Shown here: piece after piece, positions 1 to 64,000 of the stretch
Position numbering within the stretch: position 1 is the first letter of the stretch
Layout: each line of letters opens with the position of its first letter
IMG/VR virus record: IMGVR_UViG_3300045973_000169
Coordinates: 13,000-76,999 of that record
Source: a virus
Reading direction: 5' to 3' (one strand)
DNA length: 64,000 nt
Program-made: the position numbers and the translations under genes
The notes under the pieces: model-generated
The model's database searches: none
Seen by the model: only the letters and a program-made list of their open reading frames with translations
What the model was told of the DNA's origin: nothing

Positions 1-182
1 GTATTTTATAGATTTTCAGTTTTAGTTATGTGGGATTTGGAAAAGTTATTTTTTACATATGGGTAGTTTGGAATGGGATTTAACATCCTAGTAGACTATA
101 GGTGAGTTGGGGTATGGGACCCTAATTCATAAACCGGAACCCCGGTAGGGTAAGTGTTGTCTACTATGAAAGGAGATTCAAA

Positions 183-713
183 ATGAAAGTACAATCAAAG
201 GTAGTGTTCAATGATTCAGCAGCCGTTGTTGAGGTAACAGATGCGTTGTTAGTTAGATTAATCACTCTTGACATGCACTATGGGGCATACAAGCTTGTTA
301 ATGGGGATTGGTCGGTACTGATATACAAGTCTCTTATGGACAGTGACCCAGTGGACACATACACATGTAATGGGGATCTATTTGATATGGAAGCATGTAG
401 CAGTGCATGCCATGCATGTAAGCATAGTATACCGAATGCTGTGTATACAATGGACAATAGAGTAGCAGGACTACTAGCTGATGCTATGGGTGATATGAGT
501 AAGACCACATCACGTAAGGATAGATACGATGTATTCTATACATACACTAAAGAACTTAACACTATGGACGAAGAGATAAATGTGCAGGTAGACAAGCAGT
601 ATCATACCAGTAGTGCATGGGCTGCATGGCATGAGTATCACTGTGCTATACATCAAGTATGGACACTGCTATGGGATATGTATAGGGGTGTAGTACAGCA
701 TAATAGAGCATAG
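183..713 (+). CDS. hypothetical protein (176 aa)
   Basis: Intact ORF with RBS aaaggagattcaaaATG; no recognisable motif. Confidence 0.6.
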   Translation: MKVQSKVVFNDSAAVVEVTDALLVRLITLDMHYGAYKLVNGDWSVLIYKSLMDSDPVDTYTCNGDLFDMEACSSACHACKHSIPNAVYTMDNRVAGLLADAMGDMSKTTSRKDRYDVFYTYTKELNTMDEEINVQVDKQYHTSSAWAAWHEYHCAIHQVWTLLWDMYRGVVQHNRA

Positions 714-834
714 GCAGGGTACCCTTAAGCCCTGTGCGTACATGTACTGCTAGTATAGGGTACATGTGGTGGGTATATAGGACAGTTGAGTCATCCATAA
801 AGGACTCTTATCCTACAGTCAGGGAGGTGATATC

Positions 835-1026
835 ATGACTCTCATGGATGTACTTGGCAATGATGCAGAGGACGTACTATGGGCGATAGGTAAGGCCCAT
901 GGGATGAACCCTATGGACAAGGTACAGCCACAAAAGAAAGAGAGTAGCATTACTGCTGAGTATCATAGGCAGTGCATGCACCCTGCTATAGATGAGGCTA
1001 TGGCAAGGGAAATGGGAATTGTGTAA
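835..1026 (+). CDS. hypothetical protein (63 aa)
   Basis: ORF with RBS agggaggtgatatcATG. Confidence 0.5.
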   Translation: MTLMDVLGNDAEDVLWAIGKAHGMNPMDKVQPQKKESSITAEYHRQCMHPAIDEAMAREMGIV

Positions 1027-1054
1027 CATAACCAGAAACAAGGAGGATATAACA

Positions 1055-1360
1055 ATGAGTGACTTGATCATGGTAGTACTGGTAGAGTGGATCATGGTAG
1101 TGGGTGGGTACTGGTCAGTGGTACAGGGACAGGGGTACAGTGCATCGTGGTGTATACTGTTCGCTGTAGTAGCAGGTGTTGCTGCTGTATGCGTAGGTGT
1201 ATCAGAGAGGGCCAATGCGAGGTATTCTAAAGAGTTGATAGCTCGTATAGAGGAGAAACTCAAGGAAGAACACTACAATGTAACATCACTGTATAAAGGG
1301 GGGATGGACATAGCGTTTATGGAGCAGGAAGACATTAACAAGAAAGGGGAAAAATCATGA
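1055..1360 (+). CDS. small membrane protein (101 aa)
   Basis: Start moved from the track's 992 to the ATG after RBS aaggaggatataacaATG; two hydrophobic stretches (VVLVEWIMVVGGYW, AVVAGVAAVCVGV). Confidence 0.55.
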   Translation: MSDLIMVVLVEWIMVVGGYWSVVQGQGYSASWCILFAVVAGVAAVCVGVSERANARYSKELIARIEEKLKEEHYNVTSLYKGGMDIAFMEQEDINKKGEKS

Positions 1361-1509
1361 GTATGTTCCTTATCAACAACGACAAAGTGAAGTACACGAT
1401 GGATCAGGCCCTGGAGTTTGGGGAGATGTTGAAAGAGATGAATGGTGGCGGGCTTATCACTATTCGTCCATTGGCCTGTGGCGCTGGTTACGAAGTAAGT
1501 GTAGCATAA
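1357..1509 (+). CDS. hypothetical small protein (50 aa)
   Basis: ATGA overlap with the upstream stop; RBS-like gaaagggga upstream; below the track's length cutoff. Confidence 0.35.
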   Translation: MSMFLINNDKVKYTMDQALEFGEMLKEMNGGGLITIRPLACGAGYEVSVA

Positions 1510-1527
1510 CTAGAAAGGAGAAACAAA

Positions 1528-1839
1528 ATGAAAAAGAATAATCGCGGCTGGATCAGGGTATTCATTATGAGCATCGTCCTCTTGGCGATAGTACTCTGGC
1601 TTATCACCAGAGCTTTCCAGAAAGGCCACGTGTATTTCGATATGCGTGTTGACCCTTCGTTCGCGCAGACATCGTATCTTGGTGATACTCGGTTAGAATG
1701 CGAATGGACTGAAGGTGAGTCCTTCGCTAGATGCTACGATTCTATGACTGATCGAGGGAAACACAATCCAATACTGATAACCTTGACACCGGCGAAGCTC
1801 GAATGGTGCAGGAATGAGTTAATGAAAGGGAGGATGTAA
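1528..1839 (+). CDS. membrane-anchored protein (103 aa)
   Basis: RBS aaaggagaaacaaaATG; N-terminal TM helix (IMSIVLLAIVLWLI). Confidence 0.6.
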   Translation: MKKNNRGWIRVFIMSIVLLAIVLWLITRAFQKGHVYFDMRVDPSFAQTSYLGDTRLECEWTEGESFARCYDSMTDRGKHNPILITLTPAKLEWCRNELMKGRM

Positions 1840-1842
1840 ACT

Positions 1843-2448
1843 ATGAGAACTCTTATCTTTATCATACTGGGAGTACTGTTCGCTGATGTATTGGTTGGTT
1901 GTGGAGATAATGCAACTATCACTCAGCCTGAGCCTAAGCATACTGAGACCTATTCTATTACTACCATCAACACATCTCTCTCATCTGGGACTATTGTAGT
2001 TGAGGGCGGAAATAAAGAAATACATTGGGGTGAATCAAGAACTATCATTATCACTCCTAAACAGGGGATGAAGATCAACTCTGTTAGGTTAGATAATAAA
2101 GAGATATTACTACCAGGATCAGAGTTTGGGTTCTGTACAACGCTCACAGATATCAAAGAAGATTACATTATAACTGTCAGGTACTCATTTGATATCAAGT
2201 ACTATGACATAACAACAAGCTGCGGCCCTGGAGGAATCGTAGAGGTAAGGGGTGGACTAAGTACTCATATCGCTATGGGTAGCAACAGAGCAGTAGCTAT
2301 TATACCCTTTGCAGGGTATCGAATTAAGGTAATAAGAAAGGATGGTGAAGTAATAATCCCAGAAGATCCAAACACAGGCTATATGATTGTATTCACAGTC
2401 ATATCAACTTCACACAACATCAATGCAGAGTTCGAGGAGGTTAACTAA
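1843..2448 (+). CDS. putative lipoprotein (201 aa)
   Basis: Signal peptide ending in lipobox-like LVGC (MRTLIFIILGVLFADVLVGCGD). Confidence 0.6.
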   Translation: MRTLIFIILGVLFADVLVGCGDNATITQPEPKHTETYSITTINTSLSSGTIVVEGGNKEIHWGESRTIIITPKQGMKINSVRLDNKEILLPGSEFGFCTTLTDIKEDYIITVRYSFDIKYYDITTSCGPGGIVEVRGGLSTHIAMGSNRAVAIIPFAGYRIKVIRKDGEVIIPEDPNTGYMIVFTVISTSHNINAEFEEVN

Positions 2449-2780
2449 TGGAAAAGCTTATTGGGTGGTTGATTGTGGCAGCAGGAGTGGAGTTTCGTGA
2501 GCTGGGGCAGTCTGCACAGCGTTGGACTGACATGGTGGCGATAGGTGGACGTTATCCTCTTGTTGCCTCACTGAATAAGGGCTTTGTTGTAGCTCGTATT
2601 CCCTGTATCATCAAGCAACAGGTGTCTGATGATATCATCATGGGTCAATTGGTCCCTCATACTGAACGCGATGAGGCGGCTAAAGGTGAAGAAACTTACT
2701 ATTACTATGAGATCCGTGATTACAATGTTAAGGATTTCAAGTACAACGATGCTGGTGATATCAGCATTGAACTCATCTAA
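2448..2780 (+). CDS. hypothetical protein (110 aa)
   Basis: ORF start overlaps the upstream stop (TAATG). Confidence 0.5.
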   Translation: MEKLIGWLIVAAGVEFRELGQSAQRWTDMVAIGGRYPLVASLNKGFVVARIPCIIKQQVSDDIIMGQLVPHTERDEAAKGEETYYYYEIRDYNVKDFKYNDAGDISIELI

Positions 2781-2851
2781 CTGTAGTATCCGGCCAGATG
2801 GACTCTACATCCATCTAAACTATCACTCTAACCAAACAAAGGAGAAACAAA

Positions 2852-3838
2852 ATGAAAACTATTATTATCATGCTTGCAGCAATTGAGTACGCAATTAACA
2901 TTGAAGATGGCGTTGCTATTACCGTGGAGAAGATCATGGATGCCCTCAGCAATAGGTTGGCTATTATCGATGGTATCCATAGCATCAATCCTAAAGGTAG
3001 CTGGATGCTCCCTGACCTCACGAGCCCTTACCCAAAGGAAAAGGGGGGAAGGACTTGGATGCGATTCACTGGGCTTAAGATCAAGAAGGAGAATGTCATC
3101 ACGCTTACTCCTAATGAGCAGAAATTATGGGAAGTTCGTGTCCAAAGCTGGTTAGACATAGCTAATGGGGTAACTACTAAGTTAGATCTTAGTTATGTTG
3201 TTACCCCTCCTGTTGTCCCCGAAGCTGATCGCCAGGATATCTTTACTGATAAGGATGGAACACAGTATCCTATTATATGGCATGCAAGCGCAAGAGGGCT
3301 TAATGCAAGGGTTGCATGGGAAGTAGAGTGCAGCAAGTGTACCACTAAGATTAAAGGCTATCGGCGTATTGCATCTAAGAATGGAGTGATCCCTGCTATT
3401 ACTGAACTTCAACCTTTCATGTGTGATGATGATGGTTGTGGTAATTCTGGCCGCAATTGGCTGTGCAAGGTACATATGCCATCGTTGGTTACTACAAACC
3501 AGTTGATCGAGGAAGCTCAGAAGCCTACATACATTGGGCAGATGAGTGTTAAACTCTTGAAGGAGCATTGCAAGGGTTTGGAAACACAGGTCCAGTTGGT
3601 CAAACAGCATGAAGAGCAGTACATCCAGGTTATTGACGAACTCGAGAAATCGGTTAAGCGTCTCGAGAAAGAGGTCCTGTCAATAGTCACCGCCAAGCAG
3701 ATGGTTGATGAGTTGGAGTCTTACTGTCAGACTCTGATTGTCAATCCTAACAAAGATGATGCTTCTGACCAGAAGATTGGGATCCTTGTCCGCTTGATTC
3801 ACCACTCAAGGGCTTGGATGTTGAAGGTGACGAAATAA
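2852..3838 (+). CDS. hypothetical protein with C-terminal coiled coil (328 aa)
   Basis: RBS aaaggagaaacaaaATG; heptad-like C-terminus (LEKSVKRLEKEVL). Confidence 0.65.
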   Translation: MKTIIIMLAAIEYAINIEDGVAITVEKIMDALSNRLAIIDGIHSINPKGSWMLPDLTSPYPKEKGGRTWMRFTGLKIKKENVITLTPNEQKLWEVRVQSWLDIANGVTTKLDLSYVVTPPVVPEADRQDIFTDKDGTQYPIIWHASARGLNARVAWEVECSKCTTKIKGYRRIASKNGVIPAITELQPFMCDDDGCGNSGRNWLCKVHMPSLVTTNQLIEEAQKPTYIGQMSVKLLKEHCKGLETQVQLVKQHEEQYIQVIDELEKSVKRLEKEVLSIVTAKQMVDELESYCQTLIVNPNKDDASDQKIGILVRLIHHSRAWMLKVTK

Positions 3839-3919
3839 TGGAAGAGACAGATCCTTGTACCCATTGTACACGCCCGTTCTGCTATGGGTGTGAATACCAA
3901 CTTAAAGGAGGTGATTAAA

Positions 3920-4099
3920 ATGCCGTGGAGCTTGACCTACTTCTTCTTGTGTAGGCATTGTCACTATATGGATGAGATTCCTGCTCATTCATTGCCTGTA
4001 CATGATGGTTGTCCCAAGTGTGGGGCAATCGGCTTCAGGAGACAGGTGCTTGAGGATGATCAGTTGGTTGATTTCAATCCTAAGAAGCATGTGAAGTAA
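3920..4099 (+). CDS. zinc-ribbon small protein (59 aa)
   Basis: RBS taaaggaggtgattaaaATG; CRHC...CPKC pattern. Confidence 0.45.
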   Translation: MPWSLTYFFLCRHCHYMDEIPAHSLPVHDGCPKCGAIGFRRQVLEDDQLVDFNPKKHVK

Positions 4100-4155
4100 A
4101 CAAACGTTCTGAGCAGGACGTTAAAAGGCTCATACTTAAATAGAGGAGATATATC

Positions 4156-7100
4156 ATGAGTAAGATCAATCGGAACCAATTGGTAACATTGGCCCAGCAG
4201 TTTGGTTTGTCATGGACTAAAAGCAAAACAATGTCATGCGATGATGTGTTGGCATTCATCGTTAAGGCTGGTGGTACTGTTGAAGAGGAACTTGACCGGT
4301 GCCATGAGCATGAAGCATTCGCAAAAGATGGCAAACTCTGCTCCTTGCTGCTCAAAGCAAAGGCAGAGAAAACAAAGGGCAAAGGCCCTAAAAAGGAGGC
4401 TCCTATGACCAAGGAGCATTACGACCCGATGGTGGAAATGAAGCGCCTTCTCGCTGAACAGGAGAAAGGTACGATTGTGACAACTGAGGAGCTGTTGACC
4501 TCTACGTCACCTACTGAGGTGAAAGATGTCAGGACAGGTAAACGCTTCACTCTGATCACTGGAGAGGAAGTCAATGCCTCTGAACAGGTAATGATGCCCG
4601 GTATCCTCGTTAAGCTGTACAAACAGGGTGAGGGTTTCATCATCCGTTTCGAGGATGGTGAGGTACCTATCGGTATCCATGCCATAAACAGGTATGGGGC
4701 TGCAACGATGAAGAATGAAGATGGGACTAATGTCTTCAAACTCATCCGCATTCAGCTCATTGACCCTCAGCTCAGGATCGAGGCTACCAAACAGTGCATC
4801 AGCAAGTTGCACGACCATGGGATGGAGAAGTATGGCCGTCCTCTGTACCCTATCTTCTGGCATTCCGATACCAAAGATATGAAGGGTCTCGTTGGCTTCA
4901 AAGAGGATTTCGATAAGCTGTTGGGTGTCGATATCTTTGCTGGCAAGGATCCGGTCAAGCTCATTGGCTATGATACTCCTACACGTATCATGGTGGCAAA
5001 CTGCACTAAGAACAGTCTCAGGTTCTTGGTTGTTAATCCTGTTGGCCCCAACGGTGAGGCTTACTGCGATGGGCAGGCATACATGAACTTCGAGTTCAAG
5101 TACATCAAGTGGCTGTCCACAAAGGAAAAGGAAGCTGGGAAAGAGGCTCAGTGGAAGAAAGAGGATACCATGCAGTTCAGGTGCTTCTCTCCTCTGTTCA
5201 TGAAGGGTCAGCAGCTCCTTGGTTGGCAGTATGTCCACGATATCTGCCATTCGTACAACATCGAGAACTGGCAGGACTACGATGGTGTGGTCAACCTCGA
5301 TGTCATGAAGACTAACCCTAATGGCCTGAAACATGGGGATAGCTTCGAAGTCAATCCGATGGATATCAGTATCGTTAACATGATCACTGAGAATCCTTCA
5401 TCCTCTGCTGGTGTGCAGTTGGTCACTCACAAGCCAAGTGTTGTTTGTGCTTTGGCTGATGAGATGGGTGTTGCCGAGAACGGTAAGACCTTCCGTGGTA
5501 TTCTGGATGGCAATCTCGATGACGTCTATAAGATGCTCATGTCCTCCAAGGTTAAGTCCATGGAAGACTCTGACATCGCTCCTGCTATGTTCTTGGGTAT
5601 GAGTGTACCCAATGGCAAGGGTAGCTGGCGTCCTCTCGCTATCAAGAGCATCAGGGATCGTGAAGCTGCTCGTATCACGAAGTTCTACCAGACTGATGTG
5701 CTCAAGATGCAGACGTCCGAGTTGGCTCTGTACTCCTGCGCTACACCGGTTATCATCAAGGATGCTAAAGGTAATCTCCGTGATTGCCTGTCAGTATTCG
5801 AGCGCTACACTCTGGAGAATGATGGGAATGCAGTTAACTATGTTATTCTCCCCGATGATATCGCTTTCATCCGCAAGTGGGTAGCCAAGAAGTGCAGGAA
5901 CTCGATGCGCCATCCGGTGGTTGGTATTGGTTCTATTCAGGAGGATACTAATCTCCCTAAGTATTTCGTCGATGAACTCATTCAGATGGGTTTCAAGTCC
6001 ATCTATACGATCAATGTGGATGGTGTCGATTATGCTGTCCATCCTGCTAAACACGGGATTCTTATCTCCTATGATCGGGCAATCGCTCAGAATGGGGACT
6101 TTGATGGTGATATGCAGTATTTCATCATCAGTGACACTGCCAAGTTCGGTGTTGCAAAGATGCCCGAGATCACCATCGACATGGAAGACACTGGCAAAGA
6201 GATCGATGCCTACAACCACAACGTGTACCACAAGTTCCTGTTGTACAAGTATGTGCAGGTTATCAACTCTCAGCCTCTCATTGGCTTGGTTGACCTCTTG
6301 GTACGTCGTATCATCGAAGAGAATAGGCTCAACAACAAGGGTCTGTCCGTTGCTCAGTACATGAAGTTGGCTCTCATCAGGGAGTCCATGATTCAGGGCA
6401 GGAAGCATCTCACCGATGATATGGACTTGGATAACCCTCCATCCGTGGATGAGGTCTACAAGAACATCAGTGAGCGTTTGATTCGCACGTATCACTGGGC
6501 TGGGAAGATGAATCCCAAGGGTGCTGCTGCTCCTGCTACGCACAAGCTGAAAGTGTTTGGTGCATCTGGTACTGGCATCAGGGCAACTTCAAGCTTCCAG
6601 GCTGTTCAGAACATTGTTGAATTGGTTCCTACAGCCAAGCGCCAGCCTAATTACTCCTTGGACCCTTACTCCAAGGGCTGGGATGAACTGATTGGTGCTC
6701 AGTACATGTACCACAATGAGGATGCTGTTTACTGGATGACCAAGTTCGATACCCTTTGGACTGCTCTTCAGAAGGGCAATAGCACCATCCTCGGTGTTGA
6801 AGTATCTGCCAAGCGTATCATCAGTGTAGTTTCGTTCTGCCACTACTTGGTGTACGGTAACTCTGGCAAGACCTGGTTGGGTTACACTGCAAGTGCACGT
6901 GACCTGCTCTCTATCAGGGATGAGAATGTTCAGCGTCAGGCATTCTTTGACCTCAACAAACAGATCGATGCTCTCGTTGCTGGATTCGTTGAGGAGCAGT
7001 GTGGTCTGGACCCTCACCGTCAGGATCTGCTCAAGAAGATGTTGACCATTTACTTGGGTAAGATTGGCTTCGGTGGTCGCTTGGGCAAGGGCATTTACAC

Positions 7101-7248
7101 TCTGCCTGATAATGGTGGTATCATTGGTCATTCTGGTGGTTGCTTCTGGCGTATGAAAGCCAAGTACATCATCTGGGTTGCCAAACTCATCCATCCCAAT
7201 AACCCGATGCTGGACCGTCTCATCGACGATTACAACATCAAGATGTAG
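4156..7248 (+). CDS. multisubunit-RNAP beta-prime-like catalytic protein (1030 aa)
   Basis: Long ORF with RBS aggagatatatcATG; motif ILISYDRAIAQNGDFDGDMQYFI resembles the universal beta-prime NADFDGDQM Mg-binding loop; the functional call is by motif only. Confidence 0.5.
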   Translation: MSKINRNQLVTLAQQFGLSWTKSKTMSCDDVLAFIVKAGGTVEEELDRCHEHEAFAKDGKLCSLLLKAKAEKTKGKGPKKEAPMTKEHYDPMVEMKRLLAEQEKGTIVTTEELLTSTSPTEVKDVRTGKRFTLITGEEVNASEQVMMPGILVKLYKQGEGFIIRFEDGEVPIGIHAINRYGAATMKNEDGTNVFKLIRIQLIDPQLRIEATKQCISKLHDHGMEKYGRPLYPIFWHSDTKDMKGLVGFKEDFDKLLGVDIFAGKDPVKLIGYDTPTRIMVANCTKNSLRFLVVNPVGPNGEAYCDGQAYMNFEFKYIKWLSTKEKEAGKEAQWKKEDTMQFRCFSPLFMKGQQLLGWQYVHDICHSYNIENWQDYDGVVNLDVMKTNPNGLKHGDSFEVNPMDISIVNMITENPSSSAGVQLVTHKPSVVCALADEMGVAENGKTFRGILDGNLDDVYKMLMSSKVKSMEDSDIAPAMFLGMSVPNGKGSWRPLAIKSIRDREAARITKFYQTDVLKMQTSELALYSCATPVIIKDAKGNLRDCLSVFERYTLENDGNAVNYVILPDDIAFIRKWVAKKCRNSMRHPVVGIGSIQEDTNLPKYFVDELIQMGFKSIYTINVDGVDYAVHPAKHGILISYDRAIAQNGDFDGDMQYFIISDTAKFGVAKMPEITIDMEDTGKEIDAYNHNVYHKFLLYKYVQVINSQPLIGLVDLLVRRIIEENRLNNKGLSVAQYMKLALIRESMIQGRKHLTDDMDLDNPPSVDEVYKNISERLIRTYHWAGKMNPKGAAAPATHKLKVFGASGTGIRATSSFQAVQNIVELVPTAKRQPNYSLDPYSKGWDELIGAQYMYHNEDAVYWMTKFDTLWTALQKGNSTILGVEVSAKRIISVVSFCHYLVYGNSGKTWLGYTASARDLLSIRDENVQRQAFFDLNKQIDALVAGFVEEQCGLDPHRQDLLKKMLTIYLGKIGFGGRLGKGIYTLPDNGGIIGHSGGCFWRMKAKYIIWVAKLIHPNNPMLDRLIDDYNIKM

Positions 7249-7315
7249 TATTGTCTCGTAGTATAATGGTTTGGTAGTAATATCCTTAAAACTACCAATA
7301 TATTAGGAGGTAAGT

Positions 7316-7576
7316 ATGTCAGACAGAATGTTTAAGCACGATATTTGTTTGCCAATAGGTGATTGCGATGATGATATAGGTGATTTCTTTAGTACTCTTG
7401 GCTGGGTTATTTATTTATCTATCCCAGCATTTGAAGGGATGGTTATCCAATTTGAGAATGGTGAACACTTAATGTTCTATGTTAAAGACATCATATACTC
7501 TTACTGGAAAAATACAGCTGTAATAACGCTAGTTAAATACAGAGGGAGTTGCTCCCCATACAAGAAAGGAGTATGA
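7316..7576 (+). CDS. hypothetical protein (86 aa)
   Basis: RBS ttaggaggtaagtATG. Confidence 0.55.
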   Translation: MSDRMFKHDICLPIGDCDDDIGDFFSTLGWVIYLSIPAFEGMVIQFENGEHLMFYVKDIIYSYWKNTAVITLVKYRGSCSPYKKGV

Positions 7577-7782
7577 TATGTCAAATAACTTACGTGAACG
7601 TTTTATTGAAACATATACGACATTATCTCTTTTAGTTAGAGAGTTTTATGGTGGTCGGCGTGTATCTAATAAAAGGAGGAAATCATGATTGAAGTTCACT
7701 TATCGTTAATGGGGTGGTATTACGTTGTGATACCTATTTGTGCTAAAGTATCTGTTTATCTGATCTATTAATGGAGGGTGAT

Positions 7783-8208
7783 ATGAGAAGGGGATATAAA
7801 CAACCTAAACTTGTTGATAAAGTTAAATCTCTTATTGAAGCAGATGCTATCTCATTAGATAGAGTTAGATGCTATGATAACTCTTTGGAGAGTATCCCAG
7901 CTAAAACAGGCAGGACATCCAGAACTCATGGGTTCGAACGTGTCATAATAGAGAGGAATCAGAAGCATCGTGTAAGGTTGAAGAAAGAAAAGAGAATGAA
8001 AGAGATATTTAAAAGGGGCAAGGAAGTCCTAGCAAAGCAAGGAAGTGATCACAACTGTATTAGGAGAGGTAAACGAACTTATAGTAAAGAAGAAGCTGAT
8101 GTATATATTAAAGGTTACAAGCAAAAGAAACTTGGGAAATACTATTGTAAGAAGTGTAGAGGTTGGCATCTAACTTCTAAGCTGGAGGTGAGTAATGGTG
8201 ATACTTAG
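7783..8208 (+). CDS. basic Lys/Arg-rich protein with C-terminal CxxC (141 aa)
   Basis: Start moved to the ATG after ggagggtgat; pI clearly basic; CKKCRGWH near C-terminus. Confidence 0.5.
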   Translation: MRRGYKQPKLVDKVKSLIEADAISLDRVRCYDNSLESIPAKTGRTSRTHGFERVIIERNQKHRVRLKKEKRMKEIFKRGKEVLAKQGSDHNCIRRGKRTYSKEEADVYIKGYKQKKLGKYYCKKCRGWHLTSKLEVSNGDT

Positions 8209-8419
8209 ATTCATATGGTTATCATTAATGGACCTATTCTTTCTATTCACTCAATTTAAATTAATAGGACTAATAGTATTCTTCCTATTGTTCTGTATTA
8301 TGTTCTACTTGAAGCGTAAATAGAATTTCATGGATTCTTCTGGAGTCATTCGAGAGAGTGGCTCCTAGAGAGTGCGCGAGCATTCTAACTGCAGTACACG
8401 TTACACCTGTTATACCTGT

Positions 8420-8490
8420 AGTTTACAAGTTACACCTGTTGTACCATAGTACCGTTTAACCGTTACACATTAGTAAATATACCGCTGCTC
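8420..8490. repeat. direct repeats GTTACACCTGTT x2 plus CGTTACACA
   Basis: Copies at 8420-8431 and 8449-8460 in a 500-bp non-coding region. Confidence 0.5.
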
Positions 8491-8552
8491 CAGTCCCCCT
8501 AAAGTCAAGGGCGTGGTGCTATTTGTTGTGTTGAGTTATTAAGTGAGTGATT

Positions 8553-8702
8553 GTGTTAGTTGTAGCATTGTAGACGTAAGTGTAGCATTTGTCCGAAGAT
8601 GTCTTATCGTTGGTTAGTGTTCGTTCGTGGAGTCGTGTTAGTGTATGAAATTTTGAAATGGTGTTAGTGTTTGGCACCATTCAATAAAAAAAAACGTGTT
8701 AG
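8553..8702. repeat. array of five GTGTTAG(TGT) repeats plus GTAGCATT x2 directly upstream of gene 8716
   Basis: Copies at 8553, 8612, 8635, 8661 and 8696; likely operator or iteron-like sites. Confidence 0.5.
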
Positions 8703-8715
8703 GAAGGAGATTGTC

Positions 8716-9201
8716 ATGATTAAAAAGCGTTCCATGGTAGCAACTGTTGAGAGTCTCAAGACCGATTTCGTGAAGTTTGGTAGCAATGCTGCCATCCGCC
8801 AGATCGATATCAATCTTGGTGACCAGACCCGCATCCGCTGTAATGAAGGCGATGCACTGTTCGACTCTGTTGTAAAGTCCGTTCGCGGTGGCTGTACTCT
8901 GTCGTTCGACTATGCCGACATCCGTGAGGACAAGAAGACCGAGGCTTTGATTTCGGGCGGTACTGGTTCTGTTGGTTCCGGTTGGTTCACCGTGCATGGC
9001 GTCGAGATTACCGATGCGAAACCCGGCGAGATCAGCAAGTTGCTGGAAGAGCGTTTGGAAGCTGCTGCTGTTCCGCTGTCCTTCCCCGAGGCTCCGCGTG
9101 AAATCGTTACCGGTAAGACAAAGGGTGACATTGTTCCCGAGTACAAAGCTGGGGCACATGCTGAAGCCTCTGCTACTGGTGACACGGTTGAGAAGTTCTA
9201 G
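8716..9201 (+). CDS. hypothetical abundant protein (161 aa)
   Basis: RBS ggaaggagattgtcATG; strong high-expression codon bias (GGT/GTT/AAG/CGT/CTG) unlike its neighbours. Confidence 0.65.
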   Translation: MIKKRSMVATVESLKTDFVKFGSNAAIRQIDINLGDQTRIRCNEGDALFDSVVKSVRGGCTLSFDYADIREDKKTEALISGGTGSVGSGWFTVHGVEITDAKPGEISKLLEERLEAAAVPLSFPEAPREIVTGKTKGDIVPEYKAGAHAEASATGDTVEKF

Positions 9202-9373
9202 CCTTTTGTGCTAGTGTACGATTTTGGTAGGGGTACCGAATCCCTGCAGAGGGATAGGATTGAGTTGCTAATCCCTATCAAACGGTAGAGGGGCCTCCAT
9301 TGTTATGCATACAGTGGAGCCGAAAAGCCCCTCACCGTATTATTCTGTATCGAAGGAAGGAGAACTTAAACCA

Positions 9374-9610
9374 ATGGTTATCGAAATTAAGAGTGACACC
9401 GTAGTCAGCTCAAATCGACCATGCCATGGATGTCGAAACTTCCAGTTTAGGAGAGTAACAACGGAAGAGACCGATCCTGAAGCTAGGATTGAGGCGCAAC
9501 AACTTACAAAAGAAACCTGTTTAACTTGTGGTATCACTCGACCACGAACTTCTTTAAAGATTTATAGAGTGAAAAGTCCACCTGAACGTCGAAAACAAGA
9601 AAGGGGATGA
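9374..9610 (+). CDS. zinc-ribbon protein (78 aa)
   Basis: Start chosen after RBS gaaggaaggagaacttaaaccaATG rather than the track's 9305; CHGC...CLTCG. Confidence 0.45.
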   Translation: MVIEIKSDTVVSSNRPCHGCRNFQFRRVTTEETDPEARIEAQQLTKETCLTCGITRPRTSLKIYRVKSPPERRKQERG

Positions 9611-9764
9611 TATTTTGAAAAACTTCTTTAAAAAAGTATTCAAGTATGGGTCCCTCTTTATTATGGGATATGCATTACACATACTTGTAGAGGCATTTGT
9701 TGTAACGAATATACTTGCTATGTTCGGGATGCATATTCCCGTTCTAGTATAAGGGGGTGAACTT

Positions 9765-10028
9765 ATGATCCATCCCATACTTCTGGCTTTCATTTCTATG
9801 ATTGTTGGGAGTGTTGCACTCGTTATTACATTCGCTACAGGTCGTTGGTTCTTTAGGAACTTTATTGATCCACCCAACATGGAACTTGTTCGTGAGTTTA
9901 ACTCTTGTGTTGAAACTATAACTCGAGAACATCAACGTGGGAAACAACTCTATCGTAAATTCGGTACTGCTGAAATGAGAATCGCACAAAAGAATTGGGG
10001 TGCTGAAACACTTAGCACTTTCAAGTGA
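9765..10028 (+). CDS. membrane protein (87 aa)
   Basis: RBS aagggggtgaacttATG; N-terminal TM helix. Confidence 0.5.
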   Translation: MIHPILLAFISMIVGSVALVITFATGRWFFRNFIDPPNMELVREFNSCVETITREHQRGKQLYRKFGTAEMRIAQKNWGAETLSTFK

Positions 10029-10039
10029 GGTGGTATATC

Positions 10040-10357
10040 ATGCTCATGGTATTCTATGTTGGATTCGGAACTGGCATATTGTTTTATATCATTAAACTTG
10101 TCATGTTCTTTATTAGTACCCGTGGTTGGTTAAACTGGCTATGGAGATTAGCTCATCGTAATGGATTAGCTTTATTCATATTCGACTTTATATTCGGATT
10201 GATAATCTCTAGTGCCATACACACTGCTGGAGCCGAAGGGTTAACTACCCTATTTGTATTTATCGGCTTCACTGTAAGCTCATGTTTTTACGTTATCACA
10301 CACCTTAGTTGTCGAAAGGGAAAGGAGTTAGCATGCGCATTTGGCCGTTCGTATTAA
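10040..10357 (+). CDS. multi-pass membrane protein (105 aa)
   Basis: RBS gaggtggtatatcATG; three hydrophobic segments. Confidence 0.55.
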   Translation: MLMVFYVGFGTGILFYIIKLVMFFISTRGWLNWLWRLAHRNGLALFIFDFIFGLIISSAIHTAGAEGLTTLFVFIGFTVSSCFYVITHLSCRKGKELACAFGRSY

Positions 10358-10539
10358 TGATGACAATGTGCATACTCTTCTTTGGTGTAATGTTCTTTGC
10401 ATTCTATAAGTTTATCATCCTCTTAATCGGGGCTGCTTGCTTTGCATGTGCAATGTTCGTAACACTTAAGGTCTGTATCCCATTTGTCAATTGGTGCTAT
10501 GGTTTGAAACACAGAATTAAAGATTGTACTGGTAGATAG
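10333..10539 (+). CDS. membrane protein (68 aa)
   Basis: RBS gaaagggaaaggagttagcATG; two TM helices. Confidence 0.45.
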   Translation: MRIWPFVLMMTMCILFFGVMFFAFYKFIILLIGAACFACAMFVTLKVCIPFVNWCYGLKHRIKDCTGR

Positions 10540-10720
10540 CGTTCGCGGACTGCCATCCTGAGAGATAGAGACTCTAAGTGCCAACTCAAAAAGGCATGTA
10601 CAGTTTCTTTGGCTGATATACGTGAACATACGCTAAATGATCCTATATTACGACTCTTGCCTGACTGGTCATCGGGTAAAAGCATATTTAGAGGATTAGT
10701 TCTACCAGTGCATTAAATAA

Positions 10721-10807
10721 GCCTCTATGGTGGAATTGGTAGACACAAGGGACTTAAAATCCCTCGACAGTAATGTCGTCCCAGTTCGACTCTGGGTAGG
10801 GGCACCA
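10721..10807 (+). tRNA. tRNA-Leu (anticodon TAA), class II with encoded CCA
   Basis: Hand-folded cloverleaf: acceptor GCCTCTA/TAGGGGC, D-arm, anticodon stem AGGGA/TCCCT with loop CTTAAAA, variable stem CGAC/GTCG, T-arm CCCAG-TTCGACT-CTGGG, then ACCA. Confidence 0.85.
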
Positions 10808-10829
10808 CTCTTACACGAAAGGAGATACA

Positions 10830-11033
10830 ATGAAACTGCCTAACATGACTAAGTTAAAAGACATCAAAGGGGAACCTATGTATGTTAATGCTGACAGGGT
10901 TACTTCAGTTACTCTTGATGCAACGGGTACGAACACTGTCATCTGTCTTGATGGCAATGTCCAAGGCTTTTATGTCAAGGGTACGCCCGACGAAGTTGTT
11001 GCACTCATCGACGCTGCACATATCATCTCGTAG
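10830..11033 (+). CDS. hypothetical protein (67 aa)
   Basis: RBS gaaaggagatacaATG. Confidence 0.5.
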   Translation: MKLPNMTKLKDIKGEPMYVNADRVTSVTLDATGTNTVICLDGNVQGFYVKGTPDEVVALIDAAHIIS

Positions 11034-11061
11034 TATAAACTCGCTTGAAAGGAGAATTACC

Positions 11062-11436
11062 ATGAACAAGAAAGAACAGGATGCATTCCTCCTTGCCTAC
11101 AATGGCAGGACATTCGAACAACTGACTGAAGCAAAGAAATCCGATTTCAGCGGAAAAGAAGACATCTACTTCGATATCATGAAAGCTAAGGGAGCTGATA
11201 AACCTGCTGGTGCATCTACACTTATCGTCATGGGCCTGAAAAAGAAAGTCATCGACGGTGTTGTCGAATCCATCACCGGTCTCAAAGCAACTGGCGCTCA
11301 GGCTATCATCGAGTCTGATGCCGAGAAAGAAAAGAACGCCCTGCTGGAAGGTATCGCTGAAGCAACCAAAGACATGCCGCAACCTGCTGTAGCTGCCATG
11401 CTCAAAGCTTTGAACGATGCCAAACAGCACCCGTAA
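11062..11436 (+). CDS. hypothetical abundant protein (124 aa)
   Basis: RBS aaaggagaattaccATG, with start moved from the track's 10882; high-expression codon bias. Confidence 0.6.
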   Translation: MNKKEQDAFLLAYNGRTFEQLTEAKKSDFSGKEDIYFDIMKAKGADKPAGASTLIVMGLKKKVIDGVVESITGLKATGAQAIIESDAEKEKNALLEGIAEATKDMPQPAVAAMLKALNDAKQHP

Positions 11437-11445
11437 CAATCCGCA

Positions 11446-11490
11446 AACCATGGAGGTTAGGTGTTAGTTTTGAATCTAACCTTCATGGTT
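11446..11490 (+). terminator. 15-bp hairpin after gene 11062-11436
   Basis: AACCATGGAGGTTAG pairs with CTAACCTTCATGGTT (one G-U), loop 15 nt; no clear T-tract. Confidence 0.45.
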
Positions 11491-11551
11491 GTAGTACACT
11501 TGAGGAACATATATTCTTCAGTGCATATTATATTACGAAAAGGAGCTTCAA

Positions 11552-11665
11552 ATGTTTACCACAAAAACTTATTCCCGTCAAAAGCTTAAACAGTGTCGTA
11601 CTAAGATAGTATTACTCCTCGCAAGAAATCCTCGAACGTATAGTTCTGGAAGTGTCTCATCGTGA
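11552..11665 (+). CDS. possible small ORF (37 aa)
   Basis: Strong RBS aaaaggagcttcaaATG, but it lies in an AT-rich iteron region. Confidence 0.25.
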   Translation: MFTTKTYSRQKLKQCRTKIVLLLARNPRTYSSGSVSS

Positions 11666-12056
11666 TGTACATTCCTTGTATGTTTACTATTACTAAATTT
11701 TTTAGTTAAATTGTTAGATCCGACTCTTGTAAAAAGTTAGCCTTTTAATTTTGACATTTTTTGGAAACTTAATCAAATCAATAGCTTGTGTTAATTACGC
11801 AGAGATAGTATATTTAGTATCACTAAAAACTTCTATATGCGTATAACATGAGTATGATTGTATTTCTAATAGAAACTTATACCGTAACTTATTGATATTG
11901 TTAAATAAAGGGGGAATATGCATAAATTGTACAGTCACTGTTCTATTAATGTCTATTTCAAGTTGTCTCTATTTAGACTATAAACTTATTCCCAACTTAT
12001 CCAAACTTATACTCATCTCACTCCACTATAATCACTTCTCTACAGAAACTTATTCC
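11565..12056. repeat. dispersed AACTTATTCC / AACTTAT(A/C)C iterons (at least 7 copies)
   Basis: AAACTTATTCC at 11565, 11982 and 12046; variants at 11873, 11885, 11994 and 12003; all within an AT-rich 675-bp intergenic region. Confidence 0.5.
11786..11814 (+). promoter_or_regulatory. sigma70-like promoter candidate
   Basis: TTGTGT, 17-nt spacer, TATATT; a second TTGACA lies at 11751. Confidence 0.3.
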
Positions 12057-12166
12057 TTTCCTCGTCCTTACCCATCTAACTTAGTGTTATTGTTCGGAGT
12101 TATCTTCCCACTGTATATAGGTGTTATTGTTTGGTGTTTAATCTATTATTTAAAAGGTGGTATTGT

Positions 12167-12469
12167 ATGAAAAAGGTTATATTTGAAGAAGAAGTTAGTG
12201 ATACTGTTAAGTTTAATGATTGTAATATTCGTTCTCGGCCTATTGGAGTCCAAGTAGGTAATAAGAAATATTTTACTACTGATGCTGATATGAAAGATTC
12301 TGCTTATCAGTTAGTTGATCTTGATGAGAATTTTAAATTCGTCCTTGGTTCTTGTGTTAGAGGTCAGGATACTCAAAGCTTCCTTAAGGATATTAAGATT
12401 AAGTTTCCTCTTTGTCTTATTTATGAGTTTAATTCTTCTCGTGAATTGCTTGTTTGGTTACTTAAATAA
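12167..12469 (+). CDS. hypothetical protein (100 aa)
   Basis: RBS taaaaggtggtattgtATG; track start at 12131 replaced. Confidence 0.55.
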   Translation: MKKVIFEEEVSDTVKFNDCNIRSRPIGVQVGNKKYFTTDADMKDSAYQLVDLDENFKFVLGSCVRGQDTQSFLKDIKIKFPLCLIYEFNSSRELLVWLLK

Positions 12470-12481
12470 AAGGGGTGTTAT

Positions 12482-12682
12482 ATGTTCTGGTTATTAGTTT
12501 GGTTTACTCTTGGTGTTATACCTTGGTTCTATGATATTAAGAAACATAAGGTTCTTGTTATAGGGGATATATTGTCTTTTATAATATGTGCGGCTTTCGG
12601 TCTCTTTGGTTTTATTTGGTTTGTTGTTCTCCTTAGTCGTGATGATAAGGTTTGTCTTGACAATCCATTTTATAAAAGGTGA
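12482..12682 (+). CDS. small membrane protein (66 aa)
   Basis: Two TM helices. Confidence 0.5.
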   Translation: MFWLLVWFTLGVIPWFYDIKKHKVLVIGDILSFIICAAFGLFGFIWFVVLLSRDDKVCLDNPFYKR

Positions 12683-12685
12683 CCT

Positions 12686-12910
12686 ATGTTCCCTATTCTT
12701 ATGAGCCTTGTTCTCTGGTATATTATAGGAGTTGTATTATCCTTGTATACATTCTCAATCAATGATTGTTCTGATAAGTATATTGACCCTGTTGTTTTTA
12801 TACTTGCTTTACTTGGACCTTTTGTTATTGGGATGGTGTTCTTTGCTTTACTTGAACGTTATTTAAATCGTGTTAAAATTAAGAATCCATTTTGTAAAAG
12901 GAGATGGTAG
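12686..12910 (+). CDS. small membrane protein (74 aa)
   Basis: Two TM helices. Confidence 0.5.
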   Translation: MFPILMSLVLWYIIGVVLSLYTFSINDCSDKYIDPVVFILALLGPFVIGMVFFALLERYLNRVKIKNPFCKRRW

Positions 12911-13311
12911 TGGAAAGACCTGAATTAATTAAGCATGGTGAGTCTTTCATTAAGTCAATGGAAGAGTTAGTTACTCATTACCTTGGGGCTGTTGAGCTTG
13001 GTATATCAAAGAATAATTATACTATTAAGTTTGGTAAACCCTGTTTATTGTGTAATCCTCTTGATTGTGATGAGAGTTATCATTCTGTAGTTGCTCCACC
13101 TTTTGATCATATGGCTAGCTGTGTTGCTCTTGGTTGTCCTTGGATAGTTATGACAGGTTTGACCTGTGATGGTTATTATAAGACATTAAGTAATCCTAGT
13201 GTTACATACTTAGGGCCTATTTATCATTCAACTGATAAAGCATATCAGATGTTTCGTGTTATCCAGTTACGTGAATGGATAGCTGCATATAAAAAATACT
13301 TTGGAGTGTAA
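12904..13311 (+). CDS. Cys-rich paralog family member 1 (135 aa)
   Basis: PCLLCNPLDCDE...CVALGCPWIVMTGLTCDGYY shares CxLC..C..CPW(V/I)(M/I)TG..C with ORFs at 14009, 16997 and 46356. Confidence 0.6.
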   Translation: MVVERPELIKHGESFIKSMEELVTHYLGAVELGISKNNYTIKFGKPCLLCNPLDCDESYHSVVAPPFDHMASCVALGCPWIVMTGLTCDGYYKTLSNPSVTYLGPIYHSTDKAYQMFRVIQLREWIAAYKKYFGV

Positions 13312-13320
13312 GGAGCTTGT

Positions 13321-13533
13321 ATGGATTTAGTATATGAGCTTGATCGTATTATATTCATCATTAACCGTGATGGACCTGATGAAGGTAAGAAGTTTGCTAA
13401 ACGTATAACTAAAATATATCTTGATACATGTAAGGGATTTCGTAAGAAGTTTCATTCAAGATATCATCCTATGCGTTATGCATATATTCAATCAGCTTGG
13501 TCAGCCAGGTATATATTAAGAGAGATGTTGTGA
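13321..13533 (+). CDS. hypothetical protein (70 aa)
   Basis: ORF with RBS-like ggagcttgtATG. Confidence 0.5.
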   Translation: MDLVYELDRIIFIINRDGPDEGKKFAKRITKIYLDTCKGFRKKFHSRYHPMRYAYIQSAWSARYILREML

Positions 13534-13608
13534 AGTGTAAGAAGTGTCATTCTGTCCTTGATGGTAAGTGGTGTTGGAGCTGTATGAAATTTGAATGGGA
13601 GATATAAT

Positions 13609-13815
13609 ATGTCATTTAATGTCTTTAAACCAGTTCGTAAAAATGTTGATCCTAAGCTTTGGATAGAGTGGAAGAAGTTGAGAGACATTGAGCAGAAGAT
13701 GAGACAGAGTATTATTACTCTTGATGCTATTAAGGAAGATACATGTGATTTTGAAGTTGCATGTGATTCTGTTGTTGAGTTGATGAATAAACTATCTAAA
13801 AGGATGGGTTCATAA
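13609..13815 (+). CDS. hypothetical protein (68 aa)
   Basis: ATG after gggagatataat; the track ORF used an upstream TTG. Confidence 0.45.
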   Translation: MSFNVFKPVRKNVDPKLWIEWKKLRDIEQKMRQSIITLDAIKEDTCDFEVACDSVVELMNKLSKRMGS

Positions 13816-13816
13816 T

Positions 13817-13996
13817 ATGGCTATTATCTGTAATTGCAGGAAGTGTGGTACGCTTGTTGAGATAGCTGAGTTTATTGATACTAAGGCTGGTGTTAAGGAT
13901 TTAGTTAAAGCTACTTGTCATGGTGAGACTCAACCTTTATCAGTTACTGGACATCGTAATCTTGATGGATCTGATGTTGTTTTAAATTTCTTTTAA
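13817..13996 (+). CDS. small Cys-containing protein (59 aa)
   Basis: MAIICNCRKCGTLVEIAEF...CHGE; below the track's cutoff; the ORF exactly fills a gap. Confidence 0.4.
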   Translation: MAIICNCRKCGTLVEIAEFIDTKAGVKDLVKATCHGETQPLSVTGHRNLDGSDVVLNFF

Positions 13997-14008
13997 GAAA
14001 GGTGGAAT

Positions 14009-14350
14009 ATGACTACTAAAGAAAAGATCAATATAGAAAAGATAATTGAAGCTCTCTTATTGTTACGTTCGTATTATGAACGTTCTATTAAAGGCAATGT
14101 ATCATATGCTCTCTATCTTTATGGTAATGATCTTGAATGTCCATTGTGCGATGCTATGTGTGACATTTATGGTTATATAAACTGTAAGCAATGCCCTTGG
14201 GCAGTTATGACTGGCTTGCCTTGTTGTGAATTATCGGATGGTCCTTCAAAGAATCTTTTTACTCGTATAAGTAATGATCCTGATGTTAAGCAAGCTCGTA
14301 TTAATGAAATTGATGAATGGATTGAGTTTTACTCAAATCTAACTAATTAA
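14009..14350 (+). CDS. Cys-rich paralog family member 2 (113 aa)
   Basis: LECPLCDAMCDIYGYINCKQCPWAVMTGLPCCE. Confidence 0.6.
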   Translation: MTTKEKINIEKIIEALLLLRSYYERSIKGNVSYALYLYGNDLECPLCDAMCDIYGYINCKQCPWAVMTGLPCCELSDGPSKNLFTRISNDPDVKQARINEIDEWIEFYSNLTN

Positions 14351-14371
14351 TTAAGAAAGGAGAAGCATAGT

Positions 14372-15619
14372 ATGGCTAAGTTTATCCGTTTCAATGGTTG
14401 GGACAAAAGAGATTTAGAATGTATGTATGCTAATCCTGGTTATAGTAGTGGTATGGCTGATACTTATAGTGAAAGTGATAAAGATTTACATTATGAGTAT
14501 GATCCAAGTAAGAAGAAAGCTATACCTGCTGTTGAGCTTGAAGAGAGATTTAAAATTATCATTGATTCAACTGTTGTCTGTATGCTTGGTGTTGCTAAAC
14601 AAATGACTCATAAATCTGTTTGTATTATATATGGCAGAGATATGTATCCTGTTTGTGAAGTTATCCGAGTGTTAGGATATAAGTTAAGAGGGACTTATAT
14701 CTATATTGAAGGTGCTTCAAGATATACTTCTTCTGAAGAAGTTTTCAGGAAAAGATTTGCTGATGAGTTCAGTCCTATTTTTGAAAAGGCTGATAAGGTT
14801 ATTGGCTTTGATACTGGTTATCAAGGTACAATTCCAAGTAATATGATTAGAAAGAATCCTCATATTGCTAAATCAGTTAAAGATAAACATGTAATAAGGC
14901 TGATGGCTGCTACATCTGATCCTAAAGAGCATTGTATCTTTAGGGATTATATAGACACAGATAGCCAGTATCATTGGAAAAATGTAGTTAGTTATCTTGA
15001 AGACTTTTATAAGCCTATTACAAGGCCGACTAGAGTCTATAAGAATATGCCTATTCTGAATGTTGCTGATAAAGAATCTATTGAGAAAACATATGCTCTC
15101 TTGGGTTTAATAGCAGCTAAATGTAAAGAATTAGAGCCTATACTGTCTTATCTTCTGCATCCAGAAATTGATATAGTTGATGAATTACTTTCCTTAAAGA
15201 AAAAAGTTGAAGTTAAGCTGGAAGAAAAGAAAGAAGAAGCTAAAACTGATATTGATCCATTATTTAAACCAGGGGTTAAGGTTAAACTAAAAGAATCATC
15301 TAAATATTATGACCAATATAAAAAATATGGTGATCATTCTTTTGGTGTTATTCAAGAAGATTCTTGTGATACGTCTTGGGTTGAAGTTAAATGGCCTATA
15401 GATAATCAGGAGTTTTGTTATCCAAAAGAAGATCTTATCATTGTAAATGGATTTGCTGTTGGTGATAAGATTAAGCCTAAAGCTAATGCCCCTTATTTAA
15501 TGATTGTTGGTTCATGGAGAGGAGAGGTTATTGGCGTAGATAGTGATATGTGCTCTGATAAACTTCAAGTAAGTGGTGGATATTTTGTTGATGAAGATTT
15601 TTTTGAATTAGATATTTAA
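14372..15619 (+). CDS. hypothetical protein (415 aa)
   Basis: Long ORF with RBS aaaggagaagcatagtATG. Confidence 0.7.
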   Translation: MAKFIRFNGWDKRDLECMYANPGYSSGMADTYSESDKDLHYEYDPSKKKAIPAVELEERFKIIIDSTVVCMLGVAKQMTHKSVCIIYGRDMYPVCEVIRVLGYKLRGTYIYIEGASRYTSSEEVFRKRFADEFSPIFEKADKVIGFDTGYQGTIPSNMIRKNPHIAKSVKDKHVIRLMAATSDPKEHCIFRDYIDTDSQYHWKNVVSYLEDFYKPITRPTRVYKNMPILNVADKESIEKTYALLGLIAAKCKELEPILSYLLHPEIDIVDELLSLKKKVEVKLEEKKEEAKTDIDPLFKPGVKVKLKESSKYYDQYKKYGDHSFGVIQEDSCDTSWVEVKWPIDNQEFCYPKEDLIIVNGFAVGDKIKPKANAPYLMIVGSWRGEVIGVDSDMCSDKLQVSGGYFVDEDFFELDI

Positions 15620-15994
15620 GCAAAGGAGCTTAGTAAATGAAAACGCATGGCTTGTAACTGTAACGGAATGTGGAATATATAACGATTAGTCATCTTATAT
15701 AGGAAACATAGGATTGCAGTATAAAGATCTTGTCTAATTTGATTAGCGGTGTGATGGCCGAAGGGTAAGATGTGGAAGAGAGCGATACTCTCCTATGAGG
15801 GCTTATATATTATTAGACAATATACATCATTAGGATTCCTGTAATTTGATCAATTGTGGGGCCTAGACAAACATATATGGATGTAGAGCGATATGCTCGT
15901 AGCTTAGGCTATTAGACAGCATGCAGATACCGTATATGGACTAACTCTGTCTTAGAGAATTGGTGACATAAACTCTAAGTAAAAATAAAAAATG

Positions 15995-16022
15995 TTGACA
16001 ATTAAACTGAAAGGTAGATACT
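15995..16022 (+). promoter_or_regulatory. sigma70-like promoter candidate with A-rich UP element
   Basis: aaaaataaaaaatgTTGACA, 16-nt spacer, GATACT; sits inside a 600-bp non-coding region. Confidence 0.3.
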
Positions 16023-16227
16023 GTCATGAATTCAGACTCTTCGTAGCTTGAGATTGTAACTTTATTTTATACTTATATGATTATACTATTGGATATATTA
16101 TTGGAAGAATTAGGAGATTATAGGAGCTAGCATACCTTCTTAGATATCGACGGATATCAGTATGCTATATAGAGTAAAGTACATATTGTGTATTTTATTG
16201 TGTATATCAAATTGAAAGGATATTATC

Positions 16228-16602
16228 ATGGCTTATACGTTATCTCAGATTGAAAATGAAATTTTAGTTTCAATTAAAGCAAAGATTCCATCGTTGTTAG
16301 GTATAGTTAGTAAGGATAGATATCAAGAGAAGATTGATAAAGCTGCTAATATAATAGAGGTTCTTATTGCACATATAAGAAAACTCGATAGAAACATTGC
16401 TTTATTAGAACTTGATAAGAAATATAGTTTATCTAAACAAAAATCTAAAGTTAAGTCTGATTCTGCTGAACGAGCATTTGATAATGATGTTCGTAAGGAA
16501 TGGGCTAAACGAGTAGTTCGTGATATGCCTAAATTAACAACTGAAAATGTATTAAATCTTGTACGCTCTGCTTATATAGAGGGTTATAAGAAAGGAGAAT
16601 AA
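16228..16602 (+). CDS. hypothetical protein (124 aa)
   Basis: RBS gaaaggatattatcATG. Confidence 0.6.
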   Translation: MAYTLSQIENEILVSIKAKIPSLLGIVSKDRYQEKIDKAANIIEVLIAHIRKLDRNIALLELDKKYSLSKQKSKVKSDSAERAFDNDVRKEWAKRVVRDMPKLTTENVLNLVRSAYIEGYKKGE

Positions 16603-16603
16603 T

Positions 16604-16798
16604 ATGCTTGAATTTATACTTGGGTTAGCATTTCTTGTAGCTCTAGGATGTATTGCATTTGGACTGTTTGCATTTTATCATAACTTCTCTTCATTTTGTA
16701 ACTGGGGTATGGTATTGCTAATAACAATTGGTATCATAATTATATTCATTGACACTGTTCATAGTCTTGGAGTTATCGTATTAAAGGTCTTTGGATAG
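16604..16798 (+). CDS. small membrane protein (64 aa)
   Basis: Two TM helices. Confidence 0.5.
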   Translation: MLEFILGLAFLVALGCIAFGLFAFYHNFSSFCNWGMVLLITIGIIIIFIDTVHSLGVIVLKVFG

Positions 16799-16799
16799 T

Positions 16800-16985
16800 A
16801 TGTCTGAATTTGCCATGAAGTATTTAGCATTCGTTATTATGTTATTGATTGGGGTTGAATGCTCTGTAATGAATACAAAAGATAAGGATGCATTACAATC
16901 AGTTATATCGTTTGTTGCATTAATAGTTTATGTTGTTATTTATATCATAAAGAAAGGTGTTATTGTTTGGCACCTATTTAGCTAA
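16800..16985 (+). CDS. small membrane protein (61 aa)
   Basis: ATG at 16800; two TM helices. Confidence 0.5.
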   Translation: MSEFAMKYLAFVIMLLIGVECSVMNTKDKDALQSVISFVALIVYVVIYIIKKGVIVWHLFS

Positions 16986-16996
16986 GGAGAATAAAC

Positions 16997-17323
16997 ATGT
17001 CAAAGCAAGTAACAAAAGAGATGTATTATGCTATGGTAGATCTTCTAGCATGGTATAAAGATGGTGTTAGTCTCAAAGATAAATATGGGGCTGAATGTCC
17101 ATTGTGTTGTGCTTCTTCTCCTGGATGTACTAAATGTGCATGGATGATCTTTGAAGGTAAAGATTGTTTTGATTGGGAAGAAGAGATGGGTTTTGGTGAA
17201 GATGCAATTGTCCGTGCTCGTATAGCACCTGATCTTTGTGAATCTAATCTTGTTAAACTCAGGATAGAAATGCTTGAACGTTGGTGTAAGGAAAGTAAAA
17301 TAATGCTTGGAGACCAGGTATGA
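16997..17323 (+). CDS. Cys-rich paralog family member 3 (108 aa)
   Basis: ECPLCCASSPGCTKCAWMIFEGKDC. Confidence 0.6.
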   Translation: MSKQVTKEMYYAMVDLLAWYKDGVSLKDKYGAECPLCCASSPGCTKCAWMIFEGKDCFDWEEEMGFGEDAIVRARIAPDLCESNLVKLRIEMLERWCKESKIMLGDQV

Positions 17324-17431
17324 CAATATCAATGGTTTGTATCATTGGGGCTATTCTTGTGTCTGTCAATGGGAAAAGAGGCTGGGGATGGTTATTATTC
17401 TTTGCTTTTCTTTTTTCAGGAGTGAAGTAAT

Positions 17432-17605
17432 ATGACCAATGAAATGATTAAGCATTATGTTGAACATGTGCTAATAGGTGATATATCTCAGTTAGATGAG
17501 ATGGAAGCTACATTAGCAGGTAAGGTTGTACAAGCTTTTATAATACGAGTAGATGAGATCAGAACCAAACATGCTAACAGGGCATTAAGGGTTAAGAAAG
17601 GATAG
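17432..17605 (+). CDS. hypothetical small protein (57 aa)
   Basis: RBS caggagtgaagtaatATG; below the track's cutoff. Confidence 0.35.
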   Translation: MTNEMIKHYVEHVLIGDISQLDEMEATLAGKVVQAFIIRVDEIRTKHANRALRVKKG

Positions 17606-17608
17606 TAT

Positions 17609-17821
17609 ATGTTACATCATGTTCGAGGAGTCTATTTAAATGGACAATTTGAAGACAGTAAGGTTAAGAGTGAAGATTTAGCAAATCATCTCTACTATGA
17701 TATCCATTTCAGACCTGGTAGAGCTTTGTTTCTTGATGGTAAATGTCTTCACAAAGGACATCTTGAAATGTCTAGATGTATGGATATTCAGAATGCTCTT
17801 GTAGTTTCGTTACAACAATGA
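17609..17821 (+). CDS. hypothetical protein (70 aa)
   Basis: ORF with RBS gaaaggatagtatATG. Confidence 0.5.
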   Translation: MLHHVRGVYLNGQFEDSKVKSEDLANHLYYDIHFRPGRALFLDGKCLHKGHLEMSRCMDIQNALVVSLQQ

Positions 17822-17827
17822 GTAATT

Positions 17828-17912
17828 GGGGTTGTAGCGGATCGGCCTTCTAAGCCGTGCACATAACACCGTAATGGATCGCATGCTGGTTCGAATCCAG
17901 TCAGCCCCTCCA
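17828..17912 (+). tRNA. tRNA gene, 85 nt, anticodon uncertain (possibly TCT, Arg)
   Basis: Acceptor GGGGTTG/CAGCCCC, T-arm GCTGG-TTCGAAT-CCAGT and encoded CCA are clear; a stem-loop TCGGC-CTTCTAA-GCCGT would place anticodon TCT; the D-arm and variable region could not be folded by eye. Confidence 0.55.
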
Positions 17913-18254
17913 TTATTCATTTGAATGTAAAATTGAATGACAATTAGCACATAGTAAAATGCATTTATCTAGTTCTTCGTTTATTGAACTTTGTGATCTT
18001 AAACGCAGCTTACCCCAATCAAAATCTTTTTGAGAAGGGTTTGTATGATGGAATTGCATTGCAGCATAGTGATATTCATTATTACAATGATTACATTTAG
18101 ATCCAAGATAAATAATTGCATCTTTTTTACGTTGGATCCATCGCTCAATGCAGTAAGCATTAAAACAAGTTTTACAATAAGTTTGTAACTTAGTGCCTTT
18201 AGTATAGAATTCTGATTTATTTTTTTCTGTGTTACATTTTGAGCATGTTTTCAT
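17913..18254 (-). CDS. HNH homing endonuclease (113 aa)
   Basis: CxxC...AAMQFHHTNPSQKDFDW...LLCANCHSILH; the only minus-strand gene, sitting between tRNA genes. Confidence 0.8.
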   Translation of the reverse strand: MKTCSKCNTEKNKSEFYTKGTKLQTYCKTCFNAYCIERWIQRKKDAIIYLGSKCNHCNNEYHYAAMQFHHTNPSQKDFDWGKLRLRSQSSINEELDKCILLCANCHSILHSNE

Positions 18255-18323
18255 ATATGTCTCCTTATTTGTTAATAACTAGATTAGAATTAAAGTGTCT
18301 ATCCAGTCAGGCGCACCAAATTT

Positions 18324-18398
18324 GGGTCTCTCTTCCAGTGTGCAGGAAGATCCGCTCATAACGGATTAAGTAGAGTTCGATTCTCTAGGGACCCACCA
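18324..18398 (+). tRNA. tRNA-Met/Ile2 (anticodon CAT), 75 nt with CCA
   Basis: Full cloverleaf folded: acceptor GGGTCTC/GGGACCC, D TTCC-AGTGTGCA-GGAA, anticodon ATCCG-CTCATAA-CGGAT, T TAGAG-TTCGATT-CTCTA. Confidence 0.85.
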
Positions 18399-18463
18399 TG
18401 GGATTAGTAGAAAATTGGTAAATCGGGGTGAGCCCATGAGGGTAACCTGTCACTGTCTAACAG

Positions 18464-18531
18464 GGATAAATGAGTAGTTTTAAATAATGAAAATCTATTC
18501 GTTGTAGGTTCGAGTCCTACCTATCTCACCA
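18464..18531 (+). ncRNA. tRNA-like element with canonical T-arm/acceptor 3' end but no foldable 5' half
   Basis: GTAGG-TTCGAGT-CCTAC then CTATCTC-A-CCA; the 5' side is AT-rich and pairs only 6/7 in the acceptor, with no D-arm. Confidence 0.3.
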
Positions 18532-18545
18532 ATAAAAGGAGACGT

Positions 18546-18788
18546 ATGGCAACAAAAGAATTATATATAGTTATTGTGAATGGAGGAGATGGGAGTTATT
18601 CTTCTCAATATACATTCAATAAAGAGTTCATAGATAAAATGGAAAAGATGGAAGCTGAAAGTGATCCTGATTTTGATTATGAAAGTTATTCTGATGGTGA
18701 TGGTTTCCACTATGATGTGTTAACTGTTCCTGAAGAATGTACTCTTGAATCACTTGGGGTCACTTATGATTTTGCAAAGGATTGGTAA
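18546..18788 (+). CDS. acidic small protein (80 aa)
   Basis: RBS aaaggagacgtATG. Confidence 0.55.
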   Translation: MATKELYIVIVNGGDGSYSSQYTFNKEFIDKMEKMEAESDPDFDYESYSDGDGFHYDVLTVPEECTLESLGVTYDFAKDW

Positions 18789-26602: not shown

Positions 26603-27509
26603 TAAAATTCAAGTATTCCAAGGAGAAAATCCTGATGTTTGGAAGTATGTATTTGAGAAAGATGATATATGTGTAGAAGCTGTTCTCTATAGATATGAGT
26701 CTTTTCAGAAACGTACTGTTCTTTGTATATCAGTCCAGAGTGGTTGTCCTGTTGGATGTGTATTCTGTGGTACTGGTAAGAAGTTTATTCGTAATTTAAC
26801 TGCTGATGAAATACAATATCAAGTTGACCATGTAATTAATTGGGTTTCGTCTCAGATTGATTGGCCTCTTAACTCTGTTTGTGAAAAATTTCAGATTATG
26901 TTTATGAGTATGGGTGAGCCTATGCTTAACTGGTCTGAAGTAGATAAAGCAATTCGTAGATTGAATGATACATATCGTAATGCTCAATTGCTTATTTCAA
27001 CTATTGGAGTTAAGGACTACAGTGCATTTTTTAAACTATGTGATCTATCTCGTGAAATAGGTAAAGTTGGCTTACAGTTCTCTTTACATTCAGGTGATGA
27101 TGAAGAAAGAGATGAAATTATCCCATTTAAAAACAAGATGTCTATTCGTGAAATTAGAGATGCTGGTATTATGTGGAATAGTTATACTCATAGACCAGTT
27201 TACTTGAATATATGTGTGGATGAATTTAATCTTTCTCCTGAAGAACGTGAGAGGATTAAGGATTTGTTTCCCCCAAGTATATTTAGTCTTACGTTCTCTG
27301 TTATATGCGAATATGAGAATGGACAAGTAGTTAACCAAACTTTGAAAGATAAGATTGATAGGAAGATGCAAAATATCATGGCTAACTTCCTTTGTCATAG
27401 TTATAATGTTCGTAAGTTTGATCCTGCTGGACAAGATGATATTGGGGCTGGTTGTGGTCAACTTTGGTACACTCAATCATGGATGAAGGAACATTTTAAA
27501 GGTAAGTAA
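26595..27509 (+). CDS. radical SAM enzyme, RlmN/Cfr-like (304 aa)
   Basis: CISVQSGCPVGCVFCGTGKKF matches the RlmN/Cfr VSSQVGCxxxCxFCxTG signature with the CxxxCxxC cluster; shorter than bacterial RlmN. Confidence 0.7.
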   Translation: MFSKIQVFQGENPDVWKYVFEKDDICVEAVLYRYESFQKRTVLCISVQSGCPVGCVFCGTGKKFIRNLTADEIQYQVDHVINWVSSQIDWPLNSVCEKFQIMFMSMGEPMLNWSEVDKAIRRLNDTYRNAQLLISTIGVKDYSAFFKLCDLSREIGKVGLQFSLHSGDDEERDEIIPFKNKMSIREIRDAGIMWNSYTHRPVYLNICVDEFNLSPEERERIKDLFPPSIFSLTFSVICEYENGQVVNQTLKDKIDRKMQNIMANFLCHSYNVRKFDPAGQDDIGAGCGQLWYTQSWMKEHFKGK

Positions 27510-27510
27510 G

Positions 27511-27648
27511 ATGGAAAAAGTTAAATGTGATTCATGTAAGGAAACTTTTACAATTAATATGTGGAGAGGTTATCTTAACCTTGAATATAATAGTGAATTA
27601 GAGGCATATGAAACAGTATGTCCTCATTGTGGGCATAAAGGATCATAA
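27511..27648 (+). CDS. zinc-ribbon mini-protein (45 aa)
   Basis: CDSC...CPHCGH; below the track's cutoff. Confidence 0.4.
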   Translation: MEKVKCDSCKETFTINMWRGYLNLEYNSELEAYETVCPHCGHKGS

Positions 27649-27858
27649 ATGTTAACATTTTGTTTAATAGTTTTAATAGTTTATCTAACTCCTACTTTAT
27701 TACTTTTAGCACTTTGTGTGTATTTAAGAACAATAGCTAAAGCAGATATTGATATAACACTTAAGAATACATTTAGTTGGTCTTTTGCTTGGCCCTGGTG
27801 GGTAATTATAGGGTTGATTGAAGACTTTAAAAGGAGAAGAGAAAATGATTCTAATTGA
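27649..27858 (+). CDS. small membrane protein (69 aa)
   Basis: Two TM helices. Confidence 0.5.
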   Translation: MLTFCLIVLIVYLTPTLLLLALCVYLRTIAKADIDITLKNTFSWSFAWPWWVIIGLIEDFKRRRENDSN

Positions 27859-28672
27859 TAATAGAGAAGTTAAGTTTGGTAAGTTTCCAAACGGTGAAAG
27901 TAATCTGAACTATAACACTATCGAATTCTGTCATGATAGTGATGTTATTCTTAAGTTTGAGTCTGATATTGATTTATTTAATCTTTATATTCTCAAGAAG
28001 TATATGGATTCTTGTATTTGCTATAATAAGATTTCATTAAAGGTTCTTTATTTCCCTTACTCACGTATGGATAGAGAGAATGATTTCTATACTTTTAATC
28101 TTAAGTATGTTGCTCAGATGATTAATGATATGAACTTCTATGAAGTTATTGTTGGGGATATACATTCAGATGTAGCTCCTGCTTTAATCAATAACTATAC
28201 TGGATATTCTTCTATTGATATTCTGTTTGAAACATTCAGAGATGAAATTGGTATTTCTGATTTTAGTATTATGTTCCCTGATGCTGGTGCACAGAAACGT
28301 TATGGAACTGGCTTTGCTTATCATACTCTTGTTGGATTTAAAGAGCGTGATTTTAGTGATGGGCGTATCCTTGGAATGAAAGTCTTTGGTGATGTACATC
28401 CTGGGAAGCCTGTTGTTATCATTGATGATTTATGTTCTAAAGGTGGAACATTTATTGGAGCAGCCAAAGCTTTGAAAGAAGCTGGTGCTGGTGATATCTA
28501 TCTTATTGTTGGACATTGTGAGAATACTATTGATGAAGGAGCTGTCTTTACATCTGGACTCATTAAGAAGGTCTATACTACTGATAGTATCTATAGTAAT
28601 CCTACAACTATTTGGAATACTTCTGATAGATTGTATGTCCATAAACTAATTGTACATGAAAAGAGATACTGA
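27845..28672 (+). CDS. ribose-phosphate pyrophosphokinase (Prs) family enzyme (275 aa)
   Basis: RBS aaaaggagaagagaaaATG; FGKFPNGES, VLYFPYSRMDRE (PYxxYxRQDR), FPDAGAQKRY and PRPP loop VVIIDDLCSKGGT all align to Prs motifs. Confidence 0.85.
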   Translation: MILIDNREVKFGKFPNGESNLNYNTIEFCHDSDVILKFESDIDLFNLYILKKYMDSCICYNKISLKVLYFPYSRMDRENDFYTFNLKYVAQMINDMNFYEVIVGDIHSDVAPALINNYTGYSSIDILFETFRDEIGISDFSIMFPDAGAQKRYGTGFAYHTLVGFKERDFSDGRILGMKVFGDVHPGKPVVIIDDLCSKGGTFIGAAKALKEAGAGDIYLIVGHCENTIDEGAVFTSGLIKKVYTTDSIYSNPTTIWNTSDRLYVHKLIVHEKRY

Positions 28673-29157
28673 TGAATATAATTCAATCTCCTAAGAATAC
28701 AAATGGATATGAAGTATATTCAATGTTTCTTGCTGGTGGTATATCTGGTTGTGATGATTGGCAGAAGTATGTATGTAATCAATTAGTTGAGCTATATAAG
28801 CCAAATGATGAAGTTTATATATTTAATCCTCGTAGAAAAGGCGACTTAACTAAAGAAGGAGCAATGGCTAGGAAACAAATTCTTTGGGAGTATAAGTATT
28901 TACAATTATGTGATTTTTATGCATTTTGGTTTCCACAAGAAACATTATGTCCAATAACTTTATTTGAATTAGGAAAATACGCTAATTGTAATGCTGTTGT
29001 TGGTATTCATCCTGATTACAAAAGAAGATTTGATCTTGAAATTCAGCTCCCTTTAATAAGTAAAAAGATTAAGATCGTTTATGACCTTGATGAATTTGTT
29101 GAAGCTATTGCAGAAAAAATGTTATTAGAAAGGAAAGATAATGGAGAATGTAATTAG
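28672..29157 (+). CDS. nucleoside 2-deoxyribosyltransferase-like protein (161 aa)
   Basis: MFLAGGISG and FELGKYANCNAVVG resemble NDT-family Rossmann motifs; moderate. Confidence 0.55.
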   Translation: MNIIQSPKNTNGYEVYSMFLAGGISGCDDWQKYVCNQLVELYKPNDEVYIFNPRRKGDLTKEGAMARKQILWEYKYLQLCDFYAFWFPQETLCPITLFELGKYANCNAVVGIHPDYKRRFDLEIQLPLISKKIKIVYDLDEFVEAIAEKMLLERKDNGECN

Positions 29158-29623
29158 ATTTTATGGTAAGAGTAAACCTTTCTTTGAAGGTAGTAACTTT
29201 TATCCTGCAAAATTTAAAGATAGTGCTGGTACTATATGGGATACAACTGAACATTATTTTCAGGCTATGAAGTTTGAAGCTGGATCTGAAATTCAAATTG
29301 GACCAGAAAGCTTTATCCCAATTCGTAAGCATATACATGATCAGCCTACTCCTATGAAAGCAGCAAACGAAGGACGTAGGAGAGATTTTCCACTCCGTAG
29401 TGATTGGGAACAAGTAAAAGACCAAATGATGTATAATGCATTACGTTATAAGTTTACACAGAATCCAGTATGTAAACAGGCTCTTCTTGATACTGGTGAT
29501 GCTGAGTTAATTGAAGCTTCTCCTGTTGATTATTACTGGGCAGAAGGTGCAGATGGTACAGGCAAGAATATGCTTGGTAAACTGTTAGTTAAATTACGAG
29601 AGGAGATCAGAAATGAACAATAA
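29141..29623 (+). CDS. NADAR / YbiA-like (DUF1768) domain protein (160 aa)
   Basis: FYG..FSNF..A.F...G..W.T.EHYFQAMKF, LRYKFTQNP, LLDTGDAELIEASPVDYYWAEGADGTGKNMLGKLL match the NADAR signature. Confidence 0.8.
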   Translation: MENVIRFYGKSKPFFEGSNFYPAKFKDSAGTIWDTTEHYFQAMKFEAGSEIQIGPESFIPIRKHIHDQPTPMKAANEGRRRDFPLRSDWEQVKDQMMYNALRYKFTQNPVCKQALLDTGDAELIEASPVDYYWAEGADGTGKNMLGKLLVKLREEIRNEQ

Positions 29624-31262
29624 GTTATTAGCTGTATTAGCATGTGATGGATATAAGATTGGTCATAAAGATCAAGATGCTCCTGGCGTTGAAAATAAGT
29701 ATTATACATGGACTCCTCGTTCAAACAAATATCTTCCTGAAGTTGAGAAGGTAGTTGTCTTTGGTGTTCAAGGTTTTATTAAGATTCATCTTCTTCAGTT
29801 CTTCAATGAGAACTTCTTTGAATTAGATAAAGAGTATGTTGTCTTTGAATACAAGCGTATTCTTAAATCATACTTGTTCAAAGAGGAGATTGATACAACT
29901 CATATTGAGGAACTGCATGACTTAGGTTACTTGCCTTTAAAGATTAAAGCTATTAAAGAAGGGATAAGAGTCCCAATCAGAACTCCTGTTTTAACTGTTG
30001 AGGTTACTAATGGGAAATTTGCATGGTTGGGTGGATATATTGAAGATATTCTTTCTACTTCTCTTTGGCAGCCAATGACTGTTGCTTCTATTGCTTATGA
30101 GTATAAGAAACTCTTTAAAGAGTTTGCAATGGAAACTGTAGGAAATACTGAATTCTGTAAGTTCCAAGGTCATGACTTTAGTTATCGTGGCTTGATGGCT
30201 GGTCTTGATGCTATTCAGGCTTCAGGTTCAGCTTGGTTACCTTTGTTTGTTGGAACAGATAATATTCCATCTATTCCTTATATGGAAAATGTCTATGGAG
30301 CTGATAGCTCTAAAGAGATTATTGGGTGTAGTGTACCTGCTTCTGAACACAGTGTAGCTGAGACCTATATGGAATTTGATGATGATGGCAATCTTATCCC
30401 TGGTTGGGAAGATGAATATCTCCGTAGATTGATTGTTGATATTTATCCTACTGGGATTGTTTCAATTGTAGCAGATACAATTGATCTCTTTGAGCTTATT
30501 ACTGTTAAGTTAGTTGCTCTTAAAGAAATCATTATGGCTCGTGATGGTAAGACTGTCATTCGTCCTGATAGTGGCAACCCTGCTGATATCCTTTGTGGAT
30601 ATGTTATTAAGAAATTAAATAACCCACTTAATGGTGATGCTGATAAGTACTATCTTCCTTTTGATCGTTGGACTGATGATGGATTTAATGCTTACCAGAC
30701 TACTGATGGAAAAGTTTATAACTTTGATCATAAAGAATTATCTATTGCTGAAACTAAAGGTGTAGTTGAACTTCTTTGGGAGATCTTTGGTGGAACTATC
30801 AATGCCAAAGGATACAAAGAATTAGACTCACACATTGGTACTATCTATGGTGATTCTATTACTATTTCTTTAGCTAGAGAGATCTGTAAAAGACTTAAAG
30901 CTAAAGGCTTTGCTAGTACTAACTGGGTTGCTGGTGTTGGTAGTTACAGCTTGTTAGGACAGTTAAGTCGTGATAGTCTTGGATTTGCACTTAAAGAGAC
31001 CTCTATTACTAGAAATGGTAAAGAGATAGCTGTCTTTAAGGATCCTAAGACTGATGATGGAACTAAGAAATCAGCTAAAGGACGTGTAGTAGTTGTACCT
31101 TCTCCTATTGGTGATGGTTCAATGCGTACTATTGATAACCTTACCAAAGAACAGGAAGAAAAGGTTGGAGCTTTCAACTTACTCCAGACTGTATTTGAAG
31201 ATGGTGTATTGCCTGCAGAAACAACATTAGCAGATATTCGTATTTGTTTAGGTGGAATTTAA
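29613..31262 (+). CDS. nicotinamide phosphoribosyltransferase (NAMPT/NadV) family enzyme (549 aa)
   Basis: N-terminal ACDGYKIGHKDQ matches the NAPRTase-family DSYK.TH signature; the size fits NAMPT-like enzymes. Confidence 0.8.
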   Translation: MNNKLLAVLACDGYKIGHKDQDAPGVENKYYTWTPRSNKYLPEVEKVVVFGVQGFIKIHLLQFFNENFFELDKEYVVFEYKRILKSYLFKEEIDTTHIEELHDLGYLPLKIKAIKEGIRVPIRTPVLTVEVTNGKFAWLGGYIEDILSTSLWQPMTVASIAYEYKKLFKEFAMETVGNTEFCKFQGHDFSYRGLMAGLDAIQASGSAWLPLFVGTDNIPSIPYMENVYGADSSKEIIGCSVPASEHSVAETYMEFDDDGNLIPGWEDEYLRRLIVDIYPTGIVSIVADTIDLFELITVKLVALKEIIMARDGKTVIRPDSGNPADILCGYVIKKLNNPLNGDADKYYLPFDRWTDDGFNAYQTTDGKVYNFDHKELSIAETKGVVELLWEIFGGTINAKGYKELDSHIGTIYGDSITISLAREICKRLKAKGFASTNWVAGVGSYSLLGQLSRDSLGFALKETSITRNGKEIAVFKDPKTDDGTKKSAKGRVVVVPSPIGDGSMRTIDNLTKEQEEKVGAFNLLQTVFEDGVLPAETTLADIRICLGGI

Positions 31263-31355
31263 AATTATAGTAGTGTCCAAAACAAAACTATCGGTATGTC
31301 GTGGCGTAAGTGAACCGAGCTACTATAATAACTTTATGAAAGGAGAAATAGGGAA

Positions 31356-31580
31356 ATGAGACTTTTTACAAAAACAAAAGAAGTAGTTTCAGTTGCATCT
31401 ATTATGTCTACGTTTAATGAAACAATCAGTAAACTGACATCACATGCATCTGATATGGATTCTAAAGCTGTTACTCATGCTGAAGAAATCAAAATTGCAG
31501 AAGCTAATAAAGCTAATGCAGAAAAAGAAGCAAATAAAGCTCGGTCTATTGCAGACAAACTTACAAAAATTGTAGAATAA
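31356..31580 (+). CDS. coiled-coil small protein (74 aa)
   Basis: RBS aaaggagaaatagggaaATG; KANAEKEANKARS repeats. Confidence 0.5.
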   Translation: MRLFTKTKEVVSVASIMSTFNETISKLTSHASDMDSKAVTHAEEIKIAEANKANAEKEANKARSIADKLTKIVE

Positions 31581-31591
31581 GGAGAAGTATT

Positions 31592-32467
31592 TTGTTTGAA
31601 CTTTTAAATTCGATAGTTATCCCAGATACTAAGATTAAGTTTAAGCATATCTTAATGGGAATTTTTATTTTCTTTACTCTTATCCTTACAAACTGTTCTT
31701 TCAGACGTGTCAAAATTGATGCCGGTGAACAGGGAGTAATTGTATCTCAACCTTATATCTTTGGTTCTGGTGGAGTAAGTGACACAGTTCTTCATACTGG
31801 TGGTTATTGGGTTTGGAAATCTAATGCTGTTTATGGGATTAGAATTCTTCCTCAGCAGGTATCAGAAGACTTTAAGGATATGATGTCTGGTGATAGTATC
31901 CCTGTGCAGTTTGATGCTCATTTGAATTATAGGATTATTGATCCTGTTGTTTATTGGAGATCTTGGGGTGAGCATTGGTATTCTTCTAATATTCAACAGA
32001 CCTTTAGGACTGTAGCTCGTGATGAGTGTAAGCGTTATACTATGTCTAGTCTTATTACAAATCCTGATACTACAAGGGCTATTGAGCTTAAAATTCTAGA
32101 AGCAGTCCAGAAATATGCTGCTGAAAAGAAAATGCCAATTGAATTTACAAAAGTAAATATTGGTAAGATCAATCCTAAAGATGATGTAATGGCCGAGATT
32201 GGACAGACTGCTGTACAGCAACAGAGACAACGTACAGAGCTTGATCGTAAGAAAGCAGAGGATAACCGTAGGATGACAGAAGTCTCTAGGGCTGCTGCTG
32301 ATAATGCTTATCGTGAAGCTATGAATCTTGCACCTGAACAATATATTCGTCTTGAAGCTGTTAAGGCTTATTCTCATGCTGCAGAGGAATGTGCTAAGAA
32401 TGATAAATGTACAATGATCCTTACTCAGCCTGGGAATGAAGTTAAAGCAACTATCCCAGCTCGTTAA
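31592..32467 (+). CDS. SPFH/band-7 (HflK/C-prohibitin-like) membrane protein (291 aa)
   Basis: TTG start after aaggagaagtatt; N-terminal TM then a QGVIVSQPYIFG...GDSIPVQFDAHLNYRIIDPV band-7 core and a coiled-coil tail. Confidence 0.65.
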   Translation: MFELLNSIVIPDTKIKFKHILMGIFIFFTLILTNCSFRRVKIDAGEQGVIVSQPYIFGSGGVSDTVLHTGGYWVWKSNAVYGIRILPQQVSEDFKDMMSGDSIPVQFDAHLNYRIIDPVVYWRSWGEHWYSSNIQQTFRTVARDECKRYTMSSLITNPDTTRAIELKILEAVQKYAAEKKMPIEFTKVNIGKINPKDDVMAEIGQTAVQQQRQRTELDRKKAEDNRRMTEVSRAAADNAYREAMNLAPEQYIRLEAVKAYSHAAEECAKNDKCTMILTQPGNEVKATIPAR

Positions 32468-32521
32468 TTAATCGTGGTTGGTCTCTACACATACCTTGAG
32501 ACCAAATAAAAAGGAGTGTTC

Positions 32522-32863
32522 ATGAAATTATTTATTATATTAATTTGTTTATTAATACCATTAAATTGCTATTCTGCCTATCCCGATATTACTGGTATTG
32601 ATACATTTAGATTCAATGTAGGTGCAGTTGATATGAATGATAGTACAGTAGTTGAAGGTTATTGTACTTGGGATACTACTAATTGGTGGACCTGGACACT
32701 TGAGACTTATATTGATGAACCTGATGGAGTATGGTGTTATTCATATACTAATTATGGAGAAGCGATACAGAAAGAGAAATATCATATAGCTCCTATAGTT
32801 GTAAGTGGTAAACCATTAATTATAAACAATAATAATAGGCTTATTATAAGGAGTTCAGAATGA
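32522..32863 (+). CDS. secreted protein (113 aa)
   Basis: Signal peptide MKLFIILICLLIPLNCYSA. Confidence 0.55.
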   Translation: MKLFIILICLLIPLNCYSAYPDITGIDTFRFNVGAVDMNDSTVVEGYCTWDTTNWWTWTLETYIDEPDGVWCYSYTNYGEAIQKEKYHIAPIVVSGKPLIINNNNRLIIRSSE

Positions 32864-33252
32864 CAATTATATGTTATTTATTGTTAGCTCATTTTTTAAT
32901 TGATTGGTGTTGGCAAACAGATTTTATTGCTCAGAATAAACATAGGATGTGGCAGATAATGTTTGCTCATTGTGCTGCTTGGTCTTTAGGTATAGGAGCA
33001 GTTCTAACCTATTGTGGGTTATTTGCTTGGTGGAAACTAGCAATGCTATTTATAGGTCATTGGATTGAAGATCTATGGAAAGCTAAAAAGGTTGCTTGTA
33101 TAAATGAGACTGGGATTGGATCTGGAGAGTTTCAGTTGTCAGGGTATAGTATTCAAGACTTTGATAAATGGAAGATGAAATACTTTTCTAAACTTCTTAA
33201 TATAGATCAAGGGTTTCATATCTTACAATTATTAATTTGTTTAGTATTTTAA
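32860..33252 (+). CDS. multi-pass membrane protein (130 aa)
   Basis: Three or four TM helices. Confidence 0.55.
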   Translation: MTIICYLLLAHFLIDWCWQTDFIAQNKHRMWQIMFAHCAAWSLGIGAVLTYCGLFAWWKLAMLFIGHWIEDLWKAKKVACINETGIGSGEFQLSGYSIQDFDKWKMKYFSKLLNIDQGFHILQLLICLVF

Positions 33253-33262
33253 AGGAGTATAT

Positions 33263-33481
33263 ATGGAAAATTTTGATTATTTCCCTGTTGTTATGGGATT
33301 ATTATTTGGAGCTTTTGTTACTGGCATTGGTTGGATGGGATTCTTTGAAATAAAACCAGATACAATAGCTAAAAATATAGGTAGAAATGTACTTGGTTGT
33401 TTTCTTTGGCTTATATCTGCATTGGAAGCTTTTATTGCAATAACTCTTTTATTTAAGATATTGTATAAGGTGATGTTATGA
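33263..33481 (+). CDS. small membrane protein (72 aa)
   Basis: Two TM helices. Confidence 0.5.
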   Translation: MENFDYFPVVMGLLFGAFVTGIGWMGFFEIKPDTIAKNIGRNVLGCFLWLISALEAFIAITLLFKILYKVML

Positions 33482-33669
33482 CATTTACAATTGGATATTG
33501 GATAATCCCATTAGCTCTGACTGCTTTGTTCTTTTATAATGCTAAGAAGAAAGCAGAGTATGATTCTCGTGGACAGTTTATGTTTGGTGGATTGTTCCAT
33601 ATATTGTATTTTGGTATAGCAACTATTGGAGCTTTAATCGCATGGCTTGTTTATTCATTTTTGAGGTAG
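33478..33669 (+). CDS. small membrane protein (63 aa)
   Basis: Two TM helices. Confidence 0.5.
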   Translation: MTFTIGYWIIPLALTALFFYNAKKKAEYDSRGQFMFGGLFHILYFGIATIGALIAWLVYSFLR

Positions 33670-33672
33670 AAT

Positions 33673-34173
33673 ATGAATTTAATATTAAAAGCATTAAGAT
33701 TTGCAGAAAATAAACATAAAGGACAGACACGTAAGGTTACTGGAGAAGAGTATTTTGTACATCCTTTAATGGTAAGTTATATTGTAGCTAACTATAAGAT
33801 GTCTCAGAACTTAGAGATACTTATTGTAGCTGCTATCTTGCATGATACAGTTGAAGATACAGATACTACTTTTGAAGAGATACTTAAAGAGTTTGGTATG
33901 TTTGTAGCTACATTAGTATTTGAACTTACAGATGATAAGGCTAAGAAAAGGAAGTTAGGAAACTTAGAGTATTGTAAATTGAGATGGTGTGGTCTATCTA
34001 ACTATGCTTTATATCTTAAACTATGTGATAGACTTTACAATATGTCTGATCATCCTACTAAAGAACAACAAGATACTACACTTCTTATACTTGATCATGT
34101 TGAGAGTAAACGTAAATTAACATTATCTCAACAGCGTGTTGTATTTGAAATAAGAAAGGTGATAAATGGTTAA
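33673..34173 (+). CDS. HD-domain small alarmone hydrolase, SpoT/Mesh1-type (p)ppGpp hydrolase (166 aa)
   Basis: ALRFAENKHKGQTRKVTGEEYFVHPLMVSYIV...AAILHDTVEDT matches the RelA/SpoT HD signature (HxGQxR...G.PY..HP..VA...HD.VEDT). Confidence 0.8.
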   Translation: MNLILKALRFAENKHKGQTRKVTGEEYFVHPLMVSYIVANYKMSQNLEILIVAAILHDTVEDTDTTFEEILKEFGMFVATLVFELTDDKAKKRKLGNLEYCKLRWCGLSNYALYLKLCDRLYNMSDHPTKEQQDTTLLILDHVESKRKLTLSQQRVVFEIRKVING

Positions 34174-34702
34174 AGATATTTATGTATTAGTTGGAGCTGC
34201 TGCTCACGGTAAGAGTACATGGGCTGGAAGTAAGACAACTGAATATTTTGCTAAGTGGATGGATGAAAGATCTAAAAATCCAAGTCAAACTGGATCTTAT
34301 GGATATGTAAATGCTGATATGATTAGGAAGCAGCTTTATGGTGATCCTACTATCCAAGGTGATGGCAATGAAGTATTTGGTAAAGTGTTTGAAGCTTATA
34401 CTGGGTTCTTAAGAAACAAGGCAGTTGATTTAATTATTGTAGACAATACATCTCTTAAAGTTAGAGATAGAAAAAGATATTATACATTGGCTCAAACTAT
34501 ATGTGAAGCTATGGGTTATGCTTTTAATTATCACCTTGTATTTTTCCCACCTCATTTTGAGAGAGCTTTAGTTTGGAATAAGCAAAGGAATCGTCAGGTT
34601 CCAGAAGATGTTATTGCAAGACATTGTGCTGTATATCAAGGACCAAGTGAATTTGAAAGAGAAAATTGTATAATCGAGACTGTTATACACAAAGAAAGGT
34701 AA
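34166..34702 (+). CDS. pnk: polynucleotide 5'-kinase, T4 Pnk kinase-domain-like (178 aa)
   Basis: P-loop VLVGAAAHGKSTWAG (T4: GCPGSGKSTWA); NADMIR and IIVDNTSLKVRDRKRY (T4: NRDDYR, IISDTNLNPERR); the C-terminal HLVFFPPHFERALVWNKQRNR region is colinear with T4 Pnk. Confidence 0.8.
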   Translation: MVKDIYVLVGAAAHGKSTWAGSKTTEYFAKWMDERSKNPSQTGSYGYVNADMIRKQLYGDPTIQGDGNEVFGKVFEAYTGFLRNKAVDLIIVDNTSLKVRDRKRYYTLAQTICEAMGYAFNYHLVFFPPHFERALVWNKQRNRQVPEDVIARHCAVYQGPSEFERENCIIETVIHKER

Positions 34703-34705
34703 AAA

Positions 34706-34936
34706 ATGGGTGAGTATAAGACAGAGAAAATTGTATCATTGAATACTCCAGGCTTTACTAGTATCCATGGTAATTGGAGATCTAGACCTAAGAATGGACG
34801 TTTATTTAATGAAGATGAAATTCGCTTGATTAGAGTCCAAGAAGGATCTCTTCGGCATTTAGCTGAAATCCATGGATGTAGTCAAGTCTTAATTCGCAAT
34901 ATTAAAAAAAGATGCATCTATGAAGATGTAATTTAA
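34706..34936 (+). CDS. hypothetical protein (76 aa)
   Basis: RBS aaagaaaggtaaaaaATG. Confidence 0.5.
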   Translation: MGEYKTEKIVSLNTPGFTSIHGNWRSRPKNGRLFNEDEIRLIRVQEGSLRHLAEIHGCSQVLIRNIKKRCIYEDVI

Positions 34937-34949
34937 GAGGAGAAATGAA

Positions 34950-35387
34950 ATGAAAAATATTATGATTCAACCGATTAACCGGTTTAAGAAGATTCTTGTT
35001 GGTGATGACTGTGGCGAAGTATTCGACCCTACACAGGGCAAATTTCTTACTGGGTGTACCGAGAGTTACATCTTTCAGAAAGAACGCTGTGGTGAGCTTG
35101 TAGCTTACAAAGAAGAAGGTTCTGATGCAGTGTATGTTGGCTTTGCTATTATGCATAAAGAAGATATGAAGAAAGGTTATGCTAAAGCAACTACTCGTGA
35201 GAAAGCTTTCCTTGTAGCTGATAAATCTTATCATGCTGACTTCTATACTAATAAGAATGGGGTTGTAGGTGTTCCTCATCTTATTCGTGATAATGTCTAT
35301 TACTTCGCTAAACGTATTGAGCGTTATTTCAAAGGTTGTACTGTCCCATTTTGGGTTAATGAAATTGTTGCTCATTACGAAGCATAG
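34950..35387 (+). CDS. hypothetical protein (145 aa)
   Basis: RBS aagaggagaaatgaaATG. Confidence 0.6.
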   Translation: MKNIMIQPINRFKKILVGDDCGEVFDPTQGKFLTGCTESYIFQKERCGELVAYKEEGSDAVYVGFAIMHKEDMKKGYAKATTREKAFLVADKSYHADFYTNKNGVVGVPHLIRDNVYYFAKRIERYFKGCTVPFWVNEIVAHYEA

Positions 35388-35487
35388 TAGTCAATAGTTA
35401 AAGCTTACTGTAGGTGAACCTACTAGCTGGTGGGCTGTGTAAGTTGTCTGTTTATAGCAGAGCAAACCTATTTATTAAGGAGTATAT

Positions 35488-35670
35488 ATGTTTGAAATAA
35501 TTGGTATTATGTTATGTATTCTTGCTATTTTACATATGCAATATCCTCACAAAACAAAATTTTACATAGAACGTATTATGATTTTATTTAACTACTGCCC
35601 TAACTGTAAAAAGTTTTCAATGTATACAATAAAGAATTATAAGGTATGTTCTAGTTGTCGTAAACGGTAA
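35488..35670 (+). CDS. membrane-anchored zinc-ribbon protein (60 aa)
   Basis: TM helix then CPNC...CSSC. Confidence 0.45.
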   Translation: MFEIIGIMLCILAILHMQYPHKTKFYIERIMILFNYCPNCKKFSMYTIKNYKVCSSCRKR

Positions 35671-35674
35671 TACT

Positions 35675-36025
35675 ATGTCTGGTGTATTATGTAAAGATAA
35701 ATCAGATAAGAAGTATGCGATGTTTAGACATTCAGTAAAGAATCTTCGTATTAGATATGGTATTAGAGCTGATGAAGAATTGTATTTTAAATTATGTAAG
35801 TATATTAAAAATGCTAAAGGAAACACAGAGTTTACTCATCCTGATGGGACAAGAGTTGTCTTTGTTGACAAGCAATCGTGTACTCGATCTGTATGGCGTA
35901 TATACTTCAAAGATAAATGTATAATTGCTGCTTATGATAAGACAAGACATATATTATGTACTGTCTTACCTGCTAATCTTAAAGATGAAGATATAATTTA
36001 TAAACGATGGTTAGAAGAAGAATAA
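35675..36025 (+). CDS. hypothetical protein (116 aa)
   Basis: ORF follows the upstream stop after 4 nt. Confidence 0.55.
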   Translation: MSGVLCKDKSDKKYAMFRHSVKNLRIRYGIRADEELYFKLCKYIKNAKGNTEFTHPDGTRVVFVDKQSCTRSVWRIYFKDKCIIAAYDKTRHILCTVLPANLKDEDIIYKRWLEEE

Positions 36026-36047
36026 TCTTATAAACAACGGAGAGTAT

Positions 36048-36344
36048 ATGTTAAAGGCAAGAAAAGTTTATTTAGTTAAAATAGCTCCTGCTAATCTTAA
36101 TAAATTTATTTCTTTCTCATCTAATTTTATTCCTACTTTAGATGAGATAAAAGATATAATCGAAAATTTACATGAAGAGAATCCTTTACCATTTGATTTG
36201 ATATATGAATGTCATTGTGGATTAGATATTTGGGGAGTCCCTTCTGAATGTAATGGAAAGACTATCCGTTGGTGGAAAAATAAAGGTGAAGCTGTTTCAA
36301 GAGGATTCATCTCAATAAAAGAACAAAATATTTATTTTAAGTAG
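36048..36344 (+). CDS. hypothetical protein (98 aa)
   Basis: RBS aacggagagtatATG. Confidence 0.55.
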   Translation: MLKARKVYLVKIAPANLNKFISFSSNFIPTLDEIKDIIENLHEENPLPFDLIYECHCGLDIWGVPSECNGKTIRWWKNKGEAVSRGFISIKEQNIYFK

Positions 36345-36350
36345 GTAGTA

Positions 36351-36929
36351 ATGAAGAATAAAAGAGTTTGTGTAGATTTAGATAATACACTATGTGATTT
36401 AACTGGTTATGTTTGTGATGAAATTAATTTAGGATTAGGATTAGCTGATCCGGTATTTAATCAACGTATTGAAACATATAATTATCTACAAAATACTTAT
36501 GGAGCTTGGATAGAAGAATTTTGGACTACTCCTGGAATTTATGATAAACATATTAAACCATTAGAAGGTTCAATAGAATTTATTAGAGAACTTATCGCTA
36601 TAGTAGGTAGATTCAATGTATCTATTGTAACAGCGACTCCAAAAGGGCTTGAAGAAGAAAAGAAACAATTTTGTTTCAAGAACTATGGGATTAGTAATGT
36701 TATATGTACCCATGAGAAATGGAAGCATACTAAAGGAGCTATTCTTATAGATGATTATTGGAAACATTGTATGGATCATTTATTACAGAATGATGATCCT
36801 TGTATTTTGTTTAACTATGAAAATGATTATCCTTATGCTGATGCTAAGTATATTACTTTCCCAATAACCAATAAGTTACATAGAGCTGATTCTTATAAGA
36901 AAGTATTAGAGATTATAAAGGAGAAATAA
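36351..36929 (+). CDS. HAD-superfamily phosphatase (NT5C-like nucleotidase or Pnk-type 3'-phosphatase) (192 aa)
   Basis: HAD motif I VCVDLDNTLCD at the N-terminus; the size fits 5'(3')-deoxyribonucleotidase-type HAD enzymes. Confidence 0.7.
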   Translation: MKNKRVCVDLDNTLCDLTGYVCDEINLGLGLADPVFNQRIETYNYLQNTYGAWIEEFWTTPGIYDKHIKPLEGSIEFIRELIAIVGRFNVSIVTATPKGLEEEKKQFCFKNYGISNVICTHEKWKHTKGAILIDDYWKHCMDHLLQNDDPCILFNYENDYPYADAKYITFPITNKLHRADSYKKVLEIIKEK

Positions 36930-36930
36930 C

Positions 36931-37653
36931 ATGGCACGTTATGCTATAAGTGACATACATGGTTGTTTAAGAACCTTTAAGAAAGTGTTACGTTCAGTTG
37001 ACTTTAATAAGAGCGATACGCTTATATTACTAGGTGATTATATTGATAGAGGGTTAGACTCTAAAGGTGTTATTCAATACATTATTGATCTTATTGCAGA
37101 AGGCTATGATGTTATTCCTTTGTGTGGGAATCATGAACAATTCCTTATAGAGTCTATTGGTAATAATGCAGTTCAAACTATGTGGGAACGTAATGGTGGA
37201 GATAAATGCCTTAGAAGTTATGGTGTTAATCATCCTAGTTTAATGCCACATGAACATATAAGTTTTATAAGATCTTTACCTCTTATGCATGTTGAAAGAG
37301 ATTATGTCTTTGTTCATGCAGGGTTAGATTTCTGTAAAGAAGATCCTATTGAAGAATCAAGTGATGAGACTATTCTTTGGAGTAGGATGCATCGCCTTGC
37401 TGGAGATTCACGTAGGAAGAAACTTGGTGGAAGAGTCTTGGTTACAGGACATACTCCTACAGATAAGAAAACAATGATTACAATGGCTATGGGTGAAGAT
37501 ATGATTACTATTGACAGAGGCTGTGTCTTTGAAGGATCTAATTATAACCATATGGCTATTTTTAATCTAGATACAAAACAGTTTAATTTTATTAAAAATA
37601 TTGATACTTTAGAAAATGATTGGGTGAGTAGACATGGATATGCAGGACGATAG
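36931..37653 (+). CDS. PPP-family Ser/Thr phosphatase / ApaH-like metallophosphatase (240 aa)
   Basis: All signature motifs present: DIHG, GDYIDRG, GNHE, VHAG, GHTP. Confidence 0.85.
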   Translation: MARYAISDIHGCLRTFKKVLRSVDFNKSDTLILLGDYIDRGLDSKGVIQYIIDLIAEGYDVIPLCGNHEQFLIESIGNNAVQTMWERNGGDKCLRSYGVNHPSLMPHEHISFIRSLPLMHVERDYVFVHAGLDFCKEDPIEESSDETILWSRMHRLAGDSRRKKLGGRVLVTGHTPTDKKTMITMAMGEDMITIDRGCVFEGSNYNHMAIFNLDTKQFNFIKNIDTLENDWVSRHGYAGR

Positions 37654-38071
37654 GCTTTTAGTTCATATGAATTATAGAAAATATACACCTGAAAACATTG
37701 TCAGTCTAGAGCCAAATGAAGTGTTTGTCTTCGGTAGCAATACCGAAGGCATTCACGGAGCTGGTGCTGCTAGAGCTGCATTGGATTTGTTTGGTGCTAA
37801 GTTTGGACAAGCAGAAGGATTACAAGGTCAGTCTTATGCTATTGTAACTAAAGATCTTGAATTAGGTATGAGGAGTATCCCTCTTGGAGATATATGTAAA
37901 AGTATATTTAAATTCCTTGAGTTTGCTAAAGAGAATGGAGATAAAATTTTTTATGTAACTAAATTAGGTTGCGCTTTAGCTGGATATTCTATTGATGAAA
38001 TAGGTAAGCTTTTTATGGGATTTAATATTCCGAATAATGTTGTTTTACCAGTTGAATTTTGGGAGTGTTAG
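37634..38071 (+). CDS. conserved Rossmann-like protein with FVFGSNTEGIHGAGAARAA motif (145 aa)
   Basis: The glycine-rich motif looks familiar from phage and bacterial proteins, but the family name is not recalled with certainty. Confidence 0.55.
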   Translation: MDMQDDRLLVHMNYRKYTPENIVSLEPNEVFVFGSNTEGIHGAGAARAALDLFGAKFGQAEGLQGQSYAIVTKDLELGMRSIPLGDICKSIFKFLEFAKENGDKIFYVTKLGCALAGYSIDEIGKLFMGFNIPNNVVLPVEFWEC

Positions 38072-38072
38072 A

Positions 38073-38330
38073 ATGAAAGTTGAAATTATTCACGAAGAAG
38101 TAAAGCCAGTTATCCCGCCAGTTAAAGAAGTAGTTATTACTCTTACAGCGAAAGAAGCTTTAATCCTTAAGGTTTTAATGGGACATATAGCTGGAGTTAG
38201 TGGTGGACATGAGCTGAGTATTTTTAGAGATAAAATCTGGGAATCTTTAAGTAAAGATTTACCTGGGATTTATTCTGATAAATTTAAAGCAGTTGAAAAT
38301 GAATGTAAAAATGTTAAATTAGCATTTTAG
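38073..38330 (+). CDS. hypothetical protein (85 aa)
   Basis: RBS ttgggagtgttagaATG. Confidence 0.5.
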   Translation: MKVEIIHEEVKPVIPPVKEVVITLTAKEALILKVLMGHIAGVSGGHELSIFRDKIWESLSKDLPGIYSDKFKAVENECKNVKLAF

Positions 38331-38430
38331 TATAAGGAGTAAATATGTATCAAGCTGTAAGCATATAAATGCAAATGTAGCTATCTGCATTAATGTGTTA
38401 TTAACATCTATCAAAACTAAGGAGTCTCAA

Positions 38431-39168
38431 ATGATAGGTGAAAAGTTTGGTAAGTTAACAGTTGTCTATTTCAATGATTTAAATAAGAGAAAAGAGAAAC
38501 TATGGTTATGTCTTTGTGATTGTGGAAAAGAAATAATTGTAAAAACAAGAAATCTTAAAATTGGAGCAACAAAAAGTTGTGGTTGTTTATCAACAGGCCC
38601 AAAAATTTCTGATCTTACTGGGAATAAATTTGGTGATTTAGAAGTTATATCTTATGCACATCAAGATAAATGGAGAACAAGTTTTTGGAATTGTAGATGT
38701 ATTTGTGGTAATTATACTGTTGCTAGTTCCGCAAATCTTAAATCTGGAAATCGTATTTCTTGTGGATGTAAACATGATGAATGGAAACATAATAAACCAA
38801 AAGGTCAAGATAGTCCACATTGGAATTCAGATATAATTGATAGAAATAGCAGACGACTTGACTATGAAGCAAAAGACTGGGCAATAAGAATTAAAGAACG
38901 TGATAAATATAAGTGTTTAGTTTGTGGTAAATCTCCAAGTGGAGAACTAACAAGTCATCATCTATATAGCTATAATGACTATATAGATTTAAGATATGAT
39001 ATTGATAATGGAATTACTTTATGCGAGCAATGTCATTATTCTTTCCATAAAAAATATGGATTCAAAAAGAACACAAAAGAACAATTTAAGGAGTGGAAAA
39101 ATGAGTTATATGGCAGTAATAGCACGGTTGAAGAATGTCCGTGCTCATCCGAATGCAGACCGGATTAA
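38431..39168 (+). CDS. HNH homing endonuclease with N-terminal Cys-rich DNA-binding region (245 aa)
   Basis: RBS aaggagtctcaaATG; C-terminal SHHLYSYNDY...NGITLCEQCHYSFH; the 3' end overlaps the RNA ligase start by 68 nt. Confidence 0.75.
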   Translation: MIGEKFGKLTVVYFNDLNKRKEKLWLCLCDCGKEIIVKTRNLKIGATKSCGCLSTGPKISDLTGNKFGDLEVISYAHQDKWRTSFWNCRCICGNYTVASSANLKSGNRISCGCKHDEWKHNKPKGQDSPHWNSDIIDRNSRRLDYEAKDWAIRIKERDKYKCLVCGKSPSGELTSHHLYSYNDYIDLRYDIDNGITLCEQCHYSFHKKYGFKKNTKEQFKEWKNELYGSNSTVEECPCSSECRPD

Positions 39169-40471
39169 ATTAGCTAATTGTTTAGGCTATCAAGTTATTG
39201 TAGGGCTTGAGGCTAAAGATGATGATATTGTTATTTTATTTCCTGATGATGGGCAATTAAGTCATGAATATATTTTTAATAATAACCTATATAACAAAGC
39301 AGAGATGAATAAAGATCCTAGTGTTAAAACTGGATTCTTTGATCATAAACGTAGAGTAAGATGTCAGACATTTAGAGGAGAGAAAAGTGAAGCTTATACT
39401 GCTGATATCAGAAGCGTGGAATTTACTGGGGTTGATATTGAAAGTCTCTATGTGGGTGTCCGTTTTGATGTTCTTAATGATATTAGCATTTGCAATAAGT
39501 ATATAACTCAAGCCACTAAGGATGCTGCTAATAAGAATGGGAATAAAGATAAGGTTAAACTTAATGTTATTCTTAAGAAAATGTTCCCTGAGCATATAGA
39601 TACTGAACAGATTAGATTTGCAAGAGATGAAGATCTAATTGGATTAGTTACTATTACTCATAAGCTTCATGGTACAAGTGCTAGAACTGGATATATTAAT
39701 ACTCCTGTTGAAGTACCTTTAAAATGGTATCATAAACTTTGGAATCAGTATGTTAAGTTAGTTGACTATCTCCCTCCTAAGTATACTCACGAGCAGAATG
39801 AAGCTTTATATTTTGCTCCTACTACTATCAAGAAATGGAAAACTATTTTTGGTACACGTAGGGTAATTAAAGGTCCTGTTAATGAAGAAGCAACTGATTA
39901 TCGTTCTTTATGTGCTAAACGATTAGCTCCTTTTATTGAAAAGGGTGAAATCTGGTATTATGAAATTGTAGGGTATGAAGATACTGGTGCTCTTATTATG
40001 GGGAGTGTTTCTACTAAAGAAATGCCTAAAGAATTCCAAAAAAGGTTTGGTGAAACTATTACTTACAAGTATGGTTGCTTACCTGGGACATGGAATATTT
40101 ATGTTTATCGTATTACTCATCAGAATGAAGATGGTGTTATCTATGAACTTCCATGGGCACAAGTAAAAGCTAAATGTAATAATGCTGCTATTAAGCATGT
40201 TCCTGAAATTGATGTTATTTTAACAGAAGTAGCTTTAGATGGTACAATTGATGTTGAAGTTTTAAAGCAAACAATTGAACATTACACTGAAGATGAAGAT
40301 ATTGCTGAACCCCTTGATGCTTCTCATATACGTGAAGGTATCTGTGTTAGGATTGATAATCTTGAGACTGGTAAAATGAAAATATTCAAGAATAAAACTT
40401 TTGTATTTAAGGTGCTTGAAGGTATTGTTAAGGATTCTGGTGTAGTTGATACAGAAGAAGCTGAAGGGTAG
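39101..40471 (+). CDS. RNA ligase, Rnl2-type KxHG nucleotidyltransferase (456 aa)
   Basis: RBS aaggagtggaaaaATG; motif I ITHKLHGTSARTG resembles T4 Rnl2 EKIHGTN; a ~170-aa N-terminal extension precedes the NTase domain. Confidence 0.75.
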   Translation: MSYMAVIARLKNVRAHPNADRIKLANCLGYQVIVGLEAKDDDIVILFPDDGQLSHEYIFNNNLYNKAEMNKDPSVKTGFFDHKRRVRCQTFRGEKSEAYTADIRSVEFTGVDIESLYVGVRFDVLNDISICNKYITQATKDAANKNGNKDKVKLNVILKKMFPEHIDTEQIRFARDEDLIGLVTITHKLHGTSARTGYINTPVEVPLKWYHKLWNQYVKLVDYLPPKYTHEQNEALYFAPTTIKKWKTIFGTRRVIKGPVNEEATDYRSLCAKRLAPFIEKGEIWYYEIVGYEDTGALIMGSVSTKEMPKEFQKRFGETITYKYGCLPGTWNIYVYRITHQNEDGVIYELPWAQVKAKCNNAAIKHVPEIDVILTEVALDGTIDVEVLKQTIEHYTEDEDIAEPLDASHIREGICVRIDNLETGKMKIFKNKTFVFKVLEGIVKDSGVVDTEEAEG

Positions 40472-40472
40472 T

Positions 40473-40640
40473 ATGGAAATATTAACAGTTATAAGTTTAG
40501 TTTTAGTAGTACTTATATTTATTTATGGAGCTTATGAAATTGAATATGAATTCAAATATACTCTTAGATATCATTTATTAGCAATGGTTATAGTAACATA
40601 TACTATTTCATGTTTATGTTTTTATCTTAAAGGATTATAA
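40473..40640 (+). CDS. small membrane protein (55 aa)
   Basis: TM helices. Confidence 0.4.
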   Translation: MEILTVISLVLVVLIFIYGAYEIEYEFKYTLRYHLLAMVIVTYTISCLCFYLKGL

Positions 40641-40641
40641 T

Positions 40642-40878
40642 ATGAAGAGTGCTAAAGATGCAAGGCGTGAGACTGAATCTATTGATTCCAATAAAGCTAA
40701 ATTAGAAGTTGAAAAGATAGAAAAGGCAATTCAAGAAGCTATTAATAATGGTAAATTTAATTGCTATATAGATTTCTATCCTTCAGCTCCTGTTAAATAT
40801 CAAGTAACTTCACTTGGATATTCTATAGGTCCTAATTATGGTAGATATAACGAAACGTGTGTAGAAATATCATGGTAA
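40642..40878 (+). CDS. hypothetical protein (78 aa)
   Basis: ORF follows the upstream stop after 1 nt. Confidence 0.5.
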   Translation: MKSAKDARRETESIDSNKAKLEVEKIEKAIQEAINNGKFNCYIDFYPSAPVKYQVTSLGYSIGPNYGRYNETCVEISW

Positions 40879-40987
40879 AAGTAATCAAATATTTAGAAGA
40901 ACTCTATGATCATTATGACAAAAAGAGTTTAGTTTATCGTGCGGATACTGTAAAGAAAATTATAAAAGAATTAAAAGGAGAAACAAA

Positions 40988-41716
40988 ATGAGTTTCGCAG
41001 ATCTTGGCAAAAAGGCAGATGATGCTAGTCAGGTGGTAGCTGGTGAGGCTACTAAAGTAAAAGGTGAGTTCCTTGGTTTAAGTAAGGCAACTAAGTATGT
41101 AGTATATGGTATTATATTGATTGCTATTCTTGCTCTTGGTTCTTGTATGTTAAAGGGCTGTGGTGCTGATAATCATTCAGCTAAAGCTTCTATCCAGAAT
41201 GTTGGGACAGAGTATCCAGCACAGCAGATGCAACAGCCAGTTATTGTACAGCAGAATGATCCTACATCTGGAGTTCTTACTGGTATGGCTATTGGCTATA
41301 TGATGTCTAATGGTCAACGCTATGATGGTCATAATGGGTATGGTGATTCACATTATCGTGGGCCTGCTCAAGTAACAAATAATACAACTGTAATTAATAA
41401 GGCGGCTCCTAATGTACCTGCTCCTGTTTCTCCCGTTGCCAATGTTCCTGCCAAGCCTTTGGCCGCTGTGGCTCCTGTTGCTGCTGTTGTACCTGCTGTT
41501 GTCAAAGTAGCTAACCCTGGGGATGCTGCTGCTGAACAGATTAGAAAGAATGATGCATTGAAAGCAGAACTTAAAGCTAAACAAGCTGCTAGAGCTTCTG
41601 CTCCTATTAGTTTAAGTAAACCGTCTGCTCCTAAAAGTAGCTTTAGTTCTTTTAGTAAAAGTGTTAGTTCACCAACAAGAAGTAGTTCATCTAGTTCTGG
41701 TTCAAGGAGAAGGTAA
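40988..41716 (+). CDS. membrane-anchored low-complexity protein, Pro/Ala/Val-rich then Ser-rich (242 aa)
   Basis: RBS aaaggagaaacaaaATG; TM helix at aa 38-58; PAPVSPVANVPAKPLAAVAPVAAVVPAVV repeats; Ser-rich tail. Confidence 0.6.
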   Translation: MSFADLGKKADDASQVVAGEATKVKGEFLGLSKATKYVVYGIILIAILALGSCMLKGCGADNHSAKASIQNVGTEYPAQQMQQPVIVQQNDPTSGVLTGMAIGYMMSNGQRYDGHNGYGDSHYRGPAQVTNNTTVINKAAPNVPAPVSPVANVPAKPLAAVAPVAAVVPAVVKVANPGDAAAEQIRKNDALKAELKAKQAARASAPISLSKPSAPKSSFSSFSKSVSSPTRSSSSSSGSRRR

Positions 41717-41828
41717 TGTCAAACTTTGCTAATTATTTGGTTTTACTTGGTATTATTCTTGGAGCATTCCCTGGATATTGGATTGGTAAAAAAGTAGGAA
41801 AATTACAAGCTAAGAAAGAGGATACGAA

Positions 41829-42233
41829 ATGAATTGTGATATATTATTACCAAAGAATGAAAAAGAAGGAATTCTCCTAATAAAAGCTTTACAAGCAATT
41901 GGAATTGAAGACTGTATTGATGAAACTGATCCTAAGAAAACCTATCAAAGAATATTAAGTACTTGGGACTGTATTAACATTATCCCTTCCTATAAAGATA
42001 AAAATAAATTGATCTTTGGTGGTGGGAATAAAAGACAGAAATATTCAACATTTGGTGAGTTACTAGAAATAGTAGCCGCCTATAGACCAGAAATTGTTGT
42101 TGAAGTTAAACTTAATAATGAATATACTGCAATTGTATCAAAAGATGGGATTAAAGTAGGATGTCAAGAATTTTCTCTTGGGGTGATTGACATTTTAGCC
42201 GCTGCAAAAGAGACAATACTAAAAGGAAAATAA
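41829..42233 (+). CDS. conserved hypothetical protein, paralog A (134 aa)
   Basis: Paralogous to 44160-44564 (VEVKLNNEYTAIVSKDGIKVGCQEFSLGVI versus IEVKLNSNYKAEVTKDSVVVGCQTFTHKAI); equal length. Confidence 0.6.
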   Translation: MNCDILLPKNEKEGILLIKALQAIGIEDCIDETDPKKTYQRILSTWDCINIIPSYKDKNKLIFGGGNKRQKYSTFGELLEIVAAYRPEIVVEVKLNNEYTAIVSKDGIKVGCQEFSLGVIDILAAAKETILKGK

Positions 42234-42234
42234 G

Positions 42235-42948
42235 ATGAAACATATAGTGGTTGGAGATGTACACTCTAATCATCTTGCTCTTATTAAAATCATGTTTAAA
42301 TATCCCCCTAGTGAGTATAAATATATATTCACTGGGGATTATAATGATTATAGAGAAGAGAATCCTAGAGAGAAATCTAATTATATAACCACTATATTTC
42401 AGGTTATGAAGATAGTTAATCTCCATGGTGGAGTTGCTCTTCTTGGTAACCATGATGATAAATTGAGAAGATGGTTTAATGGTAGGAATGTAGAAATTAG
42501 AGACGGTTTAACTGAGACTATCTATGATATTGAAAAGTTTCGTAAAGAACCTTATGGACAGCTTCATCTTGATACAATCAATGCTTTTCTTAATAATCTC
42601 CCTTTAACTCATATCGAAGAAATTAATGGAATAGTTTATAAGTTTGCTCATGCAATCCATCCAGAATATGATGAAGTGTATATCCAAACAGGACATAATC
42701 CACCATCTGAGAAAAAATGGAAAGAGCATTGTATTTGGGGGTATCCTAGAACTCTTGATGATGAGAAGGTTTTTCATAGAGTTCACTATTGGAATATTAA
42801 AGAGTATAATGATAGAGTCCCTGAGAATACATTCAAGATAGCTGGACATTATCATGAAGTATTTAAGAATGATAAGTTTCTTATACTTGATGCTACTCCT
42901 AACATTGCAACTTATATTATAGAAGATAACTTAATAGAGGAATGGTAA
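42235..42948 (+). CDS. calcineurin-like metallophosphoesterase (237 aa)
   Basis: GDVHSN, TGDYNDY, LLGNHDD and AGHYH motifs. Confidence 0.8.
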   Translation: MKHIVVGDVHSNHLALIKIMFKYPPSEYKYIFTGDYNDYREENPREKSNYITTIFQVMKIVNLHGGVALLGNHDDKLRRWFNGRNVEIRDGLTETIYDIEKFRKEPYGQLHLDTINAFLNNLPLTHIEEINGIVYKFAHAIHPEYDEVYIQTGHNPPSEKKWKEHCIWGYPRTLDDEKVFHRVHYWNIKEYNDRVPENTFKIAGHYHEVFKNDKFLILDATPNIATYIIEDNLIEEW

Positions 42949-42949
42949 A

Positions 42950-44170
42950 ATGTTTAGATCTTTAAATGATAAAGCCTACTTAGTTGGAGGCGCAGTACGT
43001 GATCTCCTATTAGGCCATGAACCTAAAGATCGAGATTATGTTATTGAATGTACAGAAGCTGAATTTGAGAGAGTATTTCCCGATGCTGAAAAGGTCGGGA
43101 ATACTTTCCCTGTTTATTTACATCCTGAGACTGGTGATGAGATAGCTTTAACAAGAACAGAAAGACCAACAGAAACTAAATTTGGTGCTCTTGGTTCATA
43201 CCAAGGATTTGAAATTATTGGAGTTGGAGTGTCTATTCTTGATGATCTTAGAAGAAGAGATTTTACTATTAACTCTATTGCTCAAAAATATCTTACGAAA
43301 GAAATCATTGATCCTACTAATGGTAAGTTTGATTTAAAAAATAAGATGTTACGCTGTGTTAATTCTGAAGCTTTTAATGATGACCCTTTAAGAATCTATA
43401 GAGCTTGTAGATTTGCTGCTAGATTTGATTTTAAAGTTGAGATGCATACATTTAAATTAATGAGAGACAATTGTCATAATCTTTTCTTTGTAGAAAAAGA
43501 AAGAGTAGTTAATGAATTAAAGAAAATGTATTCTCAGACTGATAAGCCAGGTATATTCTTTAGGTTATTATTTGAGCTTGGTGGTATGGCACATCATTTT
43601 GATCCTATTTTAGACCTTACTGTTATCCCTGCTGGACCTAAACAATACCATGGTACTAATACTGGGTTTGATCATACAATGGAAGTGATAGATAGATGTA
43701 AGGCTAATGGATTAAGCTTTGATTGTTTTATAGCTTGTCTATTCCATGATACAGGTAAAGCTTCAACTGATCCTTCTATATTACCTCACCATTATGGGCA
43801 TGAAAATGGGTCTTATCGTATTAATAAAGAGTTCTTTGCTGAGAATAGGTTTGATGCTAGTACGGTAGATTTAGCTTTAACTGTAGGGAAGAATCATATG
43901 AAGACTCATGTTATAACTAAGATGAGGACTAATAAAGTAGTTGATTTTCTTAGAGGAATTAGAAGATTAGATGAGTTTATTGATTGTTGTAATTGTGATC
44001 ATCCTTTTACTGATAATACTTTAGATTATATCAATCTTTTCAAACAAGTAAGAAAAGAAACTGTTGTTGAAATTCCTAAAGAAACAAAAGATAAATATGA
44101 ATTTGTTGGTAGGTTATACACTAAAGCCCTTGGGCAAAAGATAAAGGAATTTAAAGAAAATGGCAAATGA
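42950..44170 (+). CDS. cca: class II tRNA nucleotidyltransferase (CCA-adding enzyme) with C-terminal HD domain (406 aa)
   Basis: LVGGAVRDLLLG...DRDYV, RRDFTINSIA, DPLRIYRACRFAARF and the HD motif LFHDTGK. Confidence 0.85.
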   Translation: MFRSLNDKAYLVGGAVRDLLLGHEPKDRDYVIECTEAEFERVFPDAEKVGNTFPVYLHPETGDEIALTRTERPTETKFGALGSYQGFEIIGVGVSILDDLRRRDFTINSIAQKYLTKEIIDPTNGKFDLKNKMLRCVNSEAFNDDPLRIYRACRFAARFDFKVEMHTFKLMRDNCHNLFFVEKERVVNELKKMYSQTDKPGIFFRLLFELGGMAHHFDPILDLTVIPAGPKQYHGTNTGFDHTMEVIDRCKANGLSFDCFIACLFHDTGKASTDPSILPHHYGHENGSYRINKEFFAENRFDASTVDLALTVGKNHMKTHVITKMRTNKVVDFLRGIRRLDEFIDCCNCDHPFTDNTLDYINLFKQVRKETVVEIPKETKDKYEFVGRLYTKALGQKIKEFKENGK

Positions 44171-44564
44171 ACCAGCTTACAAGATGAAAAATAATGCCGA
44201 ACAGAAAGTAATTGTTACTGCATTAAAAACAATGGGTTTCAAAATATTAAGTGCTGATATGGAAATAGCTAAATATTTAAAAGATAATCCTGCAACTGAT
44301 AATCATTATATTTGGGTTCAACTTACTGATTCAGGTTGGATTATTAATGGATGTAATTTTATGGGAAGCAGGAAAGAAGTCTCTCTTGGAGAATTTCTTG
44401 CTAATGCCGCTGAATCTATACTCAAAAATAGAGTTATTGAAGTGAAACTTAACAGTAATTATAAGGCAGAAGTAACTAAAGATAGTGTTGTAGTCGGTTG
44501 CCAGACATTTACACATAAAGCTATTAAAGAACTTTATAACGCTACCCTTGAAGTTCAGAAATGA
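44160..44564 (+). CDS. conserved hypothetical protein, paralog A-prime (134 aa)
   Basis: Paralog of 41829-42233. Confidence 0.6.
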   Translation: MANEPAYKMKNNAEQKVIVTALKTMGFKILSADMEIAKYLKDNPATDNHYIWVQLTDSGWIINGCNFMGSRKEVSLGEFLANAAESILKNRVIEVKLNSNYKAEVTKDSVVVGCQTFTHKAIKELYNATLEVQK

Positions 44565-44713
44565 AACGTTTGAGAGAAGGTTTTACTTTTACACAAGACC
44601 AATCAATAGGTATGACTTGTAGAGTAGAAAATAATGAAGTTGTCCTTATCCCTTATATAAGAGAGACTGGACAACTTCTATTTAGATGGATGGCAGAATA
44701 TGAAATTAAATAA
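44561..44713 (+). CDS. hypothetical small protein (50 aa)
   Basis: ATGA overlap with the upstream stop; below the track's cutoff. Confidence 0.3.
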   Translation: MKRLREGFTFTQDQSIGMTCRVENNEVVLIPYIRETGQLLFRWMAEYEIK

Positions 44714-44936
44714 AATAAAAGAATCAGGGATCTATTTAGTTATAGGACCACCTGAATGTGTTTCTTTGTTACCTACTGAAAATATATTATTTCTTTATCC
44801 TAATGGTGATCTTGTTATGGAAGGTAATAATTATATGGATTGTTTAAATGATGGTGAAGATGAGATAATTGAAGTTATCTGTCTTGCTAAATCAGAGAAC
44901 CATCCATCTTTGAGAGAAGGTGTTTTTGATGAGTGA
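44700..44936 (+). CDS. hypothetical acidic protein (78 aa)
   Basis: ORF overlapping both neighbours. Confidence 0.45.
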   Translation: MKLNKIKESGIYLVIGPPECVSLLPTENILFLYPNGDLVMEGNNYMDCLNDGEDEIIEVICLAKSENHPSLREGVFDE

Positions 44937-46062
44937 TGTTAACAAATGGTTAACTCAAAATACTATATTTAAAGGTGTGTTAGGGTCTAGGGCTTATGGT
45001 ATCCATAATGCTGATAGTGATTATGACTATAGAGCTGTAGCTATTGCTCCTAAACAATATTATCTTGGATTAGATAATTTTGAACAACAGGAAACTAAAA
45101 ATCCTGATTCGACAGTTTTTGATATACAAAAATTTACAAAACTTGCTTTAGAATGTAATCCTAATATTATTGAGTATTTATTTCTCCATCCAGAGAATAT
45201 TCTTATCAATACTCCTTATTGGGATATATTAGTTGAGAATAGAGATATATTCCTAAGCAAGAGAGCTAAACATAGATATCTAGGATATGCTTATTCTCAA
45301 CTTAAAAGAGTCCAATCTCATAAGCAATGGTTGCTTAATCCTGTAGACCATAAACCTACCCGTGAGGAGTACGGATTGCCTGCTACAGAGTCTTTGAATA
45401 GAGAACTAATAGGACAGATAGAGTTAGTGACTAAAGACTGTTTAAAAGAGAATTTAGACGTTATACTTAATAGTTCTGCAGATGAGTTAACTATTACTGG
45501 ATTAAGAAACTATTTAGAGTTTGATGTAAGAGGTGCTCTTGATGAAGCTTTTGCTGATTTTGTTTATCCTACTATATTTAACTTATTAATTAATAAGATA
45601 GATGTAATGTCAACTCTTGCAATAGATAATTTCTCAGAAGAGATTGTAGCTGTATATACTAAAGAGAAGTCTTATTCTTCTGCTATGAGTAGATGGAAAC
45701 AATACCAGAATTGGGTTGATACAAGAAACCCTGCTAGAGCTGAACTTGAAGCTAAGTTTGGATATGATACAAAACATATAGGACATGTATTTAGGCTCCT
45801 TAAGCAAGGACAAGAAATCCTGTTGGATAAAACATTAACTGTTAAATTAAAACCAGAGGATAAAGAAGAGATTCTTGCTATTAAAGCTGGTAAATTTACA
45901 TATGATGAAATAATAGATTTAGCTTCTATGAGGATGGCTTTCTTTGAAGAGTTATATGAGAGATCTACTCTCCCACATAGTCCAGATTTTAATAAAGCAA
46001 ATACATTGCTAGTAAAAACAATAGAAAAATTTTATGAGGATAAAAATGAAACAAATTGTTAA
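44929..46062 (+). CDS. Pol-beta-superfamily nucleotidyltransferase (377 aa)
   Basis: ATG after gagagaaggtg; GVLGSRAYGIHNADSDYDYRAV equals the G[SG]x9-13 DxD minimal NTase motif. Confidence 0.65.
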   Translation: MSDVNKWLTQNTIFKGVLGSRAYGIHNADSDYDYRAVAIAPKQYYLGLDNFEQQETKNPDSTVFDIQKFTKLALECNPNIIEYLFLHPENILINTPYWDILVENRDIFLSKRAKHRYLGYAYSQLKRVQSHKQWLLNPVDHKPTREEYGLPATESLNRELIGQIELVTKDCLKENLDVILNSSADELTITGLRNYLEFDVRGALDEAFADFVYPTIFNLLINKIDVMSTLAIDNFSEEIVAVYTKEKSYSSAMSRWKQYQNWVDTRNPARAELEAKFGYDTKHIGHVFRLLKQGQEILLDKTLTVKLKPEDKEEILAIKAGKFTYDEIIDLASMRMAFFEELYERSTLPHSPDFNKANTLLVKTIEKFYEDKNETNC

Positions 46063-46345
46063 AAAAATTAAAGAACCATTCGCTGTCATAGAATATGATA
46101 AAAATAAAATTGCTTGTAGTAAAATTTATATTGCTGTAGATAATGTTGGTAATATATATAAGCTTTCTTATGATCATGGAGAAGGACACTGGAATCTATT
46201 AAATAGAGTTGACAATGGTCTTGGAAAGACTAAAAATTGTCCTTCTACTTATGAAGCAATGAAAAATGCTCTTGATGTTGGATATGAAGTGTTTGAATTT
46301 GATAGTCTGTTAGAATTTTCTAAATGGCTTACTAAACAATTTTAA
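46046..46345 (+). CDS. hypothetical protein (99 aa)
   Basis: ATG after tatgaggataaaaATG. Confidence 0.5.
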   Translation: MKQIVKKIKEPFAVIEYDKNKIACSKIYIAVDNVGNIYKLSYDHGEGHWNLLNRVDNGLGKTKNCPSTYEAMKNALDVGYEVFEFDSLLEFSKWLTKQF

Positions 46346-46355
46346 GAGGATAAAA

Positions 46356-46889
46356 ATGAAAGTATATAAAAAAGAAGAATTTATTGCAGCAATGAAAGCA
46401 ACTGCTAAAGAATATATTGATGGAACGCATGCTTGGGATTGTGATACATGTAAACTTTGTTTGGTTGCTGGAGCTAAAGGTCATTCTGACGAATGTAAGG
46501 TTTGTCCTTGGGTAATTATTACAGGGAAAATGTGTTCATCTTATGATAGCGATTCTTTGTCTAGAGCAACTGAATTACTTGATTGGGTTGAAAAGTATAA
46601 AAAAGCCGATATTGCTAATGGGAAGCCTGTTATTGAGCCATTTTCAATTGAAGTACGTTTCGATAATTTTGAAGAAGCAGCTTTCTTACTGAATGTATTT
46701 GGTGAGTCTAATGCTGACTATAGTGGATCAGTTGGGTCACGTATCTATAATACTATTTTTACTGACTTTAAATCTAAAGGTATTAAATTCAGTTACACTG
46801 ATAAGATTTCCCCTTTCTGGGCTGCTAAGAATGGCAACAGAAACTATTGGTCTGATTTTAAGGCTTATATTAAAGAAGAGTATAAATAA
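46356..46889 (+). CDS. Cys-rich paralog family member 4 (177 aa)
   Basis: DCDTCKLCLVAGAKGHSDECKVCPWVIITGKMC; same motif as 12904, 14009 and 16997 but 33 kb away. Confidence 0.6.
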   Translation: MKVYKKEEFIAAMKATAKEYIDGTHAWDCDTCKLCLVAGAKGHSDECKVCPWVIITGKMCSSYDSDSLSRATELLDWVEKYKKADIANGKPVIEPFSIEVRFDNFEEAAFLLNVFGESNADYSGSVGSRIYNTIFTDFKSKGIKFSYTDKISPFWAAKNGNRNYWSDFKAYIKEEYK

Positions 46890-46895
46890 TAGTAT

Positions 46896-46925
46896 GGAGG
46901 GTCAAAAATGGCCCTCCTATTCTTT
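46896..46925 (+). terminator. rho-independent terminator
   Basis: GGAGGG(TC)-AAAAAT-(G)GCCCTCC hairpin followed by TATTCTTT. Confidence 0.55.
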
Positions 46926-47075
46926 AGGAGTAGTTAATGTTACATCTTCACTTAGATAGACAGAAAGTAGTATTAGAGAGCTTGATATATTCTTGTTCTA
47001 ATAAGTCATGTGCTTTCTACAGTCCATTTGCTGTTATTGAATGTGCTGAATGTTATACAAAGAGGAATAAGTCTA

Positions 47076-47261
47076 ATGATGATAATAGAATTGGCACCTG
47101 TTGAGTGTTCTATATGTGGCAATAAGAACTTCTCTTTGTTTAGAACACATCAAGAGTTAATTGATTTTAGATGTATGGAATGTAGAAGTTCTCTTATGGA
47201 TATTGAGAACCATGCTATATTTGAAAATAATATAGAATTAATAAAGAGAGAAATGATATGA
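47076..47261 (+). CDS. zinc-ribbon protein (61 aa)
   Basis: ATG after aagaggaataagtctaATG; CSICGNK...CMECR. Confidence 0.45.
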   Translation: MMIIELAPVECSICGNKNFSLFRTHQELIDFRCMECRSSLMDIENHAIFENNIELIKREMI

Positions 47262-47331
47262 ATAATATACCAGAATTGCAAAACTTATCAGATAGATGTT
47301 CTGAAACTTATACTGTTGATTATGTAAAAAT

Positions 47332-47541
47332 ATGACATTCGAAGAGATAGTAAAAGAAGAACTTGCAATACAAAGACAAATGATTGAATTACTTCTTGAA
47401 GAGAATGTTGCTTTAAATGCTAAAGTGGCAGCTCTAGAAGAAGCTTTAATTGTACATGAAGTCCTTGATAAATCTGAACTTGAGACACTAGAGCAAGCTT
47501 GGTATCAAGATGTTGCCTTAGAAAGAATGGCAATTCAGTAG
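47332..47541 (+). CDS. coiled-coil small protein (69 aa)
   Basis: Heptad pattern LEENVALNAKVAALEEAL. Confidence 0.5.
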   Translation: MTFEEIVKEELAIQRQMIELLLEENVALNAKVAALEEALIVHEVLDKSELETLEQAWYQDVALERMAIQ

Positions 47542-47680
47542 AGAGTTATTAACAAGGACATACAGAGTAGTTCCCTACCCATCACCGCAATAGGAAAGGT
47601 TTACTTAGCTTAAATACCGAGTCAGAAGAGGGACTGATAATAAGCGAAGTAAGTGGTACTATTACAGGAGGCGTTCGTGA

Positions 47681-48232
47681 ATGAGACTAAGAACATTAGT
47701 TATGGTTGTGTTATTTTTGGTAATTAGTATATCGCAGTTAGCATTTAGTGATTATCATCCTACGTTTAGTAAGTATAGCACAGAGGCGTATCAATTAGCT
47801 AGTAAGATTGATACATTAAAAGAAAAGTATCATTTAAAACATAAGAGTTATGAAGACTTATTGGAAACATGTAGTTACATAACAACATATTCACAGTATA
47901 GTAAGTTTGATAAGTATGAAGTTTCAGCTATTGTATTAAAAGAGGCTAAGTTTGACCAATTTGCTTTTAACAAAAATGATGGTGGGATAGGGCTAGGTCA
48001 GATAACAGGTTTAAAAAAAGGTTGGCATGATGATACTTTATTCTGGATGACAGATCCTTGGAATAAAGAACAGAATATTAGAGGAATCTATTTCTTATTA
48101 TCTGACAATTTACACTGTTATAAAACTAAGTTTAATGCTATCAAAAGGTACAATGGTAAGACAGTAAAGAGTAAAAGATATGCAGAGCATATTGGAAAAC
48201 TTAAACAAGAAATAAAAGCAGCAAAAATTTAA
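47681..48232 (+). CDS. secreted lytic transglycosylase (SLT domain) (183 aa)
   Basis: Signal peptide; catalytic-Glu region KEAKFDQFAFNKNDGGIGLGQIT resembles the SLT ES.F...A.S..GA.GLMQ motif. Confidence 0.7.
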   Translation: MRLRTLVMVVLFLVISISQLAFSDYHPTFSKYSTEAYQLASKIDTLKEKYHLKHKSYEDLLETCSYITTYSQYSKFDKYEVSAIVLKEAKFDQFAFNKNDGGIGLGQITGLKKGWHDDTLFWMTDPWNKEQNIRGIYFLLSDNLHCYKTKFNAIKRYNGKTVKSKRYAEHIGKLKQEIKAAKI

Positions 48233-48246
48233 AATCCTTTCCTAGG

Positions 48247-48308
48247 CCCCATCCTGTAACACTATCCCTCAAAAATAGTGTTATGGTTTGGGGTCTAAAT
48301 AATTTTTG
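48247..48308 (+). terminator. rho-independent terminator
   Basis: CCCCA...AACACTAT / ATAGTGTT...TGGGG hairpin followed by TCTAAATAATTTTT. Confidence 0.5.
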
Positions 48309-48317
48309 GAGAAACAA

Positions 48318-48773
48318 ATGTTAAACTTAGATAAAAAGAATTTCTATAATGCAGGTTTAAATAAACAATATACAAAGGTTTATAAAGTTGTAACTGTAAT
48401 TAAAGATGTAATGCTTAGTATGAATGCTCAAAGAGAAAATTATGGTACTATAATCCCTTCTGTAATGAAAATAAAGTATGAGTATGGTAAAGTATCATAT
48501 CCTAAAGTTGGTAAATTGTTCTGTTTCCCTGATTATCAATCAGCAAAAAAATGGTGTGATAAAATGACTGATGGAATAATTATAGTAGGGAAAGGAACTA
48601 ATGTTGAAGAATGTGAGATCTCATATCTTTTAGGAGAAAGAGGATTCAGGCATGTTGAAAGATTTTGGAGTACAAAGAATAAATCAACTATCTCTGAAGC
48701 TATTTGGCACGTCCCTACAAAAACTTATACTTGTGATTCTTTCACTCCACTTAGGAGAGTAATAGGATGCTAA
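48318..48773 (+). CDS. hypothetical protein (151 aa)
   Basis: ATG after tttggagaaacaaATG. Confidence 0.55.
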   Translation: MLNLDKKNFYNAGLNKQYTKVYKVVTVIKDVMLSMNAQRENYGTIIPSVMKIKYEYGKVSYPKVGKLFCFPDYQSAKKWCDKMTDGIIIVGKGTNVEECEISYLLGERGFRHVERFWSTKNKSTISEAIWHVPTKTYTCDSFTPLRRVIGC

Positions 48774-49195
48774 TAGATCAAATCAGAGCAGATAGAATTG
48801 TTGCATTTAAAAACAAAGAAAATATCAAGAAAAACTTACTAGGCTGTCTAATTGGGGATGCCTGTAAGATTGATAAAGAGCCTACTGATGCTTTTGTACT
48901 ATCTATTATTAAGAAGTTTATTGATGGTGCTAAGATTGTAATTGAAAATGCTAAAGATACTGATTATGAGTTCTATCAAGCTAACCAGGAGATTGATATT
49001 CTCGAAACTTATCGTCCTAAACAATTGACTGAAGATGATATTAGGGGTAAAATTTATAGGCTTATAACTGCTGGGTCTATTGAACAGCCTAACCTTCTTA
49101 ATCTTGGTGATATTATGAAATATTTTAAAACTAATTTTGAAGGTCAATATGATGGTGCATTAGTATCTAAATTAGCTAAAAAGATGCTAGTATGA
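48767..49195 (+). CDS. GatB/YqeY-domain protein (142 aa)
   Basis: EIDILETYRPKQLTEDDIRGKI...AGS......LGDIM.....F.GQYDGALVSKL aligns with B. subtilis YqeY (ELDILEVYLPEQLSEEELR...MGKVMG...GKADGSLINKL). Confidence 0.7.
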   Translation: MLIDQIRADRIVAFKNKENIKKNLLGCLIGDACKIDKEPTDAFVLSIIKKFIDGAKIVIENAKDTDYEFYQANQEIDILETYRPKQLTEDDIRGKIYRLITAGSIEQPNLLNLGDIMKYFKTNFEGQYDGALVSKLAKKMLV

Positions 49196-49288
49196 TTTAT
49201 ATAATTGTATGGAATATAGTTCTAACATGTGCTGTTGGAGTACTTCTATATAAGGAACTTACACGAAAAAGTATTGAGGTAGAGTAAT

Positions 49289-49726
49289 ATGTATCCACCA
49301 GATTATAATACTGGTGATGATGATATGGCTCCAGATGATAGAGGTAAAGTAGGAATGGGTGAATTTGCTGATATGGCTATTGATTCTATTATCAATGGCC
49401 CTTATGGTATGTGGTCTCCTAGTTATAATTCGAGATATAATTCAAGCTATAGTAGACCTAAAAAGAGAATTTCATGTAATAAGTGTAATTCTACTATGGT
49501 TTATTGGGAACAACTTTCTAGTGGAAGATGGTGCCTATATGATAGTGTTACTGATAAACCACATGTATGTCGTAAAGGTGATAATAAGAAAGATATAATT
49601 AAACATAGACAAATTTACAGTTGTTTTAATTGTATCTATATTAATCATAAAGATAAGAGTTGTGATGAACATAACTTTATAACTACTTATGATTCTATAT
49701 GTAATGATTATGAAAGTAGTATATGA
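49289..49726 (+). CDS. Cys-rich protein (145 aa)
   Basis: CNKCNST...CRKGD...CFNCIYINHKDKSCDEH. Confidence 0.55.
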   Translation: MYPPDYNTGDDDMAPDDRGKVGMGEFADMAIDSIINGPYGMWSPSYNSRYNSSYSRPKKRISCNKCNSTMVYWEQLSSGRWCLYDSVTDKPHVCRKGDNKKDIIKHRQIYSCFNCIYINHKDKSCDEHNFITTYDSICNDYESSI

Positions 49727-49905
49727 CTGATGGTAAATTTTTTAATCCTTTCTCTATCAAACTTATGCTAATAATAGGGATTGTTTTAACTGTATGTTGG
49801 CTAGCAGAAAGTGAACCTAAGAAGAAAGATCCACAACAGACTATTGTAATAAAAAATTATATATATCCTAAAGATATTGTATACAAAAATGTGAGTACAA
49901 AATGA
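49723..49905 (+). CDS. small membrane protein (60 aa)
   Basis: TM helix. Confidence 0.45.
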   Translation: MTDGKFFNPFSIKLMLIIGIVLTVCWLAESEPKKKDPQQTIVIKNYIYPKDIVYKNVSTK

Positions 49906-50168
49906 AAAATGCTTTTGAAATATATAGTGATGCAGAGAAACTTGAAGAACAACTTAAACCATTTCAATACTTTATGGCTGGATGTGGGATAACTGGTTTT
50001 GCGAGTGCTTTTTTAGCAATAATATGGTCTCCATTTGTTTATGGGGTATTTGGTTTGTTTTTAGCTGGTATTATTGCTGGGTTTCTTGTCCAATACGAAA
50101 ATAAAATTGGGCGATGGAAAAGAGAAGCTATTAGACTCTATGGTAGAGATGAAGAGGAGTATTGGTAA
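49902..50168 (+). CDS. membrane protein (88 aa)
   Basis: Two TM helices. Confidence 0.5.
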   Translation: MKNAFEIYSDAEKLEEQLKPFQYFMAGCGITGFASAFLAIIWSPFVYGVFGLFLAGIIAGFLVQYENKIGRWKREAIRLYGRDEEEYW

Positions 50169-50926
50169 TGCTTGATCTTACTGATAAAAGATCCTTTTAT
50201 AATATATATCCTATTAAGAAGGCTAATGGTAAGATTAGGATTATACATGCTCCTAAAAAAGAACTTAAAGATGAACAGAAAAAGCTTGCAGATGCATTAG
50301 AAAAATGGTATAATCCTCCTGATTGTGTATTCGGTTTTATCAAAGGTAAATCTCCTAAAGACTTAGCTCAACATCATATTAATAAAGATTGGATTGTTAC
50401 TCTCGATATTAAAGATTTCTTTCCAAGTATAACTAAAGCTCTGTTAAAAGAGTTATTAAGATTAGATGACTATTGGATAGAAGTTGCAACTTATGAAGAT
50501 AAACTTATACAAGGTAGTCCAGCGAGTCCTATATTAAGTAATCTTGTAATGCTATGGCAGGATAAGTTCTTTGAAATGTATGCTTTTGTAAATGGGTATA
50601 CTTATAGTAGATATGCAGATGATTTAGTGTTATCAGGGATGGGTAAGCCTAAATGGGATTATATCAATTATATAGAGAGCCATTTAAATGGATTAGGTTT
50701 TAGATTGAATAAATCTAAGATTAAATTTATGTTTAAGAATCAAGAGCAAAGAGTTCTTGGTATTACAGTAAATGATAAGGTTAGTCTAAACCATAAAGTT
50801 AGAAAGAAGCTTAAAAATACGATTAAATATAATCCTATGAGCAATGTATTACAAGGCTATATGGCTTATGTTAATAGTATCAATAAAGATCAATTTAATA
50901 AAATAAAAGAACAAACAAAAGGGTAA
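50168..50926 (+). CDS. reverse transcriptase, retron/group-II-like, thumb-less (252 aa)
   Basis: RT motifs 1 YPIKKANGKIRIIHAP, 2 VFGFIKGKSPKDLAQHH, A LDIKDFFPSI, B-prime IQGSPASPILSNL and C YSRYADDLVLSG; QGxxxSP rather than the DGR-type IGxxxSQ. Confidence 0.85.
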   Translation: MLDLTDKRSFYNIYPIKKANGKIRIIHAPKKELKDEQKKLADALEKWYNPPDCVFGFIKGKSPKDLAQHHINKDWIVTLDIKDFFPSITKALLKELLRLDDYWIEVATYEDKLIQGSPASPILSNLVMLWQDKFFEMYAFVNGYTYSRYADDLVLSGMGKPKWDYINYIESHLNGLGFRLNKSKIKFMFKNQEQRVLGITVNDKVSLNHKVRKKLKNTIKYNPMSNVLQGYMAYVNSINKDQFNKIKEQTKG

Positions 50927-50929
50927 CAA

Positions 50930-51808
50930 ATGGAAGGCAATATTGAACCTATTGGTCTTTATAATCCGGAAATTGTAGATGCTAAACTATTAAAATATAT
51001 CATTCCTAATGGGAATCCAATTGAAACTATCTTTGCTCCCTTTATGGCAAAGATGTTCAAAAAGAGTAATGTAATTATTAAATGTAAGTTAGAAAAATTT
51101 AAAAAGAAATTTAATATTACATCTGACGTATTAGAACCTATGGAAGATATATGGAAGAACTTTGATGTTATAGTAGCTGGTGGGAAACTTATTGACTTTT
51201 GTAATAACAAAACTAAAGAAGAATCTACTAATGACTATGATATGTTTTTTATTTCCTCTACTCCTAATAAACAAGGAGAATATGGAACTAGTATTCATAC
51301 ATACTTAACGAAAGAGTTGAAGTTTAATACTACCGCTACATTAAGTTATGTAACTGAATATATAAATGATAATCAAATTAAACTTCAAACTATAAATAAA
51401 GTATATGTTAATGCTGACCATATTTTAGAAGAGTTTGATATCAGAGCTTGTGCTATCTGTACGGATGGCAAGTATGTCTATTGGGTTAAGGGTGCTATTA
51501 GGGACATTAGAGATAAGCAACTTGTTATATTAAATCCTAAAAATAGTCCTCGTGGGATGCATAGGATAGTTAAATATATACAAAAGGGATATGAACTTAA
51601 ATTGCCAGATATGGCTTTGATAAGTATTAGATTCCTTGATGCTTTCTTTGGTTCGTCAGTACAACCTGATATCCAGCAAGAACTTATTAATAGGAATTTT
51701 TCTATTACTCGTAGTTCTATTAATATGGAAATGTATGATGAAATGGTTAATGGAAATACCCATGAGCTAGGTGATGCTGGTATAGAAGCAGCCACTACAC
51801 CGTTTTAA
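50930..51808 (+). CDS. hypothetical protein with minimal-nucleotidyltransferase-like motif (292 aa)
   Basis: IVAGGKLIDFCNNKTKEESTNDYDMFFI fits hGG x15 DhDhhh of Pol-beta/CD-NTase-like folds; weak, by eye only. Confidence 0.6.
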   Translation: MEGNIEPIGLYNPEIVDAKLLKYIIPNGNPIETIFAPFMAKMFKKSNVIIKCKLEKFKKKFNITSDVLEPMEDIWKNFDVIVAGGKLIDFCNNKTKEESTNDYDMFFISSTPNKQGEYGTSIHTYLTKELKFNTTATLSYVTEYINDNQIKLQTINKVYVNADHILEEFDIRACAICTDGKYVYWVKGAIRDIRDKQLVILNPKNSPRGMHRIVKYIQKGYELKLPDMALISIRFLDAFFGSSVQPDIQQELINRNFSITRSSINMEMYDEMVNGNTHELGDAGIEAATTPF

Positions 51809-51888
51809 ACAATTGAATATTGAGAAAACCCATACTGTGTGGGTATGTTGTAACATGTAGTAAAATAAAACATTAAAAGGAAAAACAA

Positions 51889-52101
51889 ATGGAAAACGTA
51901 AACAGTACAGTAGTAGAGTTCGCAAATGTTGACTTCGTAGCAGAATTGATTGGGGACCTTGATGCAGAGCATGTCCGTGATATGCTTTCTGATACTTACC
52001 AGTTTCTTGAGAATGCAGTTTATACTGAGTCTTATGATCCTGAGCTGGAGCAGAAGCGTATTATCTTCTCTGAGAAACTTGGCGATAAAGGTCAGTTTTA
52101 A
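51889..52101 (+). CDS. acidic small protein (70 aa)
   Basis: RBS aaaggaaaaacaaATG. Confidence 0.5.
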   Translation: MENVNSTVVEFANVDFVAELIGDLDAEHVRDMLSDTYQFLENAVYTESYDPELEQKRIIFSEKLGDKGQF

Positions 52102-52132
52102 TTCTTATTATTACTAAGATTTAATTTTATAT

Positions 52133-52168
52133 AGCGTCTATGATAGAGATATCATAGGCGCTTTTTTA
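52133..52168 (+). terminator. strong rho-independent terminator
   Basis: 12-bp stem AGCGTCTATGAT / ATCATAGGCGCT (one G-U), 6-nt loop, then TTTTTT. Confidence 0.75.
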
Positions 52169-52180
52169 TCTGAGGTTAAT

Positions 52181-52483
52181 ATGGATTATGAAACAAGCAA
52201 TAAGATTGTAGTAGAGATTTTAAAGTTATCTAATGAAGAATCAAAAGTATATGATTTTGCTGAAATAAGTAAGTTTAGTGAATCATTGCCAAAAGAAATA
52301 ACGATTAATAAATTTGTTAATAGTATCCCTGGTATAGATGAAAAGTTAGAAGAATTATTAGATTCTTTATCTGAGTATTATAACTCACAAACTATCTTTA
52401 CTAATCTTGGTGTTATCTTTGGGAAACTTGTTACAAATACAAATTTCGATTATTATAAAGAGATGCAAAATGAACAGATATGA
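52181..52483 (+). CDS. hypothetical acidic protein (100 aa)
   Basis: ORF after terminator; RBS tgaggttaatATG. Confidence 0.55.
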   Translation: MDYETSNKIVVEILKLSNEESKVYDFAEISKFSESLPKEITINKFVNSIPGIDEKLEELLDSLSEYYNSQTIFTNLGVIFGKLVTNTNFDYYKEMQNEQI

Positions 52484-53294
52484 AGTTGGTAATCACTCAA
52501 CAAAAATATGTCAATCTTATATTGTTGCTGGTTTATATAAAAAAGGATTTTTAAAATCTAAAGCATTTACTTTCACTAATAATACAGAGGATCTACAAAA
52601 TAAATTACATCATATAATTAAATCATCTGTAAACAAAGAGATTGATAAAGATTTTAGAGAAGTATTTACTGAAGTTAGATTTTCAAGATGGCAGGGGCTA
52701 AGAGTAAGTTTGCTTTTAACTAATCAATATGGTAAATGGGCTATGTTTAAGGCTAGGTCTAAAGCTATCCTAGATAATGCTGCTATAGGTTTATCTGGAG
52801 TTATGAAATTAACTTTAAATGGTAACCTATTATCGTATGCATTTGATGGTTTAAGTAGTAGTATTAATCCAAGTCAGTATTCCAATAGTACAACTTTAAT
52901 TAATATAAGAGAGACTTTAGATAATGTTATTAGTTGTATTATGTATATTCCATCTAGTATAGCTGAATTTGGTAACCTGGCTAAAGAGATTAATAAGATA
53001 GATATTAATTACAATTATTCTATTAAAGATATTAGAGATATTTTTAATTCATGTCATATTCATTCTACTAGTCAAAGAGGTCCTTTAACTAACTTACAAT
53101 TATCTCTTAATACATTTATTGGGAATGATCTAGATGGACTTGAAGATAGACTTGGTACTATTGTAGATATTGAACCTAAGTATAAAGATTTATTTGTACA
53201 AATGGAAGGTATGAGTTATTATCCTTCTCCAGGACTTGTTGAGCTATTAGAGTATTTAAATGTAACTATAGGAAGATTAAATGGACATCCTTGA
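52470..53294 (+). CDS. hypothetical protein (274 aa)
   Basis: Internal ATG chosen; the track start at 52407 would overlap the previous gene by 77 nt. Confidence 0.55.
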   Translation: MNRYEVGNHSTKICQSYIVAGLYKKGFLKSKAFTFTNNTEDLQNKLHHIIKSSVNKEIDKDFREVFTEVRFSRWQGLRVSLLLTNQYGKWAMFKARSKAILDNAAIGLSGVMKLTLNGNLLSYAFDGLSSSINPSQYSNSTTLINIRETLDNVISCIMYIPSSIAEFGNLAKEINKIDINYNYSIKDIRDIFNSCHIHSTSQRGPLTNLQLSLNTFIGNDLDGLEDRLGTIVDIEPKYKDLFVQMEGMSYYPSPGLVELLEYLNVTIGRLNGHP

Positions 53295-54015
53295 ACTTGA
53301 AGAAACAGAAGAAGTAAAAGTAGACAAAAAGACAAAGCCTATGTTTTCAATAAAGGTTTATGGGAATAATTGTATTGTCGATATTAACAATAATAATGGG
53401 AAAGGTAATACTATAAAGACTGTTAAGTTAGAGTCTTTAGTTAAAGCTTTCCAGAATACAGATACAAAAATTGAATCACCAATTTTACCATTGAATTGTA
53501 TCAGATATCAGGAGCATGGCTCTAATATATCTGTTATCTTATATCATCCGCCTAAGAAGTTCAATGCAACATGTTTTAAAGATGTATTTGAAGATTGTAT
53601 TAGACCAGGGATTGTTATCAAATATATCTTAGGGTATAAGAATGATCCTAACTATGGTAGGTCTTATAATATCCAAGACTCTAGATGTTTTGGAGTGGTA
53701 GATGACTTTGGTTTGTTCTCTAATAAGACTCAGTTATTTGGATTACCGTTTCCTAATATTAGCTCTGAAGGTTGGGTATGTTGGGGCTCTAATAGTATAG
53801 GTGGAGAGATTAGAGCTTTAACTGGATTGTATGTTTATATTGATAGGATTTTTAATAGTCCTTTTAATAGTCATATTTTCCATAATGCTTTACTTAAGAA
53901 CTATGGCATTAATGAGCCTAGAGATTTGTTTAAGTATATCCAAGGAAGAGATAGATTCCCTAATGAATTACTTGAGAATCTAGGTGCTAAGAATTGGACT
54001 TTAGGTAAACTATAA
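53281..54015 (+). CDS. hypothetical protein, possible E2-like (244 aa)
   Basis: LYHPPKKFNATCFKD has HP(N)-x8-Cys spacing like UBC E2 active sites; speculative. Confidence 0.6.
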   Translation: MDILELEETEEVKVDKKTKPMFSIKVYGNNCIVDINNNNGKGNTIKTVKLESLVKAFQNTDTKIESPILPLNCIRYQEHGSNISVILYHPPKKFNATCFKDVFEDCIRPGIVIKYILGYKNDPNYGRSYNIQDSRCFGVVDDFGLFSNKTQLFGLPFPNISSEGWVCWGSNSIGGEIRALTGLYVYIDRIFNSPFNSHIFHNALLKNYGINEPRDLFKYIQGRDRFPNELLENLGAKNWTLGKL

Positions 54016-54803
54016 TGGGACAAATGACACAATCTAAACAGATATTCCCTATTATTGAGGGACTCCCTGAAGGTGGAGCTAAGTCATTTGTTACTTATTC
54101 TGTTTGTTCTAATGGTATCTTTCAAACTAGATTAGTTTGTGGTAAAGGGTCTATTACTACAAAGGTAGAAGGAATTAAAGGATTACCTGAAGGGAAAGAA
54201 TCAATTGATATCTTGCCTAGGAAAATCCCTATTTCTTACTTCTGGAAGATAGTTGAATTCTTTAGGCATGTTAAGGAAACGTTTAATGAAAAGCTTGAAG
54301 CTTATATTTTATTAGGTTATAACTTTGATGAAGATAAGTTTATGTTATATGTCCCAAAACATTCAGTTGGAGCTGCTCATGTTAAATATGATATTGAATC
54401 TTTTTGGAAAGATTATCCAGGATACTATTTAGTATTAGATGCTCATTTACATTGTGACTTTGGAGCTTTCTGGTCTGGGACTGATAATGCTGATGATAAG
54501 CGTGATAGATTCAGTATGGTTATTGGACATCAAGATAATCCTATTCCAGATGTTAAGCTTAGATTTGCTAATGGAGCTAAACATATAGATTATGATTTAC
54601 GTGAACTCTTTACTAAAGAAACTGAAGATATTGACTTTGACTTTAAGAAAGCTATTAAGAATATAAGTTATACAAAGCCTGAGTTTGTAAAGACTAATAC
54701 AGGATATGTTGGAAGAAATGATGTTTCTTTCTATGATTCATTAAGATTCAGAATAAAACAAGAAAAACAATTCAGTCTTCAAGAATTGTTCCCAGGATGG
54801 TAA
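54015..54803 (+). CDS. JAB/JAMM (MPN+) metalloprotease-domain protein (262 aa)
   Basis: LDAHLHCDFGAFWSGTD equals the JAMM motif H-x-H-x7-S-x2-D. Confidence 0.7.
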   Translation: MGQMTQSKQIFPIIEGLPEGGAKSFVTYSVCSNGIFQTRLVCGKGSITTKVEGIKGLPEGKESIDILPRKIPISYFWKIVEFFRHVKETFNEKLEAYILLGYNFDEDKFMLYVPKHSVGAAHVKYDIESFWKDYPGYYLVLDAHLHCDFGAFWSGTDNADDKRDRFSMVIGHQDNPIPDVKLRFANGAKHIDYDLRELFTKETEDIDFDFKKAIKNISYTKPEFVKTNTGYVGRNDVSFYDSLRFRIKQEKQFSLQELFPGW

Positions 54804-54895
54804 TAAATGGCAACAGATAGTTTTGATGAATTATTTAAATAGTATGATAAACATTGTCGTTATTAACATATAGCTCAAATATTAAGGAGACCTAT

Positions 54896-55627
54896 ATGGC
54901 GTATACTACAAATACATGGATTAATAAAGCTAAAGAAATTCATAATGATAAATACGATTATTCATTAGTTAATTATTCTGGGAATAAAAATAAAGTTATC
55001 ATTATTTGTAAATTACATGGCGAGTTTTTACAAATACCAAATGATCATACGCAAGGGAGAGGATGTCGTTATTGTGGGAGTGAGTCAAAAGGGAACTATA
55101 AAAAGTTGACTATTGAAGAATTTATTCTACGGTCTAATGTAAAACATAATAATAAATATGATTATAGTAAGTCTAGTTATAATGATGGATATAAGACAAA
55201 AATATGTATAATTTGTCCTGATCATGGAGAATTCTTTTCAACTGGGAATAATCATTTAAATGGGAGTGGTTGTCCAATTTGTAATGAGTCCAAAGGTGAA
55301 AACATAATACGTGAATGGCTTATTTCTAATAATATAGAATTTAGAATGTCATATAGATTTAAAGACTGTAAATCAAAACAACCTTTACCTTTTGACTTCT
55401 ATCTTCCAAATTTAAATATTTGCATTGAATATGATGGTGAACAACATTTTAAGGCTACATGGCCTAGAAATGATAAGGATATTGCTACGAAAAATCTTAT
55501 AATGTTACAAGGTAGAGATAAAATTAAAGATTTATATTGTATTAATAATAAAATAAAACTAATAAGGATCCCTTATAATAAATTCAAAAATATTGGACTT
55601 ATTTTAGAGGATAAAATAAAAGGATAA
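54896..55627 (+). CDS. homing-endonuclease-like protein: tandem zinc ribbons plus DUF559/Vsr-like PD-(D/E)xK nuclease (243 aa)
   Basis: Two repeats of KLHGEFLQIPNDHTQGRGCRYCG / CPDHGEFFSTGNNHLNGSGCPICN; C-terminal FDFYLPNLNICIEYDGEQHF resembles the DUF559 endonuclease motif. Confidence 0.7.
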   Translation: MAYTTNTWINKAKEIHNDKYDYSLVNYSGNKNKVIIICKLHGEFLQIPNDHTQGRGCRYCGSESKGNYKKLTIEEFILRSNVKHNNKYDYSKSSYNDGYKTKICIICPDHGEFFSTGNNHLNGSGCPICNESKGENIIREWLISNNIEFRMSYRFKDCKSKQPLPFDFYLPNLNICIEYDGEQHFKATWPRNDKDIATKNLIMLQGRDKIKDLYCINNKIKLIRIPYNKFKNIGLILEDKIKG

Positions 55628-55629
55628 AT

Positions 55630-56757
55630 ATGGATTTATCAGAAATGTTTAAGTATGGAAAAGTTAAATGTGCTCCTACTATGAATACTGAACAGAGGTT
55701 TTCTACTAATGTTCATATAGTTGGATGTGGAGGGACTGGAAGTAGACTAATCCCTTTAGTTGCTCAAGCAATAGCTATACATAACCAGATAATTGCAACT
55801 CAGCCTAATCATAAGGAATATCTTAAAGGACCTATTAATTTAGTCCTCTATGATTGTGATGAAGGCGTTGAGTTGAAGAATCTTGAAAGACAAGGATTCA
55901 TTCCTAGTGATATTGGGAAAAGAAAAGAAGTAGTATTGGCTGAAAGATATGGTGCATGTTTTGGCATTGATATAACTTATGTATCTGATAAGATTAAGTA
56001 CGAGAATACTGTCTTCTCTGGAGCCAATAATATATTCTGTGATTGTACTGACAATCTAAGTGCTAGAAGAGCTATTGAGGATATCTATTATAGGTATTAT
56101 TCTAATTGTGTTCTTATTTCTGGTGGTAATGGTGAAGACTTTGGTCAAGCAATGGTCTCATTTAAGTCTAATAATACTAACTTAAATATGAAAACAAAGC
56201 ATTTTACTGATGAAATATTCAGACTGAAATCTTTAATTGATCATCCAGATGTTAAGACTAATAAGACTATTAATATTCTTCCTACTCTATTAGAGCTATA
56301 TCCTGAATTTAAAGATACTGAAGGTCCTAGTTGTGATGAGGTTTTATTAAGGAATGAACAATCTATGCCTATTAATAACCTTGTAGCTACTCTTATGTAT
56401 AATATCTTTTATAGTGCTATCAATGGAGATCCATTTACTTATAATATGGTTAAATGTAATCTTAGTAATACATTTGATACTAAGAAGATAACACATCCTA
56501 AAGCTATGTTTGAACTTTTAGTAAGTGGGGTTACTGGCAGTAAGAATGGATATGCTGCTATTGAAGAATGGCGTAAATTGAATATTGCTCGTACTGGACA
56601 TTTTGTTCTTGTTGCTGATGTAGTTAAGTTTTTAGAACAGTATAAAAAGAAAGCACTTAATATTGTTAATGGATATATACTTGATAACTGGAAGTTAACA
56701 CCAGCAGATCATATAGTTCTTAACAATGCTATTAAGACTGTTAAGGAGGAGGATTAA
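55630..56757 (+). CDS. E1-like ThiF/MoeB-family adenylyltransferase (375 aa)
   Basis: Rossmann nucleotide loop NVHIVGCGGTGSRLIPLVA at the N-terminus, as in ThiF/MoeB/E1 enzymes. Confidence 0.7.
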   Translation: MDLSEMFKYGKVKCAPTMNTEQRFSTNVHIVGCGGTGSRLIPLVAQAIAIHNQIIATQPNHKEYLKGPINLVLYDCDEGVELKNLERQGFIPSDIGKRKEVVLAERYGACFGIDITYVSDKIKYENTVFSGANNIFCDCTDNLSARRAIEDIYYRYYSNCVLISGGNGEDFGQAMVSFKSNNTNLNMKTKHFTDEIFRLKSLIDHPDVKTNKTINILPTLLELYPEFKDTEGPSCDEVLLRNEQSMPINNLVATLMYNIFYSAINGDPFTYNMVKCNLSNTFDTKKITHPKAMFELLVSGVTGSKNGYAAIEEWRKLNIARTGHFVLVADVVKFLEQYKKKALNIVNGYILDNWKLTPADHIVLNNAIKTVKEED

Positions 56758-56758
56758 T

Positions 56759-56986
56759 TTGCCTTTATATGTAATTAAATGTTCAAATGAAGAATGTGAT
56801 AAATTTAATATCACTTCTGAAGTTAGAATGTCATTTGAAATGTTAGGGATAACAATGTGTCCATCTTGTGGAAGTAAAATGATTCAAGAGGTTAGTAAGG
56901 TTGGATTTAATATCCAGGGATTCTGTCATAAGAATGGCTGGGAAATTGAGCATATGAATTATGATGGAACTAAACCAGACTGGTAA
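56759..56986 (+). CDS. zinc-ribbon protein (75 aa), TTG start
   Basis: RBS aaggaggaggattaaTTG; CSNEEC...CPSCGS. Confidence 0.45.
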   Translation: MPLYVIKCSNEECDKFNITSEVRMSFEMLGITMCPSCGSKMIQEVSKVGFNIQGFCHKNGWEIEHMNYDGTKPDW

Positions 56987-57482
56987 TATATTATTACATA
57001 TAAGTGGACCTTGTTTTAGTGGAAAGACTTATTTATTATCTCATTTAATTGAAGATTTTGCTGGGTTTAATGTTATCACTTTTGAAAAACATTTTGATAG
57101 TGATAATAAAACATTAAAACAAATGTATGGTCATTTCTATCAGGATATATTTAATACACTTGAAACATCTAATGTTATAGGTGAAAGTATATATAGTTCT
57201 AGTAATAAGATTCTTTATTGTAAGTTTAAGAATTTAATTAATATAGTTACATATCCAGATTATGAACATCATAAAAAGAACTATGATAGGTTTGTTGAGA
57301 AATTTGGGAGTAGGGTAGCTAATAAAAGAACTGGGGGTTCATCAATTAGCTTTCTAAGGAATGATTTTATAACGAAGGGCTGTCCTCCTAATAAGATCCT
57401 ATATGATGGAAAGAATTATAATACTGTTAAAGAAGAGATAAAAAATGTATTTAGAAAATATAACAATTATAAAGCAATCTGA
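56961..57482 (+). CDS. P-loop kinase-like NTPase (173 aa)
   Basis: Walker A ISGPCFSGKTYL at the N-terminus; the size fits a small (d)NMP-kinase-like fold. Confidence 0.55.
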   Translation: MMELNQTGNILLHISGPCFSGKTYLLSHLIEDFAGFNVITFEKHFDSDNKTLKQMYGHFYQDIFNTLETSNVIGESIYSSSNKILYCKFKNLINIVTYPDYEHHKKNYDRFVEKFGSRVANKRTGGSSISFLRNDFITKGCPPNKILYDGKNYNTVKEEIKNVFRKYNNYKAI

Positions 57483-57735
57483 ATATGAAGGTGAATGTTC
57501 TATTAAGCTTACTGATGAAGATGGTATGACTTTAATACTCAATAAGTTAATTATTGACTTGACAAATGGGGCAGAACCTGTTAAAATAGTTAAATTCAAT
57601 CAGACACCTGTTGTAACTGGAAGCTTTATTGAAGGCATCAAAACTCATATTTTGGAGCTATGGCAAGATTACTTTAAGACTAGTCTTGCAGTTGGAGCAT
57701 ATGTCGTTGATGGAGAAGGAATAACAAAACTATAA
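57445..57735 (+). CDS. hypothetical protein (96 aa)
   Basis: ORF overlaps the previous gene by 38 nt; start uncertain. Confidence 0.4.
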   Translation: MYLENITIIKQSEYEGECSIKLTDEDGMTLILNKLIIDLTNGAEPVKIVKFNQTPVVTGSFIEGIKTHILELWQDYFKTSLAVGAYVVDGEGITKL

Positions 57736-57750
57736 AGAGGGTAACAAAGA

Positions 57751-58140
57751 ATGGAAATTACAAAAGTACAAGTATGGAAAAACAAAAGTGAAACATTTGT
57801 AGCAAATTGCAGCGTTGAATTTGATGATGTATTTTTTGTCAAATGTAAAGTAGTTAAGTCAAGCAAAGATGGGTCTTTATTCATTTCTTGGCCTAATACC
57901 AAGGGAAAAGATGCAGATGGAAATGATAAGTATTTCCCAGATGCAGGTTTTGTTTTAGGTGAAGATGAAGAAACGAAATATGACTTTAAGAATGCTATTG
58001 ATGATCAGATTATCAAAGAGTATAATAAAGTTGTAGGGATTGATTCTGGTACGAAGAATGGTAAGAAGGATGAAACTCCTCCTGCTGATCCGACTCCAAC
58101 TAAGAAAACCCCTGATATTAAATTTGGGCCTAAGAAATAA
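57751..58140 (+). CDS. hypothetical protein (129 aa)
   Basis: RBS aagagggtaacaaagaATG. Confidence 0.55.
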   Translation: MEITKVQVWKNKSETFVANCSVEFDDVFFVKCKVVKSSKDGSLFISWPNTKGKDADGNDKYFPDAGFVLGEDEETKYDFKNAIDDQIIKEYNKVVGIDSGTKNGKKDETPPADPTPTKKTPDIKFGPKK

Positions 58141-58157
58141 AAAGAAAAGGAAACATA

Positions 58158-58658
58158 ATGCTTAAATTTAAAGTATCTAAATTAAAATCTACAATGGAAA
58201 TGTCTGTTTGGGAAAAGAAAGTTACTGGAGATACAGTTGAAATTGTAAACAAAGCTATATTAGAGATTGCTCCTGCTCTTGTTGATGCCCCAAAGGGTCA
58301 GCCTAAAGCTGGAGAAAAACGTTATGATTATGCTAAGAAAGTTAAGATTTCTTTTAATCCTACTGATATGCTAAAAGTAGCCTATAATCTTATTATGATG
58401 TCTTATGGGAATGAGATTGAATATAAGAAAATGGGTGATGCATCTAGAGCCAATGCTAATAGTTCAGGTATTAAATCTCTATCTATTAAGTTGAATGATA
58501 AAGGTTCAATTGCTATTAGTTTAAATGAAGATAAAGATGGCGCTAAATCTAGTGTATTTATTTATCTTGAAAAAGACGAAGCTTATGCTTTGGCTAAATG
58601 GTTTGAAGTAACTTATACTAAACTTTATAATAATCCTGATGCAAGTGAGGATGAATAA
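58158..58658 (+). CDS. hypothetical protein (166 aa)
   Basis: RBS aaaaggaaacataATG. Confidence 0.6.
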   Translation: MLKFKVSKLKSTMEMSVWEKKVTGDTVEIVNKAILEIAPALVDAPKGQPKAGEKRYDYAKKVKISFNPTDMLKVAYNLIMMSYGNEIEYKKMGDASRANANSSGIKSLSIKLNDKGSIAISLNEDKDGAKSSVFIYLEKDEAYALAKWFEVTYTKLYNNPDASEDE

Positions 58659-59260
58659 TGTATGGACCAGATGATTTAATTATTCGTAAGCCAGTAATGT
58701 ATCTTTATAATATGTCTGGTATGGTTCAGTCTATGTCTGTTGATTTCAAAAACAATAAGGTTGTAGATTCTATCCCAACAGTTAGACAGGATAATAAACT
58801 TGTCTTTAACTTAGATACAGACTCTTTTATAAATGCTAAATATGATTATTTATATTATGAATTTCTTATTGATAAAGAGATTCCAAGAGCTACATATTAT
58901 GCTTATGTAAGGAATGATAAAAATCTTATTGATGATTTAACTAAGTTAGCTAATATGTCTTCTATGTTTGGAAGAGAGTCTGCTGATTTCTCATCTTATT
59001 GGAATATGGAATTAAAGAGATCTGATACTAAGTTTTATAAAGTAGAAATCTATGATGAAGATAAGCTTAATAAGCTCTTCCCTATAGATGTATTCCCAGA
59101 GCCAGGATACTTTCTTAGAAGGTATTTTAAGTTCAGTGAGTGTGATAAGCCTGCTAAGTCTAATATAAGTCTCCTACAGGATAAATATAGGACTAGAACA
59201 GGTAGCATCCGTGTTGTTGAATGGGGTGGCTGGATTGAAGGAAATACTAAAATAAAGTAA
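58658..59260 (+). CDS. hypothetical protein (200 aa)
   Basis: ATGA-type overlap with the previous gene. Confidence 0.6.
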   Translation: MYGPDDLIIRKPVMYLYNMSGMVQSMSVDFKNNKVVDSIPTVRQDNKLVFNLDTDSFINAKYDYLYYEFLIDKEIPRATYYAYVRNDKNLIDDLTKLANMSSMFGRESADFSSYWNMELKRSDTKFYKVEIYDEDKLNKLFPIDVFPEPGYFLRRYFKFSECDKPAKSNISLLQDKYRTRTGSIRVVEWGGWIEGNTKIK

Positions 59261-59261
59261 G

Positions 59262-59447
59262 GTGGTGATTAGACTGAAGAGAATTCTCATTACAATTTTT
59301 ACTCTTATTGCTTTCGCTACATCTGCTTTAGCTGTAGAAGTAGTTAAACCAGAAGTTAAAAAACCTGTAATTGCGAAGAAAGTAAAGGTTGCAAAACCAG
59401 TACTTAAAGCAGTTTCAAGTGTTAAGAAAACAAAAAAAAAGAAGTAA
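59262..59447 (+). CDS. secreted Lys-rich small protein (61 aa), GTG start
   Basis: Signal peptide then KPEVKKPVIAKKVKVAKPV repeats. Confidence 0.45.
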   Translation: MVIRLKRILITIFTLIAFATSALAVEVVKPEVKKPVIAKKVKVAKPVLKAVSSVKKTKKKK

Positions 59448-59453
59448 GTTAAT

Positions 59454-59480
59454 AGGGCTCAGAAATGGGCCCTTAACTTT
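59454..59480 (+). terminator. weak terminator hairpin
   Basis: AGGGC-TCAGAAATGG-GCCCT then TAACTTTTC. Confidence 0.35.
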
Positions 59481-59500
59481 TCTAAAACAAAAGGTGCTAA

Positions 59501-60148
59501 ATGGCGACTGAATGTAATAATAAAAATAAAGAACTTGTATCAAGGCCAGAACTTGCTAGGATAATTAACTATGAGTTTAGCAATAAAGCTATCTCTATGC
59601 TTGAACTATTAGGTGATGGAACTGGGTTAGACTATTATATTGATAAATGTAATATAAAAACAATGTATGCTATTGAACGTCATAAAGATAATTTTAATAA
59701 GTTTTGTTATAGGATGAAAGATTTTTGGTTATATCCTCCATTAGTTCTTCATAAATCAAATGCTGAAATAGTACCTTTGCGAATTCAGTTGAATAAATTT
59801 TTTAATAATTTTACATATATATCTTTTGATGTTGTAAATCTAGATTTTTGTTCTTATCTATATGATAATGGGACTGAGAAATCTACTGGTTTTGTTATAC
59901 GCAATATGTTTAAAAATAAAGCTGTTAAAGATAATGGTTTAGTGTTATTTACTTTTATGGTGAAAGGGATGGGTATTAACTTTAGTAAAGTGAATCCTAT
60001 AACTGAAGATGAAGATATAATTGATACTATTACATCTATAGGGCTAGAGAATGGATATATAGTCCATGATGCTTATCCTTCATTACATTATAAATCAAGT
60101 AAAAGTACAGAGATGGCTAATTATATAGTTAGAGTTAATAAAATATAG
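59501..60148 (+). CDS. hypothetical protein (215 aa)
   Basis: RBS aaaaggtgctaaATG. Confidence 0.65.
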   Translation: MATECNNKNKELVSRPELARIINYEFSNKAISMLELLGDGTGLDYYIDKCNIKTMYAIERHKDNFNKFCYRMKDFWLYPPLVLHKSNAEIVPLRIQLNKFFNNFTYISFDVVNLDFCSYLYDNGTEKSTGFVIRNMFKNKAVKDNGLVLFTFMVKGMGINFSKVNPITEDEDIIDTITSIGLENGYIVHDAYPSLHYKSSKSTEMANYIVRVNKI

Positions 60149-60157
60149 GAGTTACAA

Positions 60158-60400
60158 ATGGAATATTATGTATTAGAAAAAGGCGTAGACACAAAAAGAT
60201 ATTTAAAAGATTTCTGTGAGTCTATAACTAATGGTAAGTCTGATGAAACATGGACTTTAGATTTGTCTAAAGCTATGCTTTTCAATAAATATAATCCTAG
60301 GAAATCAGAAGTTACTAATGATCAATGGACTGTTTCGTTTGATAAAGAAGAACGTGTACGTTTTGTAACTAAAAAGTGTGAAGTAAAGATAGTCAGATAA
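60158..60400 (+). CDS. hypothetical protein (80 aa)
   Basis: RBS taggagttacaaATG. Confidence 0.5.
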   Translation: MEYYVLEKGVDTKRYLKDFCESITNGKSDETWTLDLSKAMLFNKYNPRKSEVTNDQWTVSFDKEERVRFVTKKCEVKIVR

Positions 60401-60421
60401 ACCGATAGTACTGGAGCTTCA

Positions 60422-60883
60422 ATGGGCAGTAAAGATAAAGTAGTTGTATATCTTGATATAAATAATTTATTTCATAGATATAAAAAATTAGATTTTATAA
60501 AGTTAAAAGAATATATATCTGGAGCATATGATATTGTCAAGATAACAGCTTTTAATAGTATAGATCATACGAATCAAAATCAAATTAAGTTTAATACTTA
60601 TTTAAGTAATAATGGATATCGGATAGAAGATCCTGATGTAAATGTAATGAGCAATGTTGATTTTATGATCATCACTCAAATGGGGATGGATTCTAATTGT
60701 TTATCTCATACAGTAGTAATTATAGTAGCTTGTGATGGAGGGTATTCTTATACACTTAATGAACTTTCTAAGGCAGGATATAGAATTGTCACTATTGGAT
60801 GTAAAGAGAATACAAATTTAAATTTACTAAAAGTCTCTGATGAAGTTGTTTATCTAGAGAATCTAAATGGAGTTATACTGTGA
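60422..60883 (+). CDS. NYN-domain (LabA/YacP-like PIN-fold) nuclease (153 aa)
   Basis: KVVVYLDINNLFH at the N-terminus (conserved Asp), then D...DFMIITQMGMD and IVACDGGY acidic clusters typical of NYN. Confidence 0.65.
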   Translation: MGSKDKVVVYLDINNLFHRYKKLDFIKLKEYISGAYDIVKITAFNSIDHTNQNQIKFNTYLSNNGYRIEDPDVNVMSNVDFMIITQMGMDSNCLSHTVVIIVACDGGYSYTLNELSKAGYRIVTIGCKENTNLNLLKVSDEVVYLENLNGVIL

Positions 60884-61083
60884 AATTTTTAGATGCATTT
60901 GATATGCTTAAAACAGGCAAATGTGATAAGATTATATCTGATGATGCTTGTTGGTATTTTGAGAAGCAACATATAAATGAAGACCCTTATCTAAAGTCTA
61001 TAACTAAAGCTATTGAAATTGTTCAAGCTGAAGATTGGCAAGCTATTAAGTTTAAATGTTCTGAAGTGGTTATAGCAAGATGA
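60880..61083 (+). CDS. hypothetical protein (67 aa)
   Basis: ORF overlapping the upstream stop. Confidence 0.45.
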   Translation: MKFLDAFDMLKTGKCDKIISDDACWYFEKQHINEDPYLKSITKAIEIVQAEDWQAIKFKCSEVVIAR

Positions 61084-61304
61084 GAATCGGATATAGTGAA
61101 GAACCTACTCCTTGGGCTGTGACTTGTAGAGAACATGGTTTGGTCTATATGGTTCGTGAACTATATATGGATCAATTATTTGCTGTTAATAGTAAATGGG
61201 TATGTCCTATTTGCTTTAGAGAAGCTTCTTGGTCAGATGAAAACTATGATGCACATTGTGAAAGAGAAATGGCTGAAAGAGATATGCCTGGAGGTTTTAA
61301 TTGA
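61080..61304 (+). CDS. zinc-binding small protein (74 aa)
   Basis: CREHG...CPICFRE...HCE. Confidence 0.5.
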   Translation: MRIGYSEEPTPWAVTCREHGLVYMVRELYMDQLFAVNSKWVCPICFREASWSDENYDAHCEREMAERDMPGGFN

Positions 61305-61705
61305 ATTTAACAGACCGAATTAAAGATCTTAATAAAATAATTATAGACTTACAAATATGTCTTAAGACTTATCTTATCGATCAAACAAAAGATATTAATG
61401 AAAGATGGGAATGTTATAAATTAGCATGTGATAATAATATTGCTAATGAAGAAGATAATTGGGGTCCAAGTCTTAATACTTTAGAAGCTCTTGGTATCGA
61501 TTCTTCATATGATTATCTTTATATTGAAAGACATCAATCTCAAGACTATACTGTTATGATTGAAAATCTTGAAGAAAGACTTGAGTATCCAAGAGAAACA
61601 ACTGGCATTTGGAAGAATATTGATTTAACTCAAGAAGCAATTAATAAAATCAAGGAAGAGATTCTTACTAGATTCCCAGAAAGAGGATTTCGACATGATT
61701 GGTAA
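61301..61705 (+). CDS. hypothetical protein (134 aa)
   Basis: ORF overlapping the upstream stop. Confidence 0.55.
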   Translation: MNLTDRIKDLNKIIIDLQICLKTYLIDQTKDINERWECYKLACDNNIANEEDNWGPSLNTLEALGIDSSYDYLYIERHQSQDYTVMIENLEERLEYPRETTGIWKNIDLTQEAINKIKEEILTRFPERGFRHDW

Positions 61706-61952
61706 AATGGTTAGAGTCTTTGATTGTCAAGAGATGCCTAATGATGTTAAAGATTATTTCTTTAAACATTATGGTGAAGGCAAGTCTAATGATTGTTATA
61801 TAAATGTATGGATTGAAGGTGATTGTGAAATCTCTGATCAAGACTGTACTAATGATTATGATTGTGAAAAATGTATCCATAGAAAATATAATATAGTTGA
61901 TCAATGGCTTTTAGATAATGGAGCTGGAGATGAAACTATAGTGAAAAGATGA
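61695..61952 (+). CDS. acidic Cys-rich small protein (85 aa)
   Basis: DCEISDQDCTNDYDCEKC. Confidence 0.5.
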   Translation: MIGKMVRVFDCQEMPNDVKDYFFKHYGEGKSNDCYINVWIEGDCEISDQDCTNDYDCEKCIHRKYNIVDQWLLDNGAGDETIVKR

Positions 61953-61959
61953 TGGTAAA

Positions 61960-63357
61960 ATGATAAAAACGTTTATTGATATACTAGAACAATTAGAGAC
62001 TACTACTGGGACTAATGATAAAATTGCTCTTATCAAAGAGAATAAAGATAACCTAGAGTTAAAAGAGTTTCTTAGACTTGCATTAGACAAGAATGTTACG
62101 TTCGGAATAGCTGAAATTGATGAATCAGTTACAAAGTTAACTTATGAAAATAAATATACTAATGTTGAAAGATTTAAAGTTTTAACTCATATGTTATCTA
62201 CCAGAGGTTGGACTGGCGGAGATGCTATGATCCAAATTGTAGCCTTTTTGAATGGATGTATTCCGCTTGAACATAAATGGTACAAGAAGTGTCTTCAGAA
62301 AGATCTTGCATCTATCGGGATTGGACAACGTTTATTTGAAGAAGCATATGATGAAAAAGGTTTTAAGTTCCGTTTAATGCTTGCTGAATCAGAAGAAGAA
62401 CTTGATTCTATCGATGATGAAGAAGGCTGGTTAGATAAGAAGGCTAATGGTGTATGTACTATTATTAGAGTAGAAGATACTAAAGTTAGTGTTATCTATG
62501 GTGGAAGAAATGGCTTAGTAGCAGATAGCTTTTATTTCTTACAAGAAGAGACTGAGAAGCTATGCTCAGACTCACGTGTTATGTCTGATTGCGTGTTTCA
62601 TGGTGAGACCCATGTCAATGATTGTCTTGAGAATACAATGACCTTATATGGCTTTAAATTTCGTCCTATGGAGGATTTCATTGGAGCTAAAGGTAAGATT
62701 AAAGAAAAAGCATATGCCGATTACTTAGCTAAAGAAAAAGAAGTTCTTGCATTTAAGAAAGATGCTAAATTCTGTATCTTTGAACAGTTGACATTAGATG
62801 AATGGGATACCCAAACATGTACTAGAGATTGTGATGAAAGAAAAGAAGCTTTAGCTGAATTACAAAAAGTAATTACTGAACTTGGTCTTAAAAGAATAGA
62901 GATTATACCTACAGAGAAAGTACCTAATCAATCAGTTGCTATTGAGAAAGCTCAAGACTGGATTAAGCGTAAGTTTGAAGGTGGTATTTATAAGAGAAGT
63001 TCAGGTTTCTATGAATGGAAAAGGTCTAGAAATTCTATTAAGATTAAAGAAGTAGTAGATTTTGAAATTGAGTTTGATTCATTTGAAATCCAAAAGAAGA
63101 AGCATAACCCAGATGGTACTCTTAAACCTCCTATGGCTGGTAAGGTATGGGGACATGATTTAAATGGGAATCAATATAAGATTGGTACTGGTAAAGCTTT
63201 ATCTGAAGCAGTAAGAATTGATATGCTTAATAATTGGGATACTAATTATAAAGGTAAGATTGGTACTTGTTCTGCTCAAAGACCTAGTGAAAAAGGAAAG
63301 TATATTTGTGCTCGATTGGACATTATCCGTCTTGATAGAAATAGCTTGGAGGATTAA
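61960..63357 (+). CDS. ATP-dependent nucleic-acid ligase-like nucleotidyltransferase with variant motif I (465 aa)
   Basis: Motif I KKANGVC (KxNG instead of KxDG), motif III VFHGETHV, motif IV FEGGIYKRSSG, motif V WKRSRNSIKIKE. Confidence 0.6.
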   Translation: MIKTFIDILEQLETTTGTNDKIALIKENKDNLELKEFLRLALDKNVTFGIAEIDESVTKLTYENKYTNVERFKVLTHMLSTRGWTGGDAMIQIVAFLNGCIPLEHKWYKKCLQKDLASIGIGQRLFEEAYDEKGFKFRLMLAESEEELDSIDDEEGWLDKKANGVCTIIRVEDTKVSVIYGGRNGLVADSFYFLQEETEKLCSDSRVMSDCVFHGETHVNDCLENTMTLYGFKFRPMEDFIGAKGKIKEKAYADYLAKEKEVLAFKKDAKFCIFEQLTLDEWDTQTCTRDCDERKEALAELQKVITELGLKRIEIIPTEKVPNQSVAIEKAQDWIKRKFEGGIYKRSSGFYEWKRSRNSIKIKEVVDFEIEFDSFEIQKKKHNPDGTLKPPMAGKVWGHDLNGNQYKIGTGKALSEAVRIDMLNNWDTNYKGKIGTCSAQRPSEKGKYICARLDIIRLDRNSLED

Positions 63358-63434
63358 TGGCAACTTACTTTACAGCAGATTTACAAAAGAGTTATTAACA
63401 TTGGTAGTTAGTTAATGTCCAAGGAGTAACTCTA

Positions 63435-63989
63435 ATGATAAATAATGCTGGTAAAAATAATCCAAATTATAAACATGGATTACATTGTGAAATAAATTAT
63501 TGTGTTTGTGGTAAAGAGAAAGATTATAGATCTGAATTATGTAAATTCTGCTCTGGCAAAGAATTACAAATTACTAAAGAACAAATTTTGGAATATCTTA
63601 GTAAATCTAAATCATTGCTTGAGCTTTCTAAATATCTTAATATTTCTAGACAATCTGTAACTAGATATATCAAAAAATATGATCTTGATATTTCGCATTT
63701 TAGCCCTGGACGAAATAGACCATATAGACTTGATCAGATATTTTGTATATCAGATACAAGAATAAATGGAACTGTTAAAAAATTTCTTATTGAGAATAAA
63801 ATATTAGAATATATTTGCTCTGAATGTAAATGTAAACCAATATGGAATAATATACTATTAGTTCTTGAATTAGATCATATAAACGGAAATAGTTTAGACA
63901 ATAGAATTGAAAATTTAAGATTCTTATGTCCTAATTGTCATTCACAAACAGATACCAACAAAGGTAAAAATTCTAAAAAGAAAGAATAA
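63435..63989 (+). CDS. HNH homing endonuclease (184 aa)
   Basis: N-terminal CxxC pairs; C-terminal LELDHINGNSLDNRIENLRFLCPNCHSQTD. Confidence 0.8.
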   Translation: MINNAGKNNPNYKHGLHCEINYCVCGKEKDYRSELCKFCSGKELQITKEQILEYLSKSKSLLELSKYLNISRQSVTRYIKKYDLDISHFSPGRNRPYRLDQIFCISDTRINGTVKKFLIENKILEYICSECKCKPIWNNILLVLELDHINGNSLDNRIENLRFLCPNCHSQTDTNKGKNSKKKE

Positions 63990-64000
63990 TTATGAATAGT

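Follow-up and report, generated by a model that had tools for sequence, protein, structure and literature searches.

A predicted ubiquitin-like conjugation cassette, related to PRTRC and carrying a homing endonuclease gene, in a large bacteriophage

The window that we analyzed (64,000 nucleotides) comes from a large bacteriophage with a genome of about 206 kb. A first-pass annotation had proposed that positions 52181-56986, after a strong terminator, encode a ubiquitin-like conjugation module. The open reading frames, the JAB motif (HLHCDFGAFWSGTD), and the E1 motif (VHIVGCGGTGS) all lie at the coordinates that it gave. The E2, JAB, and E1 genes are indeed within this span, but the gene for the putative ubiquitin-like protein (Ubl) is outside of it, upstream of the terminator. 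In order, the cassette comprises:

51889-52101, + strand: putative Ubl, 70 amino acids, ending in ...KLGDKG-QF; related to Prok_Ub / PRTRC_C
52133-52162, + strand: intrinsic terminator immediately 3' of the Ubl gene, a hairpin with a 13-bp stem and then a T-run
52181-52483, + strand: clade-specific accessory protein, 100 amino acids
52470-53294, + strand: accessory protein, 274 amino acids, mostly alpha-helical with a small beta-sheet
53281-54015, + strand: E2-like protein (Prok-E2_D / PRTRC_B-like), 244 amino acids; predicted catalytic Cys167 within LPFPN-x7-C-x-G
54015-54803, + strand: JAB/JAMM metallopeptidase (PRTRC_A-like), predicted to process Ubl precursors and to act as a deconjugase
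54896-55627, + strand: free-standing homing endonuclease with two treble-clef zinc fingers and a Vsr/PD-(D/E)XK-like domain
55630-56757, + strand: E1-like adenylyltransferase (ThiF family, PRTRC_ThiF-like), with ATP loop G32-G37, R87, D141, and predicted thioester Cys235
56759-56986, + strand: small zinc-ribbon protein (CxxC...CxxC), with weak Zn_ribbon_8/FmdB-type matches

The seven open reading frames after the terminator are co-oriented. The last of them was called from an ATG at 56726 (56726-56986). A zinc-ribbon protein is encoded after E1, as previously described, but its start is most likely the TTG at 56759, which has a Shine-Dalgarno sequence (aaggagg) and gives MPLYVIKC, as in related phages.

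The 244-amino-acid protein had been suggested to be an E2 on the basis of an HPP...C arrangement. That it belongs to an E2-fold family is supported by its match to Pfam's Prok-E2_D (E = 2.9e-08, 34.1 bits, above the gathering cut-off of 25) and by a match to NCBIfam's PRTRC_B (E = 1e-5). The HPP...C string does exist, but His89 is present in just 6 of 37 homologues, and the cysteine that follows is not among the conserved columns. Instead, the predicted active-site motif is PFPN-x7-C167: N159, C167, and G169 are invariant in all 37 homologues, and F157 stands where the classical histidine would be.

The JAB protein matches PRTRC_A (E = 1.1e-12, NCBIfam) and Prok-JAB (E = 5e-4, Pfam), and alignment confirms that its JAMM residues (E95, H144-x-H146, S154, and D157) are kept in 33-36 of 36 homologues. 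The E1-like protein matches Pfam's ThiF (E = 1e-13), and all 37 homologues share eight of its residues (G32, G34, G35, G37, R87, Q88, D141, and C235). Its best match in NCBIfam is PRTRC_ThiF (E = 1.7e-21, 76.6 bits) rather than the biosynthetic enzymes MoeB or ThiF: the ThiF models score at most 36 bits and MoeB scores 15.5 bits. An NCBIfam profile search found no rhodanese domain in it. The nearest solved structures are those of ThiF, MccB, Uba1, and MoeB, and the similarity is confined to the adenylation domain. Overall, the best-scoring families for E2, JAB, and E1 are PRTRC B, A, and ThiF, yet the scores (25, 48, and 77 bits) are far under these families' cut-offs (131, 102, and 145 bits). 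The predicted catalytic residues of the three proteins vary little or not at all among 36-37 phage homologues, and the family assignments of E2, JAB, E1, and the endonuclease are far beyond chance.

The putative Ubl, from a family with a conserved C-terminal glycine, is encoded next door to this span, at 51889-52101. The window's own protein has no direct match to Pfam's Prok_Ub, but profile searches link its family to Prok_Ub/PRTRC_C: 6 of 20 family members match Prok_Ub at E ≤ 1, and jackhmmer from the family reaches PRTRC_C of the temperate-type phage Dina (E = 1e-9), which is itself a Prok_Ub protein (E = 2.6e-25). In almost every one of 35 phage loci, the family's HMM matches the cassette's first gene (E from 1e-14 to 1e-3), and the HMM for the window's clade matches gp199 of KLEB27-3 (E = 1.9e-12). 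Among 30 distinct phage members, GxKG is the exact C-terminus of 22, and seven are "poly-Ubls" with 2-5 tandem repeats, each ending in GxKG. A PRTRC_C-like reading frame from the bacterium Thiobacillus also ends in GTKG. The window's protein extends two residues beyond the GxKG position; homologues in five related phages (L004, L006, L007, L013, and L046) end in GTKG plus 0-3 further residues. The AlphaFold2 model of the putative Ubl has a pLDDT of 64 and was built on an alignment of two sequences.

The strong terminator reported ahead of the gene block was also found (z = -4.1 versus shuffled sequences). In the five related phages just listed, a GC-rich hairpin and U-run of different sequence likewise follow the Ubl gene, so that across six genomes the terminator is kept in position but not in sequence. 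Its probable effect is an excess of Ubl over the enzymes.

Neither accessory protein has a recognizable homologue or fold outside its clade. The 100-amino-acid protein keeps its position and, weakly, its sequence in L004 (E = 9.5e-13), L007, and L013; it has no match in Pfam, NCBIfam, or PHROG, and at the profile level it resembles neither PRTRC_E/F nor the accessory genes of the Arash clade. The gene at 52470, for which a comparison with E2 and JAB families had been suggested, is neither an E2 nor a Ubl; nor is the gene at 52181. The 274-amino-acid protein does occupy the slot of the "alpha-helical protein" or PRTRC_F in canonical cassettes. The zinc-ribbon protein, whose homologues lie directly 3' of E1 in five close relatives (L004, L006, L007, L009, and L013), may be an adaptor or an E3-like factor.

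The endonuclease matches phrog_559 (E = 5.7e-57) and Pfam's DUF4379. At the DNA level, its gene matches known phages (for example, the "VSR homing endonuclease" of phiIPLA-RODI), which nothing else in the region does. It sits in the spacer between JAB and E1 and leaves both genes intact. As the first-pass annotation had suspected, it is a selfish insertion; it is free-standing and is not one of the cassette's working parts. Synteny confirms the insertion: these same five close relatives have an intact JAB/E1 junction without it, while L012 has the same family of endonuclease (E = 4.5e-64) between E2 and JAB instead.

The cassette is present in over 35 contigs from large phages and in the cultured phages Arash, KLEB27-3, D69, and Edson. 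The order of Ubl, accessory genes, E2, JAB, and E1 is kept in 34 of 35 IMG/VR loci, as well as in Logan/JGI contigs and in the four cultured phages. When 185,579 bacterial and archaeal genomes were scanned by pattern, just one distant relative of this E1 turned up. Mass spectrometry of Arash particles detected the proteins numbered Gp246-249 and Gp251 (PMC10585845), which suggests that the homologous cassette is expressed, although the paper's numbering cannot be mapped with certainty onto GenBank's, and the detected set totals 116 proteins.

The module had been likened to Bil, Bub, and CBASS, which do share the set of E1, E2, and JAB, but the nearest family is PRTRC (TIGR03735-03742). PRTRC is operon type 6d of Iyer, Burroughs & Aravind (2006): a Ubl, an alpha-helical protein, an E2-like protein, a JAB, and an E1. 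The phage cassette shares the four core families (Prok_Ub/PRTRC_C, Prok-E2_D/PRTRC_B, JAB/PRTRC_A, and ThiF/PRTRC_ThiF), the order Ubl...E2-JAB-E1, an E2 without the classical histidine, a fast-evolving and largely helical protein between Ubl and E2, and Ubls that end in GxKG (compare PRTRC_C of Dina and Thiobacillus). Unlike PRTRC, it has no match to PRTRC_D/E/F or ParB; it has two clade-specific accessories, a zinc ribbon after E1, a terminator after the Ubl, and, in relatives, poly-Ubl precursors; and large lytic-type phages carry it, where the carriers of PRTRC are ICEs or plasmids.

Bil (BilABCD), the bacterial ISG15-like anti-phage system, also has separate genes for Ubl, E2, JAB, and E1, in the same order, and it too includes Ubls with 1-3 beta-grasp repeats (PMC11601603). 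But Bil is host-encoded and lacks the two additional genes between Ubl and E2; furthermore, the cassette's E2 and JAB have no match among PADLOC models, and profile searches with the cassette recovered no solved Bil proteins. Type II CBASS (Cap2/Cap3) and Bub (6E/DUF6527) likewise apply the chemistry of E1, E2, and JAB to a C-terminal glycine or carboxylate, but with E2-E1 or JAB-E1 fusions and a CD-NTase substrate or DUF6527 protease, none of which are in the cassette. PADLOC gives no more than a weak "E1-E2" match (E = 0.0019), over the nucleotide-binding loop. Eukaryotic polyubiquitin precursors also have head-to-tail repeats that each end in a conjugation-competent glycine, in some cases followed by a short C-terminal cap whose removal is required; there is no detectable sequence relation, and here the predicted processor is a JAMM metalloprotease from the same cassette. 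Finally, phages lambda and T1 pair a Ubl (TAPI) with a JAB peptidase (TAPK, JAB+NlpC/P60), but without E1 or E2 and in another gene context (Iyer 2006).

We consider it likely that the cassette is a complete phage-borne ubiquitin-like conjugation set, from a divergent branch of the PRTRC lineage. We infer the conjugation chemistry from the conserved residues and from the known chemistry of E1, E2, and JAMM enzymes.

What conjugation might do for the phage is more speculative. The Ubl might be put on host proteins, such as immune proteins, or the JAB might strip host Ubl conjugates (of Bil or type II CBASS), which would neutralize immunity. In the window's clade, the cassette is directly 3' of a retron-type reverse transcriptase and a gene whose homologues match Pfam's Gad2 (an anti-Gabija family; 10.1101/2023.05.01.538930); genes for PRPP synthetase, NAMPT, and RNA repair are in the same window; and bacteria use the same enzyme classes against phage in Bil, Bub, and CBASS (PMC11601603). 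However, this is guilt by association only, the Arash-type clade has its cassette beside terminase and structural genes instead, and in sequence the cassette is unrelated to the Bil, Cap2, or Cap3 models. We view this role as possible but rather unlikely. Alternatively, and just as tentatively, the Ubl might be conjugated to, or chaperone, a phage structural protein, by analogy to TAPI and TAPK, a precedent from tail assembly for a phage Ubl plus JAB (Iyer 2006). L010, L011, and Arash have terminase and structural genes right next to the cassette, and Arash cassette proteins were found in particle preparations. But the Arash set also lists RNA polymerase and ribonucleotide reductase, and being detected is therefore no proof of being incorporated; moreover, in the window's clade the neighbors are non-structural genes.

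Another reading is that the Ubl is a sulfur carrier (of the ThiS/MoaD/TtuB type): E1 would adenylate its C-terminal glycine, and the resulting thiocarboxylate would donate sulfur for the thiolation of tRNA, DNA, or a cofactor, with protein conjugation as a side reaction at most. E1 does belong to the ThiF superfamily, with ThiF, MccB, and MoeB as its closest solved relatives, and the window is rich in genes for tRNA and RNA repair (two tRNAs, an RNA ligase, a CCA-adding enzyme, and RlaP). But this seems quite improbable: the models for ThiF and MoeB have cut-offs of 152-275 bits and reach only 15-36, while PRTRC_ThiF scores 76.6; no rhodanese, cysteine desulfurase, or thiouridylase was found among the cassette genes scanned (Pfam, NCBIfam, PHROG); an E2-fold protein with an invariant cysteine is always present; and poly-Ubl precursors with a dedicated JAMM peptidase suit conjugation. 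A plasmid-like partition or maintenance module is very improbable: the PRTRC of mobile elements has been called a "ParB/ThiF partitioning cassette" (PMC13366799; PMC3318190) and Dina carries a canonical one, but the cassette genes have no match to ParB or PRTRC_D, E, or F (Pfam, NCBIfam), the carriers are large, apparently lytic phages, and the genome scan yielded that single E1 relative.

PRTRC's function is stated to be unstudied (PMC13366799). For the conjugation set, we propose that JAB trims the Ubl precursor after Gly68 (GDKG|QF) or, in relatives, would cut poly-Ubl chains behind each GxKG. E1 would then use ATP to adenylate the exposed Gly68 and would hold the Ubl as a thioester on Cys235, before its transfer to Cys167 of E2. 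From there, the Ubl would be attached to one or more target proteins through an amine, probably that of a lysine; candidate substrates or adaptors are the accessory proteins and the zinc ribbon encoded alongside. JAB can probably reverse the conjugation as well. Our leading guesses are that this modification would serve counter-defence or take-over of the host, or virion morphogenesis.

The window reads as phage DNA: it is AT-rich (GC mostly about 30%), and its long ORFs lie nearly all on the + strand. Exact protein matches put it on a JGI metagenome contig of 206,638 bp. The first-pass annotation described a ubiquitin-like (Ubl) conjugation module here, and ORF calling found all of the ORFs and motifs that it named for this cassette. 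The reading is correct in its core: Pfam and NCBIfam assign three genes to the E2, JAB, and E1 families, and their catalytic residues are kept in homologues.

Conjugation enzymes of the cassette, with family matches
53281-54015, + strand: E2, 244 amino acids; Pfam Prok-E2_D at 34.1 bits (cut-off 25), PRTRC_B at 1e-5
54015-54803, + strand: JAB, 262 amino acids; PRTRC_A at 1.1e-12, Prok-JAB at 5e-4
55630-56757, + strand: E1, 375 amino acids; Pfam ThiF at 1e-13, PRTRC_ThiF at 1.7e-21 (its best NCBIfam match)

PRTRC is a family of bacterial cassettes that corresponds to operon type 6d of Iyer et al. (2006). Like that family, the cassette has a member of its Ubl family, a Prok-E2_D-type E2, a JAB with an intact JAMM motif, and an E1 of the ThiF family (51.4 bits for Pfam ThiF, against a cut-off of 28.1) with no rhodanese or second domain detected by Pfam or NCBIfam. 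Unlike that family, it misses the NCBIfam equivalog cut-offs for PRTRC_A (47.9 bits versus 101.8), PRTRC_B (25 versus 131.45), and PRTRC_ThiF (76.6 versus 144.75). Because these scores are so far under the cut-offs, we consider the cassette to be a distant branch and not an equivalog. None of the cassette genes matched PRTRC_D, PRTRC_E, or PRTRC_F in NCBIfam, or ParB in NCBIfam or Pfam. The cassette is a new variant, carried by phages, of PRTRC/type 6d, a known family still uncharacterised in function.

The first pass compared the module with the Bil, Bub, and CBASS systems, but PRTRC/type 6d is closer. Bil (BilABCD) is defined as separate genes for Ubl, E2, JAB, and E1, in that order (PMC11601603). 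The window keeps this order, although two extra genes and the endonuclease gene intervene, but its E2 and JAB do not match the Bil families in PADLOC models or PDB profile searches. More broadly, PADLOC gave no family match for E2 or JAB at E ≤ 0.01, and only a marginal "E1-E2" match for E1. In the PDB profile searches, E2 and JAB had no solved relatives and matched no Bil, Cap, or Bub protein; E1 matched only generic relatives of the adenylation domain (ThiF, MccB, Uba1, MoeB, and SAE2). Type II CBASS (Cap2/Cap3) and Bub have E2-E1 or JAB-E1 fusions, whereas the window's enzymes are all encoded by separate genes. No cassette gene matched a CD-NTase or DUF6527 partner in Pfam, NCBIfam, or PADLOC.

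Classical E2 enzymes carry an HPN-x(7-8)-C motif. In alignments of 36–37 homologues (numbered here as in the window), the E2 has the motif P156-F157-P158-N159-x7-C167-x-G169, with N159, C167, and G169 invariant (C167 in 37/37). This resembles the classical motif with phenylalanine (F157) in place of histidine. It replaces the HPP...C arrangement suggested earlier, whose histidine is present in just 6 of the 37 homologues and whose downstream cysteine is not conserved. Iyer et al. (2006) remarked on the missing histidine in the E2-like protein of type 6d, which they described as having a conserved cysteine and another histidine further downstream. At downstream position 198, the window's E2 has histidine, as do its four closest relatives and the PRTRC_B protein of Ralstonia phage Dina (which has a canonical PRTRC cassette); 31 of the 37 phage homologues have aspartate.

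The JAMM motif of JAB, already noticed in the first pass, is intact, with E95, H144-x-H146, S154, and D157 conserved across homologues. [quoted passage not shown] 2006). E1 keeps the G32-C-G-G-T-G37 loop, R87-Q88, and D141, and C235 is invariant.

The first pass also proposed looking for a β-grasp Ubl, either as a small ORF ending in GG or as an N-terminal fusion. The Ubl family does exist, but its gene lies 5' of a terminator and outside the reported span (52181-56986), and its members end in GxKG. In the window, this small first gene of the cassette is a 70-amino-acid ORF (51889-52101) upstream of the terminator. Orthologues end in F(S/T/A)E(K/R/Q)xG(T/D)KG plus 0–3 further residues. An HMM of six members matches the first cassette gene at nearly every locus, including gp199 of Bacillus phage KLEB27-3 (1.9e-12) and gp251c of Salmonella phage Arash (2e-4). 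From this family, jackhmmer reaches the PRTRC_C protein of Dina at 1e-9, and that protein is Prok_Ub in Pfam (2.6e-25). Six of 20 Ubl members match Prok_Ub at E ≤ 1, with one (from locus L040) at 2.3e-5. The window's Ubl by itself has no Prok_Ub match in Pfam, and neither a PDB profile search nor hhalign against ubiquitin, ThiS, and MoaD returned a Ubl fold. The family has the attributes of the putative type 6d Ubl: small size, a highly conserved C-terminal glycine, and a relationship to Prok_Ub/PRTRC_C.

Among 30 distinct phage Ubl members, 22 end exactly at GxKG and 8 have 1–7 extra residues. Seven of these members are tandem arrays of 2–5 domains, with GxKG ending each domain; Vibrio phage D69 and Bacillus phage Edson add arrays of 3 and 5 repeats. 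A PRTRC_C-like protein from Thiobacillus likewise ends in GTKG. Such ends and arrays are what a conjugatable Ubl made from polyubiquitin-like precursors would show. Prompted by synteny with Dina, we also considered the 100-amino-acid protein (52181-52483) as the counterpart of PRTRC_C. We rejected it: it lacks a C-terminal glycine, it has no similarity to PRTRC_C, and the gene before it encodes the true Ubl.

The terminator (52133-52162) has a 13-bp stem and a T tail. All six genomes of the clade have a strong hairpin with a U-run after the Ubl gene, but its sequence differs among them, which indicates that the structure is under selection. In the simplest reading, the Ubl would be more highly expressed than the enzymes.

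A tblastn search with E1 found the E2-JAB-E1 trio in Arash and KLEB27-3, and a canonical PRTRC cassette, in the order E-C-F-B-A-ThiF, in Dina. The closer relatives are on contigs of 57–167 kb, with E1 identities of 37–54%. Scanning viral contigs with the single E1 protein gave no match, but an alignment-based scan of IMG/VR succeeded and added 35 loci. The cultured phages D69 and Edson have the full gene set. When 185,579 genomes of bacteria and archaea were scanned by pattern, a single distant relative emerged, in Thiobacillus denitrificans. At the DNA level, blastn against 50,697 phage records matched the endonuclease gene only. In Acinetobacter phage ME3, an E1 occurs together with two JAB-like fragments that lie about 2 kb from each other on either side of a tRNA-Met (features at 2736-3170, 5196-5846, and 5791-6873 of the fetched stretch). 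That stretch showed neither an E2 nor a Ubl. The ME3 genes may be what is left of a cassette that has decayed or been rearranged.

The order is constant across loci: the small first gene, two variable genes, E2, JAB, and E1. The variable genes, which encode the 100-amino-acid protein and a 274-amino-acid protein (52470-53294) in the window, are accessory genes; neither encodes a Ubl or an E2, which corrects the first pass. They are conserved only within the window's clade, and hhalign found no similarity between the clade's accessory genes and those of the Arash clade, Dina's E and F, or KLEB gp197/198. The 274-amino-acid protein was modeled with confidence (pLDDT 84.8) as largely helices plus a small sheet, and structure comparison gave no convincing neighbor; its RLNG-HP end is not conserved. 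Type 6d operons have a slot for a "rapidly diverging alpha-helical protein" (Iyer et al. 2006). The two genes fit this slot by position only, and the 274-amino-acid protein is a positional, mostly helical analogue. In the window's clade, a zinc-ribbon gene lies directly 3' of E1. It is followed in the window by a 173-amino-acid protein with a Walker-A-like GPCFSGKT (56961-57482). This protein also follows the zinc-ribbon gene in three related loci (L004, L005, and L009) and lies just downstream of E1 in another (L013); it was not detected in L006 or L007.

The gene between JAB and E1 (54896-55627) encodes 243 amino acids that match phage HNH/homing-endonuclease PHROGs (phrog_559 at 5.7e-57) and the treble-clef finger family DUF4379. 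Synteny supports the earlier view that it is an insertion. It is absent from this junction in five relatives (L004, L006, L007, L009, and L013), where JAB and E1 are adjacent (12 nt from stop to start in L004), and in another relative (L012, 2001-2732) the same family sits between E2 and JAB. The flanking genes in the window are full length. Presence or absence at a conserved junction and mobility between sites are what would be expected of a free-standing phage homing endonuclease. Furthermore, inserts of about 0.3–1.1 kb divide the JAB gene into two ORFs in four relatives (L014, L019, L023, and L046), and a LAGLIDADG-type gene interrupts it in one more (the ENA contig of P0009). Given these interruptions and the differing endonuclease sites, the cassette is a recurrent landing site for selfish elements, apparently one where introns, inteins, or homing endonucleases insert repeatedly.

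Upstream of the Ubl gene are a retron-type reverse transcriptase (50162-50926; NCBIfam retron_St85_RT at 4.6e-50, PADLOC RT_III-A at 6e-54) and then a gene for 292 amino acids (50930-51808). No retron ncRNA was found at Rfam gathering thresholds. Homologues of the 292-amino-acid protein in L004, L006, and L007 have the precomputed Pfam label Gad2 (an anti-Gabija family). When we scanned this protein and its L004 homologue against Pfam locally, the Gad2 match did not recur, so the label rests on those precomputed matches. The Gad2-like gene is immediately 5' of the cassette in L004, L006, L007, L013, and L046, and the reverse transcriptase is upstream of it in the window, L004, and L007. Elsewhere in the window, a PRPP synthetase (27818-28672; phrog_619 at 2.3e-67) adjoins a nicotinamide/nicotinate phosphoribosyltransferase (29613-31262; Pfam NAPRTase at 2.1e-28), which together are an NAD-salvage pair; phages are reported to use such pairs against NAD-depleting defenses. 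An RNA-repair-type cluster (22602-23978, 38996-40471, 42950-44170, 44920-46062, and 61960-63357) comprises TROVE/vWA-like (DUF7788/DUF2828), RNA ligase, CCA-adding/poly(A) polymerase plus HD, RlaP nucleotidyltransferase, and ATP-dependent DNA ligase genes. ARAGORN found tRNA-Leu(TAA) and tRNA-Met(CAT) (10721-10807 and 18324-18398), which Rfam did not list at its gathering score; Rfam found a tRNA at 17828-17909 that ARAGORN missed. GC content is 43–48% in the first ~10 kb and 39% at 10–12 kb, versus about 30% elsewhere, and the ORFs of this first stretch, including one of 1,030 amino acids (4156-7248), had no Pfam or PHROG match. This GC-richer start (1-12000) is possibly a block of structural genes, acquired DNA, or an assembly join.

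The best-supported mechanism for the cassette is a standard Ubl cascade, with each step predicted from conserved residues and family chemistry. JAB would mature the Ubl; E1 would adenylate it and then take it as a thioester; and E2 would accept it by transthioesterification. The Ubl would then be ligated to an amine on a target protein, and JAB could reverse the ligation.

As for its role, counter-defense is suggested by the neighbors, which are all that points to it: the reverse transcriptase, the Gad2-like gene, the NAMPT/PRPP synthetase pair, and the RNA-repair genes. A role in morphogenesis is also suggested, as the cassette adjoins the terminase in the Arash clade and Arash cassette proteins were detected in particle preparations (Gp246-249 and Gp251; PMC10585845 Table 2). 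However, that data set is unspecific. In GenBank (OQ632216), just gp246c and gp248c within the cassette are labeled "structural protein," and there may be a numbering offset between the two sources. The E1 and E2 homologues of Arash thus carry this label on weak grounds. We also considered that the Ubl might be a sulfur carrier, as in ThiS-ThiF and MoaD-MoeB, but this seems unlikely: E1 scores low against those enzymes (at most 36.3 bits for ThiF models, with cut-offs of 152–275, and 15.5 for MoeB, with a cut-off of 266, as against 76.6 for PRTRC_ThiF), Pfam and NCBIfam found no sulfur-transfer genes in the cassette, and C167 of E2 is invariant.

Returning to the conjugation cascade, we tentatively speculate, at somewhat under even confidence, that among phages of many hosts (Salmonella, Vibrio, Bacillus, and uncultured lineages), large lytic ones run a Ubl cascade of their own during infection, with precursors resembling polyubiquitin that are processed by the JAMM protease, and covalently tag host or phage proteins to disarm bacterial immunity or to build the virion. 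Trypsin would leave a single glycine (+57.02 Da) on modified lysines. This is the same mass as carbamidomethylation, so such conjugates may have escaped notice in existing phage proteomics.

The bacterial Ubl systems CBASS Cap2/3, Bil, and Bub were recently shown to be anti-phage weapons (PMC11601603); here, the phage itself has the whole Ubl-E2-JAB-E1 set. The prediction of the PRTRC family dates from 2006 (Iyer et al. 2006), and a 2026 paper still describes the cassette's function as unstudied (PMC13366799). Our full-text literature searches turned up no experiments on conjugation systems that are encoded by phages or are of the PRTRC type. We add the missing Ubl and its GxKG end, the polyubiquitin-like precursors in relatives, the predicted catalytic residues of all three enzymes, and the wide spread of the cassette among large phages. 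With these in hand and with cultured carriers (Arash of Salmonella, D69 of Vibrio, and KLEB27-3 and Edson of Bacillus), the function of PRTRC-type conjugation is directly testable. If the conjugation cascade is real, a bacteriophage would for the first time be known to encode a functional Ubl-conjugation system, and the long-orphaned PRTRC family would have its first function.
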